From positions 69,944 to 133,943 of the forward strand of contig CAZHVT010000001.1 of NCBI GenBank assembly GCA_964536205.1: 64,000 bases of DNA. Reading direction: 5' to 3'. Below, piece after piece: positions 1 to 64,000 of the stretch; the stretch's first letter is position 1; the number at the start of each line of letters is the position of its first letter. The position numbers were made by a program, and so were the translations under genes. Under the pieces are notes generated by a model, which saw only the letters and a list, made by a program, of their open reading frames with translations, had not been told where the DNA came from and searched no databases. Source of the DNA: an uncultured Gammaproteobacteria bacterium (lineage in GTDB: Bacteria > Patescibacteriota > Patescibacteriia > Magasanikbacterales > GCA-002688135).

Positions 1-87
1 CACTGCGAACTCGATCGAGTTGGGAGTTCACTGTGTCGCGAAGAGTGTCGAGTTGACGTTGCTGGGTACGAGAGAATTTCTTTTTAG
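1..87 (-). CDS. Partial CDS running off the left edge. Only the N-terminal about 29 aa is in the window (MAKKKFSRTQQRQLDTLRDTVNSQLDRVRS...). Hypothetical protein.
   Basis: Reverse-complement of bases 1-87 reads as an ATG-initiated ORF continuing past position 1. It is absent from the ORF track because it is truncated. No recognisable motif. Confidence 0.3.
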
Positions 88-245
88 CCATTGCGATCCT
101 TTTATTTTGTGGTTTAAAGAGCGGTCATAAGATAACAACAATTTGGTTTGTTGTCAATAGGCTTTGAATTATGAATTATGAGAAACAAAAAACGCCCTTG
201 CGGGCGCTTTTGAATGGATTCCTGCCTTCGCGGGAATGACAGTTT

Positions 246-2258
246 TTAAAGCATGAGTCCGACAATGAGAAGTGCGACGATGTTGATGATTTTGATCATG
301 GGGTTGATTGCTGGGCCGGCTGTGTCTTTGTAGGGATCTCCGACGGTGTCTCCAGTTACTGCTGCTGCGTGAGCGAATGATCCTTTACCGCCGTGGTTTC
401 CCATTTCAATGTATTTTTTTGCGTTGTCCCATGCGCCTCCTCCTGTTGCCATTGAGAATGCGAGGAAGATTCCAGTTACGATTGATCCAACTAATACACC
501 TCCCAAAGCAACTGGGCCGAGTATTGTTCCTACGAGAATTGGAACAACAATAGGTAACATCGCAGGAACGATCATTTGCACGATTGCGCCTTTTGTTACG
601 ATATCAACTGCAGCTGCATAATCTGGTTTTGCTTTGCGTTCCATGATGCCTGGGATTGCTTTGAATTGTCGGCGAACTTCCTCAACTACTTTTGCAGCGA
701 CTTTTCCAACTGCTTCCATTGCGTATGCTGCGAAAAGATAGGGGATCATTCCACCGATGAACAATCCAATGATAACCATAGGATCACCAAGTTCAAATAC
801 TAATTCTTTTCCGTGAGCGACGAATTCTTCTGTGTAGGCTGCGAATAAAACGAGGGCTGCCAATCCTGCAGATGCGATTGCGTATCCTTTGGTGACTGCT
901 TTTGTGGTGTTTCCAACTGCGTCGAGTGCATCTGTGACTTCGCGAACTTCGCTGTCGAGTTCTGCCATTTCTGCGATTCCACCGGCGTTATCTGTGATTG
1001 GTCCGTATGCATCGATCGCTACAATAATTCCGGTGAGAGATAGCATGCTCATTGCTGCGATCGCTACTCCGTATAAACCTGCGACATTGAATGATGCGAG
1101 AATTCCGGCTGCAATGACGATGACAGGAAGCGCGGTTGATTTCATTCCAACTGCCAATCCTGAAATGACGTTAGTTCCATGTCCTGATTCTGACGCTTTT
1201 GCAATTTCTTTTACCGGTGCGTAATCAGTTGATGTGTAATATTCTGTGAGCCACACTACTAATGCGGTAACACCCAATCCGATAAGTGCTGCGTAGGTGA
1301 GGTTTGTTGCAGTTAATCCTGGTGCAACTTGTTCGCCTCCAAATAACCATTTTGTGATGGGTTGAAATGCTGCTGCTGAAAGTACACCAGCGGCGATTAA
1401 TCCTTTATATAGCGCTCCCATGATATTTTTCTTTGGGCCGAGTTTGATGAAGAATGTTCCCAAAATTGATCCGATGATTGCAACTGCTCCGATCATCAAT
1501 GGATAGATGACCAATCCTGGTGAGTTTGGATACAACAATCCACCGAGTAACATGGTTGCAACAGCAGTTACTGCATATGTTTCAAATAAGTCCGCTGCCA
1601 TTCCTGCGCAATCTCCTACGTTGTCTCCAACAAGGTCTGCGATAGCTGCGGGGTTTCGTGGGTCATCTTCTGGAATTCCTTTTTCAACTTTTCCGACGAG
1701 GTCTCCTCCGACGTCTGCGCCTTTGGTGAAAATTCCTCCACCTAATCGGGCGAACACAGAAATGAGTGATCCTCCGAATCCTAATCCGATGAGTGCTTGA
1801 GTGCTTCCATCAAATAACATGTAGACACCAGTCACACCGAGTAATCCTAATCCAACCACAAGCATTCCTGTTACGGCTCCACCTTTAACCGCAACATCCA
1901 TAGCTTTTTGCATAGATGATTTTGCAGCTTGTGCGGTTCGGAGATTTGCTTGCACACTGGTGAGCATGCCGAAAATTCCAGCGAGTCCGGAGAGGACTGC
2001 GCCGATGGCGAATCCTAATGCTGAATCAAGTGACAAAAATTGCCACAACAGAATGAAAACTACGAGCCCGATCGCTGCGATAGTTTTATATTGTCGAGTT
2101 AAGTACGCTCGTGCGCCGATTTGAATAGCGCGTGCGATCGCTTTCATGCGATCATCTCCTTGTGATTGCTTGAGAATCCATTTCATGGCGATGATGCCAT
2201 ATAAGATTCCCGCGGCTGCTGCCAATAAGGCAAGATTCTCGGGAGTGATATTACCCAT
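246..2258 (-). CDS. hppA: Membrane-bound proton/sodium-translocating pyrophosphatase (V-type H+-PPase)
   Basis: 670-aa polytopic membrane protein. Contains the H+-PPase signature [13 protein letters not shown] and the conserved DVGADLVGKVE and DNVGDCAG motifs. Confidence 0.9.
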
Positions 2259-2319
2259 ATCTATTAGAGGTTTTAATTATAGTGATCATAGTATGACCAT
2301 TTTTTGAGAAAACGTCAAT

Positions 2320-2458
2320 TGGATGTCGTAAGGTGTCGTAACGCGTAACTCGTAAAGCGTAACTCGGGCAATGAGTCGCCGAAGGTGACGATTTATAGAT
2401 TATCGCTTTACGATGCGTTGCCCGCTTTACGAATTACGCTTTACGAGTTACTATTATT
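2320..2458. repeat. Family-B long imperfect palindrome: arms built of taaagcgtaa/ttacgcttta units around a central gtcgccgaaggtgac mini-hairpin
   Basis: Related copies at 20578-20706 (central gtcgccgaaggcgac), 36518-36585 and 40862-40955 (gtcgccaaggcgac). Confidence 0.65.
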
Positions 2459-2461
2459 TGC

Positions 2462-3727
2462 ATGAAACGATTCGGATTAAACATCCTGCTGACACTGTTC
2501 CGCTGGCTTGTTTTGCTGAAACGCGCACTCATTCGCAGCGTCTTTTGGGTAGGTCGACATTTTCGACCTGCTTTTGTTTTTTTAGGGAAAATTTTGGTTT
2601 TGCCGGTGTATTCGATGGTGGTGAAAGTTTTGCGTCGATTTACACGAGCTCGAGTTACAAAGGTTTCTGTTCGCGAGATGTTAGGATTTGATCGTTTGCC
2701 GATGATTTTAGCTGTGGCGATGATTGGTGTTTTGTTTATTGGAGATTCTCGTGTGTTTGCTGGTGAGCCATCTCGTGGAGATGTTTTGTTGGTTGCGATG
2801 TTTCCGCAAAATACTCATGGTGAGCGTGTGATTGGTCAGTATGTTGATGATGAGGAGTTTGAGGAATTGGTTGCGCCATCTGCAGAAGAGCTTCCTTTTG
2901 GTGGTACTGTTGCCGGTGGTCGTGCGATTGTTGCTCCGTCTACGTTGCCGGGTGCGCCTGAAGAAGGTGAGCGACGTTCGACATCAAATTACGTGGTGAA
3001 ACCTGGAGATACGATTGGTGCGATTGCTGAGCGTTTTGGTGTGAGTGTTGAGACAGTGTTGTGGGAAAATGGTTTATCGTCTCGATCAAGAATTCGTCCG
3101 GGAGATATTTTGAAAATTTTGCCGACAACTGGTGTGAAGCATACAGTTAAAAAAGGTGATACGTTGAATAAGATTGCAAATAAATATGATGTTGAGATTG
3201 AGAAAGTTTTGTCGGTTAATCGTTTGGATGCGGAATCTAAAATTGCGATTGGTGAGTCTTTGTTGATTCCGGACGGTCGTCCGATTCGTCGTGCGGCTCC
3301 TGTTTCGCGTCGATCTTCATTTGCGGTGCGTGCTCCTGTTGCGGTTCCAAGTGCATCTGATAGTGGCACAGAATTATTATGGCCAACTTCCGGGCGTGTG
3401 ATTACACAGTATTATCATGGTCGACATTCTGGTTTGGATATTGATGGTCATTATGATTCACCTTTGTATGCATCTGAAGATGGTGTTGTGGTGACTGCGG
3501 GTTGGAATCGTGGTGGATATGGAAATTATATTATTATTGATCATGGAGGTGGTTTGAAGACGTTGTATGCGCATGCTTCGAAAATGTTTGTTGTGAAGGG
3601 GCAACGTGTTTCTCGTGGGGAGGTTATTGCGATGGTTGGTACGACAGGGCGATCGACAGGAACACATCTTCATTACGAAGTGCGTGTGGGGAATCGACGA
3701 ATGAACCCTCTCAGGTATACGCGTTGA
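2462..3727 (+). CDS. Peptidoglycan hydrolase with two LysM domains and a C-terminal M23 (LytM) metallopeptidase domain
   Basis: N-terminal TM/signal. Two LysM repeats (YVVKPGDTIGAIAERFGVSVETVLWENGL and HTVKKGDTLNKIANKYDVEIEKVL). M23 motifs HSGLDIDG and GTTGRSTGTHLHYEVRV. Confidence 0.8.
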   Translation: MKRFGLNILLTLFRWLVLLKRALIRSVFWVGRHFRPAFVFLGKILVLPVYSMVVKVLRRFTRARVTKVSVREMLGFDRLPMILAVAMIGVLFIGDSRVFAGEPSRGDVLLVAMFPQNTHGERVIGQYVDDEEFEELVAPSAEELPFGGTVAGGRAIVAPSTLPGAPEEGERRSTSNYVVKPGDTIGAIAERFGVSVETVLWENGLSSRSRIRPGDILKILPTTGVKHTVKKGDTLNKIANKYDVEIEKVLSVNRLDAESKIAIGESLLIPDGRPIRRAAPVSRRSSFAVRAPVAVPSASDSGTELLWPTSGRVITQYYHGRHSGLDIDGHYDSPLYASEDGVVVTAGWNRGGYGNYIIIDHGGGLKTLYAHASKMFVVKGQRVSRGEVIAMVGTTGRSTGTHLHYEVRVGNRRMNPLRYTR

Positions 3728-3899
3728 TGTTCCAGCACTGCACACTTCATCCAAATCTGAGAGCCTTGTGGTGTACGTGAGTTCGTAGTTGCTAATTTTA
3801 GAGAATAATTTATATTTTTAAAAAGGTGCGACTTTAATGTTGTATCTTTTTTTTATATTTTGTGGTAAAATATTTTATAAAATAAACATTTAAAGCGCG

Positions 3900-6077
3900 T
3901 TGCGCTGCATCATGCATATGCCTAAATCAGAACCCTCATTGCCAGCTCAAGATGAGTCTAAAAAAGATTTTTTAGGTTTGGATTCTGCGCATGTAGATGA
4001 AATGCCAGAACCTTCCGCGCTTGATGAAGTGATGGAATATGGAAAGCGAGAAGGCGATGCCTTGTCGCGTCGACATGAGAAAAAGCGTCTTGGTATTGAG
4101 GGTGAAACGCCGATGCTGGATGAAGTGATGGCAGATGCGCAGCGTGAGGGTGATGCGTTGTCAGATAATATTGAGTCAAATAATCGCGCAGCTGCTATTA
4201 AGCGCTTAATGAAGGTTGATCGGAATTTGTTACGAGAGTTGCGTGAGAGTGGTGAATTGGATGAAATGAGTTTGCATGAGATTAATCAGTTGGGCATTGA
4301 GACTGGATTAGAGAAAGATCGTCTCACAGGAGAACGTAATGAAGCAGCTGCGAGATATGCTGCGGCGCGAGATATGGGTTTTCATAAAACGCCAGATGAT
4401 AAGTATCGAGATCGTGGGGACATGGCTGAAGAAAAGTGGAGAGCGCTTGTTGATGTAATAAACCAATTGAATGGGCGTAAAATTGGATGGTTTTCGAAAA
4501 TTAAGTTTAATGGGAAGATTGGAGGTTTTGATGGTTCGATGAGAGGTTTAGAAATGAAAAATGAATTAAAAGCTGAAGCATATTTTGAAAAGAAGAATGA
4601 TGAAGAGGGTTTGTCTTTACTTGATGAGTACGATCGATTGTTGGGTGAGTTTCGAGCTCATTCTCATGATCTGACTTCAGGTGGTGAGGTTGATCGTATT
4701 GGTGTAGCTTCGGCAGAACAGTTTGATATTGGAAAGAATGAAGGAGCAGAAGCATATCGAGACGAAGCATTTGATGATGCTGCTTTTGATGCGGCGCCCG
4801 CAACTATTCCTGAAATGCCGGCTGTTATTGCGGAGGAAACGCCAACGGTTCGTGAAATGCCTTCTCTGGAGGGTGAGTTGAGTGATGCAGATATTGTTGA
4901 GGAGACACCTACTGTGCAAGAGATGCCTCGTGCTGAAACGCTGCCATATGTGCCAGTAGATGAAACTCCAACACTAGCAGATGTGGAGCCTGCGAATTCA
5001 AGATTTGAGACAGCTGAAGCTGAAATGGAATTTGCGACGTCTGAAACATTAGCCGCGGTTCCTACAGAAGCTGTGACTGAAAGAGATATGGAGGCTGCGA
5101 AATTGCCGAAAGCAACAGAGGAGTATGTTGATTACGCAGCGGTTGAGCGAGGTGCAAAAAAACGAGATAAAGAGGCGGGGGCACAGGCTGCGGAACGCGC
5201 TTATCAGAGTATTCGTAGAGAATCTCAATATCTGATTAATAGCATTCCGATGGATGAGGATGCGAAAAAAATGTTGATGAATGATACATATTTTGCTCAT
5301 CGTGTGCAGGATCATAAAGATGCTGCCGGAAATGTTGATCTTGCGAGTGTCGTTTCTGAATATCAGGATTATTTGGATGAGTGGTTTGATTTTCATGGTT
5401 TGCTTAATTCGCGAGGAAAATTACGAGGTAGTGCTGTGCGAAATGCAATAAAGGAAGGTATTAGTCGCGAGCGTATTGATGCGCAATATAAGTTGTTGGT
5501 ACAGATGGATGATTTGCTTGATTATGCGACAGGAAACTCTGTTTCAGTTGCGAATATGCCTGGTGCTTCTGGTGGGCGGCGTGTTGCGGCTGTGCAACGT
5601 AGAGCTGCTGAAGTTTCTCCTCCGCCTTTTGATCCTCCAACTGAAATTCCTGCTCGTGAAATTCCGCCACCACTTCCGGGTCAAAAAGAAACTGTTGAAT
5701 CAATGGAGGTTGCAGATGAGGATTTGCATGAGGTGCTTTCAACTGACGAGGTTATTGATTTGATTGATTCTTTGGCCGTTGGTGAGGAGAATAAAATAGC
5801 GTTGTATGATCGTAGATTTATGGATGCGGTTACAGATGCGAATGGTGACGTATTGTCAGCATCAGGTGCGGCGCTTGCTGAAGTTGAGGGTAATCTTGAG
5901 GCACTAGGAGTGAAGTTTTCAAAGGACGGTACTATCGATGGACGTTCAGCTCGAAAGTTTGCAGACACTGATGATTACAAATTGTACGCCGCTTTGAAAG
6001 AGCTGCAGCAGTCAATGTTGCATAGCCGTTCGCCTGGAAAAGCTGAAGAGATGAGAGGGCGATTTAACGCTGGATAG
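3900..6077 (+). CDS. Large acidic hypothetical protein with internal repeats (LDEVMEYGKREGDALS / LDEVMADAQREGDALS, and E-T-P-T-V-x-E-M-P repeats)
   Basis: 725-aa ORF rich in D/E with no TM segment. Followed by a rho-independent terminator near 6096-6122. No recognisable catalytic motif. The start could instead be one of the nearby downstream ATGs. Confidence 0.5.
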   Translation: MRCIMHMPKSEPSLPAQDESKKDFLGLDSAHVDEMPEPSALDEVMEYGKREGDALSRRHEKKRLGIEGETPMLDEVMADAQREGDALSDNIESNNRAAAIKRLMKVDRNLLRELRESGELDEMSLHEINQLGIETGLEKDRLTGERNEAAARYAAARDMGFHKTPDDKYRDRGDMAEEKWRALVDVINQLNGRKIGWFSKIKFNGKIGGFDGSMRGLEMKNELKAEAYFEKKNDEEGLSLLDEYDRLLGEFRAHSHDLTSGGEVDRIGVASAEQFDIGKNEGAEAYRDEAFDDAAFDAAPATIPEMPAVIAEETPTVREMPSLEGELSDADIVEETPTVQEMPRAETLPYVPVDETPTLADVEPANSRFETAEAEMEFATSETLAAVPTEAVTERDMEAAKLPKATEEYVDYAAVERGAKKRDKEAGAQAAERAYQSIRRESQYLINSIPMDEDAKKMLMNDTYFAHRVQDHKDAAGNVDLASVVSEYQDYLDEWFDFHGLLNSRGKLRGSAVRNAIKEGISRERIDAQYKLLVQMDDLLDYATGNSVSVANMPGASGGRRVAAVQRRAAEVSPPPFDPPTEIPAREIPPPLPGQKETVESMEVADEDLHEVLSTDEVIDLIDSLAVGEENKIALYDRRFMDAVTDANGDVLSASGAALAEVEGNLEALGVKFSKDGTIDGRSARKFADTDDYKLYAALKELQQSMLHSRSPGKAEEMRGRFNAG

Positions 6078-6126
6078 ATTCAAAATTAGATTTAAAACAA
6101 AAAACGCTATATGGCGTTTTTTGTTG

Positions 6127-6165
6127 TGTGGGGTTGACAACATCATTAATTTGCGATATAGTCTT
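6127..6165 (+). promoter_or_regulatory. Sigma-70-type promoter TTGACA-17-TATAGT driving the 6220 gene
   Basis: ggggttgacaacatcattaatttgcgatatagtc, immediately after the upstream terminator. The same arrangement (terminator, then T-run, then ATTGACA) recurs at about 7062, 17768, 18347, 25986, 50688 and 58080. Confidence 0.5.
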
Positions 6166-6219
6166 TTTAACGTTCATTTACCAATTTTTTAACTCCAGCT
6201 CATCCTAAAGGAGGATGTC

Positions 6220-6615
6220 ATGATGTGCTTGGTAGGTTCTCTGTTCCGTTTCTATTTTGAGACACAAGAATCTCGATTGCATCTTTTTTTCATGCCAACT
6301 GATGGTGTTGTCGGGCAGATGGTTAACCTCAAGGGTGTTGTTGATGTGTCGTACTCGGGAGCTCAATTTAAGTTGTGTGGTTCGCCAGTTGTCGTTCGGC
6401 GTGGAAAGCATGATGCTTTTACTGGCATGACTGGCGTGACGTGGGATGCGGTTTGTGAGTCTGATCCAGGCTGGGTGGCTCGTGATTTGCCGCGAGATCG
6501 ACCGCGTGGCGTAATTCTTACGTTTAGTAACGGTAATGAGTATCAATTGATCGCAGCTAATGAGAATGATTTTCAGCGCTGGGAGCGTATGAAAGCGGCA
6601 GCGGAGGCAGCATGA
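6220..6615 (+). CDS. Small hypothetical protein (131 aa), module-type gene with its own promoter and terminator
   Basis: Preceded by TTGACA-17-TATAGT promoter (about 6133-6162) and AAAGGAGG RBS. Followed by hairpin terminator 6627-6655. Slightly higher GC than neighbours. Confidence 0.45.
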   Translation: MMCLVGSLFRFYFETQESRLHLFFMPTDGVVGQMVNLKGVVDVSYSGAQFKLCGSPVVVRRGKHDAFTGMTGVTWDAVCESDPGWVARDLPRDRPRGVILTFSNGNEYQLIAANENDFQRWERMKAAAEAA

Positions 6616-6653
6616 AGGATTGGTAATAACCTTGTTGAAATAACAAGGTTTTT

Positions 6654-6896
6654 TTAATTTTTGATTAGTTTAAGTTTGTCGTTTCGAGAGAGTTGTTTGA
6701 TGCGGTATTCTTCTTTTTGGGCTTGAGATCTGTTTTTGTATTTTTTTGAGTAGACGAGTTTTACGGGGCGGCGGGCGCGGGTGTATTTTGATCCTTTATC
6801 CGAAGAATTATGTTCTTCTATTCTTTTTTGTAGATCGATGGCGACGCCGGTATATAGTGTTTTGTCTGAGCATTTTGCTATGTATACGAAAAACAT
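6654..6896 (-). CDS. GIY-YIG nuclease family protein (small, stand-alone)
   Basis: 80 aa. N-terminus FVYIAKCSDKTLYTGVAIDLQKRIEEHN matches the GIY-YIG fold signature (GIY...YIG/YTG, conserved R and E...N). Confidence 0.7.
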   Translation of the reverse strand: MFFVYIAKCSDKTLYTGVAIDLQKRIEEHNSSDKGSKYTRARRPVKLVYSKKYKNRSQAQKEEYRIKQLSRNDKLKLIKN

Positions 6897-6947
6897 AAAG
6901 TAAAAGTAAAAACGAAAAAGTTAAAACCACAATTTAAAATTCAAAGA

Positions 6948-7032
6948 TGCCGAGCGTAGCGAGTCATTCCGTAGTCGTACGGAATCTATGTTGGGGGTGG
7001 TGTTGTGATGATGGATCCCGTACGACTACAGG
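6948..7032. repeat. Family-C paired hairpins (gtcattccgtagtcgtacggaatc ... ggatcccgtacgactacagg)
   Basis: Related copies at 213-242, 38843-38932, 49392-49470 and 58022-58075. All share the word cat[tc]cc(g)...gggatg. Confidence 0.6.
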
Positions 7033-7113
7033 ATGATAATGTATGCATATTGGTTGACATTTGGTGAGAATCTTGGTATTCTTTGGTTATCGAACTTTTT
7101 GGGAGGCTTTGTT

Positions 7114-7242
7114 TTGAAGTGTTCACTTATTGGTTTGTCGGTGATTCCGATCGATGATCAGCTGACTGATGGTGGTTGTATTCTGCCGGATGGCGGATGC
7201 ATTCTGCCGGATGGCGGGAAGATCAGCGATGGTGGTCACTGA
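7114..7242 (+). CDS. Small peptide (about 42 aa) with hydrophobic N-terminus and tandem DGGCILP repeats (MKCSLIGLSVIPIDDQLTDGGCILPDGGCILPDGGKISDGGH). TTG start assumed.
   Basis: TTGACA-17-TATTCT promoter at about 7062-7090, GGGAGG RBS 7 nt before an in-frame TTG, hairpin plus T-run terminator at about 7262-7287. The ORF-track ORF 7033..7242 begins inside the promoter, so it was trimmed. Confidence 0.3.
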   Translation: MKCSLIGLSVIPIDDQLTDGGCILPDGGCILPDGGKISDGGH

Positions 7243-7291
7243 AATCCAGGGATTTCGAGTGACTGCTTTACCCTACTACGGTGGGGTTTTT

Positions 7292-8794
7292 TTATTGCAC
7301 GCGCATTTGGAGGGCTTGGGCGATGTGGTCTGTTTTTATGTTTTCGGATTCATTGAGGTCGGCGATGGTGCGGGCTACTTTTAATGTTCTGTGTAATGCG
7401 CGACCGGAGAGGTGGAGTTGGTTGTAGGCGTGTCTCAATAATTCTCGTGATTCATCATTTATTGTACAGAATTTTTCGATTTGTTTGATGTTCATGTTGG
7501 CGTTGTTGGTTTTTGGGATTCTTGCGTAGGCTTGGTTTCGAGCTGCTTCAACTTTTTTTCTGATGTTTTCGGATGATTCTTCTGAGTGATTATTCGATTG
7601 TAATGTTTCAAACGGGATTCGTCTGACATCAATCCGTAAATCGATTCTATCTAATAATGGCCCTGAAACTTTCTTTTGATAATGTAATAATTGTGCGGCA
7701 GTGCACATGCATGGTTTTTCTTCATCGCCTGCATAGCCGCACGGGCATGGATTTTGCGCAGCGACTAAAATGAAATTTGCAGGATAGGTGAATGTTCCCT
7801 GCGCGCGAGCTATCGTGACATGTCCATCTTCTAAGGGTTGTCGTAAAATTTCTAAAACGTTTCGGGGGAATTCTGGGAATTCATCTAAAAATAATAATCC
7901 GTGATGTGCGAGTGAAATTTCTCCGGGTTTTGGAATGCGTCCGCCACCAGTTAACGAGACTGCAGAAGAGGTATGGTGAGGTGTGCGGAATGGGCGTTGT
8001 GTCACTAATGATCCAGCCTGTTTTGTTAATCCGCACACAGAATATAATCGCGTGACATCTAAACATTCATCTTGTGTCATTTCCGGCATGATGGATGGAA
8101 GTGCGCGAGCGAGTAATGTTTTTCCTGCGCCCGGTGGGCCTGAGAGTAAAATGTTATGCCCGCCAGCCGCTGCGATCATCATAGCTTGTTTGGCGAATGC
8201 TTGTCCTTTGATATCTGCGAAATCTCTCACTTCTTGATTTTTGGTTTTTTCGATGTGTTGTTTTTGAGATGTTTCGATTTTTTCTTTATCTGAAATGTGT
8301 CGAAATATATCTGTGAGTGTTTTGCAACTTTTTATTGTTATGTCTGGTACAAGCAGTGCTTCCAATGCATTATCTCTCGGCACAAACAATTCTGTAATTC
8401 CTGCTTTTTTTGCTGCGAGCGCAATTGGCAGCATTCCATTTATTGGTCTGATTGATCCATCTAATGCGCATTCCCCAACAAATAAACAATTTTTTAAGTC
8501 AGGTTTTATTTTATAGACGTTGCATAATAGTCCAACTGCAATTGGTACATCAAAACCAGTTCCTTCTTTTGGAAGATCTGCGGGGGCGAGGTTTATGGTG
8601 ATTCGATAACTTGATGGGAAATCTAGTGAGCTGTTTTTACATGCTGCGCGAATTCGTTCTTTTGCTTCTTTCACGCTCGCATCTGGTAATCCCACTACTT
8701 GCCAGCCGGGGAAACCTTGTGATGTATCAACTTCAACATCAACAATCACGCCCTCGATTCCTTTTATTGCGGCTGTTTTTATGATGGAGAGCAT
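7292..8794 (-). CDS. comM: YifB/ComM family Mg-chelatase-like AAA+ ATPase
   Basis: 500 aa. N-terminal Lon-like domain MLSIIKTAAIKGIEG, Walker A GPPGAGKT, and C-terminal Mg-chelatase subunit ChlI-like region. Canonical ComM/YifB architecture. Confidence 0.85.
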   Translation of the reverse strand: MLSIIKTAAIKGIEGVIVDVEVDTSQGFPGWQVVGLPDASVKEAKERIRAACKNSSLDFPSSYRITINLAPADLPKEGTGFDVPIAVGLLCNVYKIKPDLKNCLFVGECALDGSIRPINGMLPIALAAKKAGITELFVPRDNALEALLVPDITIKSCKTLTDIFRHISDKEKIETSQKQHIEKTKNQEVRDFADIKGQAFAKQAMMIAAAGGHNILLSGPPGAGKTLLARALPSIMPEMTQDECLDVTRLYSVCGLTKQAGSLVTQRPFRTPHHTSSAVSLTGGGRIPKPGEISLAHHGLLFLDEFPEFPRNVLEILRQPLEDGHVTIARAQGTFTYPANFILVAAQNPCPCGYAGDEEKPCMCTAAQLLHYQKKVSGPLLDRIDLRIDVRRIPFETLQSNNHSEESSENIRKKVEAARNQAYARIPKTNNANMNIKQIEKFCTINDESRELLRHAYNQLHLSGRALHRTLKVARTIADLNESENIKTDHIAQALQMRVQ

Positions 8795-8871
8795 GTGTTC
8801 GAGAAAGCTAAAAAACGAGAAAACTAAAAAGCGATCTTAATTGCGTTTCGATGCTTTGGTTGTTAAAATAA

Positions 8872-9075
8872 TTGTCTATTACTATAGCATACCATATGAC
8901 TCAAGATCCTATTGATGAACAAGTTGATCGTGCAGCTCAAGCTGTGCAGAAATTTGCAGATCGTCAAAAAGAAATCGTTCAACAGAGAGATGAAGCGATG
9001 AATCGTATTGTGAAAGATGCGGAGTTGAAAAAGGCTGATGCGATCAAGGCGGATTTACAAAATAATCAATCCTAA
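8872..9075 (+). CDS. Small hypothetical coiled-coil protein
   Basis: 67-aa ORF immediately upstream of, and possibly co-transcribed with, the 570-aa acidic protein. No motif. Confidence 0.35.
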   Translation: MSITIAYHMTQDPIDEQVDRAAQAVQKFADRQKEIVQQRDEAMNRIVKDAELKKADAIKADLQNNQS

Positions 9076-9077
9076 GT

Positions 9078-10790
9078 ATGGCATTTGGATTTGGAAAAAA
9101 GAAAGATGAGCCGATGATGACGGATTTAGAGGCTCAACAAAAAGCACTGGAGGAGAAGCGTAAATCTTTGGAAAAAAAAGCTGAATATAAAACTCCTGAG
9201 GAGCAGAGTTTGGGAAATCGGATGTTGAATGCAGTTATGATAAATCGTGGTTGGCGACAAGAGGTAAAACGGCAGGCTGCTGAAGATGAGCTGGATAAAG
9301 TTTCTAAGCAAGAGTCGCTTTTAAAGAAAAAACAGATGCGTAATGAGTTGTTTGAGGATTTGATTGAATTGGGTGGTCAGGCGAATGCAGGGGTTGAAGA
9401 AGCAAATCAGGAATTTCAAAATATTGTTGATAGTATTTCGACGCGGAATGAGGTTGAGGTTGATCAGGAGGCTGTAGCTGCTGCGCAACAGGAGGCAACT
9501 GAAGCATCTGCGGCTGCCACAGAGCAATTGGAAGCAGATTTACATGAGATTTTGGGGGATGAGGTTGAGAGTTATAAAGTTGATGTGATTGATGATGAAC
9601 CTGCGGATACGTATGAAGTTGATATGGAAGGCGAGGTTGGTGATTACACCCCAGAAGCTATTGCAGAGAAAACGGTTGAGGGTTTGAAGAATGCACATTC
9701 AATTAATGCGGTTATGGATGTCATTCGTAAGTATGATGGTATTACGAATGAGGCTGGCAAATATTATTCTGTTGCTGATGTTCAGGAAGCAATAGATAAA
9801 GCAAAAGACAATCCTTCTTTGGGGGATGGTCGATTTATTGATATTACGAGGGCTCATGGATTGCGTGAGAGAGTGAAGGCTGTGATTGATAATCCTGAAT
9901 CGCTTGAAGTTGATATGGGTGATGATGAGGCTGCTCCAGATTCTTTGGATATTGATATGGGTGAGGATGATGAAGTTGAGGCACCTGTGTTGTCCGCTGA
10001 TGAGGCGGCGTTGGCAGAAATTACTGCTGCTGCAGAAGAGGCATTTCCTGATGTGTCTGAAGAAGAAGATGCATTAGCATCGATTGCTGCGACTGCAGAG
10101 GCTGTATTTGGGGATGATGAGGTTGCGTCGGAAAAATCTCCTGAATCTTCTCTTGAAAAGAAAGACCATAAAGATGATTATTTATTATTTGATCGTGCGA
10201 GTGGATTGGTAGCAGTTGGGGAAGTTCCTCCGACAAGTATTAAGATTCCTGGGTGGCGTGCGAAAGTTGATTTTTCTGATAATAAGTCGTTGCGTAGTGC
10301 ACAAGATAATCAAGTGTTTGGAGATTTGGTTATTGATGAGTGGATGGAGACAAGAAAAAGTATAGCGAAAGAACAAGGTATTGATTTGGCTGATGCAAAA
10401 GTTGCGATTGGGGATCGAGCGGCTATGATGGAGCGTGTGAAAAATCGATTTTCAGAAGCGAAGTTGAAGTATCTTAATCGTGAGCGTCCAGAGCCTCAAC
10501 CTGAAGTTGTTGAGTTGGATAGTGAGTTGTTACAAGAATTACCTCCACCAGTTCCAGAATCTGCAAAAGCAATTGAATTGGATAGTGAGTTGCTGCAAGA
10601 ATTACCTCCGCCAGTTCCAGAATCAGTGCAAAATAAGCCTGCAGCTGAAGAAGAAACTGAAGTTGATTTGTTGCGTGAGCCTTCAGTTTCTATTGATCAG
10701 GCATCTTATGAGGTTGATGATGGTTCTGACGAGGAAGAGCCTCCAAAACCTCAAACTGGCGAAAAAGGGTCAACTGAACAAGCTGCATAG
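9078..10790 (+). CDS. Large acidic hypothetical protein with a duplicated ELDSELLQELPPPVPES segment
   Basis: 570 aa, very D/E-rich. Near-identical 17-aa repeat encoded at about 10507-10560 and 10573-10626. No TM segment. Confidence 0.5.
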   Translation: MAFGFGKKKDEPMMTDLEAQQKALEEKRKSLEKKAEYKTPEEQSLGNRMLNAVMINRGWRQEVKRQAAEDELDKVSKQESLLKKKQMRNELFEDLIELGGQANAGVEEANQEFQNIVDSISTRNEVEVDQEAVAAAQQEATEASAAATEQLEADLHEILGDEVESYKVDVIDDEPADTYEVDMEGEVGDYTPEAIAEKTVEGLKNAHSINAVMDVIRKYDGITNEAGKYYSVADVQEAIDKAKDNPSLGDGRFIDITRAHGLRERVKAVIDNPESLEVDMGDDEAAPDSLDIDMGEDDEVEAPVLSADEAALAEITAAAEEAFPDVSEEEDALASIAATAEAVFGDDEVASEKSPESSLEKKDHKDDYLLFDRASGLVAVGEVPPTSIKIPGWRAKVDFSDNKSLRSAQDNQVFGDLVIDEWMETRKSIAKEQGIDLADAKVAIGDRAAMMERVKNRFSEAKLKYLNRERPEPQPEVVELDSELLQELPPPVPESAKAIELDSELLQELPPPVPESVQNKPAAEEETEVDLLREPSVSIDQASYEVDDGSDEEEPPKPQTGEKGSTEQAA

Positions 10791-10852
10791 TAATAACTTG
10801 CGTTATTTATTGAGGTGTGATAGATTATGCCGCGTAATAGATAGCGTAAATT

Positions 10853-11395
10853 ATGAAGCAATACGAATACTTTTGCGTGGTTTCGCAAAGTTTAACAGAA
10901 GATGAAGCGACGACCTTGCTTGGGACTATCAAGCAGGCGCTTTTAGATGTTGGAGCAGAAAATGTAGCTGACCAAAATATGGGAAAGCAGCGTTTGGCGT
11001 ATCCATTTCCTGGTAAACAGGCTCATGGAACATTTGCTTTGATCGAATTTGATATTGATCCTGAAAAGGTTGCGGAATTTAAAGAGAAGATTCGTTTTGT
11101 GAAAGGTATTGCGCGATCTGTTGTGCGAGTGCGTGCTCCAAAGAAAGAGGTGAAGGAGCGCACAGGTACTGCATCAACATTTGTTCCAGTTGCTACTTCA
11201 GAAGTTACAAAGGCTATTGAGAAAGATCGTGAAACAGTTGTTGCTCCGGATATTGCGATTCGAACTGCAACTTCGGATGCACCCACAGCTCCGGTTGCAG
11301 AAGTTAAGGAAGAGAAGAAGCAGTTGACGCAGGAAGAACTTGATAAGCGAATTGATGAGTTACTTAATGAGGAAGTTACTCCAGAAAATCTTTAA
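10853..11395 (+). CDS. rpsF: 30S ribosomal protein S6 with C-terminal extension
   Basis: N-terminal about 95 aa (MKQYEYFCVV...LAYPFPGKQAHGTFALIEFD...) matches S6. Operon context rpsF-ssb-rpsR. Confidence 0.8.
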   Translation: MKQYEYFCVVSQSLTEDEATTLLGTIKQALLDVGAENVADQNMGKQRLAYPFPGKQAHGTFALIEFDIDPEKVAEFKEKIRFVKGIARSVVRVRAPKKEVKERTGTASTFVPVATSEVTKAIEKDRETVVAPDIAIRTATSDAPTAPVAEVKEEKKQLTQEELDKRIDELLNEEVTPENL

Positions 11396-11397
11396 AA

Positions 11398-11471
11398 GCG
11401 TTTAGCTTTTAGCGTTTAGCGATTAGTTTCATTTTTAAACGCTAAACGCTATACGCTAAAACCTAGTTTCT
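11398..11471 (+). repeat. Family-A intercistronic palindromic element (rpsF-ssb spacer): hairpin arms agcgtttagcg.../...cgctaaacgct, then a conserved ...acgctaaaacctagtttct leader directly before the ATG
   Basis: Near-identical copies at 12021-12092, 13413-13478 and 44430-44495, and in reverse orientation at 54335-54372. Each ends 0-3 nt before a start codon that lacks an AGGAGG SD. Confidence 0.7.
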
Positions 11472-12020
11472 ATGGCTTATTGCTTGAACAAAGCGCAGGT
11501 GATCGGGAATTTGACTCGAGATCCGGAAATGCGTCAATTGCCTTCGGGGCAATCTGTAGCGAATTTTGCAGTTGCTACGAATCGGTCGTTTACTGATAAA
11601 GAAGGTAATAAGCGTGATGATGTTGAATTTCATAATATAGTTGTGTGGGGGAAATTGGCAGAGATTTGTAATCAGTATTTGAATAAAGGTAAGAAGGTGT
11701 ATATTGATGGACGTTTGCAGACGCGCACATGGGATGGTCAGGATGGTGTGAGTCGTTCACGAACGGAGATTATTGCAGAGAATTTGATTATGTTGGATCG
11801 CGCTGGGCAGTCGTCTGGAAATTATCAGCAGAATCAGAATCAAGGAAATTATTCACAAAACAATCAATCACAAAATTTTCAATCTAAACCAGCAGCGCCG
11901 CGAGCTGAAGAGCAGCTTCCAACCATCTCATTGGATGACCCTGAACCACAAGGGTATCAGGGCAAGGGAGAGCCAGCGCCGCAGGGAGATAAAATCAGAA
12001 TCGAAGATATACCTTTTTAG
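11472..12020 (+). CDS. ssb: Single-stranded DNA-binding protein
   Basis: OB-fold N-terminus (NLTRDPEMRQLPSGQSVANFAVATNRSF...VVWGKLAEI), Gln/Asn-rich linker, acidic C-terminal tail ending DDIPF. Confidence 0.85.
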   Translation: MAYCLNKAQVIGNLTRDPEMRQLPSGQSVANFAVATNRSFTDKEGNKRDDVEFHNIVVWGKLAEICNQYLNKGKKVYIDGRLQTRTWDGQDGVSRSRTEIIAENLIMLDRAGQSSGNYQQNQNQGNYSQNNQSQNFQSKPAAPRAEEQLPTISLDDPEPQGYQGKGEPAPQGDKIRIEDIPF

Positions 12021-12092
12021 CTTTTAGCGGTTAGCGATCAGCGATTAGTTTCATTTCTAAACGCTTAACGCTATACGCTAATCCCTAATTCT
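12021..12092 (+). repeat. Family-A intercistronic element (ssb-rpsR spacer)
   Basis: gcttttagcggttagcgatcagcgattagtttcatttctaaacgcttaacgctatacgctaatccctaattctATG. Confidence 0.7.
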
Positions 12093-12308
12093 ATGGCATT
12101 AAAGAAAACCAAAATTTGTCACTTCTGTGTCAATCAAAAAGATATCGACTATAAAGATGCTGCAACATTGCAGAAGTTTTTGACGCCTTATAAATCTATT
12201 GTAGCGAAGAAGCGAACGGGGAATTGTGCGTTGCATCAGAGAAAAGTTACGAAAGCTATTAAGCAAGCACGAATTATGGGCTTGTTGCCTTTTGTTGGAG
12301 GACGGTAG
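12093..12308 (+). CDS. rpsR: 30S ribosomal protein S18
   Basis: 71 aa. CHFC...DYKDAATLQKFLTPYKSIVAKKRTGNCALHQRKVTKAIKQARIMGLLPF is a canonical S18 sequence. Confidence 0.85.
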   Translation: MALKKTKICHFCVNQKDIDYKDAATLQKFLTPYKSIVAKKRTGNCALHQRKVTKAIKQARIMGLLPFVGGR

Positions 12309-12321
12309 TACAGAATGACCA

Positions 12322-12445
12322 ATTTTCAAATTACAAATAACAAACAAAATTCAAAATTCAAAAAAGCGCGATGTTTGAAGTTTGGAAATTGAAGTTTGGG
12401 ATTTGTTTGCAAATTGTTATTTGGTACTTGTGATTTTCATCCGTA
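12322..12445. repeat. Family-E AT-rich long palindrome (caaattacaaataacaaacaaaattcaaa ... tttgggatttgtttgcaaattgttatttgg)
   Basis: Homologous copies at 21392-21516 and 28412-28540. Confidence 0.6.
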
Positions 12446-12449
12446 TGTT

Positions 12450-13412
12450 ATGACCTGGAAGAGGCTAGAAAATAATGATCTAAAAGAAAATTTGAAGAAA
12501 CGTGCCCAATATGTCCGGATGATTCGGGCTTTTTTTGATTCTGATGGATTTGTTGAAGTGATGACACCGCGGATGGTGAGGTTGGCTGGGCAGGAGCCAT
12601 ATTTAGATCCGTTTGTGACGAGTGTTACTGATGCGCAAAATAATTCGTATCAAGCTCGTTTGATTACATCTCCTGAATATTCGTGTAAGAAATTATTGGC
12701 GTCTGGTTTTGAGAAGATTTATGATATGGGGCCGTGTTTTCGCAATCATGAATCTTTTGGGGGTTTGCATAATCCGGAATTTACGATGTTGGAGTGGTAT
12801 CGAGCTGATGCGGATTACACTGATTTGATGGATGATGTTGATGCATTGTTGTCGAAATTGAAGGGTGAGAGGGTTGCGTGTGAGAGAGTTTCGATGAGAG
12901 AGTTATGGAAGAAATATTGTGGTATTGATTTGCATGATTTGCTCGATCGTAAATCTTTGGTAAGATTTGTGAACAATGCACAGCCGGATGATCGATATGA
13001 GGATTTATTTTACAGAGTTTTTTTGAAAGATATTGAGCCGAAGTTGATTGCACCGACGTTGGTGTATGATTATCCTGCGCAGATGGCGGCATTGGCGAAG
13101 TTGAAGGATGAGCATTATGCAGAACGTGTTGAGTTATATATTGATGGGATTGAAATTGCAAATGGTTTTTCTGAGTTGATTGATGGGGATGAGCAGAAAA
13201 AGCGATTGGAGGAAGAGCAGGAATTGCGAGGAGTATTAGGGAGAGATGTGTTTGATATTGATAATGATTTTCTTGATGCATTGTCATCGATGAAACCTTC
13301 TGCTGGGATTGCGCTTGGAGTTGATCGATTGGTAATGTGGTTATTGGGAACAAAAAAAATTGAGGATGTTTTGGCTTTTCCTGCTGGTTCATTATTTGGA
13401 GAGAGCGTTTAG
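12450..13412 (+). CDS. epmA: EF-P lysine aminoacylase (truncated class II lysyl-tRNA synthetase paralog, EpmA/GenX/PoxA)
   Basis: Class II aaRS motifs (ITSPEYSCKKLL, FRNHESFGGLHNPEFTMLEWY, GIALGVDRLVM) without an anticodon-binding domain. Sits directly upstream of efp. Start moved to the internal Met (MTWKRLENN) because the upstream part of the ORF overlaps a palindromic repeat. Confidence 0.75.
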   Translation: MTWKRLENNDLKENLKKRAQYVRMIRAFFDSDGFVEVMTPRMVRLAGQEPYLDPFVTSVTDAQNNSYQARLITSPEYSCKKLLASGFEKIYDMGPCFRNHESFGGLHNPEFTMLEWYRADADYTDLMDDVDALLSKLKGERVACERVSMRELWKKYCGIDLHDLLDRKSLVRFVNNAQPDDRYEDLFYRVFLKDIEPKLIAPTLVYDYPAQMAALAKLKDEHYAERVELYIDGIEIANGFSELIDGDEQKKRLEEEQELRGVLGRDVFDIDNDFLDALSSMKPSAGIALGVDRLVMWLLGTKKIEDVLAFPAGSLFGESV

Positions 13413-13478
13413 CTTTTAGCGTTTAGCGATTAGTTTCATTTCTAAGCGCTAAATGCTATACGCTAATCCCTAGTTTCT
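13413..13478 (+). repeat. Family-A intercistronic element (epmA-efp spacer)
   Basis: agcttttagcgtttagcgattagtttcatttctaagcgctaaatgctatacgctaatccctagtttctATG. Confidence 0.7.
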
Positions 13479-14042
13479 ATGGCAAAAATTGCAGATATTA
13501 GTAATGGACGTGTGTTGGATTATCGCGGAGGGTTGTATGAAGTTGTGGAATTTCAGAGTATTAGTCCTGGGAAAGGATCGGCGTTTTGTCGAACGCGCAT
13601 GAAACATTTGGAAACTGGGAAAGTTTTGGAGGTGAATTTTAAGGATAATGATGATTTTGAGGTGAAGAGTGTGCAACGAAAGAATATGCAATATTTGTAT
13701 AATGATGGTTCTGGCTTGGCGTTTATGGATAATACAACATATGAACAAGTGAGTGTTCCGGCGGCAGCTGTGGGGAATGCAGTGAAATTTTTACATGAAG
13801 GTCAGGAGGTTGTGGTGGTGATGGATGGAGAACGAGCGTTATCTGTTTCATTGCCAAAGAAAATTCGAATGAAGGTTGTGAAGGCTCCGGATGCAGTGAA
13901 GGGGGATTCTTCTGGGGGGAATGTGACGAAGGATGTGACGTTAGAAAATGGTACGATTGTGAAAGCGCCTTTGTTTATTAAGGAAGGGGAAATGATTGTT
14001 GTTTCTACAGAATCTGGTGATTACGTTGAGAGGGCGAAATAG
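13479..14042 (+). CDS. efp: Translation elongation factor P
   Basis: 187 aa with KOW-like N-domain and conserved loop SPGKGSAF carrying the modifiable Lys. Typical EF-P length. Confidence 0.9.
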   Translation: MAKIADISNGRVLDYRGGLYEVVEFQSISPGKGSAFCRTRMKHLETGKVLEVNFKDNDDFEVKSVQRKNMQYLYNDGSGLAFMDNTTYEQVSVPAAAVGNAVKFLHEGQEVVVVMDGERALSVSLPKKIRMKVVKAPDAVKGDSSGGNVTKDVTLENGTIVKAPLFIKEGEMIVVSTESGDYVERAK

Positions 14043-14118
14043 TTTTGAGTTAGCAGTTTTGAGTTTTGGGAGAAAGCGTTTCGGCGCTTTTTTTTATCGT
14101 GTAAAATTGCTAAAATGA

Positions 14119-16710
14119 ATGTCTATGAAAGAGTTGGAATGGCATCATGCGTCGATGAGGAAAGTTTTTGATGCAGTGGGGTCTGATAAAAAGGGGTTAA
14201 CAAAATCGCAGGCGAAAAAAAGATTTGCTCATGATGGTGCAAATGCTTTGCCTGAACCGAAACGTCCTTCGGGATGGTCTATTTTTTTCTCGCAGTTTAA
14301 GGGTTCGTTGACGTTGTTGTTGGTTGCGGCTGGTGTGGTTGCGTATCTGTTGGGGGAGGAATCTGACGCAATTATTATTGGATTGACGGTTTTGATTACC
14401 GTCATTTTTGGATTTGTGCAGGAGTATCGTGCGGAGCAAGCGTTTCGATTATTGAAATCTTTGTTGGCGCCGACAGCTCGTGTGATGCGTGGAGGTAGTG
14501 AAACGCAAGTTCCTTTGGGAGAGGTTGTGGTTGGTGATGTTGTGGTATTGCAAGCTGGTGATAGAGTTCCTGCGGATGCACGATTATTTGAAGTGAATAA
14601 TTTTGAAGTTGTTGAAGCGGAATTGACTGGGGAATCGGTTCCATCAAAAAAATATGTGAAAGTTGTTGATGTTGGCGCAGGGTTACCGGATCGGACGAAC
14701 ATGTGTTTTCAAGGTACAGTGATTGCATCTGGCGAGGCTTTGGGAGTTGTGGTTGCAACAGGAATGGATACAGAATTTGCGAAGATTGCGACGAAGCTTG
14801 GAGAGATTGAGGATCCTGTTACGCCGTTGCAGAAGAATTTGAAGCAGTTTGTGAGATGGTTGACTGGGGTGATTTTGATCATGATTTCTGTTTTGTTTGC
14901 TGTTTCGATGGTGAAGGGTGTTGGATTGGTGTTGTCGTTGGAAACAGCGATTGCGGTTGCTGTTGCGTCTATTCCTGAAGGTTTAGTGATTAGTGTTACA
15001 TCAATGTTGGCGTTGGGAGCGCGGCAAATGTTGAAGGATCAGGTTTTGATTCGAAATTTGTTAGCTGTTGAGACTCTTGGTGCAGTGACAGTTATTTGTA
15101 CAGATAAAACCGGAACCCTTACACAAGGTGCGATGGTGATGACGGAAATTTTATCAGCGAAGTCTGATGAGAGTTTATTGCGTGGTTTGTATTTTGGATC
15201 GGGAATTCGTATTGAGAATGCATCTGCAAAACCAGAAAAATGGAATTTGTTTGGTACGCCGACAGAACAAGCATTGTTTTCTTATGCAGCACAACATGGG
15301 ATGGCGAAGCATGAGACTGACCGAGTGAAAAAACGATTAGACATGATTCCATTTGATTCGCAGTATAAATATCGTGCGACATTGTATAAGCATGACGGGA
15401 AGCATGTCGCGTATGTGGTTGGTGCGCCAGAACAATTATTGGCACATTCGACATTATCCGCAGCGGAAAAGAAAAAATGGAAAAAGGAGATTTCATCACG
15501 TTCTGATTCTGGGATGCGTGTGATTGGTGCGGCTCGATTTTTTGTAGATAAGAAATGTAATTGTTTTGATGATGACGCGGTCGAAGTTTTGGATCATGAA
15601 TTGGAATTTTTGGGATTGGGTGTGATTGCTGATCCGTTGCGAGAGAGTGTTGTTGATTCGATTGCTCAAGCGAAAGAAGCTGGTGTGCATGTGATTATGA
15701 TTACCGGAGATAATCCCAAGACGGCTTTGGCGATTGCGCAGCGCGCGGGGATTGCGCATGAAAGTTCCGAGGTGATTGATGGTGCGATGCTGATGAAAAT
15801 GTCGGATGCGGATTTGCGCAAGAAGATTGAAAAAGTGTGTGTGTTTGCGCGGATTTCGCCGTTGGATAAATTGCGGATTGTTGAGGCATTACAGAAAAAG
15901 AAAGAAGTTATTGCGATGACTGGCGATGGTATTAATGATACTGCAGCTCTGAAGAAGGCGGAGATTGGTGTGGCTGTGGGAACTGCGCACGATATCGCGA
16001 AGCAGTCTGCAGATATGGTGTTGTTGGATAATAATTTTAATTCGATTGTTCGGGCGATTCGTGGCGGAAGGCGGATTTTTGCGAATGTGCAGAAAGTGGT
16101 GACGTTTTTGTTGTATGGGAGTTTTACTGCGGCGGTGGCGATTATTTGTTCGTTGTTGTTTGGGTTGCCGCTCCCCTTTTTGCCGGCGCAGATTTTGTGG
16201 GTGAATATTATTGAGGATGCGTTGCCGGGATTGTCGTATGTGTTTGAGCCGGCCGAACCTGAACAGATGCGGCGTGGGGCGCGGTCTATTGATGCGCCAC
16301 TATTGCCGCCTGTTTCGCGTGCGATTATTTTTGGTGCAGGATTGGTTTCGAGTTTGATGACGTTTGGGGTGTTTTGGTTTGTGTTGTGGTGGTCGCAGGA
16401 TGTGGTGTATGCACGGTCTGTTGCGTTTGTGATTTTGGGTATTGATACATTTTTTACGGCATTTGCTTTGAAGAGTTTGACCAAGCCGGTGTGGCGTATC
16501 AATCCGTTTAATAATATGTTTTTGATTTATAGTTTGCTGTTTTCGTATTCGTTGTATTTTGTTGCGTTGTATGTGCCGTATTTTCAGACGTTGCTTCGAG
16601 TCACGGCATTGGATGGAATTGCGTGGGCGATTATTATTGCTGAAGGATTTTTGAATTTGATGTTGGTTGAGTTTGTGAAAGCGCGGTTTGCTCGACAAAA
16701 GAAGGCTTAA
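14119..16710 (+). CDS. P-type cation-transporting ATPase (type IIA/Ca2+-Mg2+-like)
   Basis: 863 aa. Phosphorylation motif ICTDKTGTLT, TGES actuator motif (ELTGESVP), hinge MTGDGINDTAALKKAEIGVAVG, ten predicted TM helices. Confidence 0.85.
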   Translation: MSMKELEWHHASMRKVFDAVGSDKKGLTKSQAKKRFAHDGANALPEPKRPSGWSIFFSQFKGSLTLLLVAAGVVAYLLGEESDAIIIGLTVLITVIFGFVQEYRAEQAFRLLKSLLAPTARVMRGGSETQVPLGEVVVGDVVVLQAGDRVPADARLFEVNNFEVVEAELTGESVPSKKYVKVVDVGAGLPDRTNMCFQGTVIASGEALGVVVATGMDTEFAKIATKLGEIEDPVTPLQKNLKQFVRWLTGVILIMISVLFAVSMVKGVGLVLSLETAIAVAVASIPEGLVISVTSMLALGARQMLKDQVLIRNLLAVETLGAVTVICTDKTGTLTQGAMVMTEILSAKSDESLLRGLYFGSGIRIENASAKPEKWNLFGTPTEQALFSYAAQHGMAKHETDRVKKRLDMIPFDSQYKYRATLYKHDGKHVAYVVGAPEQLLAHSTLSAAEKKKWKKEISSRSDSGMRVIGAARFFVDKKCNCFDDDAVEVLDHELEFLGLGVIADPLRESVVDSIAQAKEAGVHVIMITGDNPKTALAIAQRAGIAHESSEVIDGAMLMKMSDADLRKKIEKVCVFARISPLDKLRIVEALQKKKEVIAMTGDGINDTAALKKAEIGVAVGTAHDIAKQSADMVLLDNNFNSIVRAIRGGRRIFANVQKVVTFLLYGSFTAAVAIICSLLFGLPLPFLPAQILWVNIIEDALPGLSYVFEPAEPEQMRRGARSIDAPLLPPVSRAIIFGAGLVSSLMTFGVFWFVLWWSQDVVYARSVAFVILGIDTFFTAFALKSLTKPVWRINPFNNMFLIYSLLFSYSLYFVALYVPYFQTLLRVTALDGIAWAIIIAEGFLNLMLVEFVKARFARQKKA

Positions 16711-16729
16711 TCTTTACAATGACTTTCGT

Positions 16730-17725
16730 ATGATTCAATTGAAGGAAAAAAGATACTTAACTGGTGATCGACCTACAGGGCCTCTGCATTTGGGGCATTA
16801 TGTGGGATCGCTGAAAAATCGTGTTGACTTGCAGAATGATGGCTGTGAGGGTTTTATAATTATTGCAGATTATCAGGTTGTTACTGATCGGTTTGAAACG
16901 GATGATGTTGAGGTAAATATTTATGAATTGGTGAAGGATTATATTTCTGTTGGGATTGATCCCAAGAAGACGCCGATTTTTGTGCAGTCGCAGATTCCAG
17001 AGTTGGCGGAATTGACGATGGTTTTGTCGATGTTGGTGACGGTTCCGCAATTGGAAAGAAATCCGACCGTGAAGGAAGAAGCGAAAGCGATGGGGGTTGC
17101 GAAAAAGATGTCGGCGGGGATGTTTGTATATCCAGTTTCTCAAGCAGCAGATATTTTATTGTTGAAACCAGATTTTGTTCCTGTTGGAGAAGATCAGGCG
17201 CCGCATATCGAATTGACACGTGATGTGGCGAATCGATTTAATAAAACATTTGGTGAGGTATTTCCTATTCCGAAGATTGTATTGTCAGAGAATCCTCGAT
17301 TATTAGGATTAGATGGAAATCAGAAGATGAGTAAATCTCGTGGGAATGCGATCAATCTTTCTGATGATGCGAAAACAGTTGAGAAGAAATTGAAAAAAGC
17401 TGTGACAGATTCGAAAGGGAAAGTTGCATATGATCCAAAAGGCCAGCCAGAAGTTTCGAATCTTTTGACGATGATGGCGATTGCAACAGGGAGATCTGAA
17501 AAGGATTTAGCGAAGGATTTTAAGGGTAAGGGATATGGTGTTTTGAAAGCGGAGGTTGCTGATGCTCTTAATGCATTTCTCGATCCAATTCGTAAAAAGC
17601 GTGCGAAGGTCACAGATGCTGAAGTGAAGAAGATTTTGAAGGATGGGAATAAGAAAGTGCGAGAGATTGCGAAAAAGACAATGGAGGATGTGAGAAAGGC
17701 GATGAAGTTTAAGTATTCTATTTAG
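16730..17725 (+). CDS. trpS: Tryptophanyl-tRNA synthetase
   Basis: HIGH motif (TGPLHLGHYVG) and KMSKS motif (KMSKSRGNAINL). Start placed at the internal ATG (MIQLKEK) to avoid overlap with the ATPase stop. Confidence 0.9.
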   Translation: MIQLKEKRYLTGDRPTGPLHLGHYVGSLKNRVDLQNDGCEGFIIIADYQVVTDRFETDDVEVNIYELVKDYISVGIDPKKTPIFVQSQIPELAELTMVLSMLVTVPQLERNPTVKEEAKAMGVAKKMSAGMFVYPVSQAADILLLKPDFVPVGEDQAPHIELTRDVANRFNKTFGEVFPIPKIVLSENPRLLGLDGNQKMSKSRGNAINLSDDAKTVEKKLKKAVTDSKGKVAYDPKGQPEVSNLLTMMAIATGRSEKDLAKDFKGKGYGVLKAEVADALNAFLDPIRKKRAKVTDAEVKKILKDGNKKVREIAKKTMEDVRKAMKFKYSI

Positions 17726-17739
17726 GATTGAGGGATGAG

Positions 17740-17762
17740 TAAAACGGCTTGTGCCGTTTTTT
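17740..17762 (+). terminator. Rho-independent terminator after trpS
   Basis: aaaacggcttgtgccgttttttc. Confidence 0.65.
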
Positions 17763-17828
17763 CTATTGACAAAGGTATAGTTTTGTGGTATTGTGGTTTT
17801 AGTTGTTTTCAGAATATAGGAGGTTGTT

Positions 17829-18278
17829 ATGAGTCCATCTACGGGTAATGACAAGTCAGATTCTCATGTTGAGCTTGGTGATCGTCAAGATGAATTGGAA
17901 GTTGTTCCAGGGCCCGTTTTGACGCTAGATTTAGATCTAGATGTTCCTACGGTTGATCAGACTGAATTAGATGCTGCAGAAACCGAAGAGGACTATATTT
18001 ACATCCTTTCTGTGTTTTGGCATTTCCTTGTTCGTTTTCGGTCTCATTCTGACCCGGATGCTGCGGTAGTAGCTCGAGTAAAAACTCATGTTGAATATGT
18101 GTTCACTGTTTGGAAGCAGAGACATGCGGAGTCGTTTCATTGGTGGCACAAGAAAATGAAATTGAAGTTGTTGCTTCGCAAGTCACATTTGTCTGATGAT
18201 GAGGCTGTTGAGCTTGGTCATCTCAAACAAGATGAGGCGCTTCTTGCCGAAGTTAAGGCGGGATGTGTGCGATCGTAG
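17829..18278 (+). CDS. Hypothetical acidic protein (149 aa), module-type gene
   Basis: Terminator 17740-17762, then TTGACA-17-TATTGT promoter (about 17768-17797), TAGGAGG RBS, ATG. No motif. Confidence 0.45.
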   Translation: MSPSTGNDKSDSHVELGDRQDELEVVPGPVLTLDLDLDVPTVDQTELDAAETEEDYIYILSVFWHFLVRFRSHSDPDAAVVARVKTHVEYVFTVWKQRHAESFHWWHKKMKLKLLLRKSHLSDDEAVELGHLKQDEALLAEVKAGCVRS

Positions 18279-18402
18279 AAATCATGTGATGATATAAATT
18301 TTTCAGAGTCGACACAAGAACATCTGAGCATATGCTGGGTGTTTTTTATTGACAATTATATATTTTGTTGGTAGGTTTTGTGTATTCGAAATATGGGAGG
18401 TT

Positions 18403-18759
18403 GTGTTGAGTAGAGAATTTTTCTGGTTTTGTTTGTCGTCTGCCCCGCTTGCTGTAGTGTGTTTGTTGGTGCTATGCACTTTTCTCAAAAGTTATGTACA
18501 GAGTACTGCGCCGACGCATTTGTGGTTTGCGTTTGCTTCGATTGGGTTTTCCGTTTGGTGGCTTGGCGTTGTCGGGATGATCTTTGGTGTGATGGAATTT
18601 GAGCGTGGTGTTGCTGATTGGTGGATGTCGTGCGGTTCTGGATTTGGGCTTGTTCTGCTTTCATCTGTGATCATGTTTGAGGCAGGTCGTGAATGGGAGC
18701 GCCATCGTGTTTTTCCGAGTGCTCTTTCTGGGAAATTGGTAATCAGACGACTTCGTTAG
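18403..18759 (+). CDS. Hypothetical Trp-rich integral membrane protein (about 118 aa, 3-4 TM), module-type gene
   Basis: TATTGACA promoter at about 18347, GGGAGG RBS 5 nt before an in-frame GTG. Followed by hairpin terminator 18762-18786. Confidence 0.4.
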   Translation: MLSREFFWFCLSSAPLAVVCLLVLCTFLKSYVQSTAPTHLWFAFASIGFSVWWLGVVGMIFGVMEFERGVADWWMSCGSGFGLVLLSSVIMFEAGREWERHRVFPSALSGKLVIRRLR

Positions 18760-18915
18760 AATCCGCTTACGAGCGGGTTTTTTATTGATCCTTTTTCGCT
18801 AACCTTTCTTCGCCAAAGCTACGAAGGACAGGAGCTGCGAAAGACAAACAAATTGATTGACAAAATAATTAGATGGGAATATGGTGTTGGCATTGTTCAT
18901 TCAAAGGAGAGTGTT

Positions 18916-19476
18916 GTGGCAGAAGATGTTGCATTGAGGTATTATTTTTTTTGTCGATGTGCGGTGTTTGCGTTGTGGATTTTTATGGGGACTTTATTTA
19001 TCTTGTTCCTTGCTGCGTTTCAAGCTGGATTATCCGAAGAAAATCCTGAAATGTATGTTGGTTTTGGACTCGATTTTACTCAAGTTCATTCGATAGTATT
19101 CTTAATGGGATTGTCAAGTGTTCTTACAATATTGATTTGTACTCATCATGTTGTGTTCATGAAAAAAAAGGAATCATTTTTTCCGCATGGTGAGGAGTTG
19201 GAAAATTTGATGATTTTAGGAGCATCTCGTCGCATGATGTGGTTATTGATTGGGGGCTTTTGTTGTATGTTTATGACTCAAGGCTTTGCGGTTCATTTGC
19301 GACAGTTTATGTTTGGGGATACGGTTTTGGGCGATATCGAGTTCGAGTTTGTATTTCGGGTTGTTGAGCCGATGCTTGCTTTTGCAGTCTTGAGTTATAC
19401 GATGTTTATGGCTTTTGTGCATGTGAAGTTTTTTGAGCATGAGGCGTATCATGTGATGGAACAAAAAACGTCCTAG
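18916..19476 (+). CDS. Hypothetical integral membrane protein (about 186 aa)
   Basis: ORF-track ORF 18853..19476 begins within a promoter-like TTGATTGACA. AAAGGAGAG RBS precedes an in-frame GTG. Ends at a bidirectional terminator (19478-19500) shared with recA. Confidence 0.4.
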   Translation: MAEDVALRYYFFCRCAVFALWIFMGTLFILFLAAFQAGLSEENPEMYVGFGLDFTQVHSIVFLMGLSSVLTILICTHHVVFMKKKESFFPHGEELENLMILGASRRMMWLLIGGFCCMFMTQGFAVHLRQFMFGDTVLGDIEFEFVFRVVEPMLAFAVLSYTMFMAFVHVKFFEHEAYHVMEQKTS

Positions 19477-19477
19477 C

Positions 19478-19500
19478 GGGTGCAGGACGTTTTTTTATTT
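19478..19500. terminator. Bidirectional terminator between the 18916 membrane-protein gene (+) and recA (-)
   Basis: gtcctagcgggtgcaggacgttttttt. Confidence 0.6.
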
Positions 19501-19502
19501 GT

Positions 19503-20558
19503 TTAGGCTGGGGTTGGTTCAGGTTTCTTTTTTGTTTTCTTTACCACTTCTGGTTCGGCGCCCATTTCTTTTCTGACGAGTTCGTCCATAACTGCTTTTC
19601 GGATATCCATCATAACTTGCGGTGCGCCTCGTAAGAATGATTTGGTGACTTCGCGGCCGACGCCGAGTTTGAGGTCGTTGAATGAGTAGGTGTTTCCTCG
19701 TTTTGAGATGACTCCTTGCGCGACTCCTACATCGAGTGTGTCTCCTGAAACTGAAATTCCTTCGTTATACATGATATCGAACTCTGTTGTTCTAAATGGT
19801 GGAGCAACTTTATTTTTTACGATTTTCATTTTGACTCTGTTTCCTACAACCTTATCTGCTTGTTTAATTTGTGCTGATCGTCGAACTTCGACGCGAACAG
19901 AGCAGTAAAATTTTAGTGCGTTTCCACCGGTGGTTGTTTCTGGATTTCCAAATACAATACCGATTTTCATTCTTGTTTGATTGATGAAAATGACGGTTGT
20001 TTTTGTTTTGGCAACAATTCCGGTGAGTTTACGAAGTGCTTGTGACATGAGTCGAGCTTGCAATCCCATGTGTGATGCACCCATATCTCCGTCGATTTCT
20101 GCTTTGGGAACAAGAGCTGCGACTGAATCAACAACCACCACATCAACTGCATTTGAACGTACGAGTGTTTCTAAAATTTCTAATGCTTGTTCTCCGTTGT
20201 CTGGTTGTGAGATGAGCATCTCCTCAATATTCACTCCGATCATTTTTGAATATTCGGGATCGAGCGCGTGTTCTGCATCGATGAAAGCTGCAAGTCCACC
20301 TTCTTTTTGGACTTGTGCGACGGTGTGTAGGGCAAGTGAGGTTTTTCCGGATGCTTCTGGGCCGTAGATTTCGATAATTCTTCCGCGTGGGAATCCACGT
20401 CCTCCGAGTGCGATATCAACTGAAAGCGCACCTGTTGAAATTCCCTCGACTGTCATTTTTTTCGCTTCACCTAATTTCATGATTGAGCCATCTCCGAATC
20501 TTTGTCGGATTTGATCGATTGCGCTGTCGAGTACTGCCTGCTTTTCTTTGTCGGACAT
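19503..20558 (-). CDS. recA: Recombinase RecA
   Basis: 351 aa. Walker [15 protein letters not shown]1/L2 loop regions and conserved C-terminal domain. Unmistakable RecA. Confidence 0.95.
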
Positions 20559-20577
20559 ATGATTTTAACCTCCTAGT

Positions 20578-20706
20578 TAAAATAGTAAAGTGTAATGAGT
20601 AATGCGTAAAGCGTAAGTAAGCAGTGTCGCCGAAGGCGACGTATTAATAGATCGCCTTCGGCAATACCGTTGCCCTCATTACTCTTTACGCATTACTCTT
20701 TACGAT
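20578..20706. repeat. Family-B palindromic element between recA and the RodZ-like gene
   Basis: agtaaagtgtaatgagtaatgcgtaaagcgtaagtaagcagtgtcgccgaaggcgacg...cgccttcggcaataccgttgccctcattactctttacgcattactctttacg. Confidence 0.65.
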
Positions 20707-20709
20707 GTT

Positions 20710-21390
20710 TTATAATTGTGTCGCTTCTAAATTTCGCTGTGCACTTTGTGTATCTTCCGGCATGTAGAGCACTGACCGTGTCGCATTAGCTTTTCCGCCT
20801 CGTTTTGATGTTGCTTCGATTATGATTTCATTCAATCCTCGTTTGAGATGAATGGTTTCTTCGAAATGTCCTTGTTTGTCCAGATTTGTTTTTAAGCCAT
20901 TTAATGTAACGGTTGATTCTGGTTCTGTTGATCCCGCGATGGTGATGGCACTGTGTGATGTTTCAAAATTTTCTGCAGGATCGGTTATGGTGAGTGCTGG
21001 TGGGCCGATCATGGCGTGAACTTCCATGCCGAGGTATAGCGCGAGGGAAAGCACAGCTCCGGTTGCTAATAATGTTCTCATGACATTTGGGATGGAAAAT
21101 GATCTTTGTTTTTTTCTGATTTTTGGTGCTTCGTGCTTGTGTTCAATTTGATACATAACATCCTCCAATTCGATTTCATCAATTCCACATGTGCGCGCGT
21201 ATTCTTTGACGATTGTTTTTCTGGCGCTTCCTGCTGGAAGTTTGTCGTATTCACAATTTTCAAGTGCATGAATATGGGTCAGGGCGATGCCTGAAGCCTG
21301 CGAACATTTTTTAATTGATATACCGGAGCGCTCACGAATTTGTTTGAGGCGAACGCACAGTTTATTTTTTTTCATAGCAGGAATTATCAA
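20710..21390 (-). CDS. HTH (XRE-type) domain bitopic membrane protein, RodZ-like
   Basis: N-terminal HTH (LKQIRERSGISIKKCSQASGIALTHIHALE), a single TM helix (LLATGAVLSLALYL) and an extracytoplasmic C-terminal domain. This architecture resembles the cytoskeletal protein RodZ. Confidence 0.5.
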   Translation of the reverse strand: MIIPAMKKNKLCVRLKQIRERSGISIKKCSQASGIALTHIHALENCEYDKLPAGSARKTIVKEYARTCGIDEIELEDVMYQIEHKHEAPKIRKKQRSFSIPNVMRTLLATGAVLSLALYLGMEVHAMIGPPALTITDPAENFETSHSAITIAGSTEPESTVTLNGLKTNLDKQGHFEETIHLKRGLNEIIIEATSKRGGKANATRSVLYMPEDTQSAQRNLEATQL

Positions 21391-21391
21391 T

Positions 21392-21516
21392 TTCCAAATT
21401 CCAATTTACAAACAAATTTTAAATTTCAAATCTCAAGCGTCTGGTTGCTGAGTTTAGGATTTGAATTTTAGAATTTGAACTTTGTTTGTAAATTGTTATT
21501 TGGAGTTTGGTCATTG
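21392..21516. repeat. Family-E AT-rich long palindrome between ftsK and the RodZ-like gene
   Basis: ccaaattccaatttacaaacaaattttaaatttcaaatctcaa ... ttgaactttgtttgtaaattgttatttggagtttgg. Confidence 0.6.
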
Positions 21517-23847
21517 TTATTGTAGCTCCTCGTAGTCTTCCTCCTCGTCGGTTTCTTCGTTTTCTTCCCATTCCTCATCATCTTCATTTTCTTCCTCTTC
21601 CTCATCTATACTATCATCAACCTCTGATGTCATCAAGATTTCTCGAGGTTTTGAGCCTTGTGATGGTCCTATGATTCCAGCCTCTTCCAGCATGTCTAAT
21701 AATCGAGCTGCGCGCGCGTATCCAACTTTCAATCTGCGTTGTAGATATGATGCAGATGCTTTGCCAGCAGCTATGACTAATTCTCGAGCTTCATGATAGA
21801 GAGGGTCGTCGGCAGTATCGACAGATTTTCCGAATAAGGTGGTTTGCTTGGAATGTTGTGTGATGGCGTCGTCATAAACTGGCACATCATCATGTTTAAT
21901 AAAGTTGATGATTTTCTTCAATTCTTCTTCTGAAATAAATGCACCTTGAATACGTCGTGGTTTTGAGATCTGCGCGTTTTGGAACAGCATATCCCCACGT
22001 CCGACGAGTTTTTCTGCGCCAGCGGAATCGAGGATGGTTCTTGAATCAACTAATGATGAAACGGAGAATGCGATGCGACCTGGAATGTTTGCTTTCAATA
22101 ATCCGGTAATGACATCAACTGATGGGCGCTGTGTTGCGAGAATTAAATGGATGCCGACGGCGCGTGCCATTTGAGCGAGACGAATAATACCACCTTCAAC
22201 TTCATTTCCGGCAGCGATCATCAAATCTGCTAACTCATCAACGACGAAAATGATGACCGGCAATGATTGGCCGCCTTTTCGTTTCATTGCTTTGTTGTAG
22301 GAAGTGATGTCTCGTTTTTTTGCTTTTGAGAGCAAGTCGAAACGACGTTCCATTTCACCGATAGTCCATTTGAGCGCATTGACTGTTTTTGAAACTTCGG
22401 TGATTACTGGAGTAAGAAGATGAGGAATTCCATTATAAAGTGGTAACTCAACTCGTTTTGGATCCACAAGAATCATTCGCAATTCTTGTGGTGAGTGCTG
22501 AAAAATTAAACTCGTGAGAATTGTATTTACACATACTGTTTTTCCAGAACCAGTTGCTCCTGCGATGAGAAGGTGAGGCATGGATGGAAGATGTGCGAAC
22601 ATTGGTTTTCCGCTGACATCTTTTCCAAGTGCGATGTGATATCTGTTTTGTACATCTTCAAAATCATCATGAGATAATAAATCGCATAATGTAACAGTTG
22701 CTGTTTTTTGATTGGGCACCTCGATTCCTACCAATGATTTTCCTGGAATAGGAGCTTCAATACGAATTGGATGTGCTGCGAGCGCGAGCGAAAGATCATT
22801 GCACAAGCCAGTAATTTTTGTGAGCTTTACTCCGTCAGATGGTCGCAGGGTGTATTGTGTGACAGTTGGGCCAACACGTGTATCTCCCATTTCAACATCA
22901 ATACCAAAATTCGCAAATGTTTTTTGGATGATGTGTGTGTTGTTTTTTATATCTCCTGCTTTGGCGGATGATGTTGATCGTTTTAAGAGTGATACTGGCG
23001 GGAATCTGTATTCTTTGATTTCAACCTCTTCAGCTTCTTCTTCATCTTGTTCTTCGTATTCTGCTGGATCTTCCTCTTCCTCTTCTTCCTCCTCCTCTTC
23101 TGGTTCGTCATCTTCCTCCTCCTCTTCTTCTTCGTTCTTGTTTTTTCCAAATGCCAAAATTCGTCTCATGAAAGGTTGTTTTTCATCGTCTTCATATTCG
23201 TAGTCGTCCTCCTCTTCTTCGTCCTCATCTTCTTCCTCTTCATTGCGTCTGCGGAATTGTGCGAGAGGACCGTTTCCTTTGTGTGGCATGAGTAGTGCGA
23301 ACAGCGATGTTTTAAAGATGAATAGTAATCCTGCTAAAAGTAGTGCTGCCCCAATCACAGCGGTTGCAACCATTCCGATGTATTGGACGGTGAATACGGT
23401 GAGATAGTGTCCGAGTAATCCTCCGCCGAATCCATCGCGTGCTGCTGTGATTGATTGATCGCCGACGAGAATTAAATGAAGAAGTGCGGCGATACCGAGA
23501 GATAATAGGAGTGCGCCAATGAGATGTGTGGCATCCAAACCTTCGTCATCATCCTCTTCCTCTTCATCGTCGTGAGCAAAATGGATTGGATCAGATTTGT
23601 ATGCAATGAGAAATAAGATAAATGGGAAAACGTATCGAAGTAATCCGATTCCTTTTGCGAGAATGAGATCCGCTGTTTCTCCGAATTGTCCTGCAAGTCC
23701 TAAAAATGACAATATAATTAGGATTCCGAGTGTTACGAATCCTAATGCGATCAGTCCTTTTTTGAGGGCTGGAGAGATTGAGCGAGGTTCTGGTTGAGAT
23801 CTTCTGCGTCTTCTTGGCATAAAAGAGAAAAGTAATTGAGTGAACAC
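21517..23847 (-). CDS. ftsK: DNA translocase FtsK/SpoIIIE
   Basis: N-terminal 4-TM domain, long poly-Glu/Asp low-complexity linker, motor domain with Walker A GATGSGKTVCVN, C-terminal gamma winged-helix (YLQRRLKVGYARAARLLDMLEEAGIIGP). Confidence 0.9.
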   Translation of the reverse strand: MFTQLLFSFMPRRRRRSQPEPRSISPALKKGLIALGFVTLGILIILSFLGLAGQFGETADLILAKGIGLLRYVFPFILFLIAYKSDPIHFAHDDEEEEDDDEGLDATHLIGALLLSLGIAALLHLILVGDQSITAARDGFGGGLLGHYLTVFTVQYIGMVATAVIGAALLLAGLLFIFKTSLFALLMPHKGNGPLAQFRRRNEEEEDEDEEEEDDYEYEDDEKQPFMRRILAFGKNKNEEEEEEEDDEPEEEEEEEEEEDPAEYEEQDEEEAEEVEIKEYRFPPVSLLKRSTSSAKAGDIKNNTHIIQKTFANFGIDVEMGDTRVGPTVTQYTLRPSDGVKLTKITGLCNDLSLALAAHPIRIEAPIPGKSLVGIEVPNQKTATVTLCDLLSHDDFEDVQNRYHIALGKDVSGKPMFAHLPSMPHLLIAGATGSGKTVCVNTILTSLIFQHSPQELRMILVDPKRVELPLYNGIPHLLTPVITEVSKTVNALKWTIGEMERRFDLLSKAKKRDITSYNKAMKRKGGQSLPVIIFVVDELADLMIAAGNEVEGGIIRLAQMARAVGIHLILATQRPSVDVITGLLKANIPGRIAFSVSSLVDSRTILDSAGAEKLVGRGDMLFQNAQISKPRRIQGAFISEEELKKIINFIKHDDVPVYDDAITQHSKQTTLFGKSVDTADDPLYHEARELVIAAGKASASYLQRRLKVGYARAARLLDMLEEAGIIGPSQGSKPREILMTSEVDDSIDEEEEENEDDEEWEENEETDEEEDYEELQ

Positions 23848-24177
23848 TCAATTTGTTCTTTATAGTATACTCTCAATGACCGTTTATTTCCATAGGAGAT
23901 CTGTGCATGATCGTGAATTTTTTTATCCACACATTTGTGTTGACGATTTTTTCAGATTAGCGCATTATGTTTGCACGATCGTTAGGATTTATATTTAAAA
24001 ATATATTTTTGTTAGTTAATTGCTGCGTGCGTGTGCAACATTACGTACAACACAGTGCCCGGCTATTCGGCAATATATCGAAAGTTCGGTACGCTGTTTG
24101 TATGTCGTTGAACATGTTTGCAGCAATTAGCCAATAAAAGAAACTGCCTACCGGCAGTTTTTTGTTATACTGATGTT

Positions 24178-24774
24178 ATGAAATCTTTGGCGTATACGAA
24201 GGAGAGGGAATTATCTCGGCTGGGGTTTGTTTGTGTTGCGGGGGTTGATGAGGTTGGGGCGGGGGCTTTGGCTGGGGATGTATTTGCTGCGGCGGTGGTT
24301 TTGAAGCCAGGGACTCGCTTGAAGGGGGTGCAGGATAGTAAGCGGTTATCTGCGAGTGCGCGGGAATATTGGGATGTGATTATTCGTGAGAAAGCTGTGG
24401 GGTGGGCGATGGGCCGTGCGACTCCTCAAGAGATTGATGAGATTAATATTCGGCAGGCTTCTTTTTTGGCGATGCGGCGAGCTTTATCAAAATTGGATGA
24501 TGTTGATCATGTGTTGTGTGATGGATTTATTATTCCTCAGCTTTCTGTTTCGTGTACGCGTATTATCAAGGGTGATACAAAAATAAAATCTATTGCGGCT
24601 GCGTCTATTGTTGCGAAAGTTGCGCGCGATGCGTATATGTGTGAGTTAGCAATAAAATTTCCACAGTATGGATTTGAACGTCATAAAGGATATGGTACGC
24701 TGATGCATAGAGATGCAATTGCGAAATTTGGGATGTTAGACATTCATCGAAAGACATTTTGCAGAAATATATGA
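24178..24774 (+). CDS. rnhB: Ribonuclease HII
   Basis: GVDEVGAGALAGDVFAAAVVL catalytic motif typical of RNase HII. Start moved to MKSLAYTKE because 24118-24177 contains a terminator hairpin. Confidence 0.85.
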   Translation: MKSLAYTKERELSRLGFVCVAGVDEVGAGALAGDVFAAAVVLKPGTRLKGVQDSKRLSASAREYWDVIIREKAVGWAMGRATPQEIDEINIRQASFLAMRRALSKLDDVDHVLCDGFIIPQLSVSCTRIIKGDTKIKSIAAASIVAKVARDAYMCELAIKFPQYGFERHKGYGTLMHRDAIAKFGMLDIHRKTFCRNI

Positions 24775-25064
24775 CAGAGAAATTTGATCCAAACATTGAT
24801 ACTTCATTCGAGCAGCGAAAAAAGGAGTTGGAGGATGAAGGGTATACGTTTGTTGCTACCGAATCATTGACAACATTTAAATTTGTTGATGGGCGCTTTT
24901 TAGCAGTACCTGTTTGTACGAAAGAAGAGGTGGTGCGTAAATACGTTGATCAATGGAAAGATCGAGTTGAGATTGACGTGGTTTTGATTGATCAAGTTCT
25001 CGATCAGAAACAAGAGGCAGTGTATGTTTTTATGAGACCAAAACAGGAAAGTGAAAAGGGCTAG
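24759..25064 (+). CDS. Hypothetical protein (101 aa)
   Basis: ORF overlapping the rnhB stop by 16 nt. No motif. Possibly translationally coupled. Confidence 0.4.
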   Translation: MQKYMTEKFDPNIDTSFEQRKKELEDEGYTFVATESLTTFKFVDGRFLAVPVCTKEEVVRKYVDQWKDRVEIDVVLIDQVLDQKQEAVYVFMRPKQESEKG

Positions 25065-25192
25065 TTATCACAAAACAAAAACCCCGCGTAAACGGAGTTT
25101 TGCTCGAATCTTAGGAAGATCCAAGATCTGCTTCAGCAAGCACGTAAACTGTAACTATATTTACACGACTTGTCAAGTGAGATCTATGTCCA

Positions 25193-25262
25193 TGGAGCTG
25201 CGGGGAATTGAACCCCGAAGACTCTGCTTGCTGAAGCAGGTCTCGGACCAACCCAGCCCCAC
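25193..25262 (-). ncRNA. tRNA-like element or tRNA pseudogene. Has an acceptor stem (GGGGCUG/CAGCUCC, one G-U) and a canonical T-arm (CGGGG-UUCAAUU-CCCCG), but no canonical anticodon arm (6-nt loop) and a shortened D region.
   Basis: Read on the minus strand: ggggctg-ggttggtccgagacc-ctgct/tcagca/agcag-agtctt-cggggttcaattccccg-cagctcc-a. The 5' and 3' ends resemble tmRNA/tRNA-Ala ends. Flanked by a 15-bp inverted repeat (25127-25141 vs 25227-25241). Coordinates +/-2. Confidence 0.25.
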
Positions 25263-25335
25263 GGTATTAATATTTTAACATGTTGTAACATTCAGACAAC
25301 AAAATATTTGTCAAGTGTATTGCAGCTTCATCTAT

Positions 25336-25947
25336 ATGAAAAAAATATTATTTATAGCGAGTGTTGTTTTGTTGGGAGCTGGATGTGGTGCAGAGGATCC
25401 AAATCCAAAGGTTGATGGTTATGCGCCGTCTGTTGATGAGCCGATTGAGGAAGTGGTTGAGGAGAAGACTGAAGAGGAGAAGGTTGCGCCAGAGATTGCT
25501 CCAGGGAAAGCGTCGACATTAGAAACTGATGATGGTTCTGGTATTCAGAGTTCTAAGGTTACTAAGCCGGTTGTTGAGGATGAGCCTGAAGATGAATCTG
25601 CGGATGAAGAGATTGCGCAGCCTCTGCCTCTTGTTGAGCCTCCGGTCGAACCTGCTGAAATTTCAGCTCCGGTTGTGAAATCATTTAATATTACAGCGAA
25701 GCAATGGGATTTTGTTCCGTCGACTGTTACGGTGAATAAAGGTGATACTGTTCGTATGACATTTACCAGTACTGATGTAACGCATGGTGTGAGTTTGGCG
25801 GCGTTTGGGGTGAATGAAAATTTGGTTCCTGGAAAATCTGTGACAGTTGAATTTGTTGCGGATAAAGCCGGGAATCATTCATTTATTTGTAATGTGTTTT
25901 GTGGGAGTGGACATTCTCATATGAGTGGAACATTGGTGGTTAAATAA
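25336..25947 (+). CDS. Cupredoxin-fold copper-binding lipoprotein with a CuA-like (cytochrome oxidase subunit II / N2OR-like) ligand motif
   Basis: Lipoprotein signal LLGAGCGA. Acidic linker. C-terminal domain with H...FICNVFCGSGHSHM, matching the CuA ligand pattern H-x(n)-C-x(3)-C-x(3)-H-x(2)-M. Confidence 0.6.
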   Translation: MKKILFIASVVLLGAGCGAEDPNPKVDGYAPSVDEPIEEVVEEKTEEEKVAPEIAPGKASTLETDDGSGIQSSKVTKPVVEDEPEDESADEEIAQPLPLVEPPVEPAEISAPVVKSFNITAKQWDFVPSTVTVNKGDTVRMTFTSTDVTHGVSLAAFGVNENLVPGKSVTVEFVADKAGNHSFICNVFCGSGHSHMSGTLVVK

Positions 25948-26071
25948 TTGAATTAAAAAACGGCTTTTGAAGGCCGTTTTTGTATTGACAGTGTTATGGT
26001 TATGTGGTACTGTCTTTTTGAGTTTCTTCGTATTGCCGCGGCTGCTGAACCAACGCATTATGGAGTAACTT

Positions 26072-26404
26072 ATGTTTATTGATCTTTACTGTGAGTGTGG
26101 AAATCCGAACTGTGAAAATACACATGTTCTTTTTCGGAAGGGTTATGTGCAGATCACAGATTTAGATGGCACGAAGCGTGAGCGTGGAGATTATTTCTAC
26201 GTTGATGCGTACAAGTGGAAGGAAGGCGATGCTGATACTACAAATGTAGAGATCATGTTGCCGCCGGAAGCTGCGCGCGCGTTGATGTGGTTTATGATTT
26301 CGACGTACATGCCAGTGCTGTCGCGACTGTATTGTTGGTGGCTTCGTGTGAGTTATCGATGGGACAGTTGGCGTTATCGGATTTTTAAACGCTTCAAAAA
26401 ATAG
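26072..26404 (+). CDS. Hypothetical protein (110 aa), module-type gene
   Basis: Terminator about 25958-25978, then TTGACA-17-TACTGT promoter (about 25986-26014). N-terminal Cys-x-Cys...Cys cluster. No known motif. Confidence 0.4.
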   Translation: MFIDLYCECGNPNCENTHVLFRKGYVQITDLDGTKRERGDYFYVDAYKWKEGDADTTNVEIMLPPEAARALMWFMISTYMPVLSRLYCWWLRVSYRWDSWRYRIFKRFKK

Positions 26405-26436
26405 ATCTGGCCTCCGGCGTTTGTCGGGGGTTTTTA

Positions 26437-27348
26437 TTATAAAATTTTAGAGCGTTTGAAATAAAGGTAGACAGAGAGCCAAATTAAAAGGAGGAATGCG
26501 ATGATGTATGCGAATGATAGTGGATTGTCTTGGAATGGGAGTGCGACGTTCATTCCGTAGAGTCCAGAGATTGCAGCGGGAATAGAAATGAAGATGGTTG
26601 CGATCGTGAGAACTTTCAAAATTTTGTTGAGTCGATTTGATGAGAGGACGAGTGTGTAATTTCTGATATTTGAAATTGTTTTCAAAGATGAGCGACACAT
26701 ATCTGCGCCTTGTTTTCCTTCAATGATTAAATCTTCGATTAAATCTTCGTCGTCTTCAAAGAAGTTGAGTCGTCGCATCATTCGTTCATAGACGAGGTTC
26801 ATGTAGTGATACGAAGTAACGAATGTATTTAAGACATCTTCATATTGAAGTAAATCTGATACATGTTTTTCATCCAGGGCATCTACAAGATTTCTTTCTC
26901 CTTGCACGCTTTTCACAATGCGTCGTGTGACTTTTTCAAATTCTCGATTCACGAGAGATAATATTGAGATGAGAGATTTAAGTTTTTGGGTGGTGACCAT
27001 TTTCATTTCACCATTCATGATTTTTTTGTAGAAACGCGGTTCGATTTTGGAGATGGTGATGATGTTATTTTCTGTGAGAATGATTAATAGTGTGTTGAGG
27101 TCTCGTTCGAATTTTGGTGGCATGATATTTACATAAACGTAATGTACGCCTTCTTCTTCCTCAATACGTGGTAACTCGAATTCATCTAATCCTCCGCGCA
27201 CATTAAATTCATCGAGATTGTGTGTTTCAACGAGTTTTTTGATTTCCTCATCTGTGGGGTTGATAACTGAAATCCACGAGCCGTGTGAGGGTTCTGTTAT
27301 TTCCTTTATTTTGTTGTCGCGAATAGTGCGCTTGTAATAGGAAATCAT
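26437..27348 (-). CDS. corA: Magnesium/cobalt transporter CorA
   Basis: C-terminal two TM helices with the GMN signature (YGMNVALPF). Start trimmed to an internal Met because the 5' part of the ORF overlaps a palindromic repeat. Confidence 0.8.
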   Translation of the reverse strand: MISYYKRTIRDNKIKEITEPSHGSWISVINPTDEEIKKLVETHNLDEFNVRGGLDEFELPRIEEEEGVHYVYVNIMPPKFERDLNTLLIILTENNIITISKIEPRFYKKIMNGEMKMVTTQKLKSLISILSLVNREFEKVTRRIVKSVQGERNLVDALDEKHVSDLLQYEDVLNTFVTSYHYMNLVYERMMRRLNFFEDDEDLIEDLIIEGKQGADMCRSSLKTISNIRNYTLVLSSNRLNKILKVLTIATIFISIPAAISGLYGMNVALPFQDNPLSFAYIIAFLLLIWLSVYLYFKRSKIL

Positions 27349-27354
27349 GGGTTT

Positions 27355-27500
27355 GGTATCTAGTATTTGGTATTTAGTATCTGGTATGCAGCTGCCTTTG
27401 AATGGCTTGATCTTAACATCGATACCTAATATACTCAACACTAACCACGTAATCACGAAGTGATATACTAAATACTAGATACCAAATACCATATACCAAT
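27355..27500. repeat. Family-F long palindrome (ggtatctagtatttggtatttagtatctggtat ... atactaaatactagataccaaatacc) between corA and galU
   Basis: Arms of about 30 bp separated by about 75 bp. The corA ORF-track N-terminus runs into it. Confidence 0.6.
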
Positions 27501-27505
27501 TTTTT

Positions 27506-28411
27506 ATGATTAAAAAGGCGATTATTCCTGTTGCAGGGTTTGGGACGCGTTTTTTGCCTGCAACAAAAGCACAACCTAAGGAGATGCTCACGTTGGTTGA
27601 TAAACCGGTGATTCAGCATATTGTTGAAGAGGCTGTAGCTGCTGGGATTGAGCAAATTATTTTTGTGACCAGTTCTACTAAGCGTGCGATTGAAGATCAT
27701 TTTGATCGGAATTTTGAGTTGGAGTACCGGCTGCGCCAGAAGAATCGAAAAAAGGAATTGGGGCAGATTTTGGATATTTCTGATTTGTGTACATTTGCGT
27801 ATGTTCGTCAGCGATCGCCACGTGGGGATGGTCATGCGATTTTGAGTGCGAAAGATTTTATTGGTGATGAGCCTGTTGCGATTTTATTTGGGGATGATGT
27901 GATAGATTCGAATGTTCCGTGCATGAAGCAAATGATTCAGTGTTATGACAAGTTTAAATGTCCGATTATTGGAATCATGGAGGTTGATAAGACACAAACG
28001 GGAAGATTTGGTATAATAGAAGGGTCTCATGTTGATGAGCGAACGCATCAAGTTCGGAGTTTGGTTGAGAAGCCAGCGCCGGAAGTAGCGCCATCTAATT
28101 TGGGAATTATTGGGCGATATATTATTACGCCAGAAGTGTTTGATGCGCTGGAAACTGCAAGTGCTTCTCCTGATGGTGAGATTCGTTTGATCGATGCATT
28201 TCGTGGTCTTGTTGGAACGCGTGCAATTTATGCGCATGAGTTTGAAGGGACACGATACGATTGTGGAAATAAATTAGAATTTATGAAAGCTGCGGTTGAG
28301 ATGGGTGTGCAGCATGCAGAAATTGGCGAGGAGTTTGATAGATATTTAACAGAGCGTATGTCGGCACATACACCAGCTCGAATTTTTGAGATGGATTTGA
28401 ATGCCAATTAA
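27506..28411 (+). CDS. galU: UTP--glucose-1-phosphate uridylyltransferase
   Basis: N-terminal IIPVAGFGTRFLPATKAQPKEMLTLVDKPVIQ (G-x-G-T-R-x-LPxTK motif) and typical GalU length. Confidence 0.85.
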   Translation: MIKKAIIPVAGFGTRFLPATKAQPKEMLTLVDKPVIQHIVEEAVAAGIEQIIFVTSSTKRAIEDHFDRNFELEYRLRQKNRKKELGQILDISDLCTFAYVRQRSPRGDGHAILSAKDFIGDEPVAILFGDDVIDSNVPCMKQMIQCYDKFKCPIIGIMEVDKTQTGRFGIIEGSHVDERTHQVRSLVEKPAPEVAPSNLGIIGRYIITPEVFDALETASASPDGEIRLIDAFRGLVGTRAIYAHEFEGTRYDCGNKLEFMKAAVEMGVQHAEIGEEFDRYLTERMSAHTPARIFEMDLNAN

Positions 28412-28540
28412 AATAAATAACAATTACCAAATAACAATTTACAAACAAATCTAAAATTCAAATCTCAAACTCGACAATCGGACGTTTGGAGTTTGGAATT
28501 TAAGATTTGTTTGGTACTTGAGATTTGGTGATTGAGATTT
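28412..28540. repeat. Family-E AT-rich long palindrome between galU and the solute-binding lipoprotein gene
   Basis: ccaaataacaatttacaaacaaatctaaaattcaaatctcaaactcg ... gtttggaatttaagatttgtttggtacttgagatttgg. Confidence 0.6.
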
Positions 28541-28570
28541 ATAAACGATGTACTAGATAACTTAAAATGT

Positions 28571-29992
28571 ATGGGGAGGAAGACTTTTTTAGGGGTAATT
28601 GCAGTTTGCGTATTTTTAGTATTTGGAGGAGCGGCGTGTAAGAATACAGTCGACCCACAACAAGCCGAATTAACGAAGCGTGTGACATTGGATTATTGGC
28701 GACCGTTTGATGCGAGTGATGCGTTTTCGCCGGTGATTCGAAAGTATCGATCGATTCATCCGAATGTTACGATTAATTATCGTCAGATTCGTCCGGAGAT
28801 TTATGAAGAGGAATTGATTCAGGCTTTTGCGGAAGATCGCGGGCCAGATATTTTTGCAGTTCATAATACATGGATGCGTGGGTATCAGAGTAAATTAGCT
28901 GCAATGCCGCAGAATTATGCAATTTCAAATATTGTTCCTAAGGGAGGCTTAGAGGGGAAGACAGTTACCAATGTTCAGGAGAAGCGTGGTTTGACTCCGC
29001 GGCAATTGCAGGCGCAATTTGTAGATGTAGCACTTGATAATATGTTGTTGCCTTTGGATGGTTCCGGGCGTGAGCCGGATTTGGCGACAAGCGGCGTATA
29101 TGGTGTTCCGCTTTCGGTAGATACGATGATGATGTTTTACAATAATGATTTGGTGAAAACAGCTGGGGTTGCGCAGCCTCCTACAACGTGGGTTGGGTTT
29201 CAGTCTGCATTGGAAAAAGTTACAGCAGTTGAGAAAGGCACCTTAAGATTGATTCGTCCTGGGGCTGTGATTGGTACGGCGGAGAATGTTCCGCGCGCAA
29301 GTGATTTGTTGGCGCTTATTATGATGCAAGCGGGCGCTCAAATGGTGGATGATTTTGGTTTTGCATCGTTTCATAAAAATCCCCCTGGGCTAGATCGTGC
29401 GACACCTCCAGGAATTGATGCGTTGCGTTATTACATTGATTTTTCAATTCCTCCTCGTAAAGCGTATACATGGAATGCGTTGCAGCCGGATGGACTTGAG
29501 GCATTTATTCGTGGGCAGGTTGCATATATGTTTGGATATTCATATCAGCTGCCATTGATTAAAGCTCGTGCGCCGAAGTTGCCTGTGGGTGTTGCGCCAG
29601 TACCACAACAATTACCAGAGTCACCAATTAATATTGCGAATTTCTGGTTGGAAGGTGTTTCGAAGAAGTCTGAAAGTGCGACATGGGCGTGGGATTTTCT
29701 ATTGTTTCAGTCGAGTGCAGATCATGTGAAGGATTATTTGGATATAACTCAAAAACCTACTGCGTTGCGTGCTTTGATTGATGAGCAACGAGAGGATTTA
29801 TTTTTGGGACCTTTTGCAGAACAGGTTTTGACAGCACGAACATGGTATCGAGGAAAGGATGGGGATACTGCAGATGGAGTTATGCGTGAATTAATTACGC
29901 AGGCGAAGTTGGCGATTGAAGCTGCGAGTGATGCGGAGTTTAATAAGGCTGTGAAAAATGCTGTTTCGAAGATTAACCAAACAGTGCAGTAG
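28571..29992 (+). CDS. Extracellular solute-binding lipoprotein (ABC transporter substrate-binding protein, family 1, sugar-type)
   Basis: Lipoprotein signal (VFLVFGGAACKN). About 470 aa alpha/beta periplasmic-binding-protein-like sequence. No adjacent permease in the window. Confidence 0.55.
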   Translation: MGRKTFLGVIAVCVFLVFGGAACKNTVDPQQAELTKRVTLDYWRPFDASDAFSPVIRKYRSIHPNVTINYRQIRPEIYEEELIQAFAEDRGPDIFAVHNTWMRGYQSKLAAMPQNYAISNIVPKGGLEGKTVTNVQEKRGLTPRQLQAQFVDVALDNMLLPLDGSGREPDLATSGVYGVPLSVDTMMMFYNNDLVKTAGVAQPPTTWVGFQSALEKVTAVEKGTLRLIRPGAVIGTAENVPRASDLLALIMMQAGAQMVDDFGFASFHKNPPGLDRATPPGIDALRYYIDFSIPPRKAYTWNALQPDGLEAFIRGQVAYMFGYSYQLPLIKARAPKLPVGVAPVPQQLPESPINIANFWLEGVSKKSESATWAWDFLLFQSSADHVKDYLDITQKPTALRALIDEQREDLFLGPFAEQVLTARTWYRGKDGDTADGVMRELITQAKLAIEAASDAEFNKAVKNAVSKINQTVQ

Positions 29993-30171
29993 TGAGTTGA
30001 GCGACTTCCATTTTGGGTGATATATGCTCGCTTCACAAAACGTTTATTCGTCGTACGTTCAGTACGACTCACTGCACGTTTTGTTCCAGCAGTGCATATC
30101 TCATCCCAAACTGAAAGTCTTCACATCTGTGGAATAACTAATATATTATGTTAAGGAGGATGAAAGTATTA

Positions 30172-30588
30172 ATGGCGATGATTCCGATGATGTTCGGGTT
30201 GTTTGTGTTTGTACCGCAAGCGGTTGATGCGCAGGTTTTGTTTAAGATGCCTGATTGTGCGACCACGAAAGATGTGAAGAAGGCTGGAAATTGTCAGTTG
30301 AATGATGCAGTGAATACATTAATCGCAGTGGCTGAATTTATTTTTGGAATTTCTGGATCGTTGGCGTTGTTGATGTTTATGTATGGAGGATTTACATGGG
30401 TGACGTCTGGAGGACATGAACAGCGTATTTCAAAAGGAAAAGATATTGTCCGTAATGCTGTTGTTGGTTTGATCATTGTATTTATGTCTGCTGCTATTGT
30501 TCAGTTTGCATTAATATCGCTGGATGTTGATGGTAGTTTCAATTTCTTGAAAGGAAAAGATGGTGGAAAGGTTGAACAGCAAATATAG
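30172..30588 (+). CDS. TrbC/VirB2-type pilin-like protein, paralog 1 of 9
   Basis: Signal peptide, then C-terminal hydrophobic hairpin with LMFMYGGFTWVTSGGHEQ and a second TM. AAGGAGG RBS upstream. Confidence 0.65.
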   Translation: MAMIPMMFGLFVFVPQAVDAQVLFKMPDCATTKDVKKAGNCQLNDAVNTLIAVAEFIFGISGSLALLMFMYGGFTWVTSGGHEQRISKGKDIVRNAVVGLIIVFMSAAIVQFALISLDVDGSFNFLKGKDGGKVEQQI

Positions 30589-30606
30589 AGGAATAATTAT
30601 TTTTTT

Positions 30607-32091
30607 ATGATGCGAAGGCTTACTACGTATGCTGTTATGTTTGTTGGCCTTTTTTTGTTTTTTGGTGTTGCGGGTGTAAATGCAGCTCCACCGGCTTCGT
30701 ATTATGGGCCTATTAATGCGGCGGGGTGTAAGGCGGATTTAAAGGAGTGTTCTGATGATTTGTCAAGTAAATGTGGTTGGAAAGCACCGGATAATTATTA
30801 TATTGCAGAAAAAGCACTGAGCTCGAATATTTGCGATGATTGGAGTGCGACTGAATGGAAAACCATACACAACTTTTTTGGACCTTGTTATGATTGGCAT
30901 TGGTCGCAATCTACTACGTTTCCATTTGATTCTAGTAAATCTAAATATGGTCATTTAGCAGGAGGCGTAAATACTCCGAAGTGGAAATTTGCGCAGCCAA
31001 CAGATGCTCGACAAAAGCCCGGAGCCGGACCATGGTCAGAGAAGCAGGCGTGTGATCATTTTTTTGGGAACACAAATACAAAGTTTGCGTTATTTTCCGC
31101 GGGAATTACCAAGAATAATTGTGTATCGAAAGCAACGCAATGTAAGGAGTTGTATGAGAAATGCAATTTAACAGGAGGTAAGAATGATTTTAGTGATCCT
31201 CAAAAGTTATGTAATCAAGTGTTGTCAGATGATTCACAGGTTGGAGGTAAATTCACATTGTTTGATCAATGTGCAGATGGTTTGGCAAAGTTGGCTAAGC
31301 CAGTACCGGGAGATCCGTTTTGTAAGCAGGCAGAAAAATTATCTGAAGGTAAAAAGTGTCAGTGTTTGGGTGGTGTGATAGAGGCTAAGTATGGGAATCA
31401 TGGGTTGCAGCCCGGTGATGCGAGTTGTTGTCAGACATGTAAAACGGCAAAAATTAAATTTGATGATAAGGAAGTTTCATGTGCTACTGCTTTGAAAATA
31501 CCTACCTTGAAAGATAATTGTTCTTGTGAGGGTGTGGCTCAAACATATGCATTACAGAAAACTGGAAGTGAATTGAAAAAGCAATGTTGTGGGTTGTGTG
31601 CTTCTCGTGGTTTTGAGAAAAAAGTTTCAAAAGTGAAGTTTGGTTCTGGTGAGGTTGGTGTGTGTGGTGGGTATTCATGTGGTGATGGTAAAACACCGAA
31701 ATTAACTAATCCATCTGCAAATCCTGCGTTATTGAAAAAACAATTGTGTAAGGCATGTACATCAGAAGAAGTTGTTTTGAATGGTTCGAAAGAGAAGTGT
31801 GCTCGTGTTATTACGGTGAATCCTATTAAGGCGTATCCGGATCCACTGGCTGCTTCGGGGGTTAATAACCCGCAAAAGTTTATTGCGAATTTAATTAAAA
31901 CATTCTTGGGAATTATTGGATCGATTGCGTTGGCGCTTGTGGTGTATGGTGGATTTATTTGGATGACGTCTGCTGGTGAGACCGCACGTGTAGAAACAGG
32001 ACGCAAAACTGTTCAGTGGGCAGCATTTGGTCTTGTTGCTGTATTTAGTTCATATGTTATTGTTGCATTTATTTTTAAATCGTTGGGTTAA
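30607..32091 (+). CDS. Large cysteine-rich secreted protein (494 aa) fused to a C-terminal TrbC/VirB2-type pilin-like domain, paralog 2
   Basis: Signal peptide (MMRRLTTYAVMFVGLFLFFGVAGVNA), about 400-aa ectodomain with more than 30 Cys, and C-terminus FIANLIKTFLGIIGSIALALVVYGGFIWMTSAGETARVETGRKTVQWAAFGLVAVF. Confidence 0.65.
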   Translation: MMRRLTTYAVMFVGLFLFFGVAGVNAAPPASYYGPINAAGCKADLKECSDDLSSKCGWKAPDNYYIAEKALSSNICDDWSATEWKTIHNFFGPCYDWHWSQSTTFPFDSSKSKYGHLAGGVNTPKWKFAQPTDARQKPGAGPWSEKQACDHFFGNTNTKFALFSAGITKNNCVSKATQCKELYEKCNLTGGKNDFSDPQKLCNQVLSDDSQVGGKFTLFDQCADGLAKLAKPVPGDPFCKQAEKLSEGKKCQCLGGVIEAKYGNHGLQPGDASCCQTCKTAKIKFDDKEVSCATALKIPTLKDNCSCEGVAQTYALQKTGSELKKQCCGLCASRGFEKKVSKVKFGSGEVGVCGGYSCGDGKTPKLTNPSANPALLKKQLCKACTSEEVVLNGSKEKCARVITVNPIKAYPDPLAASGVNNPQKFIANLIKTFLGIIGSIALALVVYGGFIWMTSAGETARVETGRKTVQWAAFGLVAVFSSYVIVAFIFKSLG

Positions 32092-34291
32092 GTTTTTAGC
32101 TGCTTTCTCGATTGTGTATGCGGCGCTTTTTGGGTTGGTTGGGGGTGTTAGTGCTGATCCTGTGGTTGAGACTGATCCTAATACAACGGTAAAAGTTGAT
32201 TCTTGTTGCCTGTATTTTCAGTCTGTTCCAAGCTCAGCATGTTTTGCTACGAATTTGCCGTATACGTTAAATACTAAAGGCTATGTTAAGAGTGGAAAGC
32301 AGGCATTTCCCTGTAAACAGTCTGGTGACGATTTGGTTTTAGGTGTAGATGTTCCTGTTAATTTTGTGGGAGCATACCAAACATCTGATAAATCATGTTT
32401 AAGTACGATTTCGTATTCTTCAGACTTTGCTTCTTTGGATGATCAACAATATTTGTTGGAATTGTCTGGTGGCAAGAAAACAAACGATCTTGATGTAAAA
32501 ATTGAGATTAGTAGCTGGTGTGAAACTGGCATGAACCTTCATAATAAGAGCACGTATGTTCCGAATTTTTCAAAAGAGTTAAGTCAGGCTATTGTAAAAG
32601 CGAAGGAAGATGAGAAGGCTGCGGCTGATGCAAGCAAGCCTTGGGTTGTGTTGCAATCTCAGGAGGCTGCTTTTAATAAAGAGTTTAAGGGGTGTTGTAC
32701 GTATTACGAAGGTTCTGGTCCTTCTAATCAATGTGTCACAATTAAAGATTTATTAAAAAATGGTTCGAATGCAAAAAAGTTTGATTGTAAGACATATAAG
32801 GATAAGATGGTTAATTTTAATTTGCAGATAGTTCCTCATAATTTTTTAGGTGGATATCCAACAAAAGAAAATATCAAAGATGGCCCAAACTGTAACCCGT
32901 TTACAAATTCAGGAGCTACTTTGAATTATACTAAGTATGACACCCAGCAAAAAACTGATTTTTCTTTTAAAAAAGACATTGATACTTCAGAGTTTTGTGT
33001 GACTGCATTTGATGTGATGGGTCAGACAAAGTTGTTTGATTATTTTCAGGGTGAGGAGAAGAAGACTGAAGGAGTTTTGCCGGCAATGGAAAAGCTGGTG
33101 AAGGATTATTTTGATAGTAAGAAAAAGAAATTTTGTTGCATTCCTTCAAAGAAGTCTGCAGATACTGCGTGTCATGTGCCATTGTATAACGATGCTGATA
33201 TAAAGAAGTTGGCCGAAATGTTTGCGGGTACGAAAGCTTCTGATTCTAGTTTTGATGCGAAATCGGTTTTAGATATTTGGTGGAATGATACCGCAGGTGA
33301 TAAATATAAGGCTGGTACGGTTTTTGCATCGAACTTTTTTTCCTGCACTCCAAAAAATACCGTGATCAATACGGACACGGGCGCTGGTTTTAAACCGATT
33401 GATAAGAAGGTTTCTGTAACGGATTTTTGGATGCTCACGCAAGATTGTAAGTCTACTACCATACTCCCTGTTACAGATGCGTGGGGGAATGATGTGAAGC
33501 CGTGTAATGATGGTGATCAGAGTTGTTTGGATTCATATGCAAAAAAGTATCCGAGTGGGATGAGTGGTTTGACTGCGGCGAAGCGTTGCGCTGCTCCTAA
33601 TTTGTTTTGTCTTTGTAATAGTAAAGATTGTGTCGATACAATTTATCTTAGTAAGGTGAAGATAACTGGTGCAGAAAAGGATAGCAAGTCATGCGATGAG
33701 GCTGCAAAAACCGCGGAGCCATCTGAAGGTTGGAAGTGTAAAAAAACGACGCATGATAGCATTGTTGATCCAAGTAAGACTGCTGCGGATGGTACGAAAG
33801 GAGTTGAGTCTTGTTGTATGTTGTCGCCGGATAAAAAATGTAAAAATACCTTTACAACGAAGTTGGATAAGTTTGAGTGTGGGGATGGGAAAAAGGTCCC
33901 TATTGTTACGCCCGCTATTCAAGAACAGGTTTTGTTGAAACAGGTGTGTACTGCATGTCAGACAAAGACAGTGAAGCTGAAAGATGGAGAGAAGGATTGT
34001 ACTGTTGTTACAGAATTGCCAGATATTGGGGCATTCCCCAATCCTTTGGGGCAATCGGGGATTAATAATCCGCAATCGTTTATTGCGAATTTAATTAAAA
34101 CGTTTTTGGGGATTCTTGGTTCGATTGCGCTAGCATTGGTTGTGTATGGTGGATTTACATGGATGACATCTGCTGGCATACCTGAACGTGTGGAAGCTGG
34201 TCGCAAAACTGTTCAGTGGGCAGCGTTTGGTTTGGTGGCTGTGTTTGCTTCCTATACTTTGGTGAAATTTATTTTTGATGCGCTTGGATAA
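32054..34291 (+). CDS. Very large cysteine-rich secreted protein (about 745 aa) fused to a C-terminal TrbC/VirB2-type pilin-like domain, paralog 3
   Basis: C-terminal 90 aa nearly identical to paralog 2 (FIANLIKTFLGILGSIALALVVYGGFTWMTSAGIPERVEAGRKTVQWAAFGLVAVF). More than 40 Cys in the ectodomain. The start is uncertain (ATG at 32054, or an upstream TTG overlapping the paralog 2 stop). Confidence 0.6.
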   Translation: MLLLHLFLNRWVKFLAAFSIVYAALFGLVGGVSADPVVETDPNTTVKVDSCCLYFQSVPSSACFATNLPYTLNTKGYVKSGKQAFPCKQSGDDLVLGVDVPVNFVGAYQTSDKSCLSTISYSSDFASLDDQQYLLELSGGKKTNDLDVKIEISSWCETGMNLHNKSTYVPNFSKELSQAIVKAKEDEKAAADASKPWVVLQSQEAAFNKEFKGCCTYYEGSGPSNQCVTIKDLLKNGSNAKKFDCKTYKDKMVNFNLQIVPHNFLGGYPTKENIKDGPNCNPFTNSGATLNYTKYDTQQKTDFSFKKDIDTSEFCVTAFDVMGQTKLFDYFQGEEKKTEGVLPAMEKLVKDYFDSKKKKFCCIPSKKSADTACHVPLYNDADIKKLAEMFAGTKASDSSFDAKSVLDIWWNDTAGDKYKAGTVFASNFFSCTPKNTVINTDTGAGFKPIDKKVSVTDFWMLTQDCKSTTILPVTDAWGNDVKPCNDGDQSCLDSYAKKYPSGMSGLTAAKRCAAPNLFCLCNSKDCVDTIYLSKVKITGAEKDSKSCDEAAKTAEPSEGWKCKKTTHDSIVDPSKTAADGTKGVESCCMLSPDKKCKNTFTTKLDKFECGDGKKVPIVTPAIQEQVLLKQVCTACQTKTVKLKDGEKDCTVVTELPDIGAFPNPLGQSGINNPQSFIANLIKTFLGILGSIALALVVYGGFTWMTSAGIPERVEAGRKTVQWAAFGLVAVFASYTLVKFIFDALG

Positions 34292-34336
34292 TGTTGTGTG
34301 GATGTCTATTTCAGATAATTTTGCTATAATACAGAC

Positions 34337-34900
34337 ATGATTATGAGGAGAGTTTTACTATTTTTGCTTGTCGTGTTTTGCGTATTTGGTGTTTTTGAAT
34401 ATGTTGATGCTGCGACGCTTAAGGAATGTGAATCTGCTCAAGCTTTGTGTATCGATAATGCTGCTGCAAAATGTTTGGTTGATGTTGCGTGTATATCCAG
34501 TGAAACTGCTTTGTGTGGTGGGCAATTTTTAAAATGTAAGGAATCTGTTGAGGGAGCTTCATCTGAAGGTAGTTCTGGTGAGAGCGAAAAAGCATCTTCT
34601 GGTACGGATTTAGTTAATCCGTTAGGTGGAAAACCAGGATCAGCTGAATCTGCAAAGGGCATCACTAGTGTGCAGTCATTGGTTGGTAAAATTATTGCGA
34701 TTGCTTTGGGATTCTTGGGATCATTGGCCTTATTATTTTTCATTTATGGTGGATTTTTGTGGATGACTTCTCGTGGTAAACCTGAAATAATTACCAAAGG
34801 TACGAAGACGATGTTGTGGGCTGCGATTGGAATTTTCTTTGTCTTCTCAAGTTATTCGATATTGATTTTTATCTTGAATGCGATTGGGGCGAAGGTTTGA
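34337..34900 (+). CDS. TrbC/VirB2-type pilin-like protein, paralog 4
   Basis: Signal peptide, Cys-containing N-region, C-terminus LFFIYGGFLWMTSRGKPE plus a second TM. Confidence 0.65.
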   Translation: MIMRRVLLFLLVVFCVFGVFEYVDAATLKECESAQALCIDNAAAKCLVDVACISSETALCGGQFLKCKESVEGASSEGSSGESEKASSGTDLVNPLGGKPGSAESAKGITSVQSLVGKIIAIALGFLGSLALLFFIYGGFLWMTSRGKPEIITKGTKTMLWAAIGIFFVFSSYSILIFILNAIGAKV

Positions 34901-35077
34901 TGAATATTTGTGAGGGTTGATTTAGTCATTCTTCACAAGTAATTATTTACTTGATAACCCCGGCTTGTCGTTGGGATAATATCCTTTAAAAGGTCGAAGA
35001 CATGTGGAATCGTGTGCTGCAGCTTTCTGTACAGGTACACGACTATACATTCGGGTAGAAATTAAATTATAGACTTT

Positions 35078-35494
35078 ATGAATACATTTATGCGAAGAGC
35101 TATGGTAGCAGGTGCTACTGTGGCTATGTCAGCAGGAATGATGCTGCCTCATATGGTTGGCGCTGCTCCTACTGCTGCAGAAAAGGAAAAAGAATTGTTT
35201 CAAGGATTGACAGGTGAAAATGTTGCAGGAAATCTTGGTCAATCAAACCAAAATTTGACTGTGACAGTCGCTAAGTTGATCCGAAATTTCCTTGGATTGC
35301 TTGGTATTCTTGCTGTTATCATCGTGGTGATTGGTGGTTTTGAATGGATGACTGCAGGAGGAAACACAGAAGGTGTTGATAATGCAAAGAAACGAATTTT
35401 GCAGGGTGTTATTGGTATGGCTATTGTGCTGTCGGCGTTTGCCATAGCGCAGTTTGTCATCGGCGCTCTGACGAAATCCACTACTGCTGGATAG
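35078..35494 (+). CDS. TrbC/VirB2-type pilin-like protein, paralog 5
   Basis: Signal peptide. C-terminus IIVVIGGFEWMTAGGNTEG plus a second TM. Confidence 0.65.
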   Translation: MNTFMRRAMVAGATVAMSAGMMLPHMVGAAPTAAEKEKELFQGLTGENVAGNLGQSNQNLTVTVAKLIRNFLGLLGILAVIIVVIGGFEWMTAGGNTEGVDNAKKRILQGVIGMAIVLSAFAIAQFVIGALTKSTTAG

Positions 35495-35555
35495 CGGTGT
35501 TGGAACATATCATGTATAATAAGAGTAGTGTTAATCGCTACTCTTATTTGTTTAT

Positions 35556-36107
35556 ATGGTTTCAGTGACTTTTAGAAGAGATTATTTTATTGTCGGGTTG
35601 TCCCTGTTATTTTTGGGATTTTTGTTTGTTGCGCAGCCTGCGTATGCTGGGAAATGTGAGGATGTTTTGCAGACATGTAAGGAGAGCGCAACAGCTGGTT
35701 GTGCGGATAGTCCTGATTTAAATTGTGTTGAGAAAGCAGAGGCTGCGTGTACTGCTTCTTTGGATATATGTAAGCAAGCCGAAGCATCTGCTGCGCAAAA
35801 AGATACTGATGAAGGGTCGACGTCAAATGATTATGGGCTAAAAGAAACAGCTGATGCCGCTGACTTACCAAATACTGATACAAATGTTGCTGGTTTAGTT
35901 GGAAAAATTATTCAAGCTGCGTTATCATTAGTTGCGACAATATTCTTTTTCTTGATGGTATATGGTGGATTCTTGTGGATGACAGCTCGGGGAAATTCAG
36001 ATCAAATAGGAAAAGCGAAAGATTTAATTACACAGGCAATTGTTGGTGTGGTGGTTATTTCTGCGGCGTGGGCGATTACCAATTTTGTTATAAGTAGGAT
36101 AGGATAG
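35556..36107 (+). CDS. TrbC/VirB2-type pilin-like protein, paralog 6
   Basis: Signal peptide, Cys-rich N-region (six Cys), C-terminus FFFLMVYGGFLWMTARGNSDQ plus a second TM. Confidence 0.65.
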   Translation: MVSVTFRRDYFIVGLSLLFLGFLFVAQPAYAGKCEDVLQTCKESATAGCADSPDLNCVEKAEAACTASLDICKQAEASAAQKDTDEGSTSNDYGLKETADAADLPNTDTNVAGLVGKIIQAALSLVATIFFFLMVYGGFLWMTARGNSDQIGKAKDLITQAIVGVVVISAAWAITNFVISRIG

Positions 36108-36112
36108 TTTGT

Positions 36113-36517
36113 ATGATGAGAACAATAACGTTTTCTATTATTGCGAGTTTGTTTTTGGTGTTGCCTATGGCAGCGCAAGATAAGCCATCTCCTGTTGATA
36201 CTACTCCTGAAGCTGCGTCTGGGAAGTATGGATTGGATGCGACGGTTGGTGCTGCTGCACAAGAAGGAGTTCCTATTCCAAATACAGACAAAAAAGCAAC
36301 TGGAATTATTGGTAGTGTGCTTGGTGGAGTTTTATCAATGATTGGAACGATATATTTCTTTCTGATGTTATATGCTGGATTTACGTGGATGACTGCACGA
36401 GGTAAGAGTGAATTGATTGATAAATCTAAGAACATTATGATTCATGCAACGGTTGGTGCGGTGTTGGTTGCTGGGTCGTTTGTGATTGTGAAGTTTGTGA
36501 TTGATGCGCTGGGTTAG
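36113..36517 (+). CDS. TrbC/VirB2-type pilin-like protein, paralog 7
   Basis: Signal peptide. C-terminus YFFLMLYAGFTWMTARGKSEL plus a second TM. Confidence 0.65.
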   Translation: MMRTITFSIIASLFLVLPMAAQDKPSPVDTTPEAASGKYGLDATVGAAAQEGVPIPNTDKKATGIIGSVLGGVLSMIGTIYFFLMLYAGFTWMTARGKSELIDKSKNIMIHATVGAVLVAGSFVIVKFVIDALG

Positions 36518-36585
36518 CGTAATGCGTAAAGCGTAAAGCGTAAGTGGTTTCCCGCATTACGCATTACGTTTTACTCTTTACTAAC
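36518..36585. repeat. Family-B-like short palindrome (gcgtaatgcgtaaagcgtaaagcgtaag...cattacgcattacg) between pilin paralogs 7 and 8
   Basis: Shares the taaagcgtaa word with the other family-B copies. Confidence 0.5.
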
Positions 36586-36589
36586 ATAT

Positions 36590-36991
36590 ATGACATTATC
36601 GATAACCAAAAAACAGGTGGGAGCTTTTTTTGTGTGTTTGATGCTTTCGGGTATGCTTTTTGCGCCTCGGCTTACGCAGGCAAAGCTTGGTTTGGATGAG
36701 GCTAAGAATGCAGCAGATAAATCTGGTGGTTTTAATACGAATGAAGAGGAGGCTGGCGTTGCTGCTATTGCAGGAAAGATCATTCAAGCGCTTATTAGTT
36801 TGCTTGGAATTATATTTATTGGTTTGACGGTGTATGCAGGATTTTTGTGGATGACAGCTCGTGGAGAGACTGAACAGGTTGATCGATCTAAGAAAATGTT
36901 GACTCAAGGGGTGATTGGGATGGCGATTATGTTGGCTGCGTGGGCGATTACTAATTTTGTGTTAAGTCGGTTGATTGATGCAACCGGATAA
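36590..36991 (+). CDS. TrbC/VirB2-type pilin-like protein, paralog 8
   Basis: Signal peptide. C-terminus FIGLTVYAGFLWMTARGETEQ plus a second TM. Confidence 0.65.
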   Translation: MTLSITKKQVGAFFVCLMLSGMLFAPRLTQAKLGLDEAKNAADKSGGFNTNEEEAGVAAIAGKIIQALISLLGIIFIGLTVYAGFLWMTARGETEQVDRSKKMLTQGVIGMAIMLAAWAITNFVLSRLIDATG

Positions 36992-36995
36992 TTAT

Positions 36996-37430
36996 ATGAA
37001 GAAATTTTTATTTTCGTTTTTAGTGGGTGGTTTGATTCTTGCGCCAGGTGCTGTTTTTGCAGAAGAGCCAGAATGTCCGACAGGACAAGAAGGTCATGCG
37101 GCACAACTTTTGCTCAATAAAGCCGGATGTGAGGGTGGGTATAACACAAATCCGGAGGAGTCGAGCTTAACAGTGATTATTGCAAAGATGATTCGAAATG
37201 TATTTGCATTGCTTGGGATTTTAATGGTTGTGTATACGGTGTGGGCTGGATTTAAATGGATGACTGCTGCTGGAGATTCTGGTCAGGTTGATGAAGCAAA
37301 GAACATGCTGAAGAATGCTGTGATTGGGATGGCGATTATGTTGATGGCCTTTTCGATTGCGCAGTTTGTTGTGGGAAGTTTATCGAAATCGGTTAGCTCG
37401 AGTGGTGAGGTTGAAGCTGGTCAGCAGTAA
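36996..37430 (+). CDS. TrbC/VirB2-type pilin-like protein, paralog 9
   Basis: Signal peptide (MKKFLFSFLVGGLILAPGAVFA). C-terminus MVVYTVWAGFKWMTAAGDSGQ plus a second TM. Hairpin terminator about 37448-37485 follows. Confidence 0.65.
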   Translation: MKKFLFSFLVGGLILAPGAVFAEEPECPTGQEGHAAQLLLNKAGCEGGYNTNPEESSLTVIIAKMIRNVFALLGILMVVYTVWAGFKWMTAAGDSGQVDEAKNMLKNAVIGMAIMLMAFSIAQFVVGSLSKSVSSSGEVEAGQQ

Positions 37431-37521
37431 TTTTTTTGAAACAAAATAAAAATCCCATCAACTTCGTGTTGTGGGATTTTTCATTCCGTAGAATTTTCAA
37501 TACTCAAGACTTCTTGTCTTT

Positions 37522-38214
37522 TTACCAACTGAACCGATCGAAACCGATTGATCGGTGTGGCCCGCGTGATCGCACGCGTCGTGGGCCGTACTTTTGGGTG
37601 GACTTACTAAGCACAGTGACCTGGCCGTTGTAAGCATTGATGGCATATTGCACCGCGTTAACGCGAATGCTGCCACCAAATCTTGTTGGCACCGTCCAGC
37701 ATGTTTCACCTGGCGGTAACAAACCCATTCCGTTGTACGTGGGGACTCCTCCAGGAAGGAGATGTCCTGTATCCACTTGTTCACCGATCACGACCAGCGA
37801 CTTCCCGTTGAGACGCAGTCCGATTGGACTACGCATTCCGTTTCTGATCGCAACCGTTTGAAACACGGGAACTCGTGACGGACGATCGAGAAAGCAAGGA
37901 AGTCTTTTCGCGGCAGCCGTTGTGACTCGCCGCGGCTGTTGCACGTTGCTGGTGCGAGGCGATGCCTTTCGTGAACGTTTGACTCGACGAGTCGTGCGCT
38001 TACGTTGGCGTGGTTTTTCCGGAGCTGCTTGTGGAGCAACTTGCGGAGCTGGCTTTGGACGATTTGCATCATCTGCCAGACGTCCGAAGTTTACCAACTC
38101 ATTTGCGAGCTGCCGATCGATCGTGCTGTTAGTTGCACGCTCTTGTTTTAGGTTGCCCTGGTTAGAGGCGCAACCCATTGTCATTGCTGTCAGAACAAAA
38201 ATGAACCGTTGCAT
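37522..38214 (-). CDS. Hypothetical lipoprotein with a basic, Pro-rich disordered linker. Encoded in a GC-rich island.
   Basis: Lipobox LTAMTMGCAS. Local GC about 58% versus about 43% flanking. No recognisable catalytic motif. Confidence 0.45.
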   Translation of the reverse strand: MQRFIFVLTAMTMGCASNQGNLKQERATNSTIDRQLANELVNFGRLADDANRPKPAPQVAPQAAPEKPRQRKRTTRRVKRSRKASPRTSNVQQPRRVTTAAAKRLPCFLDRPSRVPVFQTVAIRNGMRSPIGLRLNGKSLVVIGEQVDTGHLLPGGVPTYNGMGLLPPGETCWTVPTRFGGSIRVNAVQYAINAYNGQVTVLSKSTQKYGPRRVRSRGPHRSIGFDRFSW

Positions 38215-38224
38215 GGATTCTCCT

Positions 38225-38626
38225 CTAGTAGTTGTAGTAGCTTCCGTCGTTGAGCGTGTGAGGTGGTGGGGTGAATTGCCCCGCTCCCCATCCGTTCATT
38301 CCGACGTAGCCGCCGTATCCCAGGTTTGCTTGTTGAATGGCGAGTACGCAATCCGCATCGCCTTTGCGCAAACAATCGGCTAGAAGTTCTTGTCGCTGCA
38401 GCGCCGACATGGCGAAGATGCGACGAATTTCCAGATTTCCGAGTGCTCGCTCGCGACGCGTCTCTGCGTCAGTTGCGATTGCGTGAGCGCGCGCTGTTCG
38501 AATCGGTGACTCGAAAAAGCGACCCTCATACGAATAACCTTTCCCCTCCACTTTCGCGTGAGAGAAACAACCCATCCCGACGCCTGAAAGCGCGAGAATC
38601 AGAATCATTGAACTTACTCTGTACAT
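38225..38626 (-). CDS. Hypothetical lipoprotein (133 aa), GC-rich island
   Basis: Lipobox LALSGVGMGC. Same compositional anomaly as the neighbouring gene. Possibly co-transcribed with it. Confidence 0.45.
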   Translation of the reverse strand: MYRVSSMILILALSGVGMGCFSHAKVEGKGYSYEGRFFESPIRTARAHAIATDAETRRERALGNLEIRRIFAMSALQRQELLADCLRKGDADCVLAIQQANLGYGGYVGMNGWGAGQFTPPPHTLNDGSYYNY

Positions 38627-38814
38627 GCTATCTCCTCTTTTTGACTCAAATTAGTGAAATGTTCGGATCTCATGAGGTACAAGTCCCCATTTACGAGATA
38701 ATTTATACTACCACAAAAAAGCCGTTTTGTCAAGATACTTGCGTCTGTATTTAATGTAATTTTGGTGTATTTCTCTCATTTTACGGGTTCTGGGATGTAT
38801 GGTTGTAGGCAACA

Positions 38815-38975
38815 GATTAGTATCTAGTATCTAGTATTTTGCGAAGTAGTTAGCATGTCATCCCGGCGCAGGCCGGGATCCATTGTATGTGGTAGACATG
38901 GATCCCGGCCTGCGCCGGGATGACGTTCTATTAACTAAACCGCATACAAGATACTAGATACATCATCCGGCTGTC
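38815..38975. repeat. Nested palindrome: outer family-F arms (gtatctagtatctagtat ... gatactagatac) enclosing an inner perfect family-C inverted repeat (gtcatcccggcgcaggccgggatcc ... ggatcccggcctgcgccgggatgac)
   Basis: Forms the right border of the GC-rich lipoprotein island. A second family-F copy without the inner element lies at 27355-27500. Confidence 0.7.
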
Positions 38976-39032
38976 ACCATATGTGAATCCGCGCTATAAT
39001 AAGAGACAAGGAAAAGCTCAATAGAAAGAAGG

Positions 39033-40292
39033 ATGGGAAATCAAGCTCAAACAAAATTACGAGAGGCGGTTCGAAGTGTGACATATGCACGACGAAAACG
39101 TCTTTCTCGTTTTCGGGAATTTGAAACTGCTGTGCAAGCAGATATTTTGAAACATGTTTCGAAGAAGATGGCATGTTTTTTGGTTCGTCGAATGAGTTTG
39201 AAGGAGCTTGATGCTGTGTTGTCATTTTATGATCCTGATCAGGTGACGCGGTTGTTGCGATGTGTTCCGAAGCGTCGTCAGCAAACTTTGATAAAGAAAA
39301 TGAATCGTCATGTACAATCTCAAGTTGAATTGTTGTTGAATTTTTCATCGCATACTGCGGCTGGAATGATGAGTGTTGATTATGTAATGGTTGATCCGGA
39401 AAGTCATTTTAAGGAAGTGTTTGCGCGGGTTAAGGAGCACGAGAGAAAAACGGGGCGTGTTCCGACGGTGTTGGTTGAGGATCATAATACATTGATTGGC
39501 GGTTTGCGTTTTGTTGATATTGCGATTGAATCTGGTCGAAAAAGGATTGGTAATTATATTAAGAAAGTTCCGACGATTTCGTATGATGCGAATTCTGCGC
39601 AAGTTATTTCAAAATTTGAGCATAACCCTCATAAGCAGGTTGTGGTTTTGGGAGATGAGGGGCAGGTTTTGGGTGTGATTTATTCTGATGATATTATTCG
39701 ATTGTTGCGTGCGCAGCGTGCGTCAGATTTGTATGATTTTGCGAATGTTGACCCAGAAGAGGATCCGCTTGATCCGTGGTGGAAGAAAGTGAGTTATCGA
39801 TGGCCGTGGTTGGTGATTAATTTAGGAACTGGATTTTTGGCTGCGGCGGTGGTGAGCGCGTTTCAAGATACGATTCAAGCGTTTGTGTTGCTGGCGGTGT
39901 ATATGCCGATTGTTGCGGGGATGGGGGGAAATGCTGGAACGCAGAGTTTGGTGGTGACGGTGCGGGGGATTACATTGCGGGTTGTTGAATTAAAAACAGG
40001 ATTTCGTTTGATTTTTCGTGAGGTTATGGCAGGCGCAGTTAATGGTTTGATTGTTGGTGTGATTGCGACTGCGGTTGCTGTGATTTGGAACAAATCTCCG
40101 ATGTTTGGATTGGTTTTGGGTATTTCAATGGTTTTGAATTTAATGATTGCTGGTTTTTTTGGAGCGTTTGTTCCTTTGTTAATGAAACGGTTAGGAAAAG
40201 ACCCTGCAACTAGTGCGACGATTTTTATTACTACAGCTACGGATGTGTTTGGATTTTTAGCTTTCTTGGGATTAGCAGCTGCGATATTGTAG
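39033..40292 (+). CDS. mgtE: Magnesium transporter MgtE
   Basis: MgtE N-domain, tandem CBS region and a C-terminal 5-TM domain with the conserved GNAGTQS motif (GGNAGTQSLVV). Confidence 0.85.
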   Translation: MGNQAQTKLREAVRSVTYARRKRLSRFREFETAVQADILKHVSKKMACFLVRRMSLKELDAVLSFYDPDQVTRLLRCVPKRRQQTLIKKMNRHVQSQVELLLNFSSHTAAGMMSVDYVMVDPESHFKEVFARVKEHERKTGRVPTVLVEDHNTLIGGLRFVDIAIESGRKRIGNYIKKVPTISYDANSAQVISKFEHNPHKQVVVLGDEGQVLGVIYSDDIIRLLRAQRASDLYDFANVDPEEDPLDPWWKKVSYRWPWLVINLGTGFLAAAVVSAFQDTIQAFVLLAVYMPIVAGMGGNAGTQSLVVTVRGITLRVVELKTGFRLIFREVMAGAVNGLIVGVIATAVAVIWNKSPMFGLVLGISMVLNLMIAGFFGAFVPLLMKRLGKDPATSATIFITTATDVFGFLAFLGLAAAIL

Positions 40293-40861
40293 ATTGTGTG
40301 GATAACATATAATGCTTGTGAATTGCATTATTTTTTTATTCGGTATTAGTATTATTATAGAACTAAAATTAGTTGAATAATTGTTCACTTGACAGTTTCA
40401 GGGGAATCCATTATTTGCTTGACAGATGCTAAAAATTCGTGTTATATTAGTTTTGCTACTGGTATGAGATGTCATATCAGACCAATTCTTCTCAATTGAG
40501 CTGTTTTTGCTGGCAATCGCTAGAAAGGCTTGCCGCATAATGGCTAGAGGCTGAAATGAAATATCGTTCCATGTGAAATTAGCTCTTTTTTCCTCAATTA
40601 TCCTCAAAACTCCTTGACGATACACCTGTATCGACGCGGCGTTTGTTCGTATAATATGAGAAAAAAAATTCAAAATTTCACAAAGAAACGACATTCCACT
40701 TCAACCTCTATGTGTACCCATCACATGCAAATTGTATCAATCGCAAACTTAAATTAACGAAACACCTTGATTCATTCGGGTGCTTTTTTTGTTGTGTGTG
40801 GAGAGTGTGCGATGCGGTTCAATCAGCTTAAATGAGAGGAAAAATGTTTTTGAAATTATAT

Positions 40862-40992
40862 TATCATTGTTGTCAGCTTGTAGCTGGTAGCTTGTGGCTT
40901 GTAGGGAATGTGTCGCCAAGGCGACGATCTATATGTCAAACATTGTTTGACTCATTTCTAAAAGCTAAAAGCTAAAAGCTAAAAGCTAACTG
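40862..40992. repeat. Family-B-like palindrome (gcttgtagc arms around gtcgccaaggcgac) followed by a 4x agctaaa tandem heptamer, in the rpoB leader
   Basis: cagcttgtagctggtagcttgtggcttgtagggaatgtgtcgccaaggcgacg ... aaaagctaaaagctaaaagctaaaagctaac. Confidence 0.55.
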
Positions 40993-40995
40993 TGT

Positions 40996-43900
40996 ATGCC
41001 CCACTACAAACGACGCGAAGCGACGGAACCACGTCGATACTTCACAGATACATTTGATCTGCCATTGCCAGATCTCACACAAATGCAGAAGGATTCTTAT
41101 GAATGGTTTTTGCGAGAGGGAATTGGCGATCTTTTTGAGGAGCTTTCTCCGATTGTTGATTATTCGGGTGAATTGAACCTTAACATGGTGAATTATTTTA
41201 TTGATGAACCAAAATTTGATGAATATACATGTCGCGAGAAAAATGTGACATATGAGGCGCCAATTCGTGTACAGACACAATTGAAAAATTCACGAACGGG
41301 TGAAGTGAAAGAACAAGAGGTTTTCTTGGGCGATATTCCTTTGATGACAAAGCGGGGCACGTTTGTCATTAATGGAGTTGAGCGTGTGGTGGTTTCTCAA
41401 ATCATTCGTTCTCCTGGTGCGTTCTTCACGGCGAAGTTGGCTCGAGGGCGAAAATATTATGGTGCGAAAATTATTCCAAATCGTGGAGCATGGATTGAGA
41501 TTGAAACAGATTTGCATAACATTATTTGGGTGAAGGTTGATCGAAAACGAAAAGCGCCAATTACAACATTGTTGCGAGCGTTTGGATATGAAACCGATGA
41601 TGAGATTCGTGAGTTATTTCGGGAGGTGAACAATCATCCTCAAATTAATTATATTGAAAATTGTTTGGCGAAGGATGCTGCAGCAAATTCAGATGAGGCG
41701 ATGATTGAGATTTACAAGCGTATTCGTCCGGGTGATTTGGCAACAGTTGATAATGCTCGAAGTTTGATTGAATCAATGTTTTTCAATTTTGATCGATATG
41801 ATTTGGGGCCGGTTGGACGATATAAATATAATGAACGTTTTGGATTGCCACATAGTGAGGAATCTGAATCAAAGGAAAATCGAATTTTGACGAAGGAAGA
41901 TGTTGCGCGGATTGTGCATGAGGTGATTCGATTGAGTGTGAATCAGTTGGAGCCGGATGATATTGATCATTTGGGAAATCGACGTATTAAAGCGATTGGT
42001 GAGTTGGTGCAAAATCGATTCAGAATTGGTTTGGCTCGTATGGAGAGAATTGTTCGTGATCGAATGAGTACGTATGATCCATCAACCATGACGTCATCTC
42101 GTTTGATTAATGCGCGTCCGATGATTGGTGCGATTCGAGAGTTTTTTATGAGTTCGCAGTTGTCGCAGTTTATGGATCAGACAAATCCTTTGGCGGAGTT
42201 GGAGCATAAACGAAGAATTTCTGCGATGGGACCGGGTGGACTTTCTCGTGATCGTGCGGGGTTTGAGGTTCGTGATGTGCACCCAACTCATTACGGTCGT
42301 ATTTGTCCGATTCAAACTCCTGAGGGACCAAATATTGGATTGGTGGGGCATTTATCTTCGTATTCTCGTATTAATCAATATGGATTTTTGGAAACGCCGT
42401 ATCGAAAAGTTTTAAAAGAGGTTGCAAATGATGGAAAGGCTGCGGTTGGAGAGATTGCGCGTGGTGATCAGTCTGGTGTAAAGGATGGAGAAAAGATCAC
42501 CAAAGAACATGCAGCTGCGTTGAAATCTGGTGGTGCTGAACATGTGAAGGTGAAACCTCGTGTGACAACAGAAATTGATTATTTGAATGCGTTTGAAGAA
42601 GGAAAGGTTGTTACGACGGCGGTTGTGAAAGAGGTTGATGCTGATGGGTACTTCTTGGAAGACAAAGTTGAGTTGCGAGATAAGCAGGAGCCGGGATTTG
42701 ATAGTGTTGAGAAAGTTGATTATGTGGATGTTTCTTCAAAGCAGGTTGTATCGATTGCAACGAGTTTGATTCCGTTTTTGGAGCATGATGATGCGTCTCG
42801 TGCGCTCATGGGATCGAACATGCAACGGCAGGCTGTGCCTTTGATTGCGCCTGAAGCTCCTATTGTGGGAACTGGTGTTGAGGAACATGTGGCTCGAAAT
42901 TCTGGGCACATGATTTTGGCATCTGAAGATGGAGAGATTACAAAAGTTGGTGCAAACATTGTTGAACTTACCGGAAAATCTGGAGAGGTTCATACATATC
43001 GTGTGAATCGTTATTTGAAATCAAATAGTTCATCAGCGATTAATCAGAGAATCTTAGTTACAACTGGTGATAAAGTTAAAAAAGGTGATGTGCTTTCAGA
43101 TGGGCCATCGACTGATAAGGGTGAAATTGCATTAGGAAAAAATGTGTTAGTTGCCTACATGGTGTGGGATGGATTTAATTATGAGGATGCGATTATTGTT
43201 TCGGATCGATTGGTGAAGGATGATGTGTTTACGTCGGTGCATATTGAACAACACACATGTACGGTTCGTGAAACGAAGTTGGGGCCAGAATTGATTACAT
43301 CAGATATTCCAAATGTTTCAGAAGAGAAATTGAAGAATTTGGATCATGAGGGTGTGATTCGAGTTGGTGCGGAGGTTTCAATGGGAGATATTCTTGTCGG
43401 AAAAATTACGCCAAAGGGTGAAACAGAATTGTCAGCTGAAGAGAAACTGTTGCGTGCGATTTTCGGTGAGAAAGCTCGTGATGTTCGTGATACATCTTTA
43501 TCACTTGAACACGGAGAGCATGGAAAGGTTATTGATATCAAAGTGTTCTCGGCTGAAAATGGAGATAAACTTTCGCCCGGAGTTATTAAATCAGTTCAGG
43601 TAAGTGTTGCAGATCTGCGAAAGATTCAAGTGGGAGATAAAATGGCGGGGCGTCATGGAAATAAGGGTGTGGTATCGAAGATTGTTCCACAAGAAGATAT
43701 GCCATTTTTAGAAGATGGTACGCCGGTTGATATTATTTTGTCGCCGTTGGGTGTTATTTCTCGTATGAACTTGGGGCAGTTGCTCGAAACTCATTTGGGA
43801 TTGGCGGCCAATGCGATGCAATATACGGCAGCAACTCCTGTCTTGAATGGTGTGTCGGTTCCACAAATTAAAGAACAGTTGCGAGAGGCAGGATTCTCTG

Positions 43901-44427
43901 ATGATGGAAAATCTCAATTGTATGATGGAAAAACTGGTAAGCCATTTGATCATGTTACTACAGTTGGGTGGGTGTACATGTTGAAATTGGTGCATATGGT
44001 TGAAGATAAATTGCATCAACGTTCAATTGGGCCGTACTCATTGATTACACAGCAGCCGCTTGGTGGTAAGGCGCAGTTTGGTGGGCAGCGATTTGGAGAG
44101 ATGGAGGTGTGGGCGCTTGAGGCGTATGGTGCTGGTCACATGTTACAAGAAATTTTGACGATTAAGTCTGACGATATTCCAGGTCGGTCGAAGGCTTTTG
44201 AATCTATTATTAAAGGTGAGCCAATTGTGAAGCGAAATATTCCTGAATCATTTCAGGTGTTGCTTCGTGAGTTGAAGGGGTTGTGTTTGGATGTTTCATT
44301 AATGCGCAAGAATGAAGCTGGCGCATTTGATGTGATTTCACAAAGCACGAAGCCGGATCCAGAGAAAGGTGCTCCGCCACCACCTGTTCGTTCACCTCGA
44401 ACGAGGGTTAAAAATATTGATAGATAA
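40996..44427 (+). CDS. rpoB: DNA-directed RNA polymerase subunit beta
   Basis: 1143 aa with the conserved RpoB blocks (GEMEVWALEAYGA, NLGQLLETHLG and others). Confidence 0.97.
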   Translation: MPHYKRREATEPRRYFTDTFDLPLPDLTQMQKDSYEWFLREGIGDLFEELSPIVDYSGELNLNMVNYFIDEPKFDEYTCREKNVTYEAPIRVQTQLKNSRTGEVKEQEVFLGDIPLMTKRGTFVINGVERVVVSQIIRSPGAFFTAKLARGRKYYGAKIIPNRGAWIEIETDLHNIIWVKVDRKRKAPITTLLRAFGYETDDEIRELFREVNNHPQINYIENCLAKDAAANSDEAMIEIYKRIRPGDLATVDNARSLIESMFFNFDRYDLGPVGRYKYNERFGLPHSEESESKENRILTKEDVARIVHEVIRLSVNQLEPDDIDHLGNRRIKAIGELVQNRFRIGLARMERIVRDRMSTYDPSTMTSSRLINARPMIGAIREFFMSSQLSQFMDQTNPLAELEHKRRISAMGPGGLSRDRAGFEVRDVHPTHYGRICPIQTPEGPNIGLVGHLSSYSRINQYGFLETPYRKVLKEVANDGKAAVGEIARGDQSGVKDGEKITKEHAAALKSGGAEHVKVKPRVTTEIDYLNAFEEGKVVTTAVVKEVDADGYFLEDKVELRDKQEPGFDSVEKVDYVDVSSKQVVSIATSLIPFLEHDDASRALMGSNMQRQAVPLIAPEAPIVGTGVEEHVARNSGHMILASEDGEITKVGANIVELTGKSGEVHTYRVNRYLKSNSSSAINQRILVTTGDKVKKGDVLSDGPSTDKGEIALGKNVLVAYMVWDGFNYEDAIIVSDRLVKDDVFTSVHIEQHTCTVRETKLGPELITSDIPNVSEEKLKNLDHEGVIRVGAEVSMGDILVGKITPKGETELSAEEKLLRAIFGEKARDVRDTSLSLEHGEHGKVIDIKVFSAENGDKLSPGVIKSVQVSVADLRKIQVGDKMAGRHGNKGVVSKIVPQEDMPFLEDGTPVDIILSPLGVISRMNLGQLLETHLGLAANAMQYTAATPVLNGVSVPQIKEQLREAGFSDDGKSQLYDGKTGKPFDHVTTVGWVYMLKLVHMVEDKLHQRSIGPYSLITQQPLGGKAQFGGQRFGEMEVWALEAYGAGHMLQEILTIKSDDIPGRSKAFESIIKGEPIVKRNIPESFQVLLRELKGLCLDVSLMRKNEAGAFDVISQSTKPDPEKGAPPPPVRSPRTRVKNIDR

Positions 44428-44429
44428 AG

Positions 44430-44495
44430 CGATTAGCGTTTAGCGTTTAGCGATTAGTCTAAACGAAAACTAAACGCTTTACGCTAAACGCTCAA
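44430..44495 (+). repeat. Family-A intercistronic element (rpoB-rpoC spacer)
   Basis: agcgattagcgtttagcgtttagcgattagtctaaacgaaaactaaacgctttacgctaaacgctcaaaaaaatATG. Confidence 0.65.
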
Positions 44496-44501
44496 AAAAA
44501 T

Positions 44502-47500
44502 ATGTTTAATCAACCATTAGCAGATTTCGACGCACTAAAGATCGAGCTCGCCTCTCCGGAGACGATCAAAGATTGGTCTTTTGGTGAAGTCATGAAACCT
44601 GAAACAATTAATTATCGTACACAGAAACCTGAAAAGGGTGGTTTGTTTGCGGAAGAAATTTTTGGTCCTACAAAGGATTGGGAATGTTATTGTGGAAAAT
44701 ATCGTAAGATTCGTTATAAAGGAATTGTGTGTGATAAGTGTGGTGTTGAGGTGACACATTCTTTGGTGCGACGTGAACGAATGGCACATATTGAATTGGC
44801 TGCGCCTGTGTCACATATTTGGTTCTTGCGTTCTATTCCATCAAAATTGGGATTGATTCTCGACATGTCTATGCAGAATGTTGAGAAGGTGATTTATTTT
44901 GCCATGTTTGTGATTACTGATGTTGATAAAGATTTGAAGGCTGCGACATATGAGCAATTGAAATCAGAATATAAAGGAAAGAAAAAACAAATTGAGAATG
45001 ATTTGAAACGAAAGTTGGATCAATTGGAAAAAGGTGAGGCGAAATATACAAAAGCTGAAGCTGAAGAAGAGGGTGAGCGAAAGATGGAATCTTTGGATGA
45101 GGAATTTGCAGAAGCTGATGCAGCGTTGAAGTTGATTGAGCCGTTGCGATTGATTACTGAACATCAATATCAGGAGATGTCATTGCAGTATGGTCATTTG
45201 TTTGATGCGGCTGTTGGTGCAGAGGCGATTCATATGTTGTTGTCTCGTATGGATGTTGATGGAACGATTAAACAATTGGAAGAAGCTTTGAAAACTGCTC
45301 CGAAAAGTAAGAAGCAGCGAATGGTTCGACGTACGCAATTGTTGAAAGGATTGCATCGTCAAGGGATTAAACCTGAATGGATGATTTTGACGGTTGTGCC
45401 GGTGATTCCACCAGATTTGCGTCCGATGGTTGCTTTGGATGGAGGGCGTTATGCGACATCTGATGTGAATGATTTGTATCGTCGTGTGATTAATCGAAAT
45501 AATCGTTTGAAGCGATTGAGAGATTTGAATGCGCCGGAAATTATTGTTCGAAATGAGAAACGAATGTTGCAAGAAGCTGCTGATGCGTTGATTGATAATT
45601 CTGCGCGTCATACAAAAACTGTGACAAATCCTGCGGGAAATCGTCGACAGTTGAGAAGTTTGGCAGATACATTGAAAGGAAAGCAGGGTCGTTTCCGATC
45701 AAACTTGCTTGGTAAGCGAACTGATTATTCTGGACGTTCGGTTATTGTGGTTGGTCCATATATGAAGATTGATGAATGTGGAATTCCAAAACGAATGGCT
45801 TTGGAGCTGTTCAAACCGTTTATCATGAGCAAAATTATTAATCGAGGGATTGCACATAATATTCGAAGTGCAAGCAAGGTAATTGAATCTGAACGTCCTG
45901 AAGTTTGGGATATTTTGGAAGAGGTTACGAAGACTCGATACGTGTTGCTTAACCGTGCGCCAACACTTCATCGTTTGGGTATTCAAGCTTTCCGTCCTCG
46001 TTTGATTGAGGGTAAAGCTATTCAGTTGCATCCATTGGTATGTACCGCGTTTAATGCGGATTTTGATGGAGATCAAATGGCGGTGCATGTTCCGTTGACT
46101 GAAGAAGCAAAATGGGAAGCGGAGAATTTGATGAGTGCGGCGAAAAATTTATTGCGTCCAGCAAATGGTACGCCGATTGTGACACCGAAACAGGATATTG
46201 CGTTGGGATCATTTTATCTCACGAGTTGTGTTGATGAAGATAAGGATGATAAAGAATGTAAGCGTTTTTCAAGCGAGAAAGAAGCTTTGATGGCTTATGA
46301 AGTTGGTAAGATTGGATTGCAAGAGAAAATTGGTGTGCGATTCTTGGATCGTTCTCGATTTACCGATGATCAGCCGGCAGTTGTTATGACTACTGTTGGT
46401 CGAGTTATCTTCAATGGTATTTTAACGAATGCATTTCCTTACTATAACCACGCGATTACATCAAAAGGTTTGGGCGATGTGATTCATTATGCGATTGAGA
46501 CTGTCGGTCATGAATTAGCTGTTGATGTTTTGGATGGCGTAAAGGAATTAGGATTTAAATATGTGACAAAATCTGGACATTCACTTTCAATGGATGACTT
46601 TATGGTTGTTCCTGATAAAGCTGAATTGATTGCAGAGGGTAATGGTCGTGTTGATGAGATTGAAGAACAGTATGATGAAGGTTTATTAACTTCTGGTGAA
46701 CGACATATTAAGATTATTGAGGTCTGGGATGAGATTAAAAAACGTATTGTGAAGAATGTGCGTAATCAGGTTCCTGTTGAGGGTGCGGTGTATGGAATGA
46801 TTGAGTCTGGTGCTCGTGGAACGTGGGGGCAGTTGACGCAGGTGGTTGGTATGAAAGGTTTGGTGTCTAATCCTGCTGGTGACATTATTGAGTTGCCGGT
46901 GAAAGGAAGTTTTAAAGAGGGGTTTGAGGTGATTGAGTTTTTCATCTCGACTCATGGTTCTCGAAAAGGTTTGACTGATACTGCTTTGCGTACGGCGAAT
47001 GCGGGATATCTGACACGTCGTTTGGTTGATGTGTCACAGGATATTGTCATCCGCGCTGATGATTGTGGAGATGAAGATGGAATTACGCTGTCTAGCGAAG
47101 AATCAGATATGATGGGTGAGAAATTGTCATCTCGAATTTGGGGACGATATATTATTGATCCAATTAAGGATGGTCGAAAGACTATTGTGAAAGCTGATAC
47201 ATTGATTGATGAGGAATTGAAATTGAAATTAGCGAATGTGGAAATTCCGGAAGTTCGGTATCGATCAATTTTGACATGTAAGATGAATAAGGGTGTGTGT
47301 AAGAAATGTTATGGATTTGATCACTCGAAAAATCAGTTAGTTGATACAGGAACTGCAGTTGGAATTATTGCGGCGCAATCAATTGGTGAGCCGGGAACAC
47401 AGTTGACTATGAGAACTTTCCATACGGGTGGTGTGGCTGGTGGAACAGATATTACGCGTGGTTTGCCTCGTGTTGAGGAATTGTTTGAGGCTCGTAATCC

Positions 47501-48554
47501 GAAACATCGTGCGTTTGTTGCAGATGTTGCGGGGAAAGTTACGGTTGAGACAATTGACCGTCGTGTGATTGAGGGTCCTGATGGAAAACGAATTTTGGAA
47601 GGAAAAGCTGGTCAGCGTATTATCCGCATTACGTATAATGATACACTTCGCGATGAATTTAAATTATTGAAATCTGATAATTTGTTGATCAAAGAAGGTG
47701 ATGTTGTGAAGAAGGGTGCGGCGTTAATGGAACATAAAGATGGTTCAACGGAAATTGCGGAGCACACAGGAATTGTAACTGAAGAAAAATCTAAGGCGGT
47801 TATCACATATGAAGGGCCTTGTGTGAAGGAGTATGTGATTCCTGCGGGATATAAGATTTTGGTTGAGGATGGTCAGGATGCGATGGCCGGTGATGCGCTT
47901 ACGTCTGGTTCAATTGAGTTGCAGCAGTTGTTTGAACTGAAGGGCGAGTATCCAGCTGCGAAATATATCTTGAAAGAAATTCAATCAATTTATACTGGGC
48001 AAGGTCAGAAATTGCGAGATAAGCATGTTGAGGTGATTATTCGTCAGATGTTTTCACGTTTGTATATTGAGGATACGGGTGATACAGAATTTTTGCCGGG
48101 TGATGTGGTTGAGCGTGCGCAGTTTAATATTGAGAATGATCGTGTTAAGGCAGCTAAGGGTGAGTTGGCGATTGGAAAACCTTTGTTCTTGGGAATTTCT
48201 AAGGTGTCGCTTTCAACGCAGAGTTTGTTGTCTGCTGCATCCTTTCAGGAAACTGCAAAGGTGTTGATTGGTGCGGCGGTTTCAGGGAAAGTTGATACAC
48301 TTGATGGGTTAAAAGAAAATGTGATTATCGGACGCTTGATTCCTGCGGGAACAGGTTATGATGGATCACCATTGAAAGATCGGTTAGATGAGAAAATGCA
48401 GGAGATGCGTGAGGAGCGTTCTCGGATTGCAGCTGAAGAAGAGGCTGCGCGGCGTGCTGCGATGGAGGCGGAGATGGGGGAAGAAGATGAAGGTGGTGAT
48501 AGTGATGCTCCTGCTGAAGTTGCGGTTGAGAGTGATGGTGGGGCGGGGTTGTAG
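44502..48554 (+). CDS. rpoC: DNA-directed RNA polymerase subunit beta'
   Basis: 1350 aa. Zn-finger CYCGKY...CDKCGVEV, catalytic [12 protein letters not shown] motif. Confidence 0.97.
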
Positions 48555-48569
48555 TAGGCAGCAGGCAGC

Positions 48570-48598
48570 AGAAAAACGGGCTTTGCCCGTTTTTTGTT
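48570..48598 (+). terminator. Rho-independent terminator after rpoC
   Basis: aaaaacgggctttgcccgttttttgttt. Perfect 7-bp stem plus T-run. Confidence 0.7.
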
Positions 48599-48636
48599 TA
48601 TTTGGTAAGGTTCAATACTATAGGTAACATATTTGT

Positions 48637-49344
48637 ATGTCAGGACACAGTAAGTGGAACAATATTAAACAGCGAAAAGCTGCGCAGGATAAAAAGCGCG
48701 GGGCTTCGTTTACGAAGTTGATTCGGGGGGTTGAAATTGCTGCGCAGAGCGGGGGTGATCCAGAGAAAAATCCTACGCTGCGTGTTGCGATTGATTCAGC
48801 AAAAAAAGGTTCGGTTCCAAAGGATACGATTGATCGTGCGATTAAACGTGGGACGGGTGAAGATAAAGATGGTGCGCGTATGGAAGAGGCTTTGTATGAA
48901 GGATACGGTCCGGGGAAAGTTGCGGTTCTAGTTGAGAGTGTGACAGATAATAAGAATCGTGCGGCTTCTGATATTAAGCATGCATTTTCAAAATATGGTG
49001 GTTCGTTTGGTGGAAGTGGAACAGTGAAATGGATGTTTGATCGTCGTGCTGTGATGTCAGCACCTGGTGAAGCTTCAGATGATTTACAATTAGCTTTGAT
49101 GGATGCGGGAGCGTCTGAAATTGATGATTCAGATGGATTGAATATTGCGGGGCCAGTAGAATCGTTTTCACAATTATCGAAAGTGTTTGAAGAAAATGAT
49201 GTGAAGCCAGATATGTCCTCTATTATGTGGGTGGCGAAAGATACAGTTGAGTTATCGTCGGATGATATGGGGCGATTACAGAAAATGTTGGATGCGCTTG
49301 ATGAATTGGATGATGTTGCGGAAGTGTATACGAATGTAAGATAA
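48637..49344 (+). CDS. yebC: YebC/PmpR family DNA-binding transcriptional regulator
   Basis: MSGHSKWNNIKQRKAAQDKKRG N-terminus and full-length YebC-family sequence. Confidence 0.85.
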   Translation: MSGHSKWNNIKQRKAAQDKKRGASFTKLIRGVEIAAQSGGDPEKNPTLRVAIDSAKKGSVPKDTIDRAIKRGTGEDKDGARMEEALYEGYGPGKVAVLVESVTDNKNRAASDIKHAFSKYGGSFGGSGTVKWMFDRRAVMSAPGEASDDLQLALMDAGASEIDDSDGLNIAGPVESFSQLSKVFEENDVKPDMSSIMWVAKDTVELSSDDMGRLQKMLDALDELDDVAEVYTNVR

Positions 49345-49391
49345 AAGGTAAAAGCGAAAAAGTAAAAACCACAACTCAAATTTAAAAGTTT

Positions 49392-49470
49392 TGTTCGTTG
49401 TCATTCCGTAGTCGTACGGAATCCATGTGTTGTGTGGTGCAGTCTTGATGGATCCCGGCCTGCGCCGGGA
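49392..49470. repeat. Family-C paired hairpins between yebC and ruvC
   Basis: gtcattccgtagtcgtacggaatccatgtgttgtgtggtgcagtcttgatggatcccggcctgcgccgggatgat. Confidence 0.6.
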
Positions 49471-49486
49471 TGATATGTTTTTTTCT

Positions 49487-49999
49487 ATGTCAATCGTCAA
49501 TCGTCAATCGTCAATTCGTGTTTTAGGACTTGATCCTGGATATGCTCGCTGTGGTTGGGGTGTTGTTGATTATTCTGGCGATACAACATATGTTGCGCAT
49601 GGATGTTTTGAAACCCACAAGGATGAGAAATTTGAGAATCGTTTGAAAATTATCGGAGAAGCTTTGGAAAAAGTAATTGAAGAATATAAACCTGATCGAA
49701 TTGCGATAGAAGAATTATTTTTTGCAAAAAGTACGACGACAGCTTTGAAAGTATGCCATGCTCGTGGTGTGCTTTTTTTTATCGCAGCGAAATTTGGGAT
49801 TCCGATTGATGAGATGAAACCTTCACAAGTGAAACAAGGATTAACAGGATATGGAAAAGCAGATAAATCGCAAATGCAGATGATGGTGAAATTGCAATTG
49901 AAATTACAGACTGTTCCGCAGCCGGATGATGCAGCTGATGCACTGGCTGTGGCGATTGTTGGGGCTGTGTGTCATAGAACATTAGCCTTGCCAACGTAG
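49487..49999 (+). CDS. ruvC: Crossover junction endodeoxyribonuclease RuvC
   Basis: IRVLGLDPGYARCGWGVV catalytic N-terminus (Asp in GLDPG) and typical RuvC length. Start chosen downstream of a palindromic repeat; an alternative ATG lies at 49475. Confidence 0.85.
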   Translation: MSIVNRQSSIRVLGLDPGYARCGWGVVDYSGDTTYVAHGCFETHKDEKFENRLKIIGEALEKVIEEYKPDRIAIEELFFAKSTTTALKVCHARGVLFFIAAKFGIPIDEMKPSQVKQGLTGYGKADKSQMQMMVKLQLKLQTVPQPDDAADALAVAIVGAVCHRTLALPT

Positions 50000-50039
50000 T
50001 TTTTAGGTGATACGTTGTAGTGTAGGGTAGGAGGTATAT

Positions 50040-50663
50040 ATGAGTTCTTTAACAGCAGAGATACGCGAGAAGTTGCAGCTCGAGCGGATGATTTTTCATA
50101 TCGCTTCGTGTTGTTTGATCGGTTTTACGTATCTATTTGCGCAGCCGACGCGCAGTGAAGCGTTAACGATCTTGATTCCCACGACCGGCATTTTTTTTCT
50201 TCTTGATGTGACGCGATTGTTCATTCCGAAGTGGCGTGAATTTTGTATCCGTCATTACGATGTTCTCATGAGATCATATGAAGAAAAAAGCTTGAGTGCG
50301 ATTACGTGGAATATTTTGGGTGTATTGCTTGCAGTATATTTTTTTCCGCGTGAGCTTGCTGCTGCGGCGATTTTGTTTGCTGGGGTGGTTGATCCTATTG
50401 CGCGATTCGCTGGTGTTTTGTGGGGTAAGATTCAGATTGGTACACTGAAAAAAACTGTTGCAGGAGTTGCTGGCGGAGCATTAGCAGGTTTGGTGATGGC
50501 AGCTTCCATAACCACAACCATGAGTGCGATTTTCCCGCGCTTAACATTTGGTGTTCTTGCGCTGGGTTCCATGTCCGCATCACTCTGTGAATTGTTTGCG
50601 GGTAAGTTGGATAATCTCTTGATTCCACTTGGTTCTGCTGGAACAATGCTGTTGTTTATGTAA
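50040..50663 (+). CDS. Polytopic membrane protein, possibly of the CTP-dependent polyprenol/diacylglycerol kinase or CDP-alcohol family. Weak assignment.
   Basis: GTAGGAGG RBS. About 6 TM helices. No decisive motif. Confidence 0.35.
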   Translation: MSSLTAEIREKLQLERMIFHIASCCLIGFTYLFAQPTRSEALTILIPTTGIFFLLDVTRLFIPKWREFCIRHYDVLMRSYEEKSLSAITWNILGVLLAVYFFPRELAAAAILFAGVVDPIARFAGVLWGKIQIGTLKKTVAGVAGGALAGLVMAASITTTMSAIFPRLTFGVLALGSMSASLCELFAGKLDNLLIPLGSAGTMLLFM

Positions 50664-50664
50664 A

Positions 50665-50748
50665 CACTGCCTACGGGCAGTTTTTTTATTGACCGTGTTC
50701 AAAGTTTGTGTTAGCATCTGTGATGTTCATTATCATAAGGAGGTGCAG
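50665..50748 (+). promoter_or_regulatory. Terminator-promoter-RBS composite upstream of the DUF218 gene (ctgcctacgggcag hairpin, TTGACC-17-TAGCAT, AAGGAGG)
   Basis: actgcctacgggcagtttttttattgaccgtgttcaaagtttgtgttagcatctgtgatgttcattatcataaggaggtgcagaaATG. Confidence 0.5.
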
Positions 50749-50750
50749 AA

Positions 50751-51299
50751 ATGTTGTCTCGATTGTATCGATCGATGTTTGAATGGCGGTTTGAGCAGCC
50801 ATCCATGGATGAATTACAAAAAGCTGATGCGATTGTCGTGCAAGCATACAGTAGATCTCGTCATGGAGATGGTCCTGGTCGTGCGAATTACATACTTGCA
50901 TATACGGCATTTGATATGTGGGAAGCATTTAAGCTTCCTGTCCTTAGTATGACTGAGATTCAAATGACTCGAAAGGATCCGCCGACGAAGTTTGTCTATA
51001 AAGGACAAACAGGTGGTCATTCAACGCAGGATTGTAATACGTTCACGATTGCCCAGGCACATGCGAAGTTCTGTGCCGAGAGGGGATATAAAACAGTCAT
51101 TGTTGTTGCCAGCGAACCACATATGGGACGTGCGCTTTGGTGTTATGAGCGACTTGGTCTTGCGACTATACCGATGCCAGTTGAGATTCGACAATGTCTA
51201 AGTTCAAATTACTTGCATTGGAGTCATCGTGGCGTTATGCGATTTGCTGTGAGAGAATTTTGCGTGAGATTGATGTTTCTTGCTAAAGGTCACATCTAA
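50751..51299 (+). CDS. DUF218 (YdcF/SanA/ElyC-like) domain protein, module-type gene
   Basis: VVASEPHMGRALWCYERLG resembles the DUF218 signature (V-x-S-x-x-H-M-x-R-A). Terminator-TATTGACC promoter-AAGGAGG RBS upstream, and a bidirectional terminator (51307-51342) downstream. Confidence 0.45.
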   Translation: MLSRLYRSMFEWRFEQPSMDELQKADAIVVQAYSRSRHGDGPGRANYILAYTAFDMWEAFKLPVLSMTEIQMTRKDPPTKFVYKGQTGGHSTQDCNTFTIAQAHAKFCAERGYKTVIVVASEPHMGRALWCYERLGLATIPMPVEIRQCLSSNYLHWSHRGVMRFAVREFCVRLMFLAKGHI

Positions 51300-51306
51300 A
51301 ATTGTG

Positions 51307-51342
51307 TAATCAAAAACCTCCCAGGATGGGAGGCTTTTTTAT
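51307..51342. terminator. Bidirectional rho-independent terminator between the DUF218 gene (+) and pnp (-)
   Basis: aaaaacctcccaggatgggaggcttttttatt. A/T runs on both sides of an 8-bp stem. Confidence 0.7.
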
Positions 51343-51348
51343 TTGCTG

Positions 51349-53580
51349 CTAGTTTCTGCGAGGTCCTCGATCGTCTCTTCCTCGGCTTGGACTTCCGCCG
51401 CGGCCGGTGCCGGGTTTGCGGTCTTCCCAACCTTCTGGTTTTGGAAGTAGGTCTTTCATGGAGAGTTTGATTTTTCCATCAGCTCCCACTTCTTTTACTT
51501 TTACTTTTACTATGTCGCCGAGTTTCACGACGTCGGTTACATTTTCAGTTCGTGACCATGCTAATTCTGATACGTGTACCAATCCATCTGTTCCAGGAGT
51601 TAATTCAACGAAAGCTCCGAAATCCATAATGCGGACAACTTTACCTTCGTATTCTTCTCCAGCTTCGATTTTCTTCGTGAGTTTTTCAATCCATTCGATT
51701 GCTTCTTTCATTTTTTCTCCGTTATCTGAAGCGATGAAAACTGTTCCATCTTGTTCAATGTCAATTGAAACGCCTGTTGTATCAATAATTTCATTGATTT
51801 GTTTTCCACCTGGGCCAATAACGACACGAATCATTTCTGGATCGATATGTAATGTTTCAATACGTGGAGCATATGGTGAGAGATCTGAACGAGCTTCTTT
51901 AATAGCTTTTTCCATTGATTCAATCACGTGAACGCGGCCATCAAGAGCTTGGTTGATAGTTTGCTTCACGATGTCTTTGTTCAATCCGAGTGTTTTTGTA
52001 TCCATTTGAATGGCTGTGATTCCATCGCGTGTTCCCGTGATTTTGAAATCCATACCACCTTCTCCGTCTTCCAAATCTTGTAGATCTGTGATGACTTGCC
52101 ATTCCCCTTCTTTGTTTGAAGCTAATCCCATAGCTACTCCACCAACTGTTTTGGTGATAGGTACGCCGGCGTCCATCAATGAAAGTGATGAACCACACGC
52201 TGATGCCATTGAAGATGATCCGTTTGAACCAAACACTTCTGATACCACCCGAATGGTGTACGGGAAGTCTTCTTTTGCGGGCAATACAGGCAACAGTGCT
52301 TTTTCTGCCAATGAACCGTGTCCGATATCTCGTCGAGATGGACCGCGGTTTGGGCGAGCTTCTCCCACAGAAAATGCGGGGAAGTTGTAGTGATGCATGT
52401 ATCGTTTTTTACTTGATCCTTCAATTCCTTCCAATGTTTGTACATCGCCGGGAGATCCGAGTGTGACGATTGAAAGTACTTGTGTTTCTCCACGATTGAA
52501 CAATCCTGTTCCATGAGTTCGTGGAAGTGTTCCGACAAGTGATGAAAGTTCTCGTGTTTCTGTAACAGATCGTCCATCGATGCGACGTTTGTTCTTGATG
52601 ATCTCATCAGACACAACGCGACCGATCATGTATTTTAGGTTTGAGAGGATTTTCTTTTTCGCTTCTACTGCAACTTGTTTTTCTGTGAGATGTTCATCGA
52701 GTTTTTCGCTGATGATTGCAAAAGCTGCTTTTCGTTCTTTTTTCCAGACGAGTGGTTTTTCGTAGAGAACGCCTGGTGCGAAATCATCCAAGAATTTTAC
52801 TGCTAAATCTTTTGCATGTTGTTCTTGTGTGTAGATTTCTTCCAGCTCTGGAGTTGAAACGTCTGGTTCTTGTTTTTTCTTTCCAACTTTTTTTACGATA
52901 GTGTTAATGAGTCCGACAACTTCTTTCAAATGCTTCTGACCGAATTCAATTGCTTCGATCATGTCAGCTTCATTCACTTCGTTTGCTTCTGCCTCAACCA
53001 TGATAACCATGTCTGGCGTTCCACATACGATCAAATCGAGTTTTGATTTTAATCGTGCTTCATATGTTGGGTTGATTACCCATTCTTTTTTGCTTCCATC
53101 TTCAGATGCGATACGTCCTACACGGATTCCTCCGATTGGACCATTCCATGGAATATCTGAAATTGAAAGTGCGATAGATGCTGCGACAATTCCGATAACA
53201 TCGGGATCATTTTCTCCATCGACGGAAAGTGGTGTCACTACAACTTGCACATCTTTTCGTCCAGATGCATCAAAAAGCGGTCGAATAGTTCGATCGATCA
53301 TGCGTGATGTTAATACTGCGGTGTCTGTTGGTCGGCCTTCGCGTTTGATAAAGCGTGAGCCTTTGATGATACCAGCTGCGTAGAGTTTCTCATCGAAATC
53401 TACCATCAGTGGGAACCAATCGATTCCTTCGCGCGCACTTTGTCCCATGACAGTTGTTGCCATAACGACGGTATCGCCGTAACGCACGGTACATGACGCG
53501 CTTGCTTGAAGTGCCATACGGCCAACTTCAACTGAGAGGGTGCGTCCGCCCCATTGGGTCTCAAATGTTTCTATGTTCAT
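51349..53580 (-). CDS. pnp: Polyribonucleotide nucleotidyltransferase (PNPase) with an Arg/Gly-rich C-terminal tail
   Basis: Two RNase PH domains, KH and S1 domains. N-terminus MNIETFETQWGGRTLSVEVGRMA... Located downstream of rpsO as in most bacteria. Confidence 0.95.
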   Translation of the reverse strand: MNIETFETQWGGRTLSVEVGRMALQASASCTVRYGDTVVMATTVMGQSAREGIDWFPLMVDFDEKLYAAGIIKGSRFIKREGRPTDTAVLTSRMIDRTIRPLFDASGRKDVQVVVTPLSVDGENDPDVIGIVAASIALSISDIPWNGPIGGIRVGRIASEDGSKKEWVINPTYEARLKSKLDLIVCGTPDMVIMVEAEANEVNEADMIEAIEFGQKHLKEVVGLINTIVKKVGKKKQEPDVSTPELEEIYTQEQHAKDLAVKFLDDFAPGVLYEKPLVWKKERKAAFAIISEKLDEHLTEKQVAVEAKKKILSNLKYMIGRVVSDEIIKNKRRIDGRSVTETRELSSLVGTLPRTHGTGLFNRGETQVLSIVTLGSPGDVQTLEGIEGSSKKRYMHHYNFPAFSVGEARPNRGPSRRDIGHGSLAEKALLPVLPAKEDFPYTIRVVSEVFGSNGSSSMASACGSSLSLMDAGVPITKTVGGVAMGLASNKEGEWQVITDLQDLEDGEGGMDFKITGTRDGITAIQMDTKTLGLNKDIVKQTINQALDGRVHVIESMEKAIKEARSDLSPYAPRIETLHIDPEMIRVVIGPGGKQINEIIDTTGVSIDIEQDGTVFIASDNGEKMKEAIEWIEKLTKKIEAGEEYEGKVVRIMDFGAFVELTPGTDGLVHVSELAWSRTENVTDVVKLGDIVKVKVKEVGADGKIKLSMKDLLPKPEGWEDRKPGTGRGGSPSRGRDDRGPRRN

Positions 53581-53731
53581 ATAGAATTTTGCTGACCCAC
53601 AAACTCGAGGTTACCTTTCGGTAGGCTCTATGTCTGTGGACCAGCTGTTAATATTAGTAAGTATAAATAACTTATTCTGAAAGGAGTATATCAAAAAAGC
53701 CGTTTTTAGTCAACGGCTTCATGTGGGTTGT

Positions 53732-54331
53732 TTATTTTCTTGTTGTGCGACGAGTGGTTGGTTTGCGAGTTGATTTAGTTGCTGGTTTTTTGGTTGATGT
53801 GCGACGTGTTGGGGTGTGTCGAGTTAGGGGTCGGCGAGATTTGATGAGGAATCGATCGTCTTCTCCGAGGTCGGTGAAAATGTCTGCGTGCTCGACGAGT
53901 TTTGATGAGGTTGTTCTGCGGAATGCCATAACTTCGACTTGGCGGCCGCGTTGTTTTAAGTATTCTAACAATGGGATGTAATCACCGTCGCCAGAAACGA
54001 GGATGATGACATCAAGGACGTCACAGATTCGGACACAATCAATAGTAATACCGACATCCCAATCTGCTTTTTTGTGTCCTCCAAAAAATATTTGTAAATC
54101 TCTTTCTTTTGTTTCAATACCTCGTTTTACGAGTGCGTCGAGAAATGGTTTTTCTTCTTGTTCTTCTGTGCGTACGACGTATGCGATGGCGCGAATGAGT
54201 TGACGGTCGTCGAGACCTTCTTTGACTATTTTTGCAAAATCGACGTGAGCGCCGTGTAAGTTTTTTGCTGAATAATATAAATTTTGGACGTCGATGAATA
54301 CACCGACGCGTTGGTGTGTGTTTTTAATCAT
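53732..54331 (-). CDS. NYN-domain (LabA/DUF88-like) protein with a basic Thr/Arg/Lys-rich C-terminal tail
   Basis: VGVFIDVQNLYYSA...ILVSGDGDYIPLLEYLKQRGRQVEVMAF matches the NYN/LabA PIN-like fold. Inserted between rpsO and pnp. Confidence 0.7.
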   Translation of the reverse strand: MIKNTHQRVGVFIDVQNLYYSAKNLHGAHVDFAKIVKEGLDDRQLIRAIAYVVRTEEQEEKPFLDALVKRGIETKERDLQIFFGGHKKADWDVGITIDCVRICDVLDVIILVSGDGDYIPLLEYLKQRGRQVEVMAFRRTTSSKLVEHADIFTDLGEDDRFLIKSRRPLTRHTPTRRTSTKKPATKSTRKPTTRRTTRK

Positions 54332-54334
54332 AAA

Positions 54335-54372
54335 ATTAGCGTTTAGGTTTTAGCGGTTAGCGTTTAGTTTAA
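54335..54372 (-). repeat. Family-A element (partial) immediately upstream of the NYN-domain gene start, in gene-matching orientation
   Basis: Minus strand reads ...ctaaacgctaaccgctaaaacctaaacgctaattttATG. Confidence 0.5.
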
Positions 54373-54588
54373 AATTGTTTCAATTTTTTAAAAGGTTTGG
54401 GTTGTAAGGAGCGTAGGGCACGTTACATCAACTGTCATTGCGAGGAGGTACGACGTGGCAATCTTTTTTATATGGATCCCTCCCCCCGCCTACGCTCGGG
54501 ATGACACGTTGTTGTGGTTCGGTTTTCTATTGTAGCAGATTTTTGTGTAGGAAACGAGACGCCACCTCGCAAGAGGTGGCGTTTGTTT

Positions 54589-54915
54589 TTATCCTTGTTG
54601 TTGTGCCTGTGCCATCTGTGACGGAATTGGTTTGGTTGGTTGTGCAACGACTGCTTTATTTAGTTTCAATGCTTCAACCAATTTTTCCCAACGTTTTTTG
54701 TCTTCTCGTTCGAGGTATCGGAGGAGTCTGCGACGCTCTGATACTTTTCGGAGCAATCCTCGTCGTGAGGAATGATCCTTCTTGTGTTCTTGTAAATGTT
54801 TTGTGAGATATTTGATCTCATGAGTGAGGATCGCGATTTGAACCTCTGGTGAACCGGTGTCCGATTCATGTGTGCGGAACTTCTCGATGATGTTCTGCTT
54901 TTGACGTTTGGTCAT
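54589..54915 (-). CDS. rpsO: 30S ribosomal protein S15 with a short C-terminal extension
   Basis: [51 protein letters not shown] is canonical S15. Start taken at [13 protein letters not shown]. Confidence 0.8.
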
Positions 54916-55348
54916 CATATCACGCGTTTTGTTATGGCTTGCGCAGGGCGTGTCCCGCGCAGCTCTGATTAATGAGGGTATATTAGGATATATTGTATTT
55001 GTTGTCAACTGTATTTTTTTGCTTTTTTATCTCACGACCTTCGTATTTCAGAACTACTTTTTTCGCATGAAAGCTGCCTCTTTTTAAGGAAATTTCTTGC
55101 AGTGCTTTTTCAAAAAAGCACGAAAAACTTTCGCGCCACGTTCTGTTCAGGGTTTAACTTGGTTTTTCAGACAAAAAATTAAACTCGCTACAACGCTCAG
55201 ACAGTAATTTTTTGTAGCTGAAAAACCGTCGTTAAACTAATCCTGAACGCCACTATGCGCGGCGGCTATCGCCGACTTATAGAGCTGCTATCGCAGATTT
55301 TTATTTGGTGCTTCGCACTTCGGGTTAAGTGTCGTATAATGTATTCCT

Positions 55349-56299
55349 ATGCCAGATAGTCAGCTTTTGAAAACAATGAAACAGTTTTTGGATTATCTTG
55401 AGGTTGAGAAAAATCGGAGTGTTTTGACGCGGCGGAATTATGCTTTGTATTTGAGGAGGTTTATGAAGTTCTCAAAGTTATCGAAAACTTCGCAGATCAC
55501 AAAGGATGATGTAAGGAAATTTCGGATGTGGTTGCATCGGAAGAAAACTGCGAAAGGAAAAACATTGTCGCCGTCGACACAGAATTATCATTTGATTGCG
55601 TTGCGGAGTTTTTTGGGATATTGCGCGAAGATGGATATCCGCGCGCTTGCACCGGAAAAAGTTGAGTTAGCGAAGATTGCAGATCGTCAGGTGAATTTTA
55701 TGGAAGGTTCTGATGTGATGCGATTGTTGCGAGCGCCGTTACAAGGGGATGTGAATATTGTGAATTTGCGTGATGCCGCGATTTTGGAATTATTGTTTTC
55801 GACTGGTTTGCGAGTTTCAGAATTGGTTGGTTTGAAAAAGGAAGATATTAATTTGAAGCGAGATGATTTTACGGTTCGTGGAAAGGGTCGGAAGATGCGG
55901 ATTGTGTTTTTGTCGGATCGATCGAAAAAGGCGATTTTGAAATATTTGAAAAAGCGCGAGGATTTGAATCCGTATTTATTTGTGTCGCATGATCCGGCGA
56001 AAAAGAAACGCCATGCACCACGTGGGGTGCATGGTGGGCGCGATGTTGGTTTATCGCCGCGGACTATTCAGCGGATTGTTGATCGATATGCTAAGGAGGC
56101 GGGGATTACGCGCAAGATTTCTCCGCATGCTTTGCGACATTCATTTGCGACCGATCTCTTGCGTAATGGCGCGGATTTGCGTAGTGTACAGGCATTGTTA
56201 GGGCATTCTTCGATTACGACGACGCAGGTTTATACGCATGTTTCGGATAAGCATCTTAAAGAAGTCCACAAACGTTTTCATGACAAAAAAGACACATAA
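55349..56299 (+). CDS. Site-specific tyrosine recombinase, XerC/XerD family
   Basis: N-terminal core-binding domain. Catalytic domain with R...HxxR...Y (ISPHALRHSFATDLLRNGADLRSVQALLGHSSITTTQVYTHV). Ends 13 bp before tRNA-Arg. Confidence 0.8.
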   Translation: MPDSQLLKTMKQFLDYLEVEKNRSVLTRRNYALYLRRFMKFSKLSKTSQITKDDVRKFRMWLHRKKTAKGKTLSPSTQNYHLIALRSFLGYCAKMDIRALAPEKVELAKIADRQVNFMEGSDVMRLLRAPLQGDVNIVNLRDAAILELLFSTGLRVSELVGLKKEDINLKRDDFTVRGKGRKMRIVFLSDRSKKAILKYLKKREDLNPYLFVSHDPAKKKRHAPRGVHGGRDVGLSPRTIQRIVDRYAKEAGITRKISPHALRHSFATDLLRNGADLRSVQALLGHSSITTTQVYTHVSDKHLKEVHKRFHDKKDT

Positions 56300-56311
56300 G
56301 AACGCATGTTT

Positions 56312-56383
56312 GCCCCTGTAGTTCAATGGATAGAACGCGAGCCTTCTAAGCTCGATATGTAAGTTCGATTCTTACCGGGGGTA
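56312..56383 (+). tRNA. tRNA-Arg (anticodon TCT)
   Basis: Manual fold: acceptor gcccctg/cgggggt (two G-U), D-arm gttc-aatggata-gaac, anticodon arm cgagc-cttctaa-gctcg, T-arm gtaag-ttcgatt-cttac, discriminator A. Coordinates +/-1. Confidence 0.75.
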
Positions 56384-56386
56384 TAG

Positions 56387-57058
56387 ATGTGTTCTTTTAA
56401 AGGAATTATGAAATTACAATTTGAATACGACATCGATATGGATGTCAAAAATATCATGAAGGGGAAGCGGTCGGTGAATAATAAAAAACCGACTCGATTT
56501 CAGAATTTGATTGCCGATGAGTGCGGTGAGGATTTTGATGATGAGGATGCGAAAATTTTTATAAAGAAATATGTAGAGAATGATGATGTAGATGTTTCTT
56601 CGGAGATAGATCGATTTGAAAAAGAATGGAAACGTGTTGAATCGGATTTTACAGAGCGTGTTGAGAAGATGTTTGGTATGTCATATCCGTCGCCTGTTGT
56701 TACGGTATATCTGTCACATAATCAGCGTAGTACCTATAATATTGCGGAAGATTATTTTTTTGTGATGATTGGTTCTCAGATTTCCAATCAAGTTGTGATG
56801 CATGAGTTGCTGCATTTTTATACATGGCATGCATTTGGAAAGAAGTTTATTGATGATGGGCTTTCAAAGTCTCGATATAATGAAGTGAAGGAGTCGCTGA
56901 CAGAATTACTTAATGTTGAGTTTTCAGATTTGATGGATGGGGAGATTGATAAGGGTTATCCGCAACATACGGTCATGCGAGAGAAAGTTCGAGAGATGTG
57001 GCTGGAGAAAAAGGATGTTAGAAGTGTTTTTGATTTTTTAGTAAGCAGTAATGTATGA
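56387..57058 (+). CDS. Hypothetical protein with an HExxH motif (VMHELLHFYTWHAF), a possible metallopeptidase-like fold
   Basis: 223-aa ORF starting 4 nt after the tRNA. Its stop overlaps the epimerase start (ATGA). Only the short zinc-binding-like motif is recognisable. Confidence 0.35.
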   Translation: MCSFKGIMKLQFEYDIDMDVKNIMKGKRSVNNKKPTRFQNLIADECGEDFDDEDAKIFIKKYVENDDVDVSSEIDRFEKEWKRVESDFTERVEKMFGMSYPSPVVTVYLSHNQRSTYNIAEDYFFVMIGSQISNQVVMHELLHFYTWHAFGKKFIDDGLSKSRYNEVKESLTELLNVEFSDLMDGEIDKGYPQHTVMREKVREMWLEKKDVRSVFDFLVSSNV

Positions 57059-57990
57059 AATATATTGTAACTGGAGGAGCGGGATTTGTTGGGTCTCATG
57101 TGGTTGATGCTCTGCTTACGCGTGGTGATGAGGTTCATATTATTGATGATTTGTCTTCGGGGAAGCGTGAGCATTTACATCGTGATGCAGTTTTTCATGA
57201 GATGAATCTTTCAGATTTTGAGGGTTTGAAAAAAGTTTTTGAGGGTGCTGATGGGGTATTTCATTTGGCGGCGCAGGCACGAATGCAATATTCGATTGCC
57301 GAGCCGTTGTTGACGCATCATTCAAATACGACTGGGACACTGCATGTTTTGTTGGCAGCGCGGGATTGTGGGGTGCGGCGAGTTGTATACTCTGCATCAT
57401 CATCTGCATATGGTGCGAAGGATGTGATGCCGGTTATAGAGAATATGGAAGCTTCGCCGATTATTCCGTATGCTGTGATGAAGTTTGTTGGTGAGAAGTA
57501 TTGTGAGATGATGCCAGTTTTTTATGATTTAGAGACGGTGAGTTTGAGATATTTTAATGTGTACGGGCCACGACAAACTACGGATATGGACGGGGCGTAT
57601 GCGACGGTGATTGGGATCTTTTGTGGGAAAGCGGAGAAGGGATTGAAGATGCCGATTGTGGGAGATGGATTACAGAAGAGAGATTTTACAAATGTGAAGG
57701 ATGTTGTGCGTGCTAATTTATTGGCGATGTCATCTGATAAAGTTGGAAAAGGAGAGATCTTGAATATTGGAACGGGTGTAAGTTATGAAATAAAAAAAGT
57801 CGCTGAAATGATTGGTGGGGAGATTGAGTTTATTCCGAAACGTCCGGGGGAGGTTCATGAAGTTCGTGCGGATAATTCGAAAGCTCGCGAATTGATTGGA
57901 TGGCAACCAGAAGTTACATTTGAACAAGGAATTGAGGAGTTGAGGGTTTTGCATGGGTTGAAGGAGAAGGCTGTAGTCTTGTCATCCTGA
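57055..57990 (+). CDS. NAD-dependent sugar-nucleotide epimerase/dehydratase (UDP-glucose 4-epimerase family)
   Basis: Rossmann motif TGGAGFVGSH, catalytic YxxxK (YAVMKFVGEKY) and typical extended SDR length. Confidence 0.8.
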   Translation: MKYIVTGGAGFVGSHVVDALLTRGDEVHIIDDLSSGKREHLHRDAVFHEMNLSDFEGLKKVFEGADGVFHLAAQARMQYSIAEPLLTHHSNTTGTLHVLLAARDCGVRRVVYSASSSAYGAKDVMPVIENMEASPIIPYAVMKFVGEKYCEMMPVFYDLETVSLRYFNVYGPRQTTDMDGAYATVIGIFCGKAEKGLKMPIVGDGLQKRDFTNVKDVVRANLLAMSSDKVGKGEILNIGTGVSYEIKKVAEMIGGEIEFIPKRPGEVHEVRADNSKARELIGWQPEVTFEQGIEELRVLHGLKEKAVVLSS

Positions 57991-58021
57991 ACGTTTTAGT
58001 CGAAGGATCTGGTTTTTCCTC

Positions 58022-58075
58022 ATGACGGATCCCGTACGACTACGGGATGACAAAGGATCGCGAGAAATCGCGGTT
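58022..58075. repeat. Family-C hairpin (ggatcccgtacgactacgggatgac) plus a second short hairpin (gatcgcgagaaatcgcggtttttt, likely the epimerase terminator)
   Basis: Sequence-identical core to the right hairpin at 7014-7032. Confidence 0.55.
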
Positions 58076-58146
58076 TTTGTATTGACAAAGTTTAAAAAGT
58101 GTGATAGATTTGGATTGTTCATTTGATTTAGAAAAAGGAGTTTCAT

Positions 58147-58617
58147 ATGCCTAGAAGGCTAGCATCACTTTTTCCATACAAGCCTGGTTACATTTGCCGT
58201 CGGGTCAATACTTTGCTTGGAACGACGTTTGAGTTTGAGGTTCCTGCTGAGCACATGCGGAAACGTGAGTCGGGTTGGATATTGGAAATTGCATGCATCA
58301 ACAAGAACAATAAAGTTCTCGGTTGTACAACGGGGTTGTCATTCAATGCTACTCATGGTGAGCCTGGAGTTCCGATCAGCATTTCCGAGAGACACAGCAT
58401 CACGATTACTTGTGCGACAGATGAGGATTTGCAGGATTTGCTTCGTCGAATGAAGAATGCGCCGGAAGGTTCATTTCCGGCTTCGCCAATCAGTACGAGG
58501 AATCGCATAACTCTTGCAGAATGGATGCAGTTGATTCGAGAGGAGGATTCCTTTTATGCTGGCATTCATCGCAGCGAGCTCGATCGTCTGAATCGACTTC
58601 TTGAAGAAGTGCTTTAG
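58147..58617 (+). CDS. Hypothetical protein (156 aa), module-type gene
   Basis: Family-C palindrome, then TATTGACA-17-TAGATT promoter (about 58080-58110), AAAGGAG RBS. Bidirectional terminator 58622-58648 downstream. Elevated GC. No motif. Confidence 0.4.
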   Translation: MPRRLASLFPYKPGYICRRVNTLLGTTFEFEVPAEHMRKRESGWILEIACINKNNKVLGCTTGLSFNATHGEPGVPISISERHSITITCATDEDLQDLLRRMKNAPEGSFPASPISTRNRITLAEWMQLIREEDSFYAGIHRSELDRLNRLLEEVL

Positions 58618-58642
58618 TAGCAGGATCCTTCGGGGTCCTTTT

Positions 58643-59752
58643 TTATTTTATGATTCTACGCACGGTGTGGTTGAGGCGGGTGAGGATTTCGTGTTCTATG
58701 GTGTTGCAAAGTTTCGCGGTTTGCGCGAGTGAGTTTGGGTCTTCGCGGTTTTTTGAATAGACGATTACTTCATCGCCCACGTTTGCATCGACATGAGAAA
58801 TATTTATGGTTGAATAATTCATGCTGATGTTTCCGACGATGTTGCAGATTGTTTCGTTGACGATCATGCAGCCCTTGTTTGAAAGTCGTCGTTCTAATCC
58901 TTCTTGATAGCCGATCGGAATTAATGCAATTTTCATATCTGTTGGTGCGCGGAAGGTGCTTGCGTATCCGATGGTTTCTCCTTTTTTAATTGTTCTTATC
59001 TGAACGATGCGAGAAACAAGTTCGAGTGCTGGCTGCAATTCGTCATATTTTGAATGGTCTTTTCCTGTTCCGTAGAGGACACGTCCGGCGCGAATAAGAT
59101 TTCCCTGAGTTTCTAATCCAAATACAATTGAATTACTTGCGTCCATGTATGTATATGTGAGAGGGATATTTTTTTGCTCAAAATGCGTGATGATTTTTTG
59201 GAAATTATCTACTTGGTTGTGTGTGAGTTGGGTTGGCATCATGTAATCTGCTTCTGCGAAATGTGACGCAATTCCCTCAACTCGTGCATTTTTTTCTGTG
59301 ATGAAATTTGTAATCCAATTTAGTTCATTAATATCAAATCCTTCACGATTCATTCCTGTGTTGAAAAAAAGATGTATGGCAGATTGTGGTTGAGATTCGT
59401 GAATTGTTTGAAGAGATTCTTTTGAATGTGCCATGAAAGAAAATGGATATTTTTTCTTTTGTAGATTTTCCGGGCGCGTGAATCCTAGAATGAGAATAGG
59501 TGTTTTGATTCCAGCATCCTTGAGCCGAAGTGCTTCATAGGTTGAATCTGCAAAAATGAATTCGATATTTTTATCATCCACGATTTTTGCGATTTCAATA
59601 ATGCCATGACCGTATCCATTACTCTTCACTACAACACCAATTTTTTTATCTCCAGCCCATTCCTGAATTTTTTTGAAATTATGAAGCAGGCGATCTTTAT
59701 AGATATAGATCGTGTTAAGGGTTTCGTATTTTTTTCGTGACCAGGGAAACAT
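58643..59752 (-). CDS. alr: Alanine racemase
   Basis: PLP-binding motif GVVVKSNGYGHG (compare AVVKANAYGHG) near the N-terminus. Alr-length TIM-barrel plus beta-domain protein. Start set at MFPWSRKKYE. Confidence 0.8.
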   Translation of the reverse strand: MFPWSRKKYETLNTIYIYKDRLLHNFKKIQEWAGDKKIGVVVKSNGYGHGIIEIAKIVDDKNIEFIFADSTYEALRLKDAGIKTPILILGFTRPENLQKKKYPFSFMAHSKESLQTIHESQPQSAIHLFFNTGMNREGFDINELNWITNFITEKNARVEGIASHFAEADYMMPTQLTHNQVDNFQKIITHFEQKNIPLTYTYMDASNSIVFGLETQGNLIRAGRVLYGTGKDHSKYDELQPALELVSRIVQIRTIKKGETIGYASTFRAPTDMKIALIPIGYQEGLERRLSNKGCMIVNETICNIVGNISMNYSTINISHVDANVGDEVIVYSKNREDPNSLAQTAKLCNTIEHEILTRLNHTVRRIIK

Positions 59753-59835
59753 AGTCTCTATCTTACTATGTTGATCTCGAGAGTCAAAGATTGACGTGAA
59801 ATGATAATGTGATAGAATAAAGCTCAACAATTTAT

Positions 59836-59911
59836 GGCGGCCGTGGTGTAATGGTTAGCACAGCAGTTTGTGGTACTGCTAGCGGCGGTTCAATTCCGCT
59901 CGGTCGCCCCA
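59836..59911 (+). tRNA. tRNA-His (anticodon GTG) with encoded G-1 and 3' CCA
   Basis: Manual fold: G-1, acceptor gcggccg/cggtcgc, D-arm ggtg-taatggtta-gcac, anticodon arm gcagt-ttgtggt-actgc, T-arm ggcgg-ttcaatt-ccgct, discriminator C, then CCA. Coordinates +/-1. Confidence 0.8.
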
Positions 59912-59975
59912 TCGGAAAACTCACCTTTTGGTGGGTTTTTCGTTTGGAATAAAAAATCCCGCACTGAAGTGCGGG
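59885..59975 (+). repeat. Repeat D0: authentic tRNA-His 3' half plus downstream conserved box (aactcaccttttggtgggtttttcgtttggaataaaaaa) and terminator hairpin. Prototype of the degenerate copies D1-D4.
   Basis: ggttcaattccgctcggtcgccccatcggaaaactcaccttttggtgggtttttcgtttggaataaaaaatcccgcactgaagtgcgggg. Confidence 0.7.
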
Positions 59976-59981
59976 GTGACG

Positions 59982-60461
59982 TTACACGTCGCCGGGGCAG
60001 TACGCAGTGACTGATACCCGAGACAGTGCCTCGTGCAGGAGCTCGAAGCGACGCGATTGTGTGTGAAAAGGTGTCAGTGTGAAACAGTAGGGCGTCATGG
60101 AAACACCCTTGTAGGCGAGTTTGGTGGCGATCCGAAGACACTCCCATTCCTCGTCGTACAGTACGTCGGTACCAAGACCGGCGCGAGTCACGTCGTCATC
60201 CCATGAAAGGAATCCGAGGTGTGTCTCATTTGTAACTGCTGACGCATTTTTCACGGTGAGATTATCATCCACGACAACGAAGTTGCCGGGAGCAGTCTCG
60301 ATCACGTCGATCCATCGATCCTCTGGGCAAGGCGCTGCGCTGGGATGCAGAAATGCATGACTAGCGCGGCGAGAATGAACGTCGTTTGCACGAAGATAGA
60401 TACGGTGAGTTTGCTTCATGACAGGTGCTCCATTGTGGTTTTCTTGGATATCTATCCCCAC
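59982..60461 (-). CDS. Hypothetical protein (159 aa) in a GC-rich (about 55%) segment, first cassette after tRNA-His
   Basis: ORF with a rho-independent terminator (rc of 59940-59975) downstream. Strong compositional contrast with the flanks. No motif. Confidence 0.4.
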   Translation of the reverse strand: MGIDIQENHNGAPVMKQTHRIYLRANDVHSRRASHAFLHPSAAPCPEDRWIDVIETAPGNFVVVDDNLTVKNASAVTNETHLGFLSWDDDVTRAGLGTDVLYDEEWECLRIATKLAYKGVSMTPYCFTLTPFHTQSRRFELLHEALSRVSVTAYCPGDV

Positions 60462-60559
60462 GGAACGTCACCTTATTTTTCTTAGTGCGAAATTAATGTA
60501 TCATTTTTGTTTAACATTGTCAACTCCTAAGCGCATGTATTTGCTTTTCCTCTGGTATT

Positions 60560-60745
60560 CCAGTTCGAACATCATACGCTACATGGCCCCATCAAAAAAC
60601 ACTCGTGAAAGCGAGTGTTTTTTTCTGCAAAGTTGGTGTCTGCAAACCACACCATTGTTTATTGTTTACGCTACGTGGCCCAGCGAACAACTCACCTTTT
60701 GGTGGGTTTTTCGTTTGGAATAAAAAATCTCGCCTTGGCGAGATT
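60560..60745 (+). repeat. Repeat D1 (split): agttcgaacatcatacgctacatggcccca [about 75-bp insert carrying a hairpin terminator and one arm of a 41-bp inverted repeat] cgctacgtggcccagcgaacaactcaccttttggtgggtttttcgtttggaataaaaaa plus hairpin
   Basis: Degenerate copy of the tRNA-His T-arm/acceptor 3' half and downstream box. Compare with D0. Confidence 0.6.
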
Positions 60746-60750
60746 GAGTG

Positions 60751-61326
60751 TTATGCGGTTGCCGCAATGCCGACTTCCATCCCCGAACACCTGCCTCTGT
60801 TGGTGAATTGTAACTCACATATAGCCTCTTGGCTCTCGAGCAGTTCCATGATCGCAGTACAGAATTTTTCGAGGTCTGATAGTGAGTCAAAGTGATCCCA
60901 CAAACCGTTTGCATCATATTCGATCGATGGATCGGATGCTGGTGAGCATGCCAGTCCTTCTGTTTTATAGTTTTCGCCGTATCCTTGATCAAACAGACGT
61001 TGCATCTCGGAAGGAAATAATACCTTGATTCTCTTCACTGCGAATGCGTCGGTAACTGATATGACCACTATTTCATTCACTTGAATGACTCTGCGTGTTG
61101 CTCGAATTTTTTTGGAGCAATTATATAGAGGATACAACCGTACATCCATATCACGTAGTGGAATTTGTTCGGACAGAGTTACCTCAACTTTAAATGACCA
61201 TCTTGTTGTTCTGCGATTTTGCTTGAGTCCTTTGAACCACATGAAAATATCCCGCAAGAATGACTCGACTCTTTCTTTTTTTTGATCATAAATTGCCAAT
61301 CCAAGTTGTGCCTGGTTCATCTGCAA
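60751..61326 (-). CDS. Hypothetical protein (191 aa), cassette 2 of the tRNA-His-linked array
   Basis: ORF bounded by degenerate tRNA-His 3'-half repeats. Its C-terminal codons run into the repeat/terminator, so the stop position is uncertain. Confidence 0.4.
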   Translation of the reverse strand: MQMNQAQLGLAIYDQKKERVESFLRDIFMWFKGLKQNRRTTRWSFKVEVTLSEQIPLRDMDVRLYPLYNCSKKIRATRRVIQVNEIVVISVTDAFAVKRIKVLFPSEMQRLFDQGYGENYKTEGLACSPASDPSIEYDANGLWDHFDSLSDLEKFCTAIMELLESQEAICELQFTNRGRCSGMEVGIAATA

Positions 61327-61427
61327 GCTCCTCTGTTTGTAAGTTAATTTTAAAAGATCTTTGTTATCCTATCATTGGTTTTTGTGTTTGTCAATGGTTG
61401 ATGTACATTGGTTTAAATTATCAATAA

Positions 61428-61525
61428 ATTAGTTCGAATTTTATGCGCTAGACGGCCCAGCGAAGAACTCACCTTTTGGTGGGTTTTTCGTTTGGAATAA
61501 AAAAACGCCGCGTAGGCGTTCTTAC
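61428..61525 (+). repeat. Repeat D2: agttcgaattttatgcgctagacggcccagcgaagaactcaccttttggtgggtttttcgtttggaataaaaaa plus hairpin (acgccgcgtaggcgt)
   Basis: Contiguous degenerate copy of the tRNA-His 3' half plus downstream box. Confidence 0.65.
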
Positions 61526-61529
61526 TGGT

Positions 61530-61886
61530 TCATTCAGATGTTGTCAATTGAAATTCAATTCTTCGCATGAAAAAGGTTTTTGTAGGAGACAGTCCTATGC
61601 AGTCAAACATTTCGATTGTTTCTGGATCCAGGCTTAAGCCTAATTTCCGTGCTTTGTATTTAAAGCGTTCAAGTACAAAACGTGCTTTTTTATCTAGTGC
61701 GTCGGTGTATCGTGCTGTGAAGGTGAAAAAGTGTAGTTCTTCACACAGTTCTTCTGGTGGTGTTGAATCCCAACTTCTCGTCATCTCTTTAATTTGATCT
61801 TTTTGTGCTTGGTGGCTCAAATCGTATTCCTCCTTGCTGTCAAAAGAATCTGGTGAGAATTTAGCATAATTTGGTTTGATTGTCAA
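61530..61886 (-). CDS. Hypothetical protein (118 aa), cassette 3
   Basis: ORF between repeat copies at about 61428-61525 and about 61904-61980. No motif. Confidence 0.4.
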   Translation of the reverse strand: MTIKPNYAKFSPDSFDSKEEYDLSHQAQKDQIKEMTRSWDSTPPEELCEELHFFTFTARYTDALDKKARFVLERFKYKARKLGLSLDPETIEMFDCIGLSPTKTFFMRRIEFQLTTSE

Positions 61887-61903
61887 TAGTTTGTAGTGAT
61901 TTT

Positions 61904-61980
61904 AGTTCGAACATCATACGCTAAGCGGCCCCAGATGAAATAACTCCCAAAAGGAGTTGTTTTGTTTTAGAAAAAATTGA
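61904..61980 (+). repeat. Repeat D3: agttcgaacatcatacgctaagcggcccca then a different hairpin terminator (aactcccaaaaggagtt plus T-run)
   Basis: 5' part homologous to D1/D2/D4. The downstream box is replaced. Confidence 0.55.
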
Positions 61981-62241
61981 ATTTTGGTTCAACTTTGATC
62001 ATTATAAGTTCGGTTGGGGTGGTATAGAATGGTTGTTTTATAGAAACGGCAGTATGTAATCTTGTTAACATCCTGTTTCTTCTTGCCCATCGAAAAAACC
62101 AAGAAATAGAAAACTTCCGCTTGCGGAAGTTTTGTGTCGGTTTTAAATTTTGTGAACATGGTTTTTTTTGGGGCATTTTTGGAAAATGTTTACTTTGCGT
62201 GTATTTCTTTTCTTATTTCTTCTGCTAGTTTCCTTACTCTT

Positions 62242-62898
62242 TCATCGGTGAATTTCTTCGTGATAGCGTCTCCAGTGTTCGCCTCGTTGTAACAGGCTAA
62301 GATCGTTTGCGCTTAGCCATTCTTCTCCAAATCCGGGTTCCCCAATGTTGTATATGGGTTTGTCATCATTGTTTTCTCCGTCAACCCATTTGTCGTAGTC
62401 GACGGTGTAGACGAATTCTGTTTCTCCAGAAAGTGTGACGACTGTGTCTCCTTCCCAGATTTTTGTGTCAGGATGATCTCCTATGAAATCGTGGTTTGGG
62501 TTTATGTCTGTAGTGAGTTTCAGCTGTCTGTAGTATTCTTCTCGTTTTGTCATTTCGGCGCGATCGGCTAGTTCTAGGAAGTGTGCGTGGATTGGTAGGA
62601 TATCGCCGTTCGTCAGTTTGACGAAAACTTTTTCTCTGTCTAGGTGTTTCCCTGGTTTTTTTCCGGCTCCGTTGTAGGTGAATCCAGTGAAGTAGGAATA
62701 GAATCTCTGTACCGTACCTTGTGTGCCTGGTGGGCATTGTGGCGTGCTTGTTGTGAGTGAAATGATGCCGCGGGTGGGGAGCGGTGTGTTTTCTATTACA
62801 CACACTCTGTCACCAATTTTCAGTAGCTGTCCGTTCATGATTTTCTCCATGTTTGTTTTTTTGAATAAGGAACGAATAGATTGTTGATAAAATAGCAT
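62242..62898 (-). CDS. Hypothetical protein (218 aa), cassette 4
   Basis: ORF with a bidirectional hairpin terminator at 62108-62135 downstream. No motif. Confidence 0.4.
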   Translation of the reverse strand: MLFYQQSIRSLFKKTNMEKIMNGQLLKIGDRVCVIENTPLPTRGIISLTTSTPQCPPGTQGTVQRFYSYFTGFTYNGAGKKPGKHLDREKVFVKLTNGDILPIHAHFLELADRAEMTKREEYYRQLKLTTDINPNHDFIGDHPDTKIWEGDTVVTLSGETEFVYTVDYDKWVDGENNDDKPIYNIGEPGFGEEWLSANDLSLLQRGEHWRRYHEEIHR

Positions 62899-63024
62899 GT
62901 TTTTTAGGTTTTGTCAATGGTTATATTTCAAATTAAACAATGTAAACAATAAACAATGGTAAACAATGGTGTGGTTTGCAGACACCAACTTTGTAACATT
63001 ACGTGGATTTCTTGTTTCGCAATG

Positions 63025-63060
63025 TAGTTCGAATGTCATACGCTAGGTGGCTCCATTATA
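63025..63060 (+). repeat. Repeat D4: agttcgaatgtcatacgctaggtggctcca (tRNA-His 3'-half-like)
   Basis: Homologous to the D1-D3 5' parts. Lies just right of the 41-bp inverted-repeat arm at 62940-62990. Confidence 0.5.
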
Positions 63061-63116
63061 ATTTACCTTAAGGTTTTTTTGTATAAAAAAAGAGCTCGGT
63101 ATTACCGAGCTAGTTT

Positions 63117-63320
63117 CTAGAAATAAACGCACTCCTCGCAATCTTCGTCTGGTGCTGCGCCGTGTTCGCATAACCCCAGATCTTCGTTGCAGGGTCCTTC
63201 GTCGCCGAGACAGAATCCGTTCATGCATTGATATTCTGTTTCGGAACTCCCCTCCATTGGTTCGTCGCATAGAGCGCAATTGGGTGGTGATTCCGTTACT
63301 ACGTTGGTTTTTGCTACCAA
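63117..63320 (-). CDS. Small acidic cysteine-rich protein (67 aa, 10 Cys), cassette 5
   Basis: CALCDEPMEGSSETEYQCMNGFCLGDEGPCNEDLGLCEHGAAPDEDCEECVYF. Terminator hairpin at 63085-63112 downstream. Possible metal-binding or disulfide-rich mini-protein. Confidence 0.35.
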   Translation of the reverse strand: MVAKTNVVTESPPNCALCDEPMEGSSETEYQCMNGFCLGDEGPCNEDLGLCEHGAAPDEDCEECVYF

Positions 63321-63411
63321 TTTATTTCCCCTTTTTTGCTGTCACAGTGAAAATGTACTGTCGTTAGGCTACCACAAAATAGGTTTCTTGTCAATCCTTT
63401 TATATGTTTTG

Positions 63412-63882
63412 CTATTGTTTTCTGAAGTAGTTTGCTGTGGGGAGTTCGGATTGTGGGGCATGGCGCTGCAGATCAGGAAGTGCGGATGCGATTTCGTCCC
63501 AGATTTCTTTAAGTTCTTCTATAGATATTTTTTGATTAAGGGTGAGCGACAACATGTCTGGTTCTATTTCTACTTCGATTTCTTTTTCTTCGAGTATGTT
63601 TTTAATTTCTTTTGGGAGTAAGAGTTTTTCGAAATCATTTTGCGTGCATCCAACGAATTGGGTGTTTTCTTCTCCGAATCCACATCCGTATGTGGAATAA
63701 CCTTTTGTTCTGATGAGTTTGAGTGCGTCGCGCATGTGTGGTTCGATGTCTTCGATGTATGCTCCCATTCTTTTTTCGAATTCTGTTGGTGTGGGATTTG
63801 TTTCTTTTCGTTCTTTTGATTCTTTTCGTGATTGTTGGTGAGCGTCTTCTCGCAGGGTCTGAAAGTGGATGAGGAGTTCCAT
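63412..63882 (-). CDS. Hypothetical protein (156 aa), cassette 6. Another minus-strand ORF continues past the window end.
   Basis: ORF with no recognisable motif. Confidence 0.4.
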   Translation of the reverse strand: MELLIHFQTLREDAHQQSRKESKERKETNPTPTEFEKRMGAYIEDIEPHMRDALKLIRTKGYSTYGCGFGEENTQFVGCTQNDFEKLLLPKEIKNILEEKEIEVEIEPDMLSLTLNQKISIEELKEIWDEIASALPDLQRHAPQSELPTANYFRKQ

Positions 63883-64000
63883 GGTTTCATTAGACAGATT
63901 ATGGAATTCTTGTAGTTCTTTTATTTCTGCTTTTGTTCCAGAAATAAGCGTTTTGTTTACGATGTCTAGATTTAGAAAGCGTTCGTTTGGGTCTTTTGAT

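Follow-up and report, generated by a model that had tools for sequence, protein, structure and literature searches.

In this study, we have analyzed a 64,000-nucleotide stretch of DNA (the window) and conclude, with moderate confidence, that its three near-identical intercistronic hairpin elements (family A) are a local, recently amplified subfamily of a broad palindromic class whose arms are arrays of 7-nt units, and that such elements are fast-evolving, self-propagating intergenic DNA. The evidence comprises the structure of the elements, their hairpin potential and their geometry relative to the flanking genes, together with their recent gain, the absence of Shine-Dalgarno (SD) sequences from relatives, a distribution like that of the background, and the absence of RNA-type constraint.

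Each family A copy lies on the plus strand and occupies an entire spacer. Copy 1 (positions 11397 to 11471) fills the rpsF-ssb spacer; its 5' array, (AGCGTTT)x4 at 11397 to 11426, begins just past the rpsF stop codon (TAA, 11393 to 11395), its loop is GTTTCATTTTT, and its 3' array of AAACGCT-type units extends to the ssb ATG at 11472 (hairpin, -27 kcal/mol; z = -4.1). Copy 2 (12018 to 12092) fills the ssb-rpsR spacer up to the rpsR ATG at 12093 (z = -4.8), and the ssb stop codon (TAG, 12018 to 12020) is the first TAG of its 5' array. Copy 3 (13404 to 13478) fills the epmA-efp spacer up to the efp ATG at 13479 (-32.4 kcal/mol; z = -5.3); the epmA reading frame enters the element and terminates at the element's own TAG (13410 to 13412). 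The identities of ssb, rpsR, and efp were confirmed with Pfam, and each ATG is directly 3' of a copy. A 43-nt core has three matches (11417 to 11459, 12039 to 12081, and 13424 to 13466) versus none expected in shuffles, and the full copies of about 80 nt (11397 to 11476, 12019 to 12098, and 13404 to 13483) are 79 to 94% identical in pairwise comparisons. Their arms consist of tandem AGCGTTT/AAACGCT units, for which TRF reported a period of 7 and 3.3 to 4.3 copies in every arm. The upstream stop codons fall at or inside the 5' arm and the AUG falls 9 to 14 nt past the 3' base of the stem; across the window, the arrays reach to within 0 to 9 nt of the downstream ATG.

The initial annotation had described one stem-loop shared by five genes, consisting of arms and a separate leader and ending 0 to 3 nt before the ATG. 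That description holds for three near-identical copies of about 75 nt, at ssb, rpsR, and efp, each of which ends exactly at the ATG; the arms are present but are themselves 7-nt arrays, and the "leader" is the decayed outer portion of the 3' array (CTATACG CTAATCC CTAGTTT CT, followed directly by the ATG). The fourth site, in the rpoB-rpoC spacer (44428 to 44501, plus strand; rpoC ATG at 44502), carries a diverged TAGCGnn hairpin (z = -4.6) that has only heptamer arms in common with family A: its loop is different, it lacks the "...ccctagtttct" leader, and its array stops 9 nt 5' of the ATG, leaving an A-rich 9-nt tail. Taken together, the family A and rpoC hairpins range from -27 to -32 kcal/mol (z = -4.1 to -5.3), and equal folding was seen in 0 of 200 shuffles. 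The fifth site is a solo 3'-type array on the minus strand (54332 to 54372; CTAAACG CTAACCG CTAAAAC CTAAACG CTAATTTT) that abuts the ATG of an NYN-domain gene; it lacks a partner arm and does not fold into a hairpin (z = -0.18).

The window contains many heptamer hairpins besides family A; of its 46 intergenic spacers measuring 30 nt or more, 18 have period-7 arrays. A related composite hairpin on the plus strand (40870 to 40995) with arms (AGCTTGT)n and (CTAAAAG)x4 abuts the rpoB ATG at 40996 (-49.4 kcal/mol; z = -4.9); its loop holds two small nested hairpins, an architecture also found in a relative (L123) at rpsF-ssb and rpsR-epmA. The plus-strand rpsR-epmA spacer carries a (CAAATTn)n ... 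(TTTGnAA)n array hairpin (12314 to 12431) with sister copies at 21382 to 21503 and 28415 to 28540. This family has a G/T-rich arm on the ATG side, which rules out the idea that an A/C-rich arm always lies there as a translational enhancer. An (AGCGTAA)x4 ... (CGCATTA)n hairpin (36516 to 36589, plus strand) extends to an ATG at 36590 and is resembled by inverted arrays at 2336 to 2451, 20585 to 20704, and 27352 to 27499. The source genome was covered by 74 kb in all, and the additional 10 kb of its contig contained no further copy.

Comparison with relatives indicates that family A was gained recently. Three relatives whose SSB proteins are 86%, 72%, and 61% identical to that of the window retain the rpsF-ssb-rpsR-epmA-efp synteny, yet in all three (L123, L125, and L127) the ssb-rpsR spacer is only 3 to 8 nt long and the family A element is absent. 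The epmA-efp spacer is 2 to 3 nt in relatives (3 nt in L125), except that L123 has a different small palindrome there. The short spacers of the L125 type (TAAATTATG and TAGTATATG), which are regarded as ancestral, have window counterparts of 72 and 66 nt. Likewise, the rpoB-rpoC spacers of two relatives with 64 to 67% identity at the RpoC N terminus measure 17 and 44 nt and contain neither a hairpin nor an SD sequence. The exact placement of family A at start codons is thus explained, because the elements insert into, and fill, spacers that were originally tiny.

The same comparison bears on translation initiation. It had been proposed that the element replaces an SD sequence while most of the window's other genes carry textbook AGGAGG sites; however, only some 15 of the 58 genes curated in the window have an SD-like match of even 4 nt at a distance of up to 20 nt, and no SD sequence was found in the relatives' ssb-rpsR, epmA-efp, or rpoB-rpoC gaps. 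Since syntenic relatives without the element have no SD sequence at these junctions either, the idea of replacement was dismissed.

Turnover is also evident between very close strains. Two contigs (L129 and L130) have a single mismatch over 6.3 kb, yet one carries a 111-nt heptamer hairpin where the other has an 18-nt spacer. Within one genome, elements separated by less than 3 kb are 0.76 to 0.92 identical in pairs, and distant pairs have a median identity of 0.75 and a maximum of 0.96, often with different loops and a different order of units; between genomes, the median for pairs is 0.62. Among contigs of the same strain (L001 to L006 and L128), the elements were identical, with no unit-number polymorphism. 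Presence or absence between strains and likeness within genomes agree much better with the suggestion that these are mobile intergenic elements, but the preference for sites 5' of start codons that was proposed with it is only apparent: among the loci listed from our wider survey, the elements abut 112 gene ends and 108 gene starts.

These observations could also be explained by a transposase-mobilized miniature element, of the REPIN/RAYT type or a MITE, that inserts at stop-like TA(A/G) targets. The elements are palindromic, multicopy, and extragenic, they are polymorphic between strains, and near-identical copies (up to 0.96) lie far apart in one genome; moreover, the L129 copy has the termini CCACAAAT/ATTTGTGG with a possible TAA flank on each side. 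Set against this, there was no clear target-site duplication around the three family A copies, many copies in the same genome share little beyond their unit vocabulary, and heptamer-periodic arms are foreign to known REPs and MITEs. No transposase adjoins the window elements in a Pfam scan of 10 of the approximately 58 window proteins, no transposition intermediate was seen, and the IS110-type gene near the L129/L130 site occurs with both alleles. On balance, we give this explanation little likelihood, the least of those considered here.

The class to which we assign family A extends far beyond the window. A pattern scan for the architecture (TAGCGnn)n-loop-(nnCGCTA)n found at least 116 loci in many phyla, mainly Patescibacteria and Omnitrophota, compared with a random expectation of about 6 by our own estimate for sequence of uniform composition. 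Calothrix and Trichodesmium MAGs were among the listed matches, a related element is present in the cultured isolate Chitinophaga niastensis DSM 24859 (L013), and a viral contig collection yielded one match for the observed arm order and none for the swapped order, too few to bear on polarity. The class-level statistics are to be read in the light of how the loci were picked, by a pattern that itself fixed the core and the arm order. A period of 7 was found for 446 tandem arrays in the fetched loci, versus 88 or fewer for each of the other periods (28 period-7 arrays in the window), and a TAGCG array lay 5' of a CGCTA array in 89 pairs versus none reversed, in loci selected by a pattern that fixes this order.

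The elements are distributed as expected for any intergenic DNA. Among the listed loci flanked on each side by a called gene, 75 were co-directional, 12 convergent, and 12 divergent, which is no different (P = 0.71) from the background of spacer types (75.7% co-directional, 14.3% convergent, and 10% divergent). The initial annotation had held that random placement would point to a MITE with no regulatory role; placement is indeed at background proportions. In other genomes, the first ATG was 0 to 10 nt past the array at 36 of 104 start sides. The genes that follow are functionally diverse (133 Pfam families in 104 proteins), the commonest downstream family being SSB with 4 of the 104. The TAG of an array serves as the stop codon for 37 of about 110 upstream genes, and TAG accounts for 52% of stops in upstream genes versus 26% in the background. 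Stop codons in all frames were not supported as a general reason for heptamer arrays: of 178 arrays without a TAGCG-like core, 141 contained a stop on either strand versus 131 ± 4.5 expected, a weak enrichment.

The principal alternative to self-propagating DNA is a selected RNA device, in which the hairpin couples an SD-less downstream gene to termination of the upstream one and possibly acts as an RNase III site or an exonuclease-blocking site that sets the levels of S6, SSB, S18, EF-P, and the β and β' subunits. In favor of such a device, the hairpins have long imperfect stems of significant stability, the 5' stem base adjoins or contains the stop codon, with the AUG 9 to 14 nt past the 3' base, and there is no terminator tail: a promoter and terminator scan found nothing at any element copy and no U-tract, and a true intrinsic terminator is present 3' of efp. 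In addition, heptamer hairpins border ssb in at least six lineages of Patescibacteria; their unit families often differ, which could reflect convergence, and the two hairpins flanking ssb are nearly identical to each other in three genomes. Recurrence at ssb is a hint of selection at this operon and speaks against a purely selfish reading.

The expected marks of an RNA under selection were absent, however. Mismatches in the sense strand showed no G·U bias (30 G·U versus 42 A·C), arm-to-arm complementarity at the variable positions was 0.60 compared with 0.59 to 0.60 in shuffled data and so gave no covariation, and core variants were split 16 versus 16 between the strands, with no asymmetry; this split also rules out TAGGG units as a sense-strand mark. 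A conserved structured cis-regulatory RNA found no support, given the lack of compensatory changes and of G·U tolerance and the empty orthologous sites in relatives. Close relatives with the same operon have no elements, convergent and divergent spacers are occupied as often as any intergenic region, and the NYN copy has no hairpin. The proposal of a conserved RNA-processing, standby, or coupling device is not sustained by these data, and we regard the selected-device explanation as rather unlikely. No Rfam 15 family was found at the elements with either gathering or E-value cutoffs, and the best subthreshold scores there were 23 to 25 bits versus gathering thresholds of 64 to 90; the only matches in the window that reached threshold were two tRNAs. 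Integron attC sites were also rejected, since GTTRRRY does not describe the core and the genes on either side are essential ones, not cassettes.

A further possibility is that the arrays are binding sites and the hairpin is a by-product, with each TAGCG/CGCUA heptamer read by a sequence-specific protein that binds single strands or duplexes, such as a cold-shock, S1, or KH-type protein on the mRNA leader or a DNA-binding factor; this parallels MacGregor's proposal for the TAACTGA repeats (PMC4679880), and the published analogy counts in its favor. The 5-nt TAGCG core is kept in every unit and from phylum to phylum, with the other two positions varying freely and independently in both arms. Some genomes have TAGGG units opposite CGCTA units, which leaves G opposite G within the core, suggesting that pairing is not strictly kept, and solo arrays occur immediately 5' of start codons. 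The constancy of the core, however, was imposed by the search pattern, and relatives sampled without pattern bias carry quite different units (TAGCTTT, ACAAATn, TCTAAAA, and TTGACAA). Full strand symmetry speaks against an mRNA-sense signal, and no candidate protein was found. We therefore consider binding-site arrays improbable. Recurrence of the TAGCG core across phyla with two floating positions is nevertheless not predicted by pure hairpin drift. It can tentatively be envisioned, as a speculative extension that we hold to be doubtful, that the TAGCGnn inverted arrays are a distinct cross-phylum propagating class with its own generator or heptamer-reading protein, and that SD-independent coupling explains their repeated capture around ssb.

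We postulate that self-propagating heptamer elements arise and persist as follows. Units would be gained and lost, probably by slippage, and whole elements would be copied to near and far junctions, for which template switching, gene conversion, and a transposase are candidate routes; elements may thereby appear and vanish between very close strains. An entering arm has TAG in all three frames, so that an interrupted upstream gene would be closed within a few codons. With no U-tract and no promoter, transcription is predicted to pass through the element, and in the mRNA the stop codon of the upstream gene and the AUG of the downstream gene would both lie at the base of a single helix. A ribosome that ends the upstream gene may melt this helix, allowing the next gene to start without an SD sequence; relatives would start their genes likewise, with stop and start 2 to 10 nt apart. 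The elements would be tolerated in operons because they supply stop codons, have no terminator tail, and place stop and start at one helix base. A coupling role for the hairpin geometry is possible as a secondary effect.

Ever since the cyanobacterial STRR and the Beggiatoa TAACTGA repeats were described, heptanucleotide repeats near start codons in bacteria have gone unexplained. The inverted, hairpin-forming version is common in small-genome, mostly uncultured groups, where it lies between essential genes (rpsF/ssb/rpsR and rpoB/rpoC), and it can be gained or lost between strains separated by a single base difference over 6 kb. For annotation, such elements are not riboswitch-like leaders; they are suppliers of stop codons and breakers of assemblies. 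For SD-free translation, the downstream genes have no SD sequence whether the element is present or absent. Any mechanism has to account for a repeat period of 7 nt, for conservation of a 5-nt core, and for an arm order that does not vary, and C. niastensis DSM 24859 is a cultured entry point for experiments on a related element. Literature searches with the literal repeat sequence returned primer and vector matches only, and those on repeats in Patescibacteria found nothing relevant.

Several families of small repeats offer points of comparison. The Correia elements of Neisseria and the ERIC sequences of enterobacteria are MITE-type hairpin repeats, cotranscribed into mRNAs, with defined terminal repeats and target duplications. 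Mycobacterial MIRUs occupy intercistronic gaps, reach the stop and start codons on either side, and contain small open reading frames that bridge genes. Repeats of all three kinds are transcribed within operon mRNAs and can change mRNA processing or stability. The present elements resemble them as small palindromic or intercistronic repeats beside or between genes but differ in having stop codons in all frames, heptamer periodicity, and no detected duplication. The STRR of cyanobacteria are heptamers repeated in tandem between genes, frequently close to promoters or start codons, and slippage is their proposed origin. They share with the present elements their intergenic position and a favored period of 7, and cyanobacterial MAGs are among our matches; their units are different, and an inverted-array hairpin architecture is not known to have been described for them. 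STRR and long simple-sequence 7-nt repeats are treated by Mazel (1990) and by Mrazek (2007), both cited in PMC4679880, and heptamers of Nostoc in bioRxiv 10.1101/2022.06.06.494920.

Two further systems are known from published studies. TAACTGA heptamers occur in marine Beggiatoaceae, cyanobacteria, and Bacteroidetes, in sets comprising 169 direct repeats and 1 indirect repeat (MacGregor 2015, PMC4679880). Like the present elements, they are tandem 7-nt units a few nucleotides from start codons, in the SD position, with SD sequences mostly absent; they lie inside ribosomal-protein operons, and also 5' of pnp and of a gene for an RNA polymerase subunit, have a patchy cross-phylum distribution, and contain stop codons within the unit (PMC4679880). 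Unlike them, the present unit is TAGCGnn/nnCGCTA, its arrays form inverted pairs with a hairpin that fill the spacer from stop to start, and the elements adjoin the ends and the starts of genes equally often. REPINs consist of two REPs of about 20 to 25 nt with a family-wide consensus and are linked to the RAYT transposase (Bertels and Rainey 2011, PMC3116915). REPs and REPINs are likewise short palindromes scattered over extragenic DNA whose inverted doublets form hairpins in single-stranded DNA or mRNA and which evolve by replication within a genome (PMC3116915), but the present arms are 7-nt arrays of variable length with a 5-nt core, and no RAYT was seen in 74 kb (10 of about 58 window proteins scanned with Pfam). 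In conclusion, the elements are a variant of known heptamer and REP-like repeats, and their inverted hairpin form is new.

Three near-identical copies of the family A element, each approximately 75 to 80 nt long, are present in the window (11397-11476, 12019-12098, and 13404-13483) and end exactly at the start codons of ssb (ATG at 11472), rpsR (12093), and efp (13479), respectively. The full copies are 79 to 94% identical and share a 43-nt core (11417-11459, 12039-12081, and 13424-13466) with at most two mismatches; shuffled sequences yielded none. The arms are tandem 7-nt arrays, with 4.3 units of AGCGTTT on the left and the complement on the right, and the "leader" consists of decaying outer units of the right-hand array (CTATACG, CTAATCC, and CTAGTTT, then CT directly before ATG). 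Upstream stop codons lie at or within the 5' arm (ssb TAG, 12018-12020; epmA TAG, 13410-13412). Pfam identities were obtained for S6, SSB, S18, an EpmA-like class II synthetase, EF-P, and the NYN protein. The initial annotation placed this stem-loop before five genes, which holds for ssb, rpsR, and efp; however, the diverged hairpin before rpoC (44428-44501) shares only the arms, without the loop and leader, and the minus-strand NYN copy (54332-54372) consists of one arm and forms no hairpin (z = -0.18). Predicted folds of the three copies and the rpoC copy reached -27 to -32 kcal/mol (z, -4.1 to -5.3), with 0 of 200 shuffles as stable. A related hairpin before rpoB is built from other units, (AGCTTGT)n...(CTAAAAG)4.

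Two independent same-strain assemblies (L002 and L005) break within the third copy, their position 1 corresponding to window position 13412, which shows that repeats of this kind fragment metagenome assemblies. After efp, at 14041-14095, a solo array of four AGTTTTG units precedes a classical intrinsic terminator (GAAAGCGTTTCGGCGCTTTTTTTT); therefore, the rpsF-to-efp block looks like a single transcription unit.

Comparison with relatives provided the decisive evidence. The order rpsF-ssb-rpsR-epmA-efp is retained in relatives whose SSB proteins are 86% (L123/L124), 72% (L125/L126), and 61% (L127) identical. Their ssb-rpsR junctions have spacers of 3, 4, and 8 nt (TAA ATT ATG, TAA ATCT ATG, and TAG AAAAATAT ATG); the epmA-efp spacer is 3 nt in L125, and that of L123 holds another small palindrome, which is GC rich; and the rpsF-ssb spacer is 9 nt in L127, 28 nt in L125, and in L123 a composite TAGCTTT/CTAAAAG hairpin of 126 nt. 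The rpoB-rpoC spacers of two relatives (RpoC N termini 64 to 67% identical) are 17 and 44 nt long, with no hairpin. Since relatives with shared synteny lack these elements, the rpsR, efp, and rpoC copies are recent, lineage-specific gains and not a conserved cis-element of these junctions. None of the relatives' short spacers, the rpoB-rpoC spacers included, contains a Shine-Dalgarno (SD) sequence, so no SD was replaced, contrary to what had been proposed; nor do most other window genes have textbook AGGAGG sites, as any 4-nt SD-like match was found for only approximately 15 of 58. The position exactly 5' of the ATG is genuine for ssb, rpsR, and efp but is explained by insertion into gaps only a few nucleotides long.

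The L123 palindrome belongs to a second small GC-rich repeat family (GTCATTCCGTAGTCGTACGGAATC and ATGGATCCCGGCCTGCGCCGGGATGA types), found in the window at 214-239, 6963-7038, 38898-38923, 49400-49475, and 58025-58050 and in L123 at 3519-3560 and 4121-4277. The copy in the L123 epmA-efp gap occupies the exact place of family A in the window, and an ATG within it was miscalled as the efp start.

Element turnover can be very fast. A strain represented by L129 differs from L130/L131 by one mismatch in 6.3 kb, with identical SSB, and its rpsF-ssb spacer (2890-3000) is a 111-nt (ACAAATn)n hairpin, compared with 18 nt in L130 (2983-3000) and L131. The hairpin loop holds TGCTATAAT, an extended -10-like motif, and TAA flanks the element on both sides. 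Quite different heptamer arrays, some of them solo, occupy ssb-rpsR or epmA-efp gaps in other Patescibacteria (L009, 1280-1440; L122, 1304-1470; L132, 2955-3516 and 4880-4918), with the units AAATCAA/TTGATTT, AGTTAAA/AAAACTA, TCTAAAA, and TTGACAA; the efp-proximal array of L132 overlaps the epmA C terminus. A strain that in other respects matches the window exactly (L128, 694-1345) has an early stop codon in the Q/N-rich linker, which cuts ssb to 148 amino acids and leaves a 205-nt "spacer" that still codes for the acidic C-terminal tail. A further relative (L136, 4501-8526) has rpoC called as two abutting open reading frames (ORFs) of 538 and 802 amino acids, and many RpoC database homologues of the group (P0121-P0240) are "partial" (350 to 600 amino acids); either a split gene or contig breaks or frameshifts at a single site could underlie this.

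The window contains 28 period-7 arrays, compared with at most 8 for every other period, with many different units and, in most cases, inverted pairs. Arrays of period 7 or 14 are intergenic in 31 of 33 cases and are present in 18 of the 46 intergenic regions that are 30 nt or longer. Family A is thus one dialect of a feature that is general in this genome, judging from the 74 kb of source genome sequence examined. Other repeats in the window include a run of at least nine paralogous small genes at 30148-37430 (families D2, D5, D6, and D8). These genes have in common the conserved sequence TGGTGGATTT..TGGATGAC, with a peptide of approximately GGFxWMT, and seem to form a tandem family of small proteins, either membrane or pilin-like. 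A 67-nt repeat with a terminator-like hairpin end (CTCACCTTTTGGTGGGTTTTTCG) occurs three times at 59890-61504 and 60557-61973 (D11 and D18), spaced by 771 to 777 nt, and marks tandem small-gene modules; its first copy starts inside tRNA-His (59837-59911).

The window lies on a Patescibacteria contig of JGI metagenome 3300009375, and the closest SSB and RpoC homologues carry the names Patescibacteria, Uhrbacteria, Magasanikbacteria, or Parcubacteria. The pattern AGCGNTTAG-N(4-24)-CTAANCGCTNWAYGCT, run against a single genome for each species, gave at least 116 loci, compared with our own random expectation of approximately 6 at uniform composition; the viral collection gave one match. The matches listed came mainly from Omnitrophota and Patescibacteria, with others in Planctomycetes, Chloroflexi, cyanobacteria, Bacteroidetes (including the cultured Chitinophaga niastensis), and further groups. 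The 124 elements among the loci listed, which were selected by a fixed core and arm order, were 66 nt long at the median, had 4 + 4 units, and carried mostly TT, TA, GT, AT, or GA at the two variable positions of the unit. Adjacent arrays in these loci ran (TAGCGnn)n and then (nnCGCTA)n in 89 cases and in the reverse order in none, a weak test because the search seeds imposed that order. Such arrays might represent putative protein-binding heptamers, a reading that we regard as improbable. Several genomes (L007, L014, L017, L027, L052, and L119) combine TAGCGTT with TAGGGTT units, the latter being the plant-type telomere heptamer (TTTAGGG); the facing arm retains CGCTA, so that the stem has a systematic G·G mismatch.

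Among the loci listed, with gene calls from ORF heuristics, elements with genes on both sides were co-directional in 75 cases, convergent in 12, and divergent in 12, compared with 75.7, 14.3, and 10% for adjacent genes of the same loci (P = 0.71). Stop codons concentrate between -10 and +5 nt relative to the element edge, 37 of approximately 110 upstream genes end at the array's own TAG (TAG share of these stops, 52% versus 26% in the background), and the first ATG lies 0 to 10 nt past the array on 36 of 104 start sides. The 104 downstream proteins are diverse and span 133 Pfam families, with only SSB (4) and S18 (2) recurring.

A hairpin selected for coupling, processing, or stability, a reading favored by the repeated occurrence of heptamer hairpins from different families next to ssb, seems rather unlikely. 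Among co-directional elements of the loci listed, sense-strand stem mismatches were G·U in 30 cases versus A·C in 42, complementarity at variable positions of opposing arms was 0.60 (shuffled, 0.59 to 0.60), and core variants were strand symmetric (TAGGG in the 5' arm, 16; CCCTA in the 3' arm, 16). Pairing therefore derives from the common 5-nt core, and nothing indicates selection for a particular folded sense-strand RNA, which tells against the suggested RNA processing, standby, or coupling device. Rfam, promoter, and terminator scans gave nothing coinciding with the elements.

Element pairs in the loci listed were 0.76 to 0.92 identical when less than 3 kb apart, whereas distant pairs in the same genome had a median identity of 0.75 (maximum, 0.96) and pairs across genomes a median of 0.62. 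This greater likeness within genomes points to propagation or homogenization inside them. The mobile element that had been suggested as an alternative thus gains from these signs and from fast gain and loss, but its proposed start-codon preference does not hold, as element sides abut 112 gene ends and 108 gene starts. A classical transposase-driven REPIN or MITE is quite improbable. The best-supported reading, which we hold with moderate confidence, is a fast-evolving, self-propagating palindromic repeat of 7-nt units. Three properties would account for its tolerance within operons: it brings stop codons in all frames, it has no terminator tail, and its fold places the stop codon of the upstream gene and the AUG of the next gene together at the foot of a single helix, so that SD-independent coupling, already the rule at the relatives' junctions, could persist. 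The data show that the elements are repeats, were gained recently, have this geometry, and bear no RNA-type constraint; how they are copied and the retention of coupling are inferred.

The searchable literature yielded no account of inverted heptamer arrays of the TAGCG type. STRR repeats, Correia/ERIC elements, and MIRUs are among the analogues. REPINs share the extragenic inverted-doublet hairpin logic but, unlike the present elements, have no heptamer arrays (PMC3116915). Among published repeats, the nearest parallel is offered by the TAACTGA heptamers found in Beggiatoaceae, cyanobacteria, and Bacteroidetes, which likewise lie a few nucleotides before SD-less start codons, in some cases within ribosomal-protein operons or ahead of pnp and a gene resembling rpoC (PMC4679880). 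The present elements differ in their unit and in their inverted, hairpin-forming architecture (PMC4679880) and are therefore not members of the TAACTGA family.

Follow-up and report, generated by a model that had tools for sequence, protein, structure and literature searches.

VirB2 pilins span the cytoplasmic membrane as hairpins whose two ends face outwards. For Bartonella and Anaplasma, alternate expression or shuffling of VirB2 paralogs has been proposed. In 383 Patescibacteria assemblies, 441 VirB2 arrays of 2–11 genes have been reported, an array being defined as at least two PF18895/PF04956 genes in tandem or with one non-pilin gene between them. Only 1,135 of 1,948 assemblies had a pilin gene close to virB4, and in about 40% the pilin genes lay apart from it (Quinonero-Coronel et al., 2025, PMC12102498). 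In Southlakia, the pilin array forms part of a type IV secretion system (T4SS) cluster, and epibiotic growth requires it as well as the other T4SS genes (Wang et al., 2023, PMC10633639). Neither a relaxase nor a coupling protein is recognisable in this T4SS (PMC10633639; PMC12857230). Few gene sets have been proven essential to a cultivated Patescibacterium living as an epibiont; VirB2-like pilin arrays belong to them. To our knowledge, no pilus of such proteins has yet been seen in any Patescibacterium.

The locus described here is part of a 64-kb stretch of DNA, referred to as the window. Its nine consecutive pilin-like genes in a Patescibacteria genome form an array in the sense defined above, and it represents a further example of an array kind already published. 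The preliminary description called the array striking, which is an overstatement, as Patescibacteria commonly have such arrays, and published cases include ones at a distance from virB4 (PMC12102498).

Layout and family membership of the array

The array comprises nine co-directional ORFs on the + strand at 30148–37430 (Table 1). The checked ORF coordinates are concordant with the public gene annotation of this contig, which differs in some start codons only. The gene p1 probably starts with the ATG at 30160, preceded by an AAGGAGG motif, which yields 142 aa. The ORF of p3 opens at 32027, with a called start ATG at 32054; from this ATG, p3 overlaps the 3′ end of p2 by 38 nt. For p9, the start is placed at 36978 or 36996. 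The upstream solute-binding lipoprotein carries a lipobox-like FGGAAC and has a called start at 28571. The terminator-like hairpin between p5 and p6, together with promoter-like sites from a consensus scan at 30120–30149 and 34951–34980, suggests up to three predicted transcription units.

Table 1. Genes and elements of the array and its upstream flank, in coordinates of the window.
Feature	Position	Strand	Basis
galU, UTP--glucose-1-phosphate uridylyltransferase	27506..28411	+	TIGR01099 355 bits (cut-off 326.8); Pfam NTP_transferase
Orphan family-1 solute-binding lipoprotein (SBP_bac_1)	28532..29992	+	SBP_bac_1 E 5e-24; SBP_bac_8 E 6e-20
p1, class 'p1' pilin paralog, 146 aa	30148..30588	+	module nt 30301-30507; PF18895 42.4 bits
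p2, 494-aa pilin fusion	30607..32091	+	module nt 31861-32073; PF18895 26.7 bits
p3, 745-aa pilin fusion	32054..34291	+	module nt 34073-34273; PF18895 30.2 bits
p4, 187-aa pilin paralog	34337..34900	+	module nt 34667-34861; PF18895 29.9, TrbC 16.6 bits
p5, 138-aa small pilin paralog, 0 Cys	35078..35494	+	module nt 35252-35458; PF18895 35.7 bits
Terminator-like hairpin between p5 and p6	35518..35548	+	consensus scan; 13-bp stem, T-rich tail
p6, 183-aa pilin paralog, 6-Cys N-terminal segment	35556..36107	+	module nt 35883-36089; PF18895 32.5 bits
p7, 134-aa small pilin paralog, most divergent	36113..36517	+	module nt 36308-36499; PF18895 16.1 bits
p8, 133-aa small pilin paralog	36590..36991	+	module nt 36758-36961; PF18895 29.6, NF045849 34.4 bits
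p9, 144-151-aa small pilin paralog, 2 Cys	36975..37430	+	module nt 37161-37370; PF18895 38.2 bits

Every array protein begins with a hydrophobic segment ending in a small-x-small site (from p1 to p9: VDA, VNA, VSA, VDA, VGA, AYA, MAA, TQA, VFA) and has two hydrophobic stretches near the C-terminus. A signal peptide and two TM-like stretches were present in 9/9 proteins. Each product was shown to start with a Sec-type signal peptide, followed by an extracellular N-terminal part that varies among the paralogs and by a conserved hairpin of two helices. ORFs, coordinates and public calls bear out the initial report of nine co-directional paralogs sharing a signal peptide and a C-terminal two-helix module. 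Its statement that the N-terminal regions are all different fails for p2 and p3, which are 61% identical over the last 139 aa, including a Cys-containing stalk preceding the module; otherwise these regions are variable.

The two-helix module comprises about 70 aa, and its nine copies align without large gaps. G30, F31, W33, T35, G38, G56 and F69 are invariant in all nine. Pairwise identity averages about 34%, with a maximum of 77% for p2/p3; together with a 24-nt identical run, this value suggests a more recent duplication. An HMM built from the nine modules matched exactly the nine array ORFs in six frames of the window (E 1e-31 to 1e-36), and a tenth copy was not found in this search (next-best match E 0.39).

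The N-terminal parts differ in size and cysteine content. In p2, a Cys-rich ectodomain of about 390 aa (28 Cys) is followed by the Cys stalk and the module; p3 has the same build with about 600 aa and 32 Cys. The p2 homologs P0003, P0011, P0017 and P0009 share 12 invariant Cys, and p2 as homolog-search query gave only 3 matches. P0002 (758 aa, 33% identity) was the only full-length p3 homolog among 1.84 billion representatives. A query with the N-terminal 635 aa of p3 was uninformative, matching nothing, not even p3 itself. The protein p4 has 7 Cys, most of them close together near the N-terminus in a short segment, and a linker rich in Ser and Gly; it clusters with p2/p3 at 43–45% module identity. 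Two Cys are present in p1.

The locus is almost certainly a PF18895 pilin array. Eight of the nine proteins passed the gathering threshold of PF18895 (T4SS_pilin; 26.6 bits, profile of about 71 residues) with 26.7–42.4 bits over profile positions 2–71, and precomputed annotations on public contigs agree with this assignment. The exception is p7 at 16.1 bits. Its module is 46% identical to that of p6, in register, and matched the nine-module HMM, itself built with p7 included, at E 9e-32. No protein reached the PF04956 (TrbC/VirB2) gathering threshold of 27.9 bits. In-register sub-threshold matches were obtained in five of nine (p5 19.5, p2 18.0, p4 16.6, p1 14.1, p7 13.7 bits), while the Pfam search gave no PF04956 match in p3, p6, p8 and p9. 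NF045849, the Mbov_0395 family of pilin-like conjugal transfer proteins, was matched in register by 8/9 proteins with 19.4–36.8 bits (E 6e-4 to 2e-9; p5 34.4, p6 27.1 and p9 36.8 bits, p7 at E 6e-4), all below the equivalog cut-off of 40 bits, and not by p1. As judged by these scores, the array proteins are related to the family members and not equivalogs.

A profile of 96 CPR small pilins was aligned by hhalign with 7 annotated plasmid VirB2/TrbC proteins. The alignment (probability 86.3%, E 4.8e-6, 65 aligned columns) covers both helices and a shared W-M motif, and it showed remote homology of the module to the conjugative pilins VirB2/TrbC. The array proteins also have the VirB2/TrbC architecture of signal peptide, two hydrophobic helices and short loop. 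The VirB2/TrbC-type module recognised in the preliminary description is thus confirmed through PF18895 and profile alignment, whereas of the two Pfam models considered for it PF04956 stayed below its cut-off throughout.

AlphaFold2 (AF2) predicted for p9 (96-sequence alignment) an alpha-hairpin of H58–89 and H95–135 with pLDDT 87–95 over residues 61–130. The p2 model (6-sequence alignment) reached pLDDT 54 and was therefore left out of the fold search. In fold searches, the array hairpin was indistinguishable from thousands of unrelated helical hairpins, and the module profile had no match among the sequences of solved structures. Type IV pilins of the PilA/ComGC type were rejected: the signal peptides are ordinary Sec-type ones lacking an N_methyl motif, and Pfam gave no N_methyl or type IV pilin match at E<=0.1 in 9/9 proteins.

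The locus is native and stable, since its GC content is similar to that of neighbouring genes and three independent assemblies from different samples carry an identical array. Over 21 kb these differ in a run of N with duplicated sequence in p3, a scaffolding artefact, and in a single 13-nt indel at the p8/p9 junction. The three long assemblies, near-identical over this length, held no usable signal of diversifying selection.

Related arrays and gene neighbourhood

Genomes were scanned for related arrays using four of the array's closer modules as query. Patescibacteria MAGs contained the sequences closest to the array and to its SBP and GalU neighbours. The nearest array relatives belong to Uhr-, Falkow-, Magasanik-, Buchanan- and Veblenbacteria, and the organism is a CPR/Patescibacteria bacterium. 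In 33 related arrays the classes follow the order p1-like, Cys-rich p2-4-like, p5-like, p6/7-like, p8/9-like. The order test on these arrays of deeply diverged genomes yielded 800 concordant versus 126 discordant pairs, and collinearity was S=0.73 versus 0.00 ± 0.06 in shuffles. The first position is p1-like in 17 of 33 arrays, the last p8-like in 18, and p5-like genes occupy the middle. Larger members in the relatives are Cys-rich (median 14 Cys versus 0 in small members). Disulfide-rich ectodomains characterise the second class, enlarged here to about 390 and 600 aa. Comparison of the arrays thus showed that the nine paralogs fall into at least five old classes, with an order conserved in relatives. 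That the same class order is kept across 33 arrays points to old, differentiated subunits with fixed roles, and it speaks against the interchangeable, alternately expressed subunits proposed beforehand.

Sufficient upstream DNA for an analysis of neighbours was available for 29 related array loci. A galU homolog (42–63% identity) is located upstream of the array in the same orientation in 26 of these loci. In 27 loci an SBP homolog (32–47% identity) immediately precedes the array or is placed within it, sometimes among the first array genes. No other neighbours are conserved.

A Pfam scan of large ORFs detected no recognisable VirB4, VirB6, VirB10 or VirD4 in the window, as stated in the preliminary description. 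On longer public contigs, T4SS machinery genes were also absent among called genes 10 kb upstream and about 9 kb downstream. The array is hence surrounded by about 84 kb free of T4SS ATPase and channel genes, and virB4, virB3 and virB6 do not accompany it in the window and its flanks. No T4SS ATPase or channel gene was detected among large ORFs sampled near 10 related loci; 20 scanned large neighbours of related arrays or giant pairs were housekeeping, sensor or adhesin-like proteins. A window without T4SS genes does not mean a genome without them. The genome may still encode a T4SS, as 2,417 of 3,035 Patescibacteria assemblies contain VirB4 (PMC12102498). An ABC permease, a relaxase and a coupling protein were not found in the window. 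Housekeeping genes flank the array (galU, rpoB/C, recA, ftsK), and a tyrosine recombinase adjoins a tRNA 18 kb downstream.

The same module occurs elsewhere at the N-terminus of giant proteins of 600–3,470 aa with TIG, Big_5 and fn3 domains. In P0010, seven fused modules make up one chain.

Possible functions of the array

By a slight preference, the array products are probably subunits with differentiated roles in a surface structure that is linked to a T4SS and serves host contact, a putative filament. After signal-peptide cleavage, the hairpins would reside in the cytoplasmic membrane in the orientation of VirB2. The body of a heteromeric surface structure may consist of the small classes p5–p9; a short pilus or sheath that depends on a T4SS is its likeliest form. 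Assembly would be accomplished by VirB4/VirB6/VirB3-type machinery, encoded elsewhere on the chromosome in most Patescibacteria. The Cys-rich p2–p4, perhaps also p1 and p6, would act as minor or tip subunits that present binding domains to the host cell. The system would serve host attachment or exchange, not conjugation; the DNA-uptake role proposed earlier found no support in this analysis. For this specific mechanism, in which a distal T4SS builds a filament whose minor subunits bear adhesins, the chances appear balanced. As no T4SS gene was detected in the 84 kb or in the sampled relatives, the basis for a T4SS link is homology together with literature on another class, Saccharimonadia.

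A less probable but serious alternative is a membrane display or complex acting without a T4SS. The VirB2-like hairpin would then be a two-helix anchor or oligomerisation unit, the nine proteins would assemble into a heteromeric complex embedded in the membrane instead of a filament, and Cys-rich binding domains and the orphan SBP might cooperate, e.g. as receptor or uptake site for host-derived compounds. SBP and GalU as sole conserved neighbours, the missing ABC permease and the lack of T4SS genes at the scanned arrays and giant pairs of the clade favour such a complex. The SBP/GalU link, the module-headed giant Ig-domain proteins and P0010 fit a membrane anchor or complex equally well. Conserved synteny alone, however, does not demonstrate physical interaction, and we know of no precedent for an SBP partnering 2-TM hairpin proteins. 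The module moreover shares homology with conjugative pilins, which polymerise, and with a conjugal-transfer protein of ICEs, and the homologous Southlakia array is essential within a T4SS cluster (PMC10633639).

A further-reaching view, which seems unlikely, combines galU, the orphan SBP and the five anciently fixed VirB2-like classes into one conserved module for a new surface organelle of Uhr-/Falkow-/Magasanikbacteria-type CPR. This speculative organelle would be a heteromeric VirB2-derived assembly with disulfide-rich binding domains and a docked SBP. It might capture or import host material, possibly without a canonical T4SS. The VirB2 hairpin would have become a unit used more generally for anchoring or display, as the giant Ig-domain adhesin-like proteins may illustrate.

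It is improbable that the paralogs are interchangeable pilin versions, alternately expressed or shuffled for host range or evasion, an idea already raised for Patescibacteria VirB2 arrays (PMC12102498). High module divergence, variable N-terminal regions and the apparently more recent p2/p3 duplication would suit such a cassette. Against it, classes and order are kept between genomes with SBP and GalU only 32–63% identical, so that the divergence appears old and maintained, not ongoing. The identity of the array in three assemblies also opposes variation, and no inversion sites, silent cassettes or switching repeats were noticed at the array. A conjugative or integrative mobile element with a DNA-transfer pilus, to which the homology to conjugative pilins and the recombinase beside the tRNA might point, is very improbable and was rejected on context and composition, given the absence of relaxase, coupling protein and VirB4 from the window, the housekeeping flanks, the matching GC, the galU-SBP-array block conserved across related chromosomes and the rarity of relaxases in Patescibacteria (109 homologues in 103 genomes; PMC12102498).

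The present locus leaves the published view of such arrays unchanged, and comparing it with its relatives yields three points that can be tested in a large clade without cultivated members. The class order, the Cys-rich ectodomain fusions and the galU-SBP linkage are new and unmentioned in the cited reports of Patescibacteria and Southlakia arrays. The occurrence of the module at the head of giant Ig-domain proteins is also new. Fixed, ordered classes suggest major and minor subunits, not variants, and the conserved disulfide-rich ectodomains of some classes are candidate host-binding parts. The genetic linkage of the array is with GalU and an orphan solute-binding protein, not with virB4. These features narrow the choice of subunits for modelling, expression, cryo-ET and metaproteomes.

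Comparison with known systems

The array shares with other Patescibacteria arrays (PMC12102498; Southlakia epibionticum SEML1_0006-0019, PMC10633639) the chromosomal location of tandem, co-directional, divergent PF18895 genes, a low inter-copy identity, the lack of a nearby relaxase and a gene number within 2–11. It differs from the Southlakia array in its position outside a T4SS cluster, among the roughly 40% with pilins away from virB4. It belongs to a Uhr-/Falkow-/Magasanikbacteria-type lineage, whereas published arrays are most abundant in Microgenomatia and Saccharimonadia, and its maximum identity (77%, p2/p3 module) exceeds the 54% reported (PMC12102498).

Proteobacterial VirB2/TrbC proteins (PF04956; e.g. 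Agrobacterium VirB2) have in common with the array proteins the signal peptide, the two hydrophobic helices with a short loop, a G-x-x-W-M motif closing helix 1 and a profile-profile match across both helices. The array proteins differ by scores of 13.7–19.5 bits against the cut-off of 27.9, a mixed-charge loop about 7 residues longer and N-terminal extensions of about 30 to about 600 aa. They occur in a monoderm host and have no adjacent virB1 or virB3. The Mycoplasma ICE family Mbov_0395 (NF045849) has a similar 80-residue two-helix module, of which 8/9 paralogs cover positions 7–79/80, and belongs to T4SS-type elements of monoderm, genome-reduced bacteria. In contrast to this family, the array is chromosomal, multi-copy and off any ICE, with 19–37 bits below the 40 required.

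Bartonella and Anaplasma likewise harbor several divergent virB2 genes side by side in a host-associated bacterium. Their paralogs belong to, or adjoin, the virB operons of diderm pathogens, where antigenic variation is considered their role. In the present array, the order of the classes was fixed long ago, which speaks for differentiated roles instead.

The nine genes and their shared module

The nine plus-strand genes p1 to p9 lie exactly where the preliminary description had placed them, and the same nine are present in the gene calls of the public copies of the contig. Translation of p1 probably starts at ATG 30160, preceded by an AAGGAGG motif. The p3 gene probably starts at ATG 32054, which gives 745 aa and makes it share 38 nt with the 3′ end of p2. 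The start of p9 is probably either 36978 or 36996. One copy, L009 (SCRA20-1 scaffold_19), lacks 13 nt where p8 and p9 meet (36990-37002), which deprives p9 of ATG 36996 and changes the end of p8; either a faulty assembly or a genuine frameshift could account for this. The rest of 21 kb in L009 is identical, apart from an N-gap and duplicated sequence inside p3, a scaffolding artefact.

All nine products carry the signal peptide and the paired hydrophobic helices ascribed to them earlier: an N-terminal hydrophobic segment ending in small-x-small and two hydrophobic stretches close to the C-terminus. Their last ~75 residues can be aligned without large gaps. Seven positions are invariant (G, F, W, T, G, G, F in the pattern ...GF.W.T..G...G...F), and the pairwise identity of the modules is ~34% on average, with a maximum of 77% (p2/p3). 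An HMM of the nine modules recovered only these nine ORFs from the six-frame translation of the window (next best E 0.39). The N-terminal parts had been described as all different, but the last 139 residues of p2 and p3, including the Cys-containing stalk before the module, are 61% identical. The 3′ parts of the two genes share 66% nucleotide identity overall and identical DNA of up to 24 nt at 31871-31897/34071-34097 and 32009-32023/34209-34223. Such similarity is consistent with a duplication of fairly recent date, or with patchy gene conversion limited to these two members. Promoter- and terminator-like motifs, matched by consensus only (Table), might divide the array into as many as three transcription units.

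Pfam PF18895 (T4SS_pilin) scores above its gathering threshold in eight of the nine proteins, p7 falling short at 16.1 bits. NCBIfam NF045849, the 'Mbov_0395 family pilin-like conjugal transfer protein' of Mycoplasma ICEs, matches eight of the nine paralogs over nearly the whole 80-residue profile (E 2e-9 to 6e-4), all scores remaining under the 40-bit equivalog cut-off. PF04956 (TrbC/VirB2) gives in-register, sub-threshold matches in five of the nine (13.7-19.5 bits vs 27.9). Seven annotated VirB2/TrbC genes of conjugative plasmids were compared by profile with an alignment of 96 small CPR pilins; hhalign matched the two across both helices (65 columns) with a probability of 86% and an E-value of 4.8e-6. 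The 'GISWMFG' of Agrobacterium VirB2 aligns with the 'GGF.WMT' of the CPR pilins, whose loop is ~7 residues longer than that of VirB2/TrbC. By three independent sequence tests, the module is a remote relative of VirB2/TrbC-type pilins. The family assignment in the preliminary description was confirmed. A type IV pilin was rejected, as the N_methyl signature occurs in none of the nine proteins. The module family comprises 14,067 representatives at E<=1e-3 among 1.84 billion representatives.

Chromosomal setting of the array

The window is also contained in a 159-kb JGI metagenome contig (3300009375, Ga0118721_1000030) and in 198-211-kb scaffolds of two ENA assemblies, SUTE22-1 and SCRA20-1. The neighbours are those of an ordinary chromosome: H+-pyrophosphatase, ribosomal protein S6, SSB, EF-P, tRNA synthetases, RecA and FtsK, further RNase HII, CorA, MgtE, rpoB/rpoC, YebC, RuvC, PNPase, alanine racemase and two tRNAs. 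The GC content of the array equals that of its neighbours (0.39-0.44), hence the locus is native, and it is stable, since the array is identical in three assemblies.

No VirB4, VirB6, VirB10, VirD4, relaxase or related family was found in any sizeable ORF of the 64-kb window. T4SS genes were also absent from the gene calls with precomputed Pfam matches in 10 kb upstream and ~9 kb downstream, so that the reported lack of nearby T4SS machinery was borne out over this whole range. The absence applies to this range and need not hold for the genome, VirB4 being present in 2,417 of 3,035 Patescibacteria assemblies (PMC12102498). The sole FtsK/SpoIIIE-type ATPase in the window is a complete FtsK (4TM, alpha and gamma domains). 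Two large ORFs (725 and 570 aa, Table) are also called as genes in public assemblies; being highly charged and without TM, they are unlike T4SS parts.

Several other genes deserve mention. The array is directly followed by two lipoprotein-like ORFs whose GC content is 0.54, vs 0.39-0.44 in all neighbours. Neither ORF reached the threshold of any Pfam/NCBIfam family, and homologs were absent from the 78 related loci. The two resemble inserted foreign DNA, though all public assemblies of the contig contain them. An XerC/D-type tyrosine recombinase gene is followed after 12 nt by a tRNA gene; it may represent either an ordinary xerC or the border of an integrated element. The ORFs past the tRNA gene matched no family. 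A cupredoxin/COX2-like protein is encoded 5′ of galU; the lineage is generally said to be without a respiratory chain.

Table. Coordinates of features in the window and at related loci (L012, L025)
Feature	Position	Strand	Remarks
Large ORF	3900-6077	+	725 aa, highly charged, 1 Cys, no TM, no Pfam/NCBIfam match
Large ORF	9078-10790	+	570 aa, highly charged, 0 Cys, no TM, no Pfam/NCBIfam match
Cupredoxin/COX2-like	25315-25947	+	Cupredoxin_1 E 3e-11, COX2 E 9e-9
galU	27506-28411		TIGR01099 355 bits
Solute-binding lipoprotein (SBP)	28532-29992		SBP_bac_1 (family 1); start also taken at 28571
Promoter-like motif	30120-30149
p1-p9	30148-37430	+	pilin-like array
Promoter-like motif	34951-34980
Terminator-like hairpin	35518-35548
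Lipoprotein-like ORF	37522-38214	-	lipobox-type N-terminus ...MTMGC
Lipoprotein-like ORF	38225-38626	-	lipobox-type N-terminus ...GMGC
Tyrosine recombinase	55349-56299	+	XerC/D type
tRNA gene	56312-56383	+
ORF past tRNA gene	56387-57058		no family match
ORF past tRNA gene	58147-58617		no family match
Giant pair	L012:7095-9752 and L012:9851-16528		example of N-terminal-module pair
Large N-terminal-module ORF	L025:9839-19813		example of giant-pair member

Related loci and conserved gene order

Four modules were scanned against 185,579 species genomes, yielding >600 pattern matches. The best 80 of these belong to Uhrbacteria, Falkowbacteria, Magasanikbacteria, Buchananbacteria, Veblenbacteria and other Patescibacteria. 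Uhrbacteria are listed by NCBI under Patescibacteria group/Parcubacteria group; the named lineages presumably belong to the GTDB class ABY1. With the closest array relatives among Patescibacteria, the earlier guess of a reduced-genome CPR organism is sound.

A local module HMM was applied to 78 related loci. Arrays of 3-14 small pilin genes each make up 37 of them, and ~40 are pairs of a 480-920-aa ORF and a much larger one of up to ~3,470 aa, some of these ORFs being cut by contig ends. The module of the giant pairs is N-terminal (residues ~45-125). It is followed by the Ig-like domains TIG, Big_5 and fn3 in the one pair scanned (L012). The flanks of two giant pairs showed a QueA-HisRS-RelA housekeeping context and no T4SS genes. 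Some genomes have both an array and a giant pair (L052/L056, L055/L076, L065/L085). Elsewhere in the family, P0010, a 606-aa protein from outside the window, contains seven tandem T4SS_pilin modules in a single chain, and several other representatives have 2-4. Such concatenated hairpins are topologically consistent, with both ends outside, but would not be expected of a pilin that polymerises.

In 33 arrays, every pilin was assigned to the window paralog that it matched best. Nearly always, the genes follow one another as p1-like, Cys-rich p2/p3/p4-like, p5-like, p6/p7-like and p8/p9-like, with 800 concordant vs 126 discordant pairs (S=0.73). Shuffling within arrays (n=2,000) gave S 0.00 +/- 0.06 with a maximum of 0.18, a comparison that is not a probability because the arrays share ancestry. 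Order kept across 33 arrays implies that classes and order are older than the split of the lineages and have been retained. At least five ancient classes can be told apart among the products, and one of them has disulfide-rich ectodomains. Large Cys-rich members are conserved in relatives: proteins of related arrays have a median of 14 Cys at >=250 aa vs 0 at <180 aa, and 12 Cys are invariant among the p2 homologs P0003, P0011, P0017 and P0009. One full-length homolog of p3, P0002, was found among 1.84 billion representatives.

The two genes 5′ of p1 belong to the conserved context. At the 29 array loci with enough upstream DNA, homologs directly upstream of the array or amid its first genes were detected for galU in 26 (42-63% protein identity) and for the SBP in 27 (32-47%). 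The SBP gene sits between pilin genes at L031, L038, L059, L070, L073, L075 and L081. Eight further window genes were tested, and none is conserved at related array loci. The window encodes no ABC permease for the SBP.

Proposed function and comparison with known systems

The array encodes proteins that are exported via Sec and contain a VirB2-like hairpin. By analogy with known VirB2, the hairpin would span the membrane with its loop on the inner side and both ends on the outer side. An extracellular domain would then be possible at either end, which would explain the C-terminal-module fusions (p2, p3) as well as the N-terminal-module giants. The most likely reading, held at about even confidence, is a pilus or sheath-like structure that depends on a T4SS. 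The small classes would form its body, and Cys-rich classes may be minor or tip subunits touching the host cell. Assembly would proceed via a VirB4/VirB6/VirB3-type system encoded elsewhere; going by the literature, a chromosomal T4SS cluster of this class would be expected next to comF, recG and radA. The function would be host attachment or an exchange with the host instead of conjugation.

Rather unlikely, but next in rank, is a membrane complex with the orphan SBP, involving no filament and no T4SS, in which the hairpin is a mere anchor or oligomerisation unit. The conserved SBP/GalU linkage to arrays, the lack of nearby T4SS genes in the clade among the loci checked, the module as anchor of giant proteins and the seven-module chain of P0010 all speak for it. 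That class order is conserved weakens the case for a cassette of interchangeable subunits, an idea of the preliminary description that has also been raised in the literature. The suggested role in DNA uptake was not supported, and genomic context and composition make a mobile conjugative element very unlikely.

The array is not new as a kind, and the surprise first attached to it has to be reduced, since such arrays are already published in Patescibacteria. PF18895 and PF04956 have been searched in 3,035 Patescibacteria genomes (Quinonero-Coronel et al., Microb Genom 2025, PMC12102498). The literature found holds no description of the conserved cassette of galU, SBP and array, of the fixed order of the classes or of the ectodomain or giant-protein fusions, which are small additions. 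In TM7x, a predicted virB2 is up during stable symbiosis. Tn-seq in Southlakia epibionticum revealed a predicted pilin series inside a T4SS cluster as essential for epibiotic growth (Wang et al., Cell 2023, PMC10633639); this T4SS is without recognisable relaxase or coupling protein (PMC10633639). The window array is another case of the published VirB2 arrays, of the 'away from virB4' type. While the Southlakia pilin series lies within its T4SS cluster, the window array stands apart from T4SS genes.

Follow-up and report, generated by a model that had tools for sequence, protein, structure and literature searches.

The stretch of DNA analyzed here (the window, 64,000 nucleotides) contains a tandem array of nine consecutive genes on the plus strand (30148–37430), embedded among housekeeping genes (recA, ftsK, rpoB, rpoC). 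The organism is an uncultivated ultrasmall CPR/Patescibacteria bacterium, and its closest genome is labeled 'Parcubacteria group bacterium ARS125' (locus L009). The array products end in a C-terminal PF18895 (T4SS_pilin) domain, which reaches the Pfam gathering threshold in eight of the nine and is sub-threshold in gene 7. Pairwise identity among most members is low (20–50%). Gene 1, whose ATG at 30160 is preceded by a Shine–Dalgarno sequence (AAGGAGG), is 85–90% identical to its ARS125 orthologue with a dN/dS of 0.10, and it is the probable candidate for the major subunit. The orthologues of gene 4 span lengths of 158–345 aa. Among the ORFs scanned with Pfam and NCBIfam in the window and 10 kb further upstream, none was recognized as a T4SS ATPase or channel component (virB4, virB6, and others); in Patescibacteria, roughly 40% of the pilin genes are located away from virB4 (PMC12102498). 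Features of the array, including the parts of the two large proteins encoded by genes 2 and 3, are given in Table 1.

Table 1. Features of the PF18895 array (window coordinates; residue numbers refer to the encoded protein)
Feature	Position	Strand	Basis and remarks
Sigma-70-like promoter candidate, 5' of array	30120..30149	+	10/12 consensus matches; weak, as the regional site number equals the shuffled expectation
Gene 1, short PF18895 pilin, 142 aa	30160..30588	+	Pfam E 7e-11; ATG 30160, ORF opens at 30148
Gene 2, 494 aa, 28 Cys	30607..32091	+	ORF; signal peptide, Cys-rich ectodomain, pilin hairpin
Gene 2 Sec-type signal peptide, aa 1–26, MMRRLTTYAVMFVGLFLFFGVAGVNA	30607..30684	+	Hydrophobic segment 4–30
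Gene 2 distal ectodomain, aa 27–296, hypervariable	30685..31494	+	dN 0.88; C-x6-C-x6/7-C motifs; predicted mostly helical
Gene 2 proximal Cys modules, aa 297–355, including CSC and CCxxC motifs	31495..31671	+	Cysteines invariant in orthologue alignment
Gene 2 shared Cys linker/stalk, aa 356–415, CGDGK...C-x2-C...C...PDPL	31672..31851	+	BLASTP and tblastn versus gene 3
Gene 2 PF18895 pilin hairpin, aa 416–494, and stop codon	31852..32091	+	Pfam; hydrophobic helices 425–455 and 468–494, basic loop between
Gene 2/gene 3 overlap, 38 nt	32054..32091	+	Sequence; JGI gene call agrees
Gene 3, 745 aa, 32 Cys	32054..34291	+	Start ATG 32054
Gene 3 signal peptide, aa 1–34, ...FGLVGGVSA	32054..32155	+	Hydrophobic segment 11–34; conserved in orthologues
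Gene 3 repeat R1, aa 47–209, CC-x10-C ... PxNFxGAY ... C ... WC, 6 Cys	32192..32680	+	Repeat alignment, four orthologues
Gene 3 repeat R2, aa 210–356, 6 Cys	32681..33121	+	Repeat alignment, four orthologues
Gene 3 repeat R3, aa 357–485, divergent copy, 6 Cys	33122..33508	+	Repeat alignment
Gene 3 membrane-proximal Cys-rich region, aa 486–606, 10 Cys	33509..33871	+	Best-conserved ectodomain part among orthologues
Gene 3 shared Cys linker/stalk, aa 607–666	33872..34051	+	BLASTP/tblastn match to gene 2
Gene 3 PF18895 pilin hairpin, aa 667–745, and stop codon	34052..34291	+	Pfam; hydrophobic helices 675–705 and 722–745
Gene 4, pilin, 187 aa; N-domain short and Cys-rich (7 Cys)	34337..34900	+	Pfam PF18895
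Gene 5, short pilin, 138 aa	35078..35494	+	Pfam PF18895
Terminator-like hairpin, 3' of gene 5	35518..35548	+	13-bp stem then T-rich tail; consensus match only
Gene 6, 183-aa pilin, Cys-rich N-domain (6 Cys)	35556..36107	+	Pfam; C-x6-C-x7-C-x7-C-x8-C-x6-C
Genes 7–9, short pilins	36113..37430 (36113–36517, 36590–36991, 36975/36978–37430)	+	Pfam; gene 7 sub-threshold

Both ORFs lie where the first-pass annotation had placed them, and the products of genes 2 and 3 share a C-terminal module. BLASTP alignment of the two proteins is confined to the last 139 aa (61% identity, E 2e-52), and the similarity reaches about 220 aa under more permissive settings. Over the last 79 aa, identity is 81% in protein and 78% in DNA, which falls short of the almost identical C-termini described in the first-pass annotation. 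Both proteins exceed the PF18895 gathering score of 26.6 bits, gene 2 barely (26.7 bits) and gene 3 at 30.2 bits. The domain is also matched by all four g2-type proteins and by three of the four g3-type proteins, the fourth lacking a match because its contig ends before the C-terminus. These data bear out the earlier assignment of a constant pilin module, here of the T4SS (VirB2-like) type, and of a conserved Cys-containing linker, which reads C-x22-C-x2-C-x13-C in both proteins.

Hydropathy analysis gives each protein three hydrophobic segments, the signal peptide and two helices, with a basic interhelix loop (ETARVETGRKT). AF2 models the pilin module as a helical hairpin (pLDDT 87–92) and the gene 2 linker as a small alpha/beta domain (pLDDT about 75). 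Both proteins have a Sec-type N-terminus; cleavage at A-x-A-like sites (VNA↓A and VSA↓D) would leave hydrophilic mature N-termini (APPASYYGP and DPVVETDP). These features do not agree with those of a type 4 filament pilin, which has a class III signal peptide, a prepilin-peptidase site, and a hydrophobic alpha-1. Against the TrbC/VirB2 family PF04956 (gathering threshold 27.9 bits), gene 2 stays below threshold at 18 bits (E 0.0033); gene 3 gave no hit, and the other paralogues score a sub-threshold 13–19 bits. The matches across the array (E 0.001–0.08) span model positions 20–97 of 98, and the similarity hints at distant homology without placing the proteins in the family. Comparison by hhalign with an approximate VirB2 sequence afforded a further lead (E 3e-4). 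Solved conjugative pilins were not retrieved by the sequence search, and none was retrieved specifically by the fold search. Genes 2–6 also match NF045849, the Mycoplasma ICE pilin-like family (Mbov_0395/MMCAP2_0565), along nearly the whole model (positions 7–79 of 80) with E values of 1e-8 to 2e-4, although at 21–34 bits they lie below the cutoff of 40. The Mycoplasma proteins differ in being about 80 aa long and having no ectodomain, and the matches fit the proposal that the CPR T4SS is of monoderm (MPF-FATA-like) ancestry.

Every cysteine of the two proteins sits in the ectodomain, and both totals are even. The counts partly agree with those given earlier: about 30 was close for gene 2 (28), whereas more than 40 was too high for gene 3 (32). 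Cysteine makes up 7.2% of the gene 2 ectodomain (P about 1e-18) and 5.1% of the gene 3 ectodomain (P about 1e-16), against a background of 0.79% taken from 26 annotated ORFs of the window. In comparisons between orthologues, cysteines are kept in 96% and 85% of cases versus 27–28% for other residues, and very few head residues besides them are invariant in the orthologue alignments. The cysteines are probably disulfide-bonded, although they include several CxxC pairs and could instead bind metal. As had been noted, the heads are unrelated to each other by sequence and by profile, and they match no known family. When the two ectodomain families are compared profile against profile, E is 0.4–1 and homology is not detectable; the gene 2 proximal Cys modules are weakly similar to aa 526–606 of gene 3. 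Pfam searches with all ectodomain family members at E up to 1 returned the pilin domain only, besides single-member chance hits; NCBIfam added nothing further, and PDB profile searches gave zero hits. The AF2 ectodomain model is unreliable (pLDDT 53), with low confidence in the distal ectodomain of gene 2, and a fold search with it gave a best E of 3.3. Because the model is unreliable and finds no match, the reading of the heads as adhesins rests on analogy.

The start of gene 3 is likely ATG 32054, not TTG 32027, because the former is used by the JGI gene call and is conserved in two relatives. The 38-nt overlap with gene 2 that results is also present in L008 and L009. An overlap had thus been correctly noted, but its length of roughly 60 nt would apply only with TTG 32027 (65 nt). 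As suggested at that time, the conserved overlap is compatible with coupled expression.

Searches of protein and contig collections yielded about ten related sequences only, all at syntenic loci. Among 1.84 billion representative proteins, just five ectodomain relatives were present; in all five, the pilin module lies at the end, and the gene belongs to a syntenic array downstream of NTP-transferase and SBP genes. In the ARS125 genome, flanking genes are 85–91% identical, whereas the ectodomains are about 26–30% identical, with dN of 0.82–0.88 versus 0.06–0.08. The boundaries of this divergence are sharp and coincide with the signal peptide and the linker: DNA homology of gene 2 to L009 ends at 30668, within the signal peptide, and that of gene 3 is ~86% from 33869 onward. 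The distal ectodomain of gene 2 has no BLASTP match to the ARS125 protein occupying the same array position and is 31–35% identical to its orthologues. The ectodomains evolve very fast, at a roughly neutral rate or faster, with the cysteine scaffold kept; the high dN could mean relaxed constraint, not diversifying selection.

Ectodomain type, repeat number, and gene presence vary between the syntenic loci. Orthologues of the g3 type have three to four repeats, the L008 and L009 copies carrying one extra before R2, and L090 has an L009-like ectodomain type, whereas its sister genome L007 has the type found in the window. The pilin cores group by genome and not by ectodomain type (18 informative DNA sites versus 4 and 0), which indicates gene conversion. 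By comparison with relatives, the pilin module and the ectodomains have had separate histories. The hairpin core of genes 2 and 3 is at least 76% identical to that of orthologues. Between the two genes, dS is 0.69 in the pilin and 1.45 in the linker, and orthologues of both ectodomain types occur in other genomes, even where the flanking solute-binding protein is only 54–88% identical. These values speak against the recent duplication that had been postulated.

Genes 2 and 3 resemble VirB2, TrbC, and TraA (PF04956) in placing two hydrophobic helices with a short basic loop after a signal peptide, as well as in the weak HMM similarity; they differ in scoring below the gathering threshold and in carrying large heads. 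Classical conjugative pilins are about 70–120 aa when mature, without a large head, and adhesion in those systems comes from a separate protein (VirB5, or TraN/OmpA contacts). Tandem variable pilin paralogues with gene conversion between copies are likewise seen in the VirB2 paralogues of Bartonella and Anaplasma and in Neisseria pilE/pilS. What varies in those organisms is the small pilin, or else silent cassettes supply the variation. The present array differs in that its pilin core is homogenized, the fused head varies, and no silent cassettes were found in the 64 kb. Giant proteins of Uhrbacteria and related loci (e.g., L086 9848–20011) also fuse PF18895 to a very large Cys-rich extracellular region, but in reversed order, with the pilin domain at aa 45–115 followed by 600–3300 aa. 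They include recognizable adhesin-type domains (Big_5, TIG, VWA, and DUF4215 in one Uhrbacteria protein of 3388 aa), whereas the gene 2 and gene 3 heads match nothing.

In genomic layout, this array of nine resembles the VirB2-like arrays common in Patescibacteria, which are chromosomal, tandem, and composed of 2–11 PF18895 genes (Quinonero-Coronel et al. 2025, PMC12102498; Wang et al. 2023, PMC10633639); the low identity between most of its members is a further likeness. The present array departs from them in its two members with 390- and 630-aa Cys-rich N-terminal heads; in a sample of 464 members, the typical N-terminal part is 59 aa and the 99th percentile 406 aa. It also departs in the 81% identity between the gene 2 and gene 3 pilin domains, versus a reported array maximum of 54%, and in the lack of a virB4 within 64 kb. 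The papers searched make no mention of such head–pilin fusions. In concept, they are akin to modular type IV pilins such as PilB and PilC of Streptococcus sanguinis (PMC8179133, PMC9934059), in which a pilin with a functional or adhesive module acts as a minor subunit beside short major pilins, a design that explains how a simple filament gains binding specificity. Those proteins belong to an unrelated superfamily, with a class III signal peptide, N-terminal alpha-1, prepilin peptidase, and C-terminal graft. Genes 2 and 3, unlike them, combine a Sec-type signal peptide with a C-terminal pilin module and an N-terminal graft.

Taken together, our analysis favors, with some reserve, the view that genes 2 and 3 encode modular VirB2-type (PF18895) pilins carrying adhesin-like heads. 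A cleavable Sec signal peptide would export the N-terminus, and the C-terminal hairpin, two helices with a short basic loop between them, would insert into the membrane so that its two ends face the exterior, as they do in VirB2, TrbC, and TraA. Because of this proposed orientation, the ectodomains (390 aa in gene 2, 630 aa in gene 3) would be displayed outside the cell, held together by up to 14 and 16 disulfides, respectively. Both genes would be coexpressed with the short pilins of the operon-like array, gene 1 being the probable major subunit. Since each head is bulky, the products most likely serve as low-copy, tip-located or decorating subunits of a T4SS-type pilus or, failing that, as hairpin-anchored surface proteins; anywhere but at a tip, an N-terminal head of 40–70 kDa may not be compatible with the helical packing of VirB2-type subunits. 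The head would recognize a host cell or ligand in the manner of an adhesin. Heads gain and lose repeats, whole genes come and go between related genomes, and the pilin cores are kept alike by gene conversion, and probably also by selection for co-assembly. The arrangement looks like a way to mount changeable host-binding heads on a pilus or cell surface. In Southlakia epibionticum, the pilin array is essential for epibiotic growth (PMC10633639, PMC12857230); a pilus has so far been shown for no Patescibacteria VirB2-like protein (PMC12857230), nor for any PF18895 protein.

A less probable reading, though one that we take seriously, is that the proteins stand outside any filament, with PF18895 as a two-helix membrane anchor for adhesins or receptors of a monoderm CPR cell. 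The ordinary transmembrane-like hydrophobicity of the hairpin, the size of the heads, and the lack of T4SS machinery nearby are all consistent with an anchor, as is the N-terminal position of PF18895 in adhesin-like proteins of 600–3388 aa, which are hard to picture in a pilus. However, genes 2 and 3 are members of a conserved array whose other seven products are short pilins, their hairpin core is homogenized and conserved among orthologues where a generic anchor would drift more, and in Saccharibacteria both the pilin arrays and the T4SS are essential (PMC10633639). A catalytic role for the heads, as secreted or tethered enzymes or toxins (e.g., cell-wall hydrolases acting on the host), is very unlikely. 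CPR epibionts need to breach host envelopes, and unannotated heads leave room for such a function; but similarity to Pfam, NCBIfam, or PDB sequences is lacking even with family profiles, few residues besides cysteines are invariant, and the dN to the closest relative, about 0.85, is not what a catalytic domain would be expected to show.

The cassette system envisaged earlier, in which a constant module is combined with variable domains, finds partial support, in the form of birth-and-death evolution with gene conversion, but no programmed switching system was found. Antigenic or phase variation of the Neisseria pilE/pilS kind, or by a diversity-generating retroelement, that swaps ectodomains onto a constant pilin would account for the constant module and variable heads, the gene-conversion signature in the core, and an ectodomain type independent of genome relatedness. 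It is nonetheless highly improbable: tblastn with both ectodomains against the 64 kb returned nothing beyond the two genes and the linker that they share, and no silent or partial copies, and the pilin modules are the only direct repeats there. No reverse transcriptase occurs among window ORFs of at least 300 aa, and the sole recombinase among the scanned ORFs is a Xer-type integrase 21 kb away. Each ectodomain type is maintained as an orthologue across genomes, and four assemblies from different samples are identical, which argues against population-level switching. The possibility that the two apparent pilin fusions stem from an erroneous gene call, or from an assembly that is chimeric or collapsed, is one that we consider negligible. 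Similar 240-nt modules 2.2 kb apart might confuse an assembler, but their DNA identity is only 76–78%, with no identical stretch longer than 24 nt. A collapsed repeat, raised as an alternative at the outset, is excluded because four independent assemblies agree. The locus is 99.98–100% identical in three JGI assemblies, an ENA assembly has the same sequence and likewise spans the gene 2/gene 3 junction, short contigs across this junction account for two of the four assemblies, and full-length orthologues are present at five other loci.

Nine consecutive plus-strand genes, genes 1-9, form a tandem array in which the products of eight reach the Pfam gathering score for a C-terminal T4SS_pilin domain (PF18895) and the ninth is sub-threshold. 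Genes 2 and 3, examined here, are members of PF18895; PF04956 matches them only below threshold, and they are not formal members of that family. ATG 32054 is taken as the start of gene 3 because it affords a normal signal peptide, MLLLHLFLNRWVKFLAAFSIVYAALFGLVGGVSA, is also the start in the JGI gene call, and is kept, together with a 38-nt overlap with gene 2, in two relatives. The overlap reported in the first-pass annotation therefore exists, but with this start it spans 38 nt rather than roughly 60 nt. Housekeeping genes surround the array (recA, ftsK, RNase HII, CorA, NTP-transferase, solute-binding protein, MgtE, rpoB, and rpoC), and genes for a CotH-family protein, trigger factor, and PolA occupy the 10 kb preceding the window. 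T4SS machinery was not found in the 64-kb window or in the 10 kb farther upstream, a tblastn search of a plasmid collection gave no match, and Rfam detected only two tRNAs, neither near the array locus. In GTDB, the closest genome, from a marine MAG, bears the label 'Parcubacteria group bacterium ARS125', and farther pilin matches fall in Magasanikbacteria, Uhrbacteria, and Falkowbacteria. These matches indicate that the organism is a CPR/Patescibacteria bacterium. The same organism is present in an ENA sample as a 211-kb scaffold (L169/L170; Ga0118721_1000030; ERZ23499038 scaffold_16). Many MAGs with CPR-type pilin arrays in GTDB (L010-L017 and others) are titled 'uncultured Gammaproteobacteria bacterium' (binchicken/SRP co-assemblies), and further titles include one Methylomirabilis, one Binatia, and one Nanoarchaeia; such names are apparently placeholders or mislabels.

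Coordinates of features in the window and in loci from other assemblies (L-numbers; L009 is ARS125)
Feature	Locus	Position	Strand	Remarks
Array, genes 1-9	window	30148-37430	+	
Gene 2	window	30607-32091	+	494 aa
Gene 3	window	ORF opens 32027; likeliest start ATG 32054	+	745 aa
Conserved 3' end of gene 2	window	32037-32091	+	last ~17 codons
Overlap of genes 2 and 3	window	32054-32091	+	last 38 nt of gene 2
Gene 4	window	34337-34900	+	
Promoter-like site	window	34951-34980		before gene 5; extended -10 TG
Terminator-like hairpin	window	35518-35548		after gene 5; 13-bp stem
Gene 6	window	35556-36107	+	
Two ORFs	window	37522-38626	-	230 and 133 aa
Large ORF	window	3900-6077		725 aa
Large ORF	window	9078-10790		570 aa
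Gene 3-like gene	L008	11208-14045		946 aa
Gene 3-like gene	L009	10380-12659		at least 760 aa
Gene 4/6-type orthologue	L005	4741-5730		
Gene 4/6-type orthologue	L006	4317-5354		
Gene 4/6-type orthologue	L007	5746-6264		
Reversed-architecture gene	L086	9848-20011		Uhrbacteria
Same organism	Ga0118721_1000030	79276-101288		

The products of genes 2 and 3 align by BLASTP only over their last 139 residues (61% identity, E 2e-52), with weak similarity reaching ~220 residues from the C-terminus under permissive settings. A C-terminal module is indeed shared, and its Cys-containing linker (CGDGK...C-x2-C...C...P(D/N)PL) is common to both genes, as had been proposed. The earlier description of the C-termini as nearly identical is too strong, however: the pilin hairpin, comprising the last 79 residues, is 81% identical in protein and 78% in DNA. 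The claim that the ectodomains, or heads, are unrelated to each other is borne out by comparison of profiles built from the orthologues of each protein (hhalign E 0.4-1). Collapse of a repeat during assembly was considered as a source of the shared module. Three JGI assemblies and one ENA assembly agree on the sequence at 99.98-100% identity, two of them crossing the gene 2/gene 3 junction in short contigs, and the longest identical run between the two modules is 24 nt. The source samples are JGI 3300009375, 3300009106, and 3300009376 and ENA SUTE22-1. An assembly artefact is thus excluded.

Hydrophobic stretches occur three times in each protein: a signal peptide at the N-terminus and, at the C-terminus, a pair of helices connected by a basic loop (in gene 2, ETARVETGRKT). 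An AF2 model of the linker-plus-pilin module, based on a 14-sequence alignment, shows a confident helical hairpin (pLDDT 87-92) preceded by a small alpha/beta Cys-linked domain (pLDDT ~75). The positive-inside rule and the analogy to VirB2 and TraA suggest that the hairpin has its two ends facing outward, which would place the N-terminal domain outside the cell. Fold searches with this model return generic helical hairpins, so that the hairpin fold does not discriminate for pilin membership. Searching PDB sequences with a pilin-domain profile gave only spurious designed 'Pizza' repeat proteins at ~4 bits per stretch, and the untrimmed alignment gave nothing.

All cysteines lie in the ectodomains, which span aa 27-415 of gene 2 and aa 35-666 of gene 3; there are 28 in gene 2 and 32, not more than 40 as first counted, in gene 3. 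They make up 7.2% and 5.1% of the ectodomains of genes 2 and 3, respectively, versus 0.79% of residues in 26 annotated window ORFs, and are retained in 96% of within-family comparisons for gene 2-like (g2-type) heads and 85% for gene 3-like (g3-type) heads, as compared to 27-28% for other residues. The gene 2 head contains C-x6-C-x6/7-C motifs, one CQC, and two CCxxC modules. In the gene 3 head, a unit of 130-160 aa is repeated in tandem three times, each copy with six cysteines in the pattern CC-x10-C ... PxNFxGG ... C ... WC, and a 10-Cys proximal region follows; the repeats were recognized by their Cys pattern and a multi-orthologue repeat alignment, self-BLAST having failed to detect them. 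Neither ectodomain matches Pfam, NCBIfam, or PDB sequences, whether the query is a family profile or each family member in turn, and the CC repeat of gene 3 is without a relative in Pfam or PDB. The heads appear to be new disulfide-rich folds. The AF2 model of full-length gene 2, from a 4-sequence alignment, has a pLDDT of 53 and a pTM of 0.29 and was read for secondary-structure tendencies only; Foldseek with this low-confidence model returned nothing below E 3. The N-terminal C-x6-C-x7-C motif of gene 2 recurs at the start of the short Cys-rich N-domains in genes 4 and 6, which suggests that the giant heads grew from a small element of this type. In genes 4 and 6 and their orthologues, the N-domain reads C-x6-C-x7-C-x6/7-C-x8-C-x6-C and precedes a Gly/Ala/Asp-rich low-complexity linker; gene 4 orthologues range from 158 aa, lacking the Cys-rich N-domain, to 345 aa.

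Apart from the locus of the query itself, word-indexed protein searches recovered no more than a single generic pilin of 160 aa. When the two ectodomains were concatenated and compared exhaustively by HMMER with 1.84 billion representative proteins, five related proteins emerged: a 97% identical fragment, a g3-type protein of 758 aa (34% identical), and, at 31-35% identity, three proteins of the g2 type with lengths of 414-531 aa. All five carry the pilin module at the C-terminus, and their position is the same in every case, with genes for an NTP-transferase and a solute-binding protein and an orthologue of gene 1 upstream. ARS125 and L090 were added from scans of GTDB genomes and metagenome contigs. 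Head content after gene 1 varies among these loci. The window and L008 have both types, ARS125 a divergent g2-type gene and a g3-type gene, L005/L010 only a g3-type gene (758 aa), L006 and L007 only a g2-type gene, and L090 a short ARS125-like g2-type gene (335 aa). The g3-type proteins of L008 and ARS125 have four CC repeats versus three in the window, and that of L008 has 13 consecutive Asp between repeats 1 and 2.

Comparison with ARS125 locates the divergence in the heads. The NTP-transferase, solute-binding protein, and gene 1 are 91%, 88%, and 85-90% identical in amino acid sequence (dN 0.06-0.08, dS 0.64-1.25), and the gene 2 pilin module is 87% identical (dN 0.06, dS 0.53). The heads of genes 2 and 3 are ~26% and ~30% identical, with dN of 0.88 and 0.82, respectively. 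DNA similarity ends at 30668, inside the gene 2 signal peptide, returns at 31812-32142 over the gene 2 stalk and pilin and the gene 3 signal peptide, and is lost again until 33869, in the gene 3 linker.

BLASTP finds no counterpart in the ARS125 protein for the distal 270 residues of gene 2, and a recognizable g2-type head is kept in more distant genomes, whose solute-binding protein is 54-79% identical. Clean replacement of the ARS125 gene 2 ectodomain by a non-homologous one is countered by the shared Cys motifs and by a proximal half that is homologous to other g2-type proteins in a MAFFT multiple alignment and in BLAST. Given these features, the ARS125 head is read as putatively a mosaic or a hyperdivergent version, and not as a cassette of wholly foreign origin, with only its distal part unalignable. 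An ARS125-like head also occurs in L090, while its sister genome L007 has a window-like head, a distribution that suggests either exchange or old paralogues lost differentially. At identical residues, synonymous divergence is 0.61-0.72 in the heads versus 0.32-0.52 in the flanks; this hints at older alleles, though alignment error could give the same result. The first-pass annotation envisaged a constant pilin module recombined with variable binding domains. A programmed cassette-switching system for the heads is nevertheless unlikely, since no silent copies, and no reverse transcriptase among ORFs of 300 aa or more, were found in the window and the assemblies of different samples are identical.

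The pilin cores have a different history. In a quartet of the g2- and g3-type genes of the window and L008, informative DNA sites in the core group by genome in 18 cases, by ectodomain type in 4, and in the third arrangement in none. Linker sites divide 13/14/11, favouring no arrangement, and the last 17 codons divide 1/3/0, leaning to grouping by type. Only seven of the informative sites alter an amino acid; most are synonymous. Grouping of core sites by genome at mostly synonymous positions is the signature that gene conversion between adjacent paralogues leaves. A recent duplication, as initially supposed, conflicts with the dS between genes 2 and 3 (pilin module, 0.69; linker, 1.45); judged by these values, the duplication is old. 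The 3' end of g2-type genes (SSYVIVAFIF...) is unusually conserved in orthologues and lies outside the gene-conversion signal. The last 38 nt of this 3' end serve in a second frame as the start of gene 3 (MLLLHLFLNRWVK), which makes a dual-coding constraint a possible cause.

To gauge how common such fusions are, 464 distinct proteins that end in a pilin domain were taken from the fetched loci, a sample biased to relatives. The length before the pilin domain has a median of 59 aa, with 95th and 99th percentiles of 233 and 406 aa, and extended members are mostly Cys-rich. With 415 and 666 aa before the domain, genes 2 and 3 are at the extreme of a length continuum. A second architecture places the pilin domain at residues ~45-120, followed by 600-3300 Cys-rich residues. 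This reversed arrangement, 'pilin plus adhesin', comprises 36 distinct proteins of 600-3388 aa with up to 164 cysteines at 25 loci of the sample, in Uhrbacteria and other Patescibacteria (L086; also L050, L044, L042, L073, L056, L052, L080, L051, L150, L078, and L043). The L086 protein contains Big_5, TIG/IPT, VWA, and DUF4215 domains; Big_5, TIG, VWA, and DUF4215 are typical adhesin building blocks. A literature search returned descriptions of Patescibacteria arrays and no head-pilin fusions of the gene 2/3 kind.

VirB2-like pilin arrays are a signature of Patescibacteria, and to our knowledge array genetics is available for one species. Arrays of 2-11 such genes have been described, and the phylum yielded no PrgB-type adhesin (PMC12102498). 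Southlakia epibionticum requires both its array and its T4SS to grow as an epibiont; a pilus is suspected there but awaits demonstration (PMC10633639, PMC12857230). The best-supported reading of our data is that genes 2 and 3 encode modular T4SS-type pilins; their function and incorporation into a pilus are what we infer from the sequences. A disulfide-stabilised, fast-changing recognition head would be displayed on a conserved pilin or anchor hairpin, and both genes would be expressed together with those for short pilins. The major subunit is probably gene 1, given its strong Shine-Dalgarno sequence, first place in the array, and dN/dS of 0.10. On a filament, the heads would most plausibly sit at the tip, for steric reasons; alternatively, they may be membrane-anchored. 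Modular type IV pilins of type 4 pili (PMC8179133) are equivalent in concept, but they belong to an unrelated pilin superfamily and have the opposite orientation.

A more far-reaching model, which we put forward tentatively and consider rather doubtful, is a CPR VirB2-like pilus with host-recognition heads fused to its pilin subunits. Hypervariable disulfide-knotted heads would be exchanged, lost, and re-expanded between close relatives while gene conversion keeps the cores filament-compatible, and the array would serve epibiotic ultrasmall bacteria as a host-range determinant in place of a separate VirB5- or PrgB-type adhesin. If true, these would be the first 'modular T4SS pilins', and the 'modular pilin' principle of type 4 pili would also hold for the unrelated superfamily of T4SS pilins. 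Large heads that change at about the neutral rate or faster on a conserved Cys scaffold are a concrete, testable candidate for a recognition element, and they provide an evolutionary handle, as head type can be compared with host range.

Several other features of the window were recorded. Gene 5 is bracketed by a promoter-like site and the region's best terminator-like hairpin, so that there may be at least three transcription units: genes 1-4, gene 5, and genes 6-9. The two minus-strand ORFs directly after the array are without a family match and have slightly raised G+C (0.45-0.46 versus ~0.41); the longer product resembles a lipoprotein at its N-terminus (LTAMTMGC) and is rich in Arg and Pro in the middle. 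Two large ORFs nearer the start of the window lack a Pfam or NCBIfam match, and the 725-aa one adjoins a LysM/Peptidase_M23 protein. Over the window (1-64000), GC skew is strongly positive (0.2-0.39) at plus-strand genes and ~0 at minus-strand genes (20-24 kb, 50-54 kb, and 60-62 kb) and thus tracks the coding strand; cumulative skew climbs across the whole window without a turning point.
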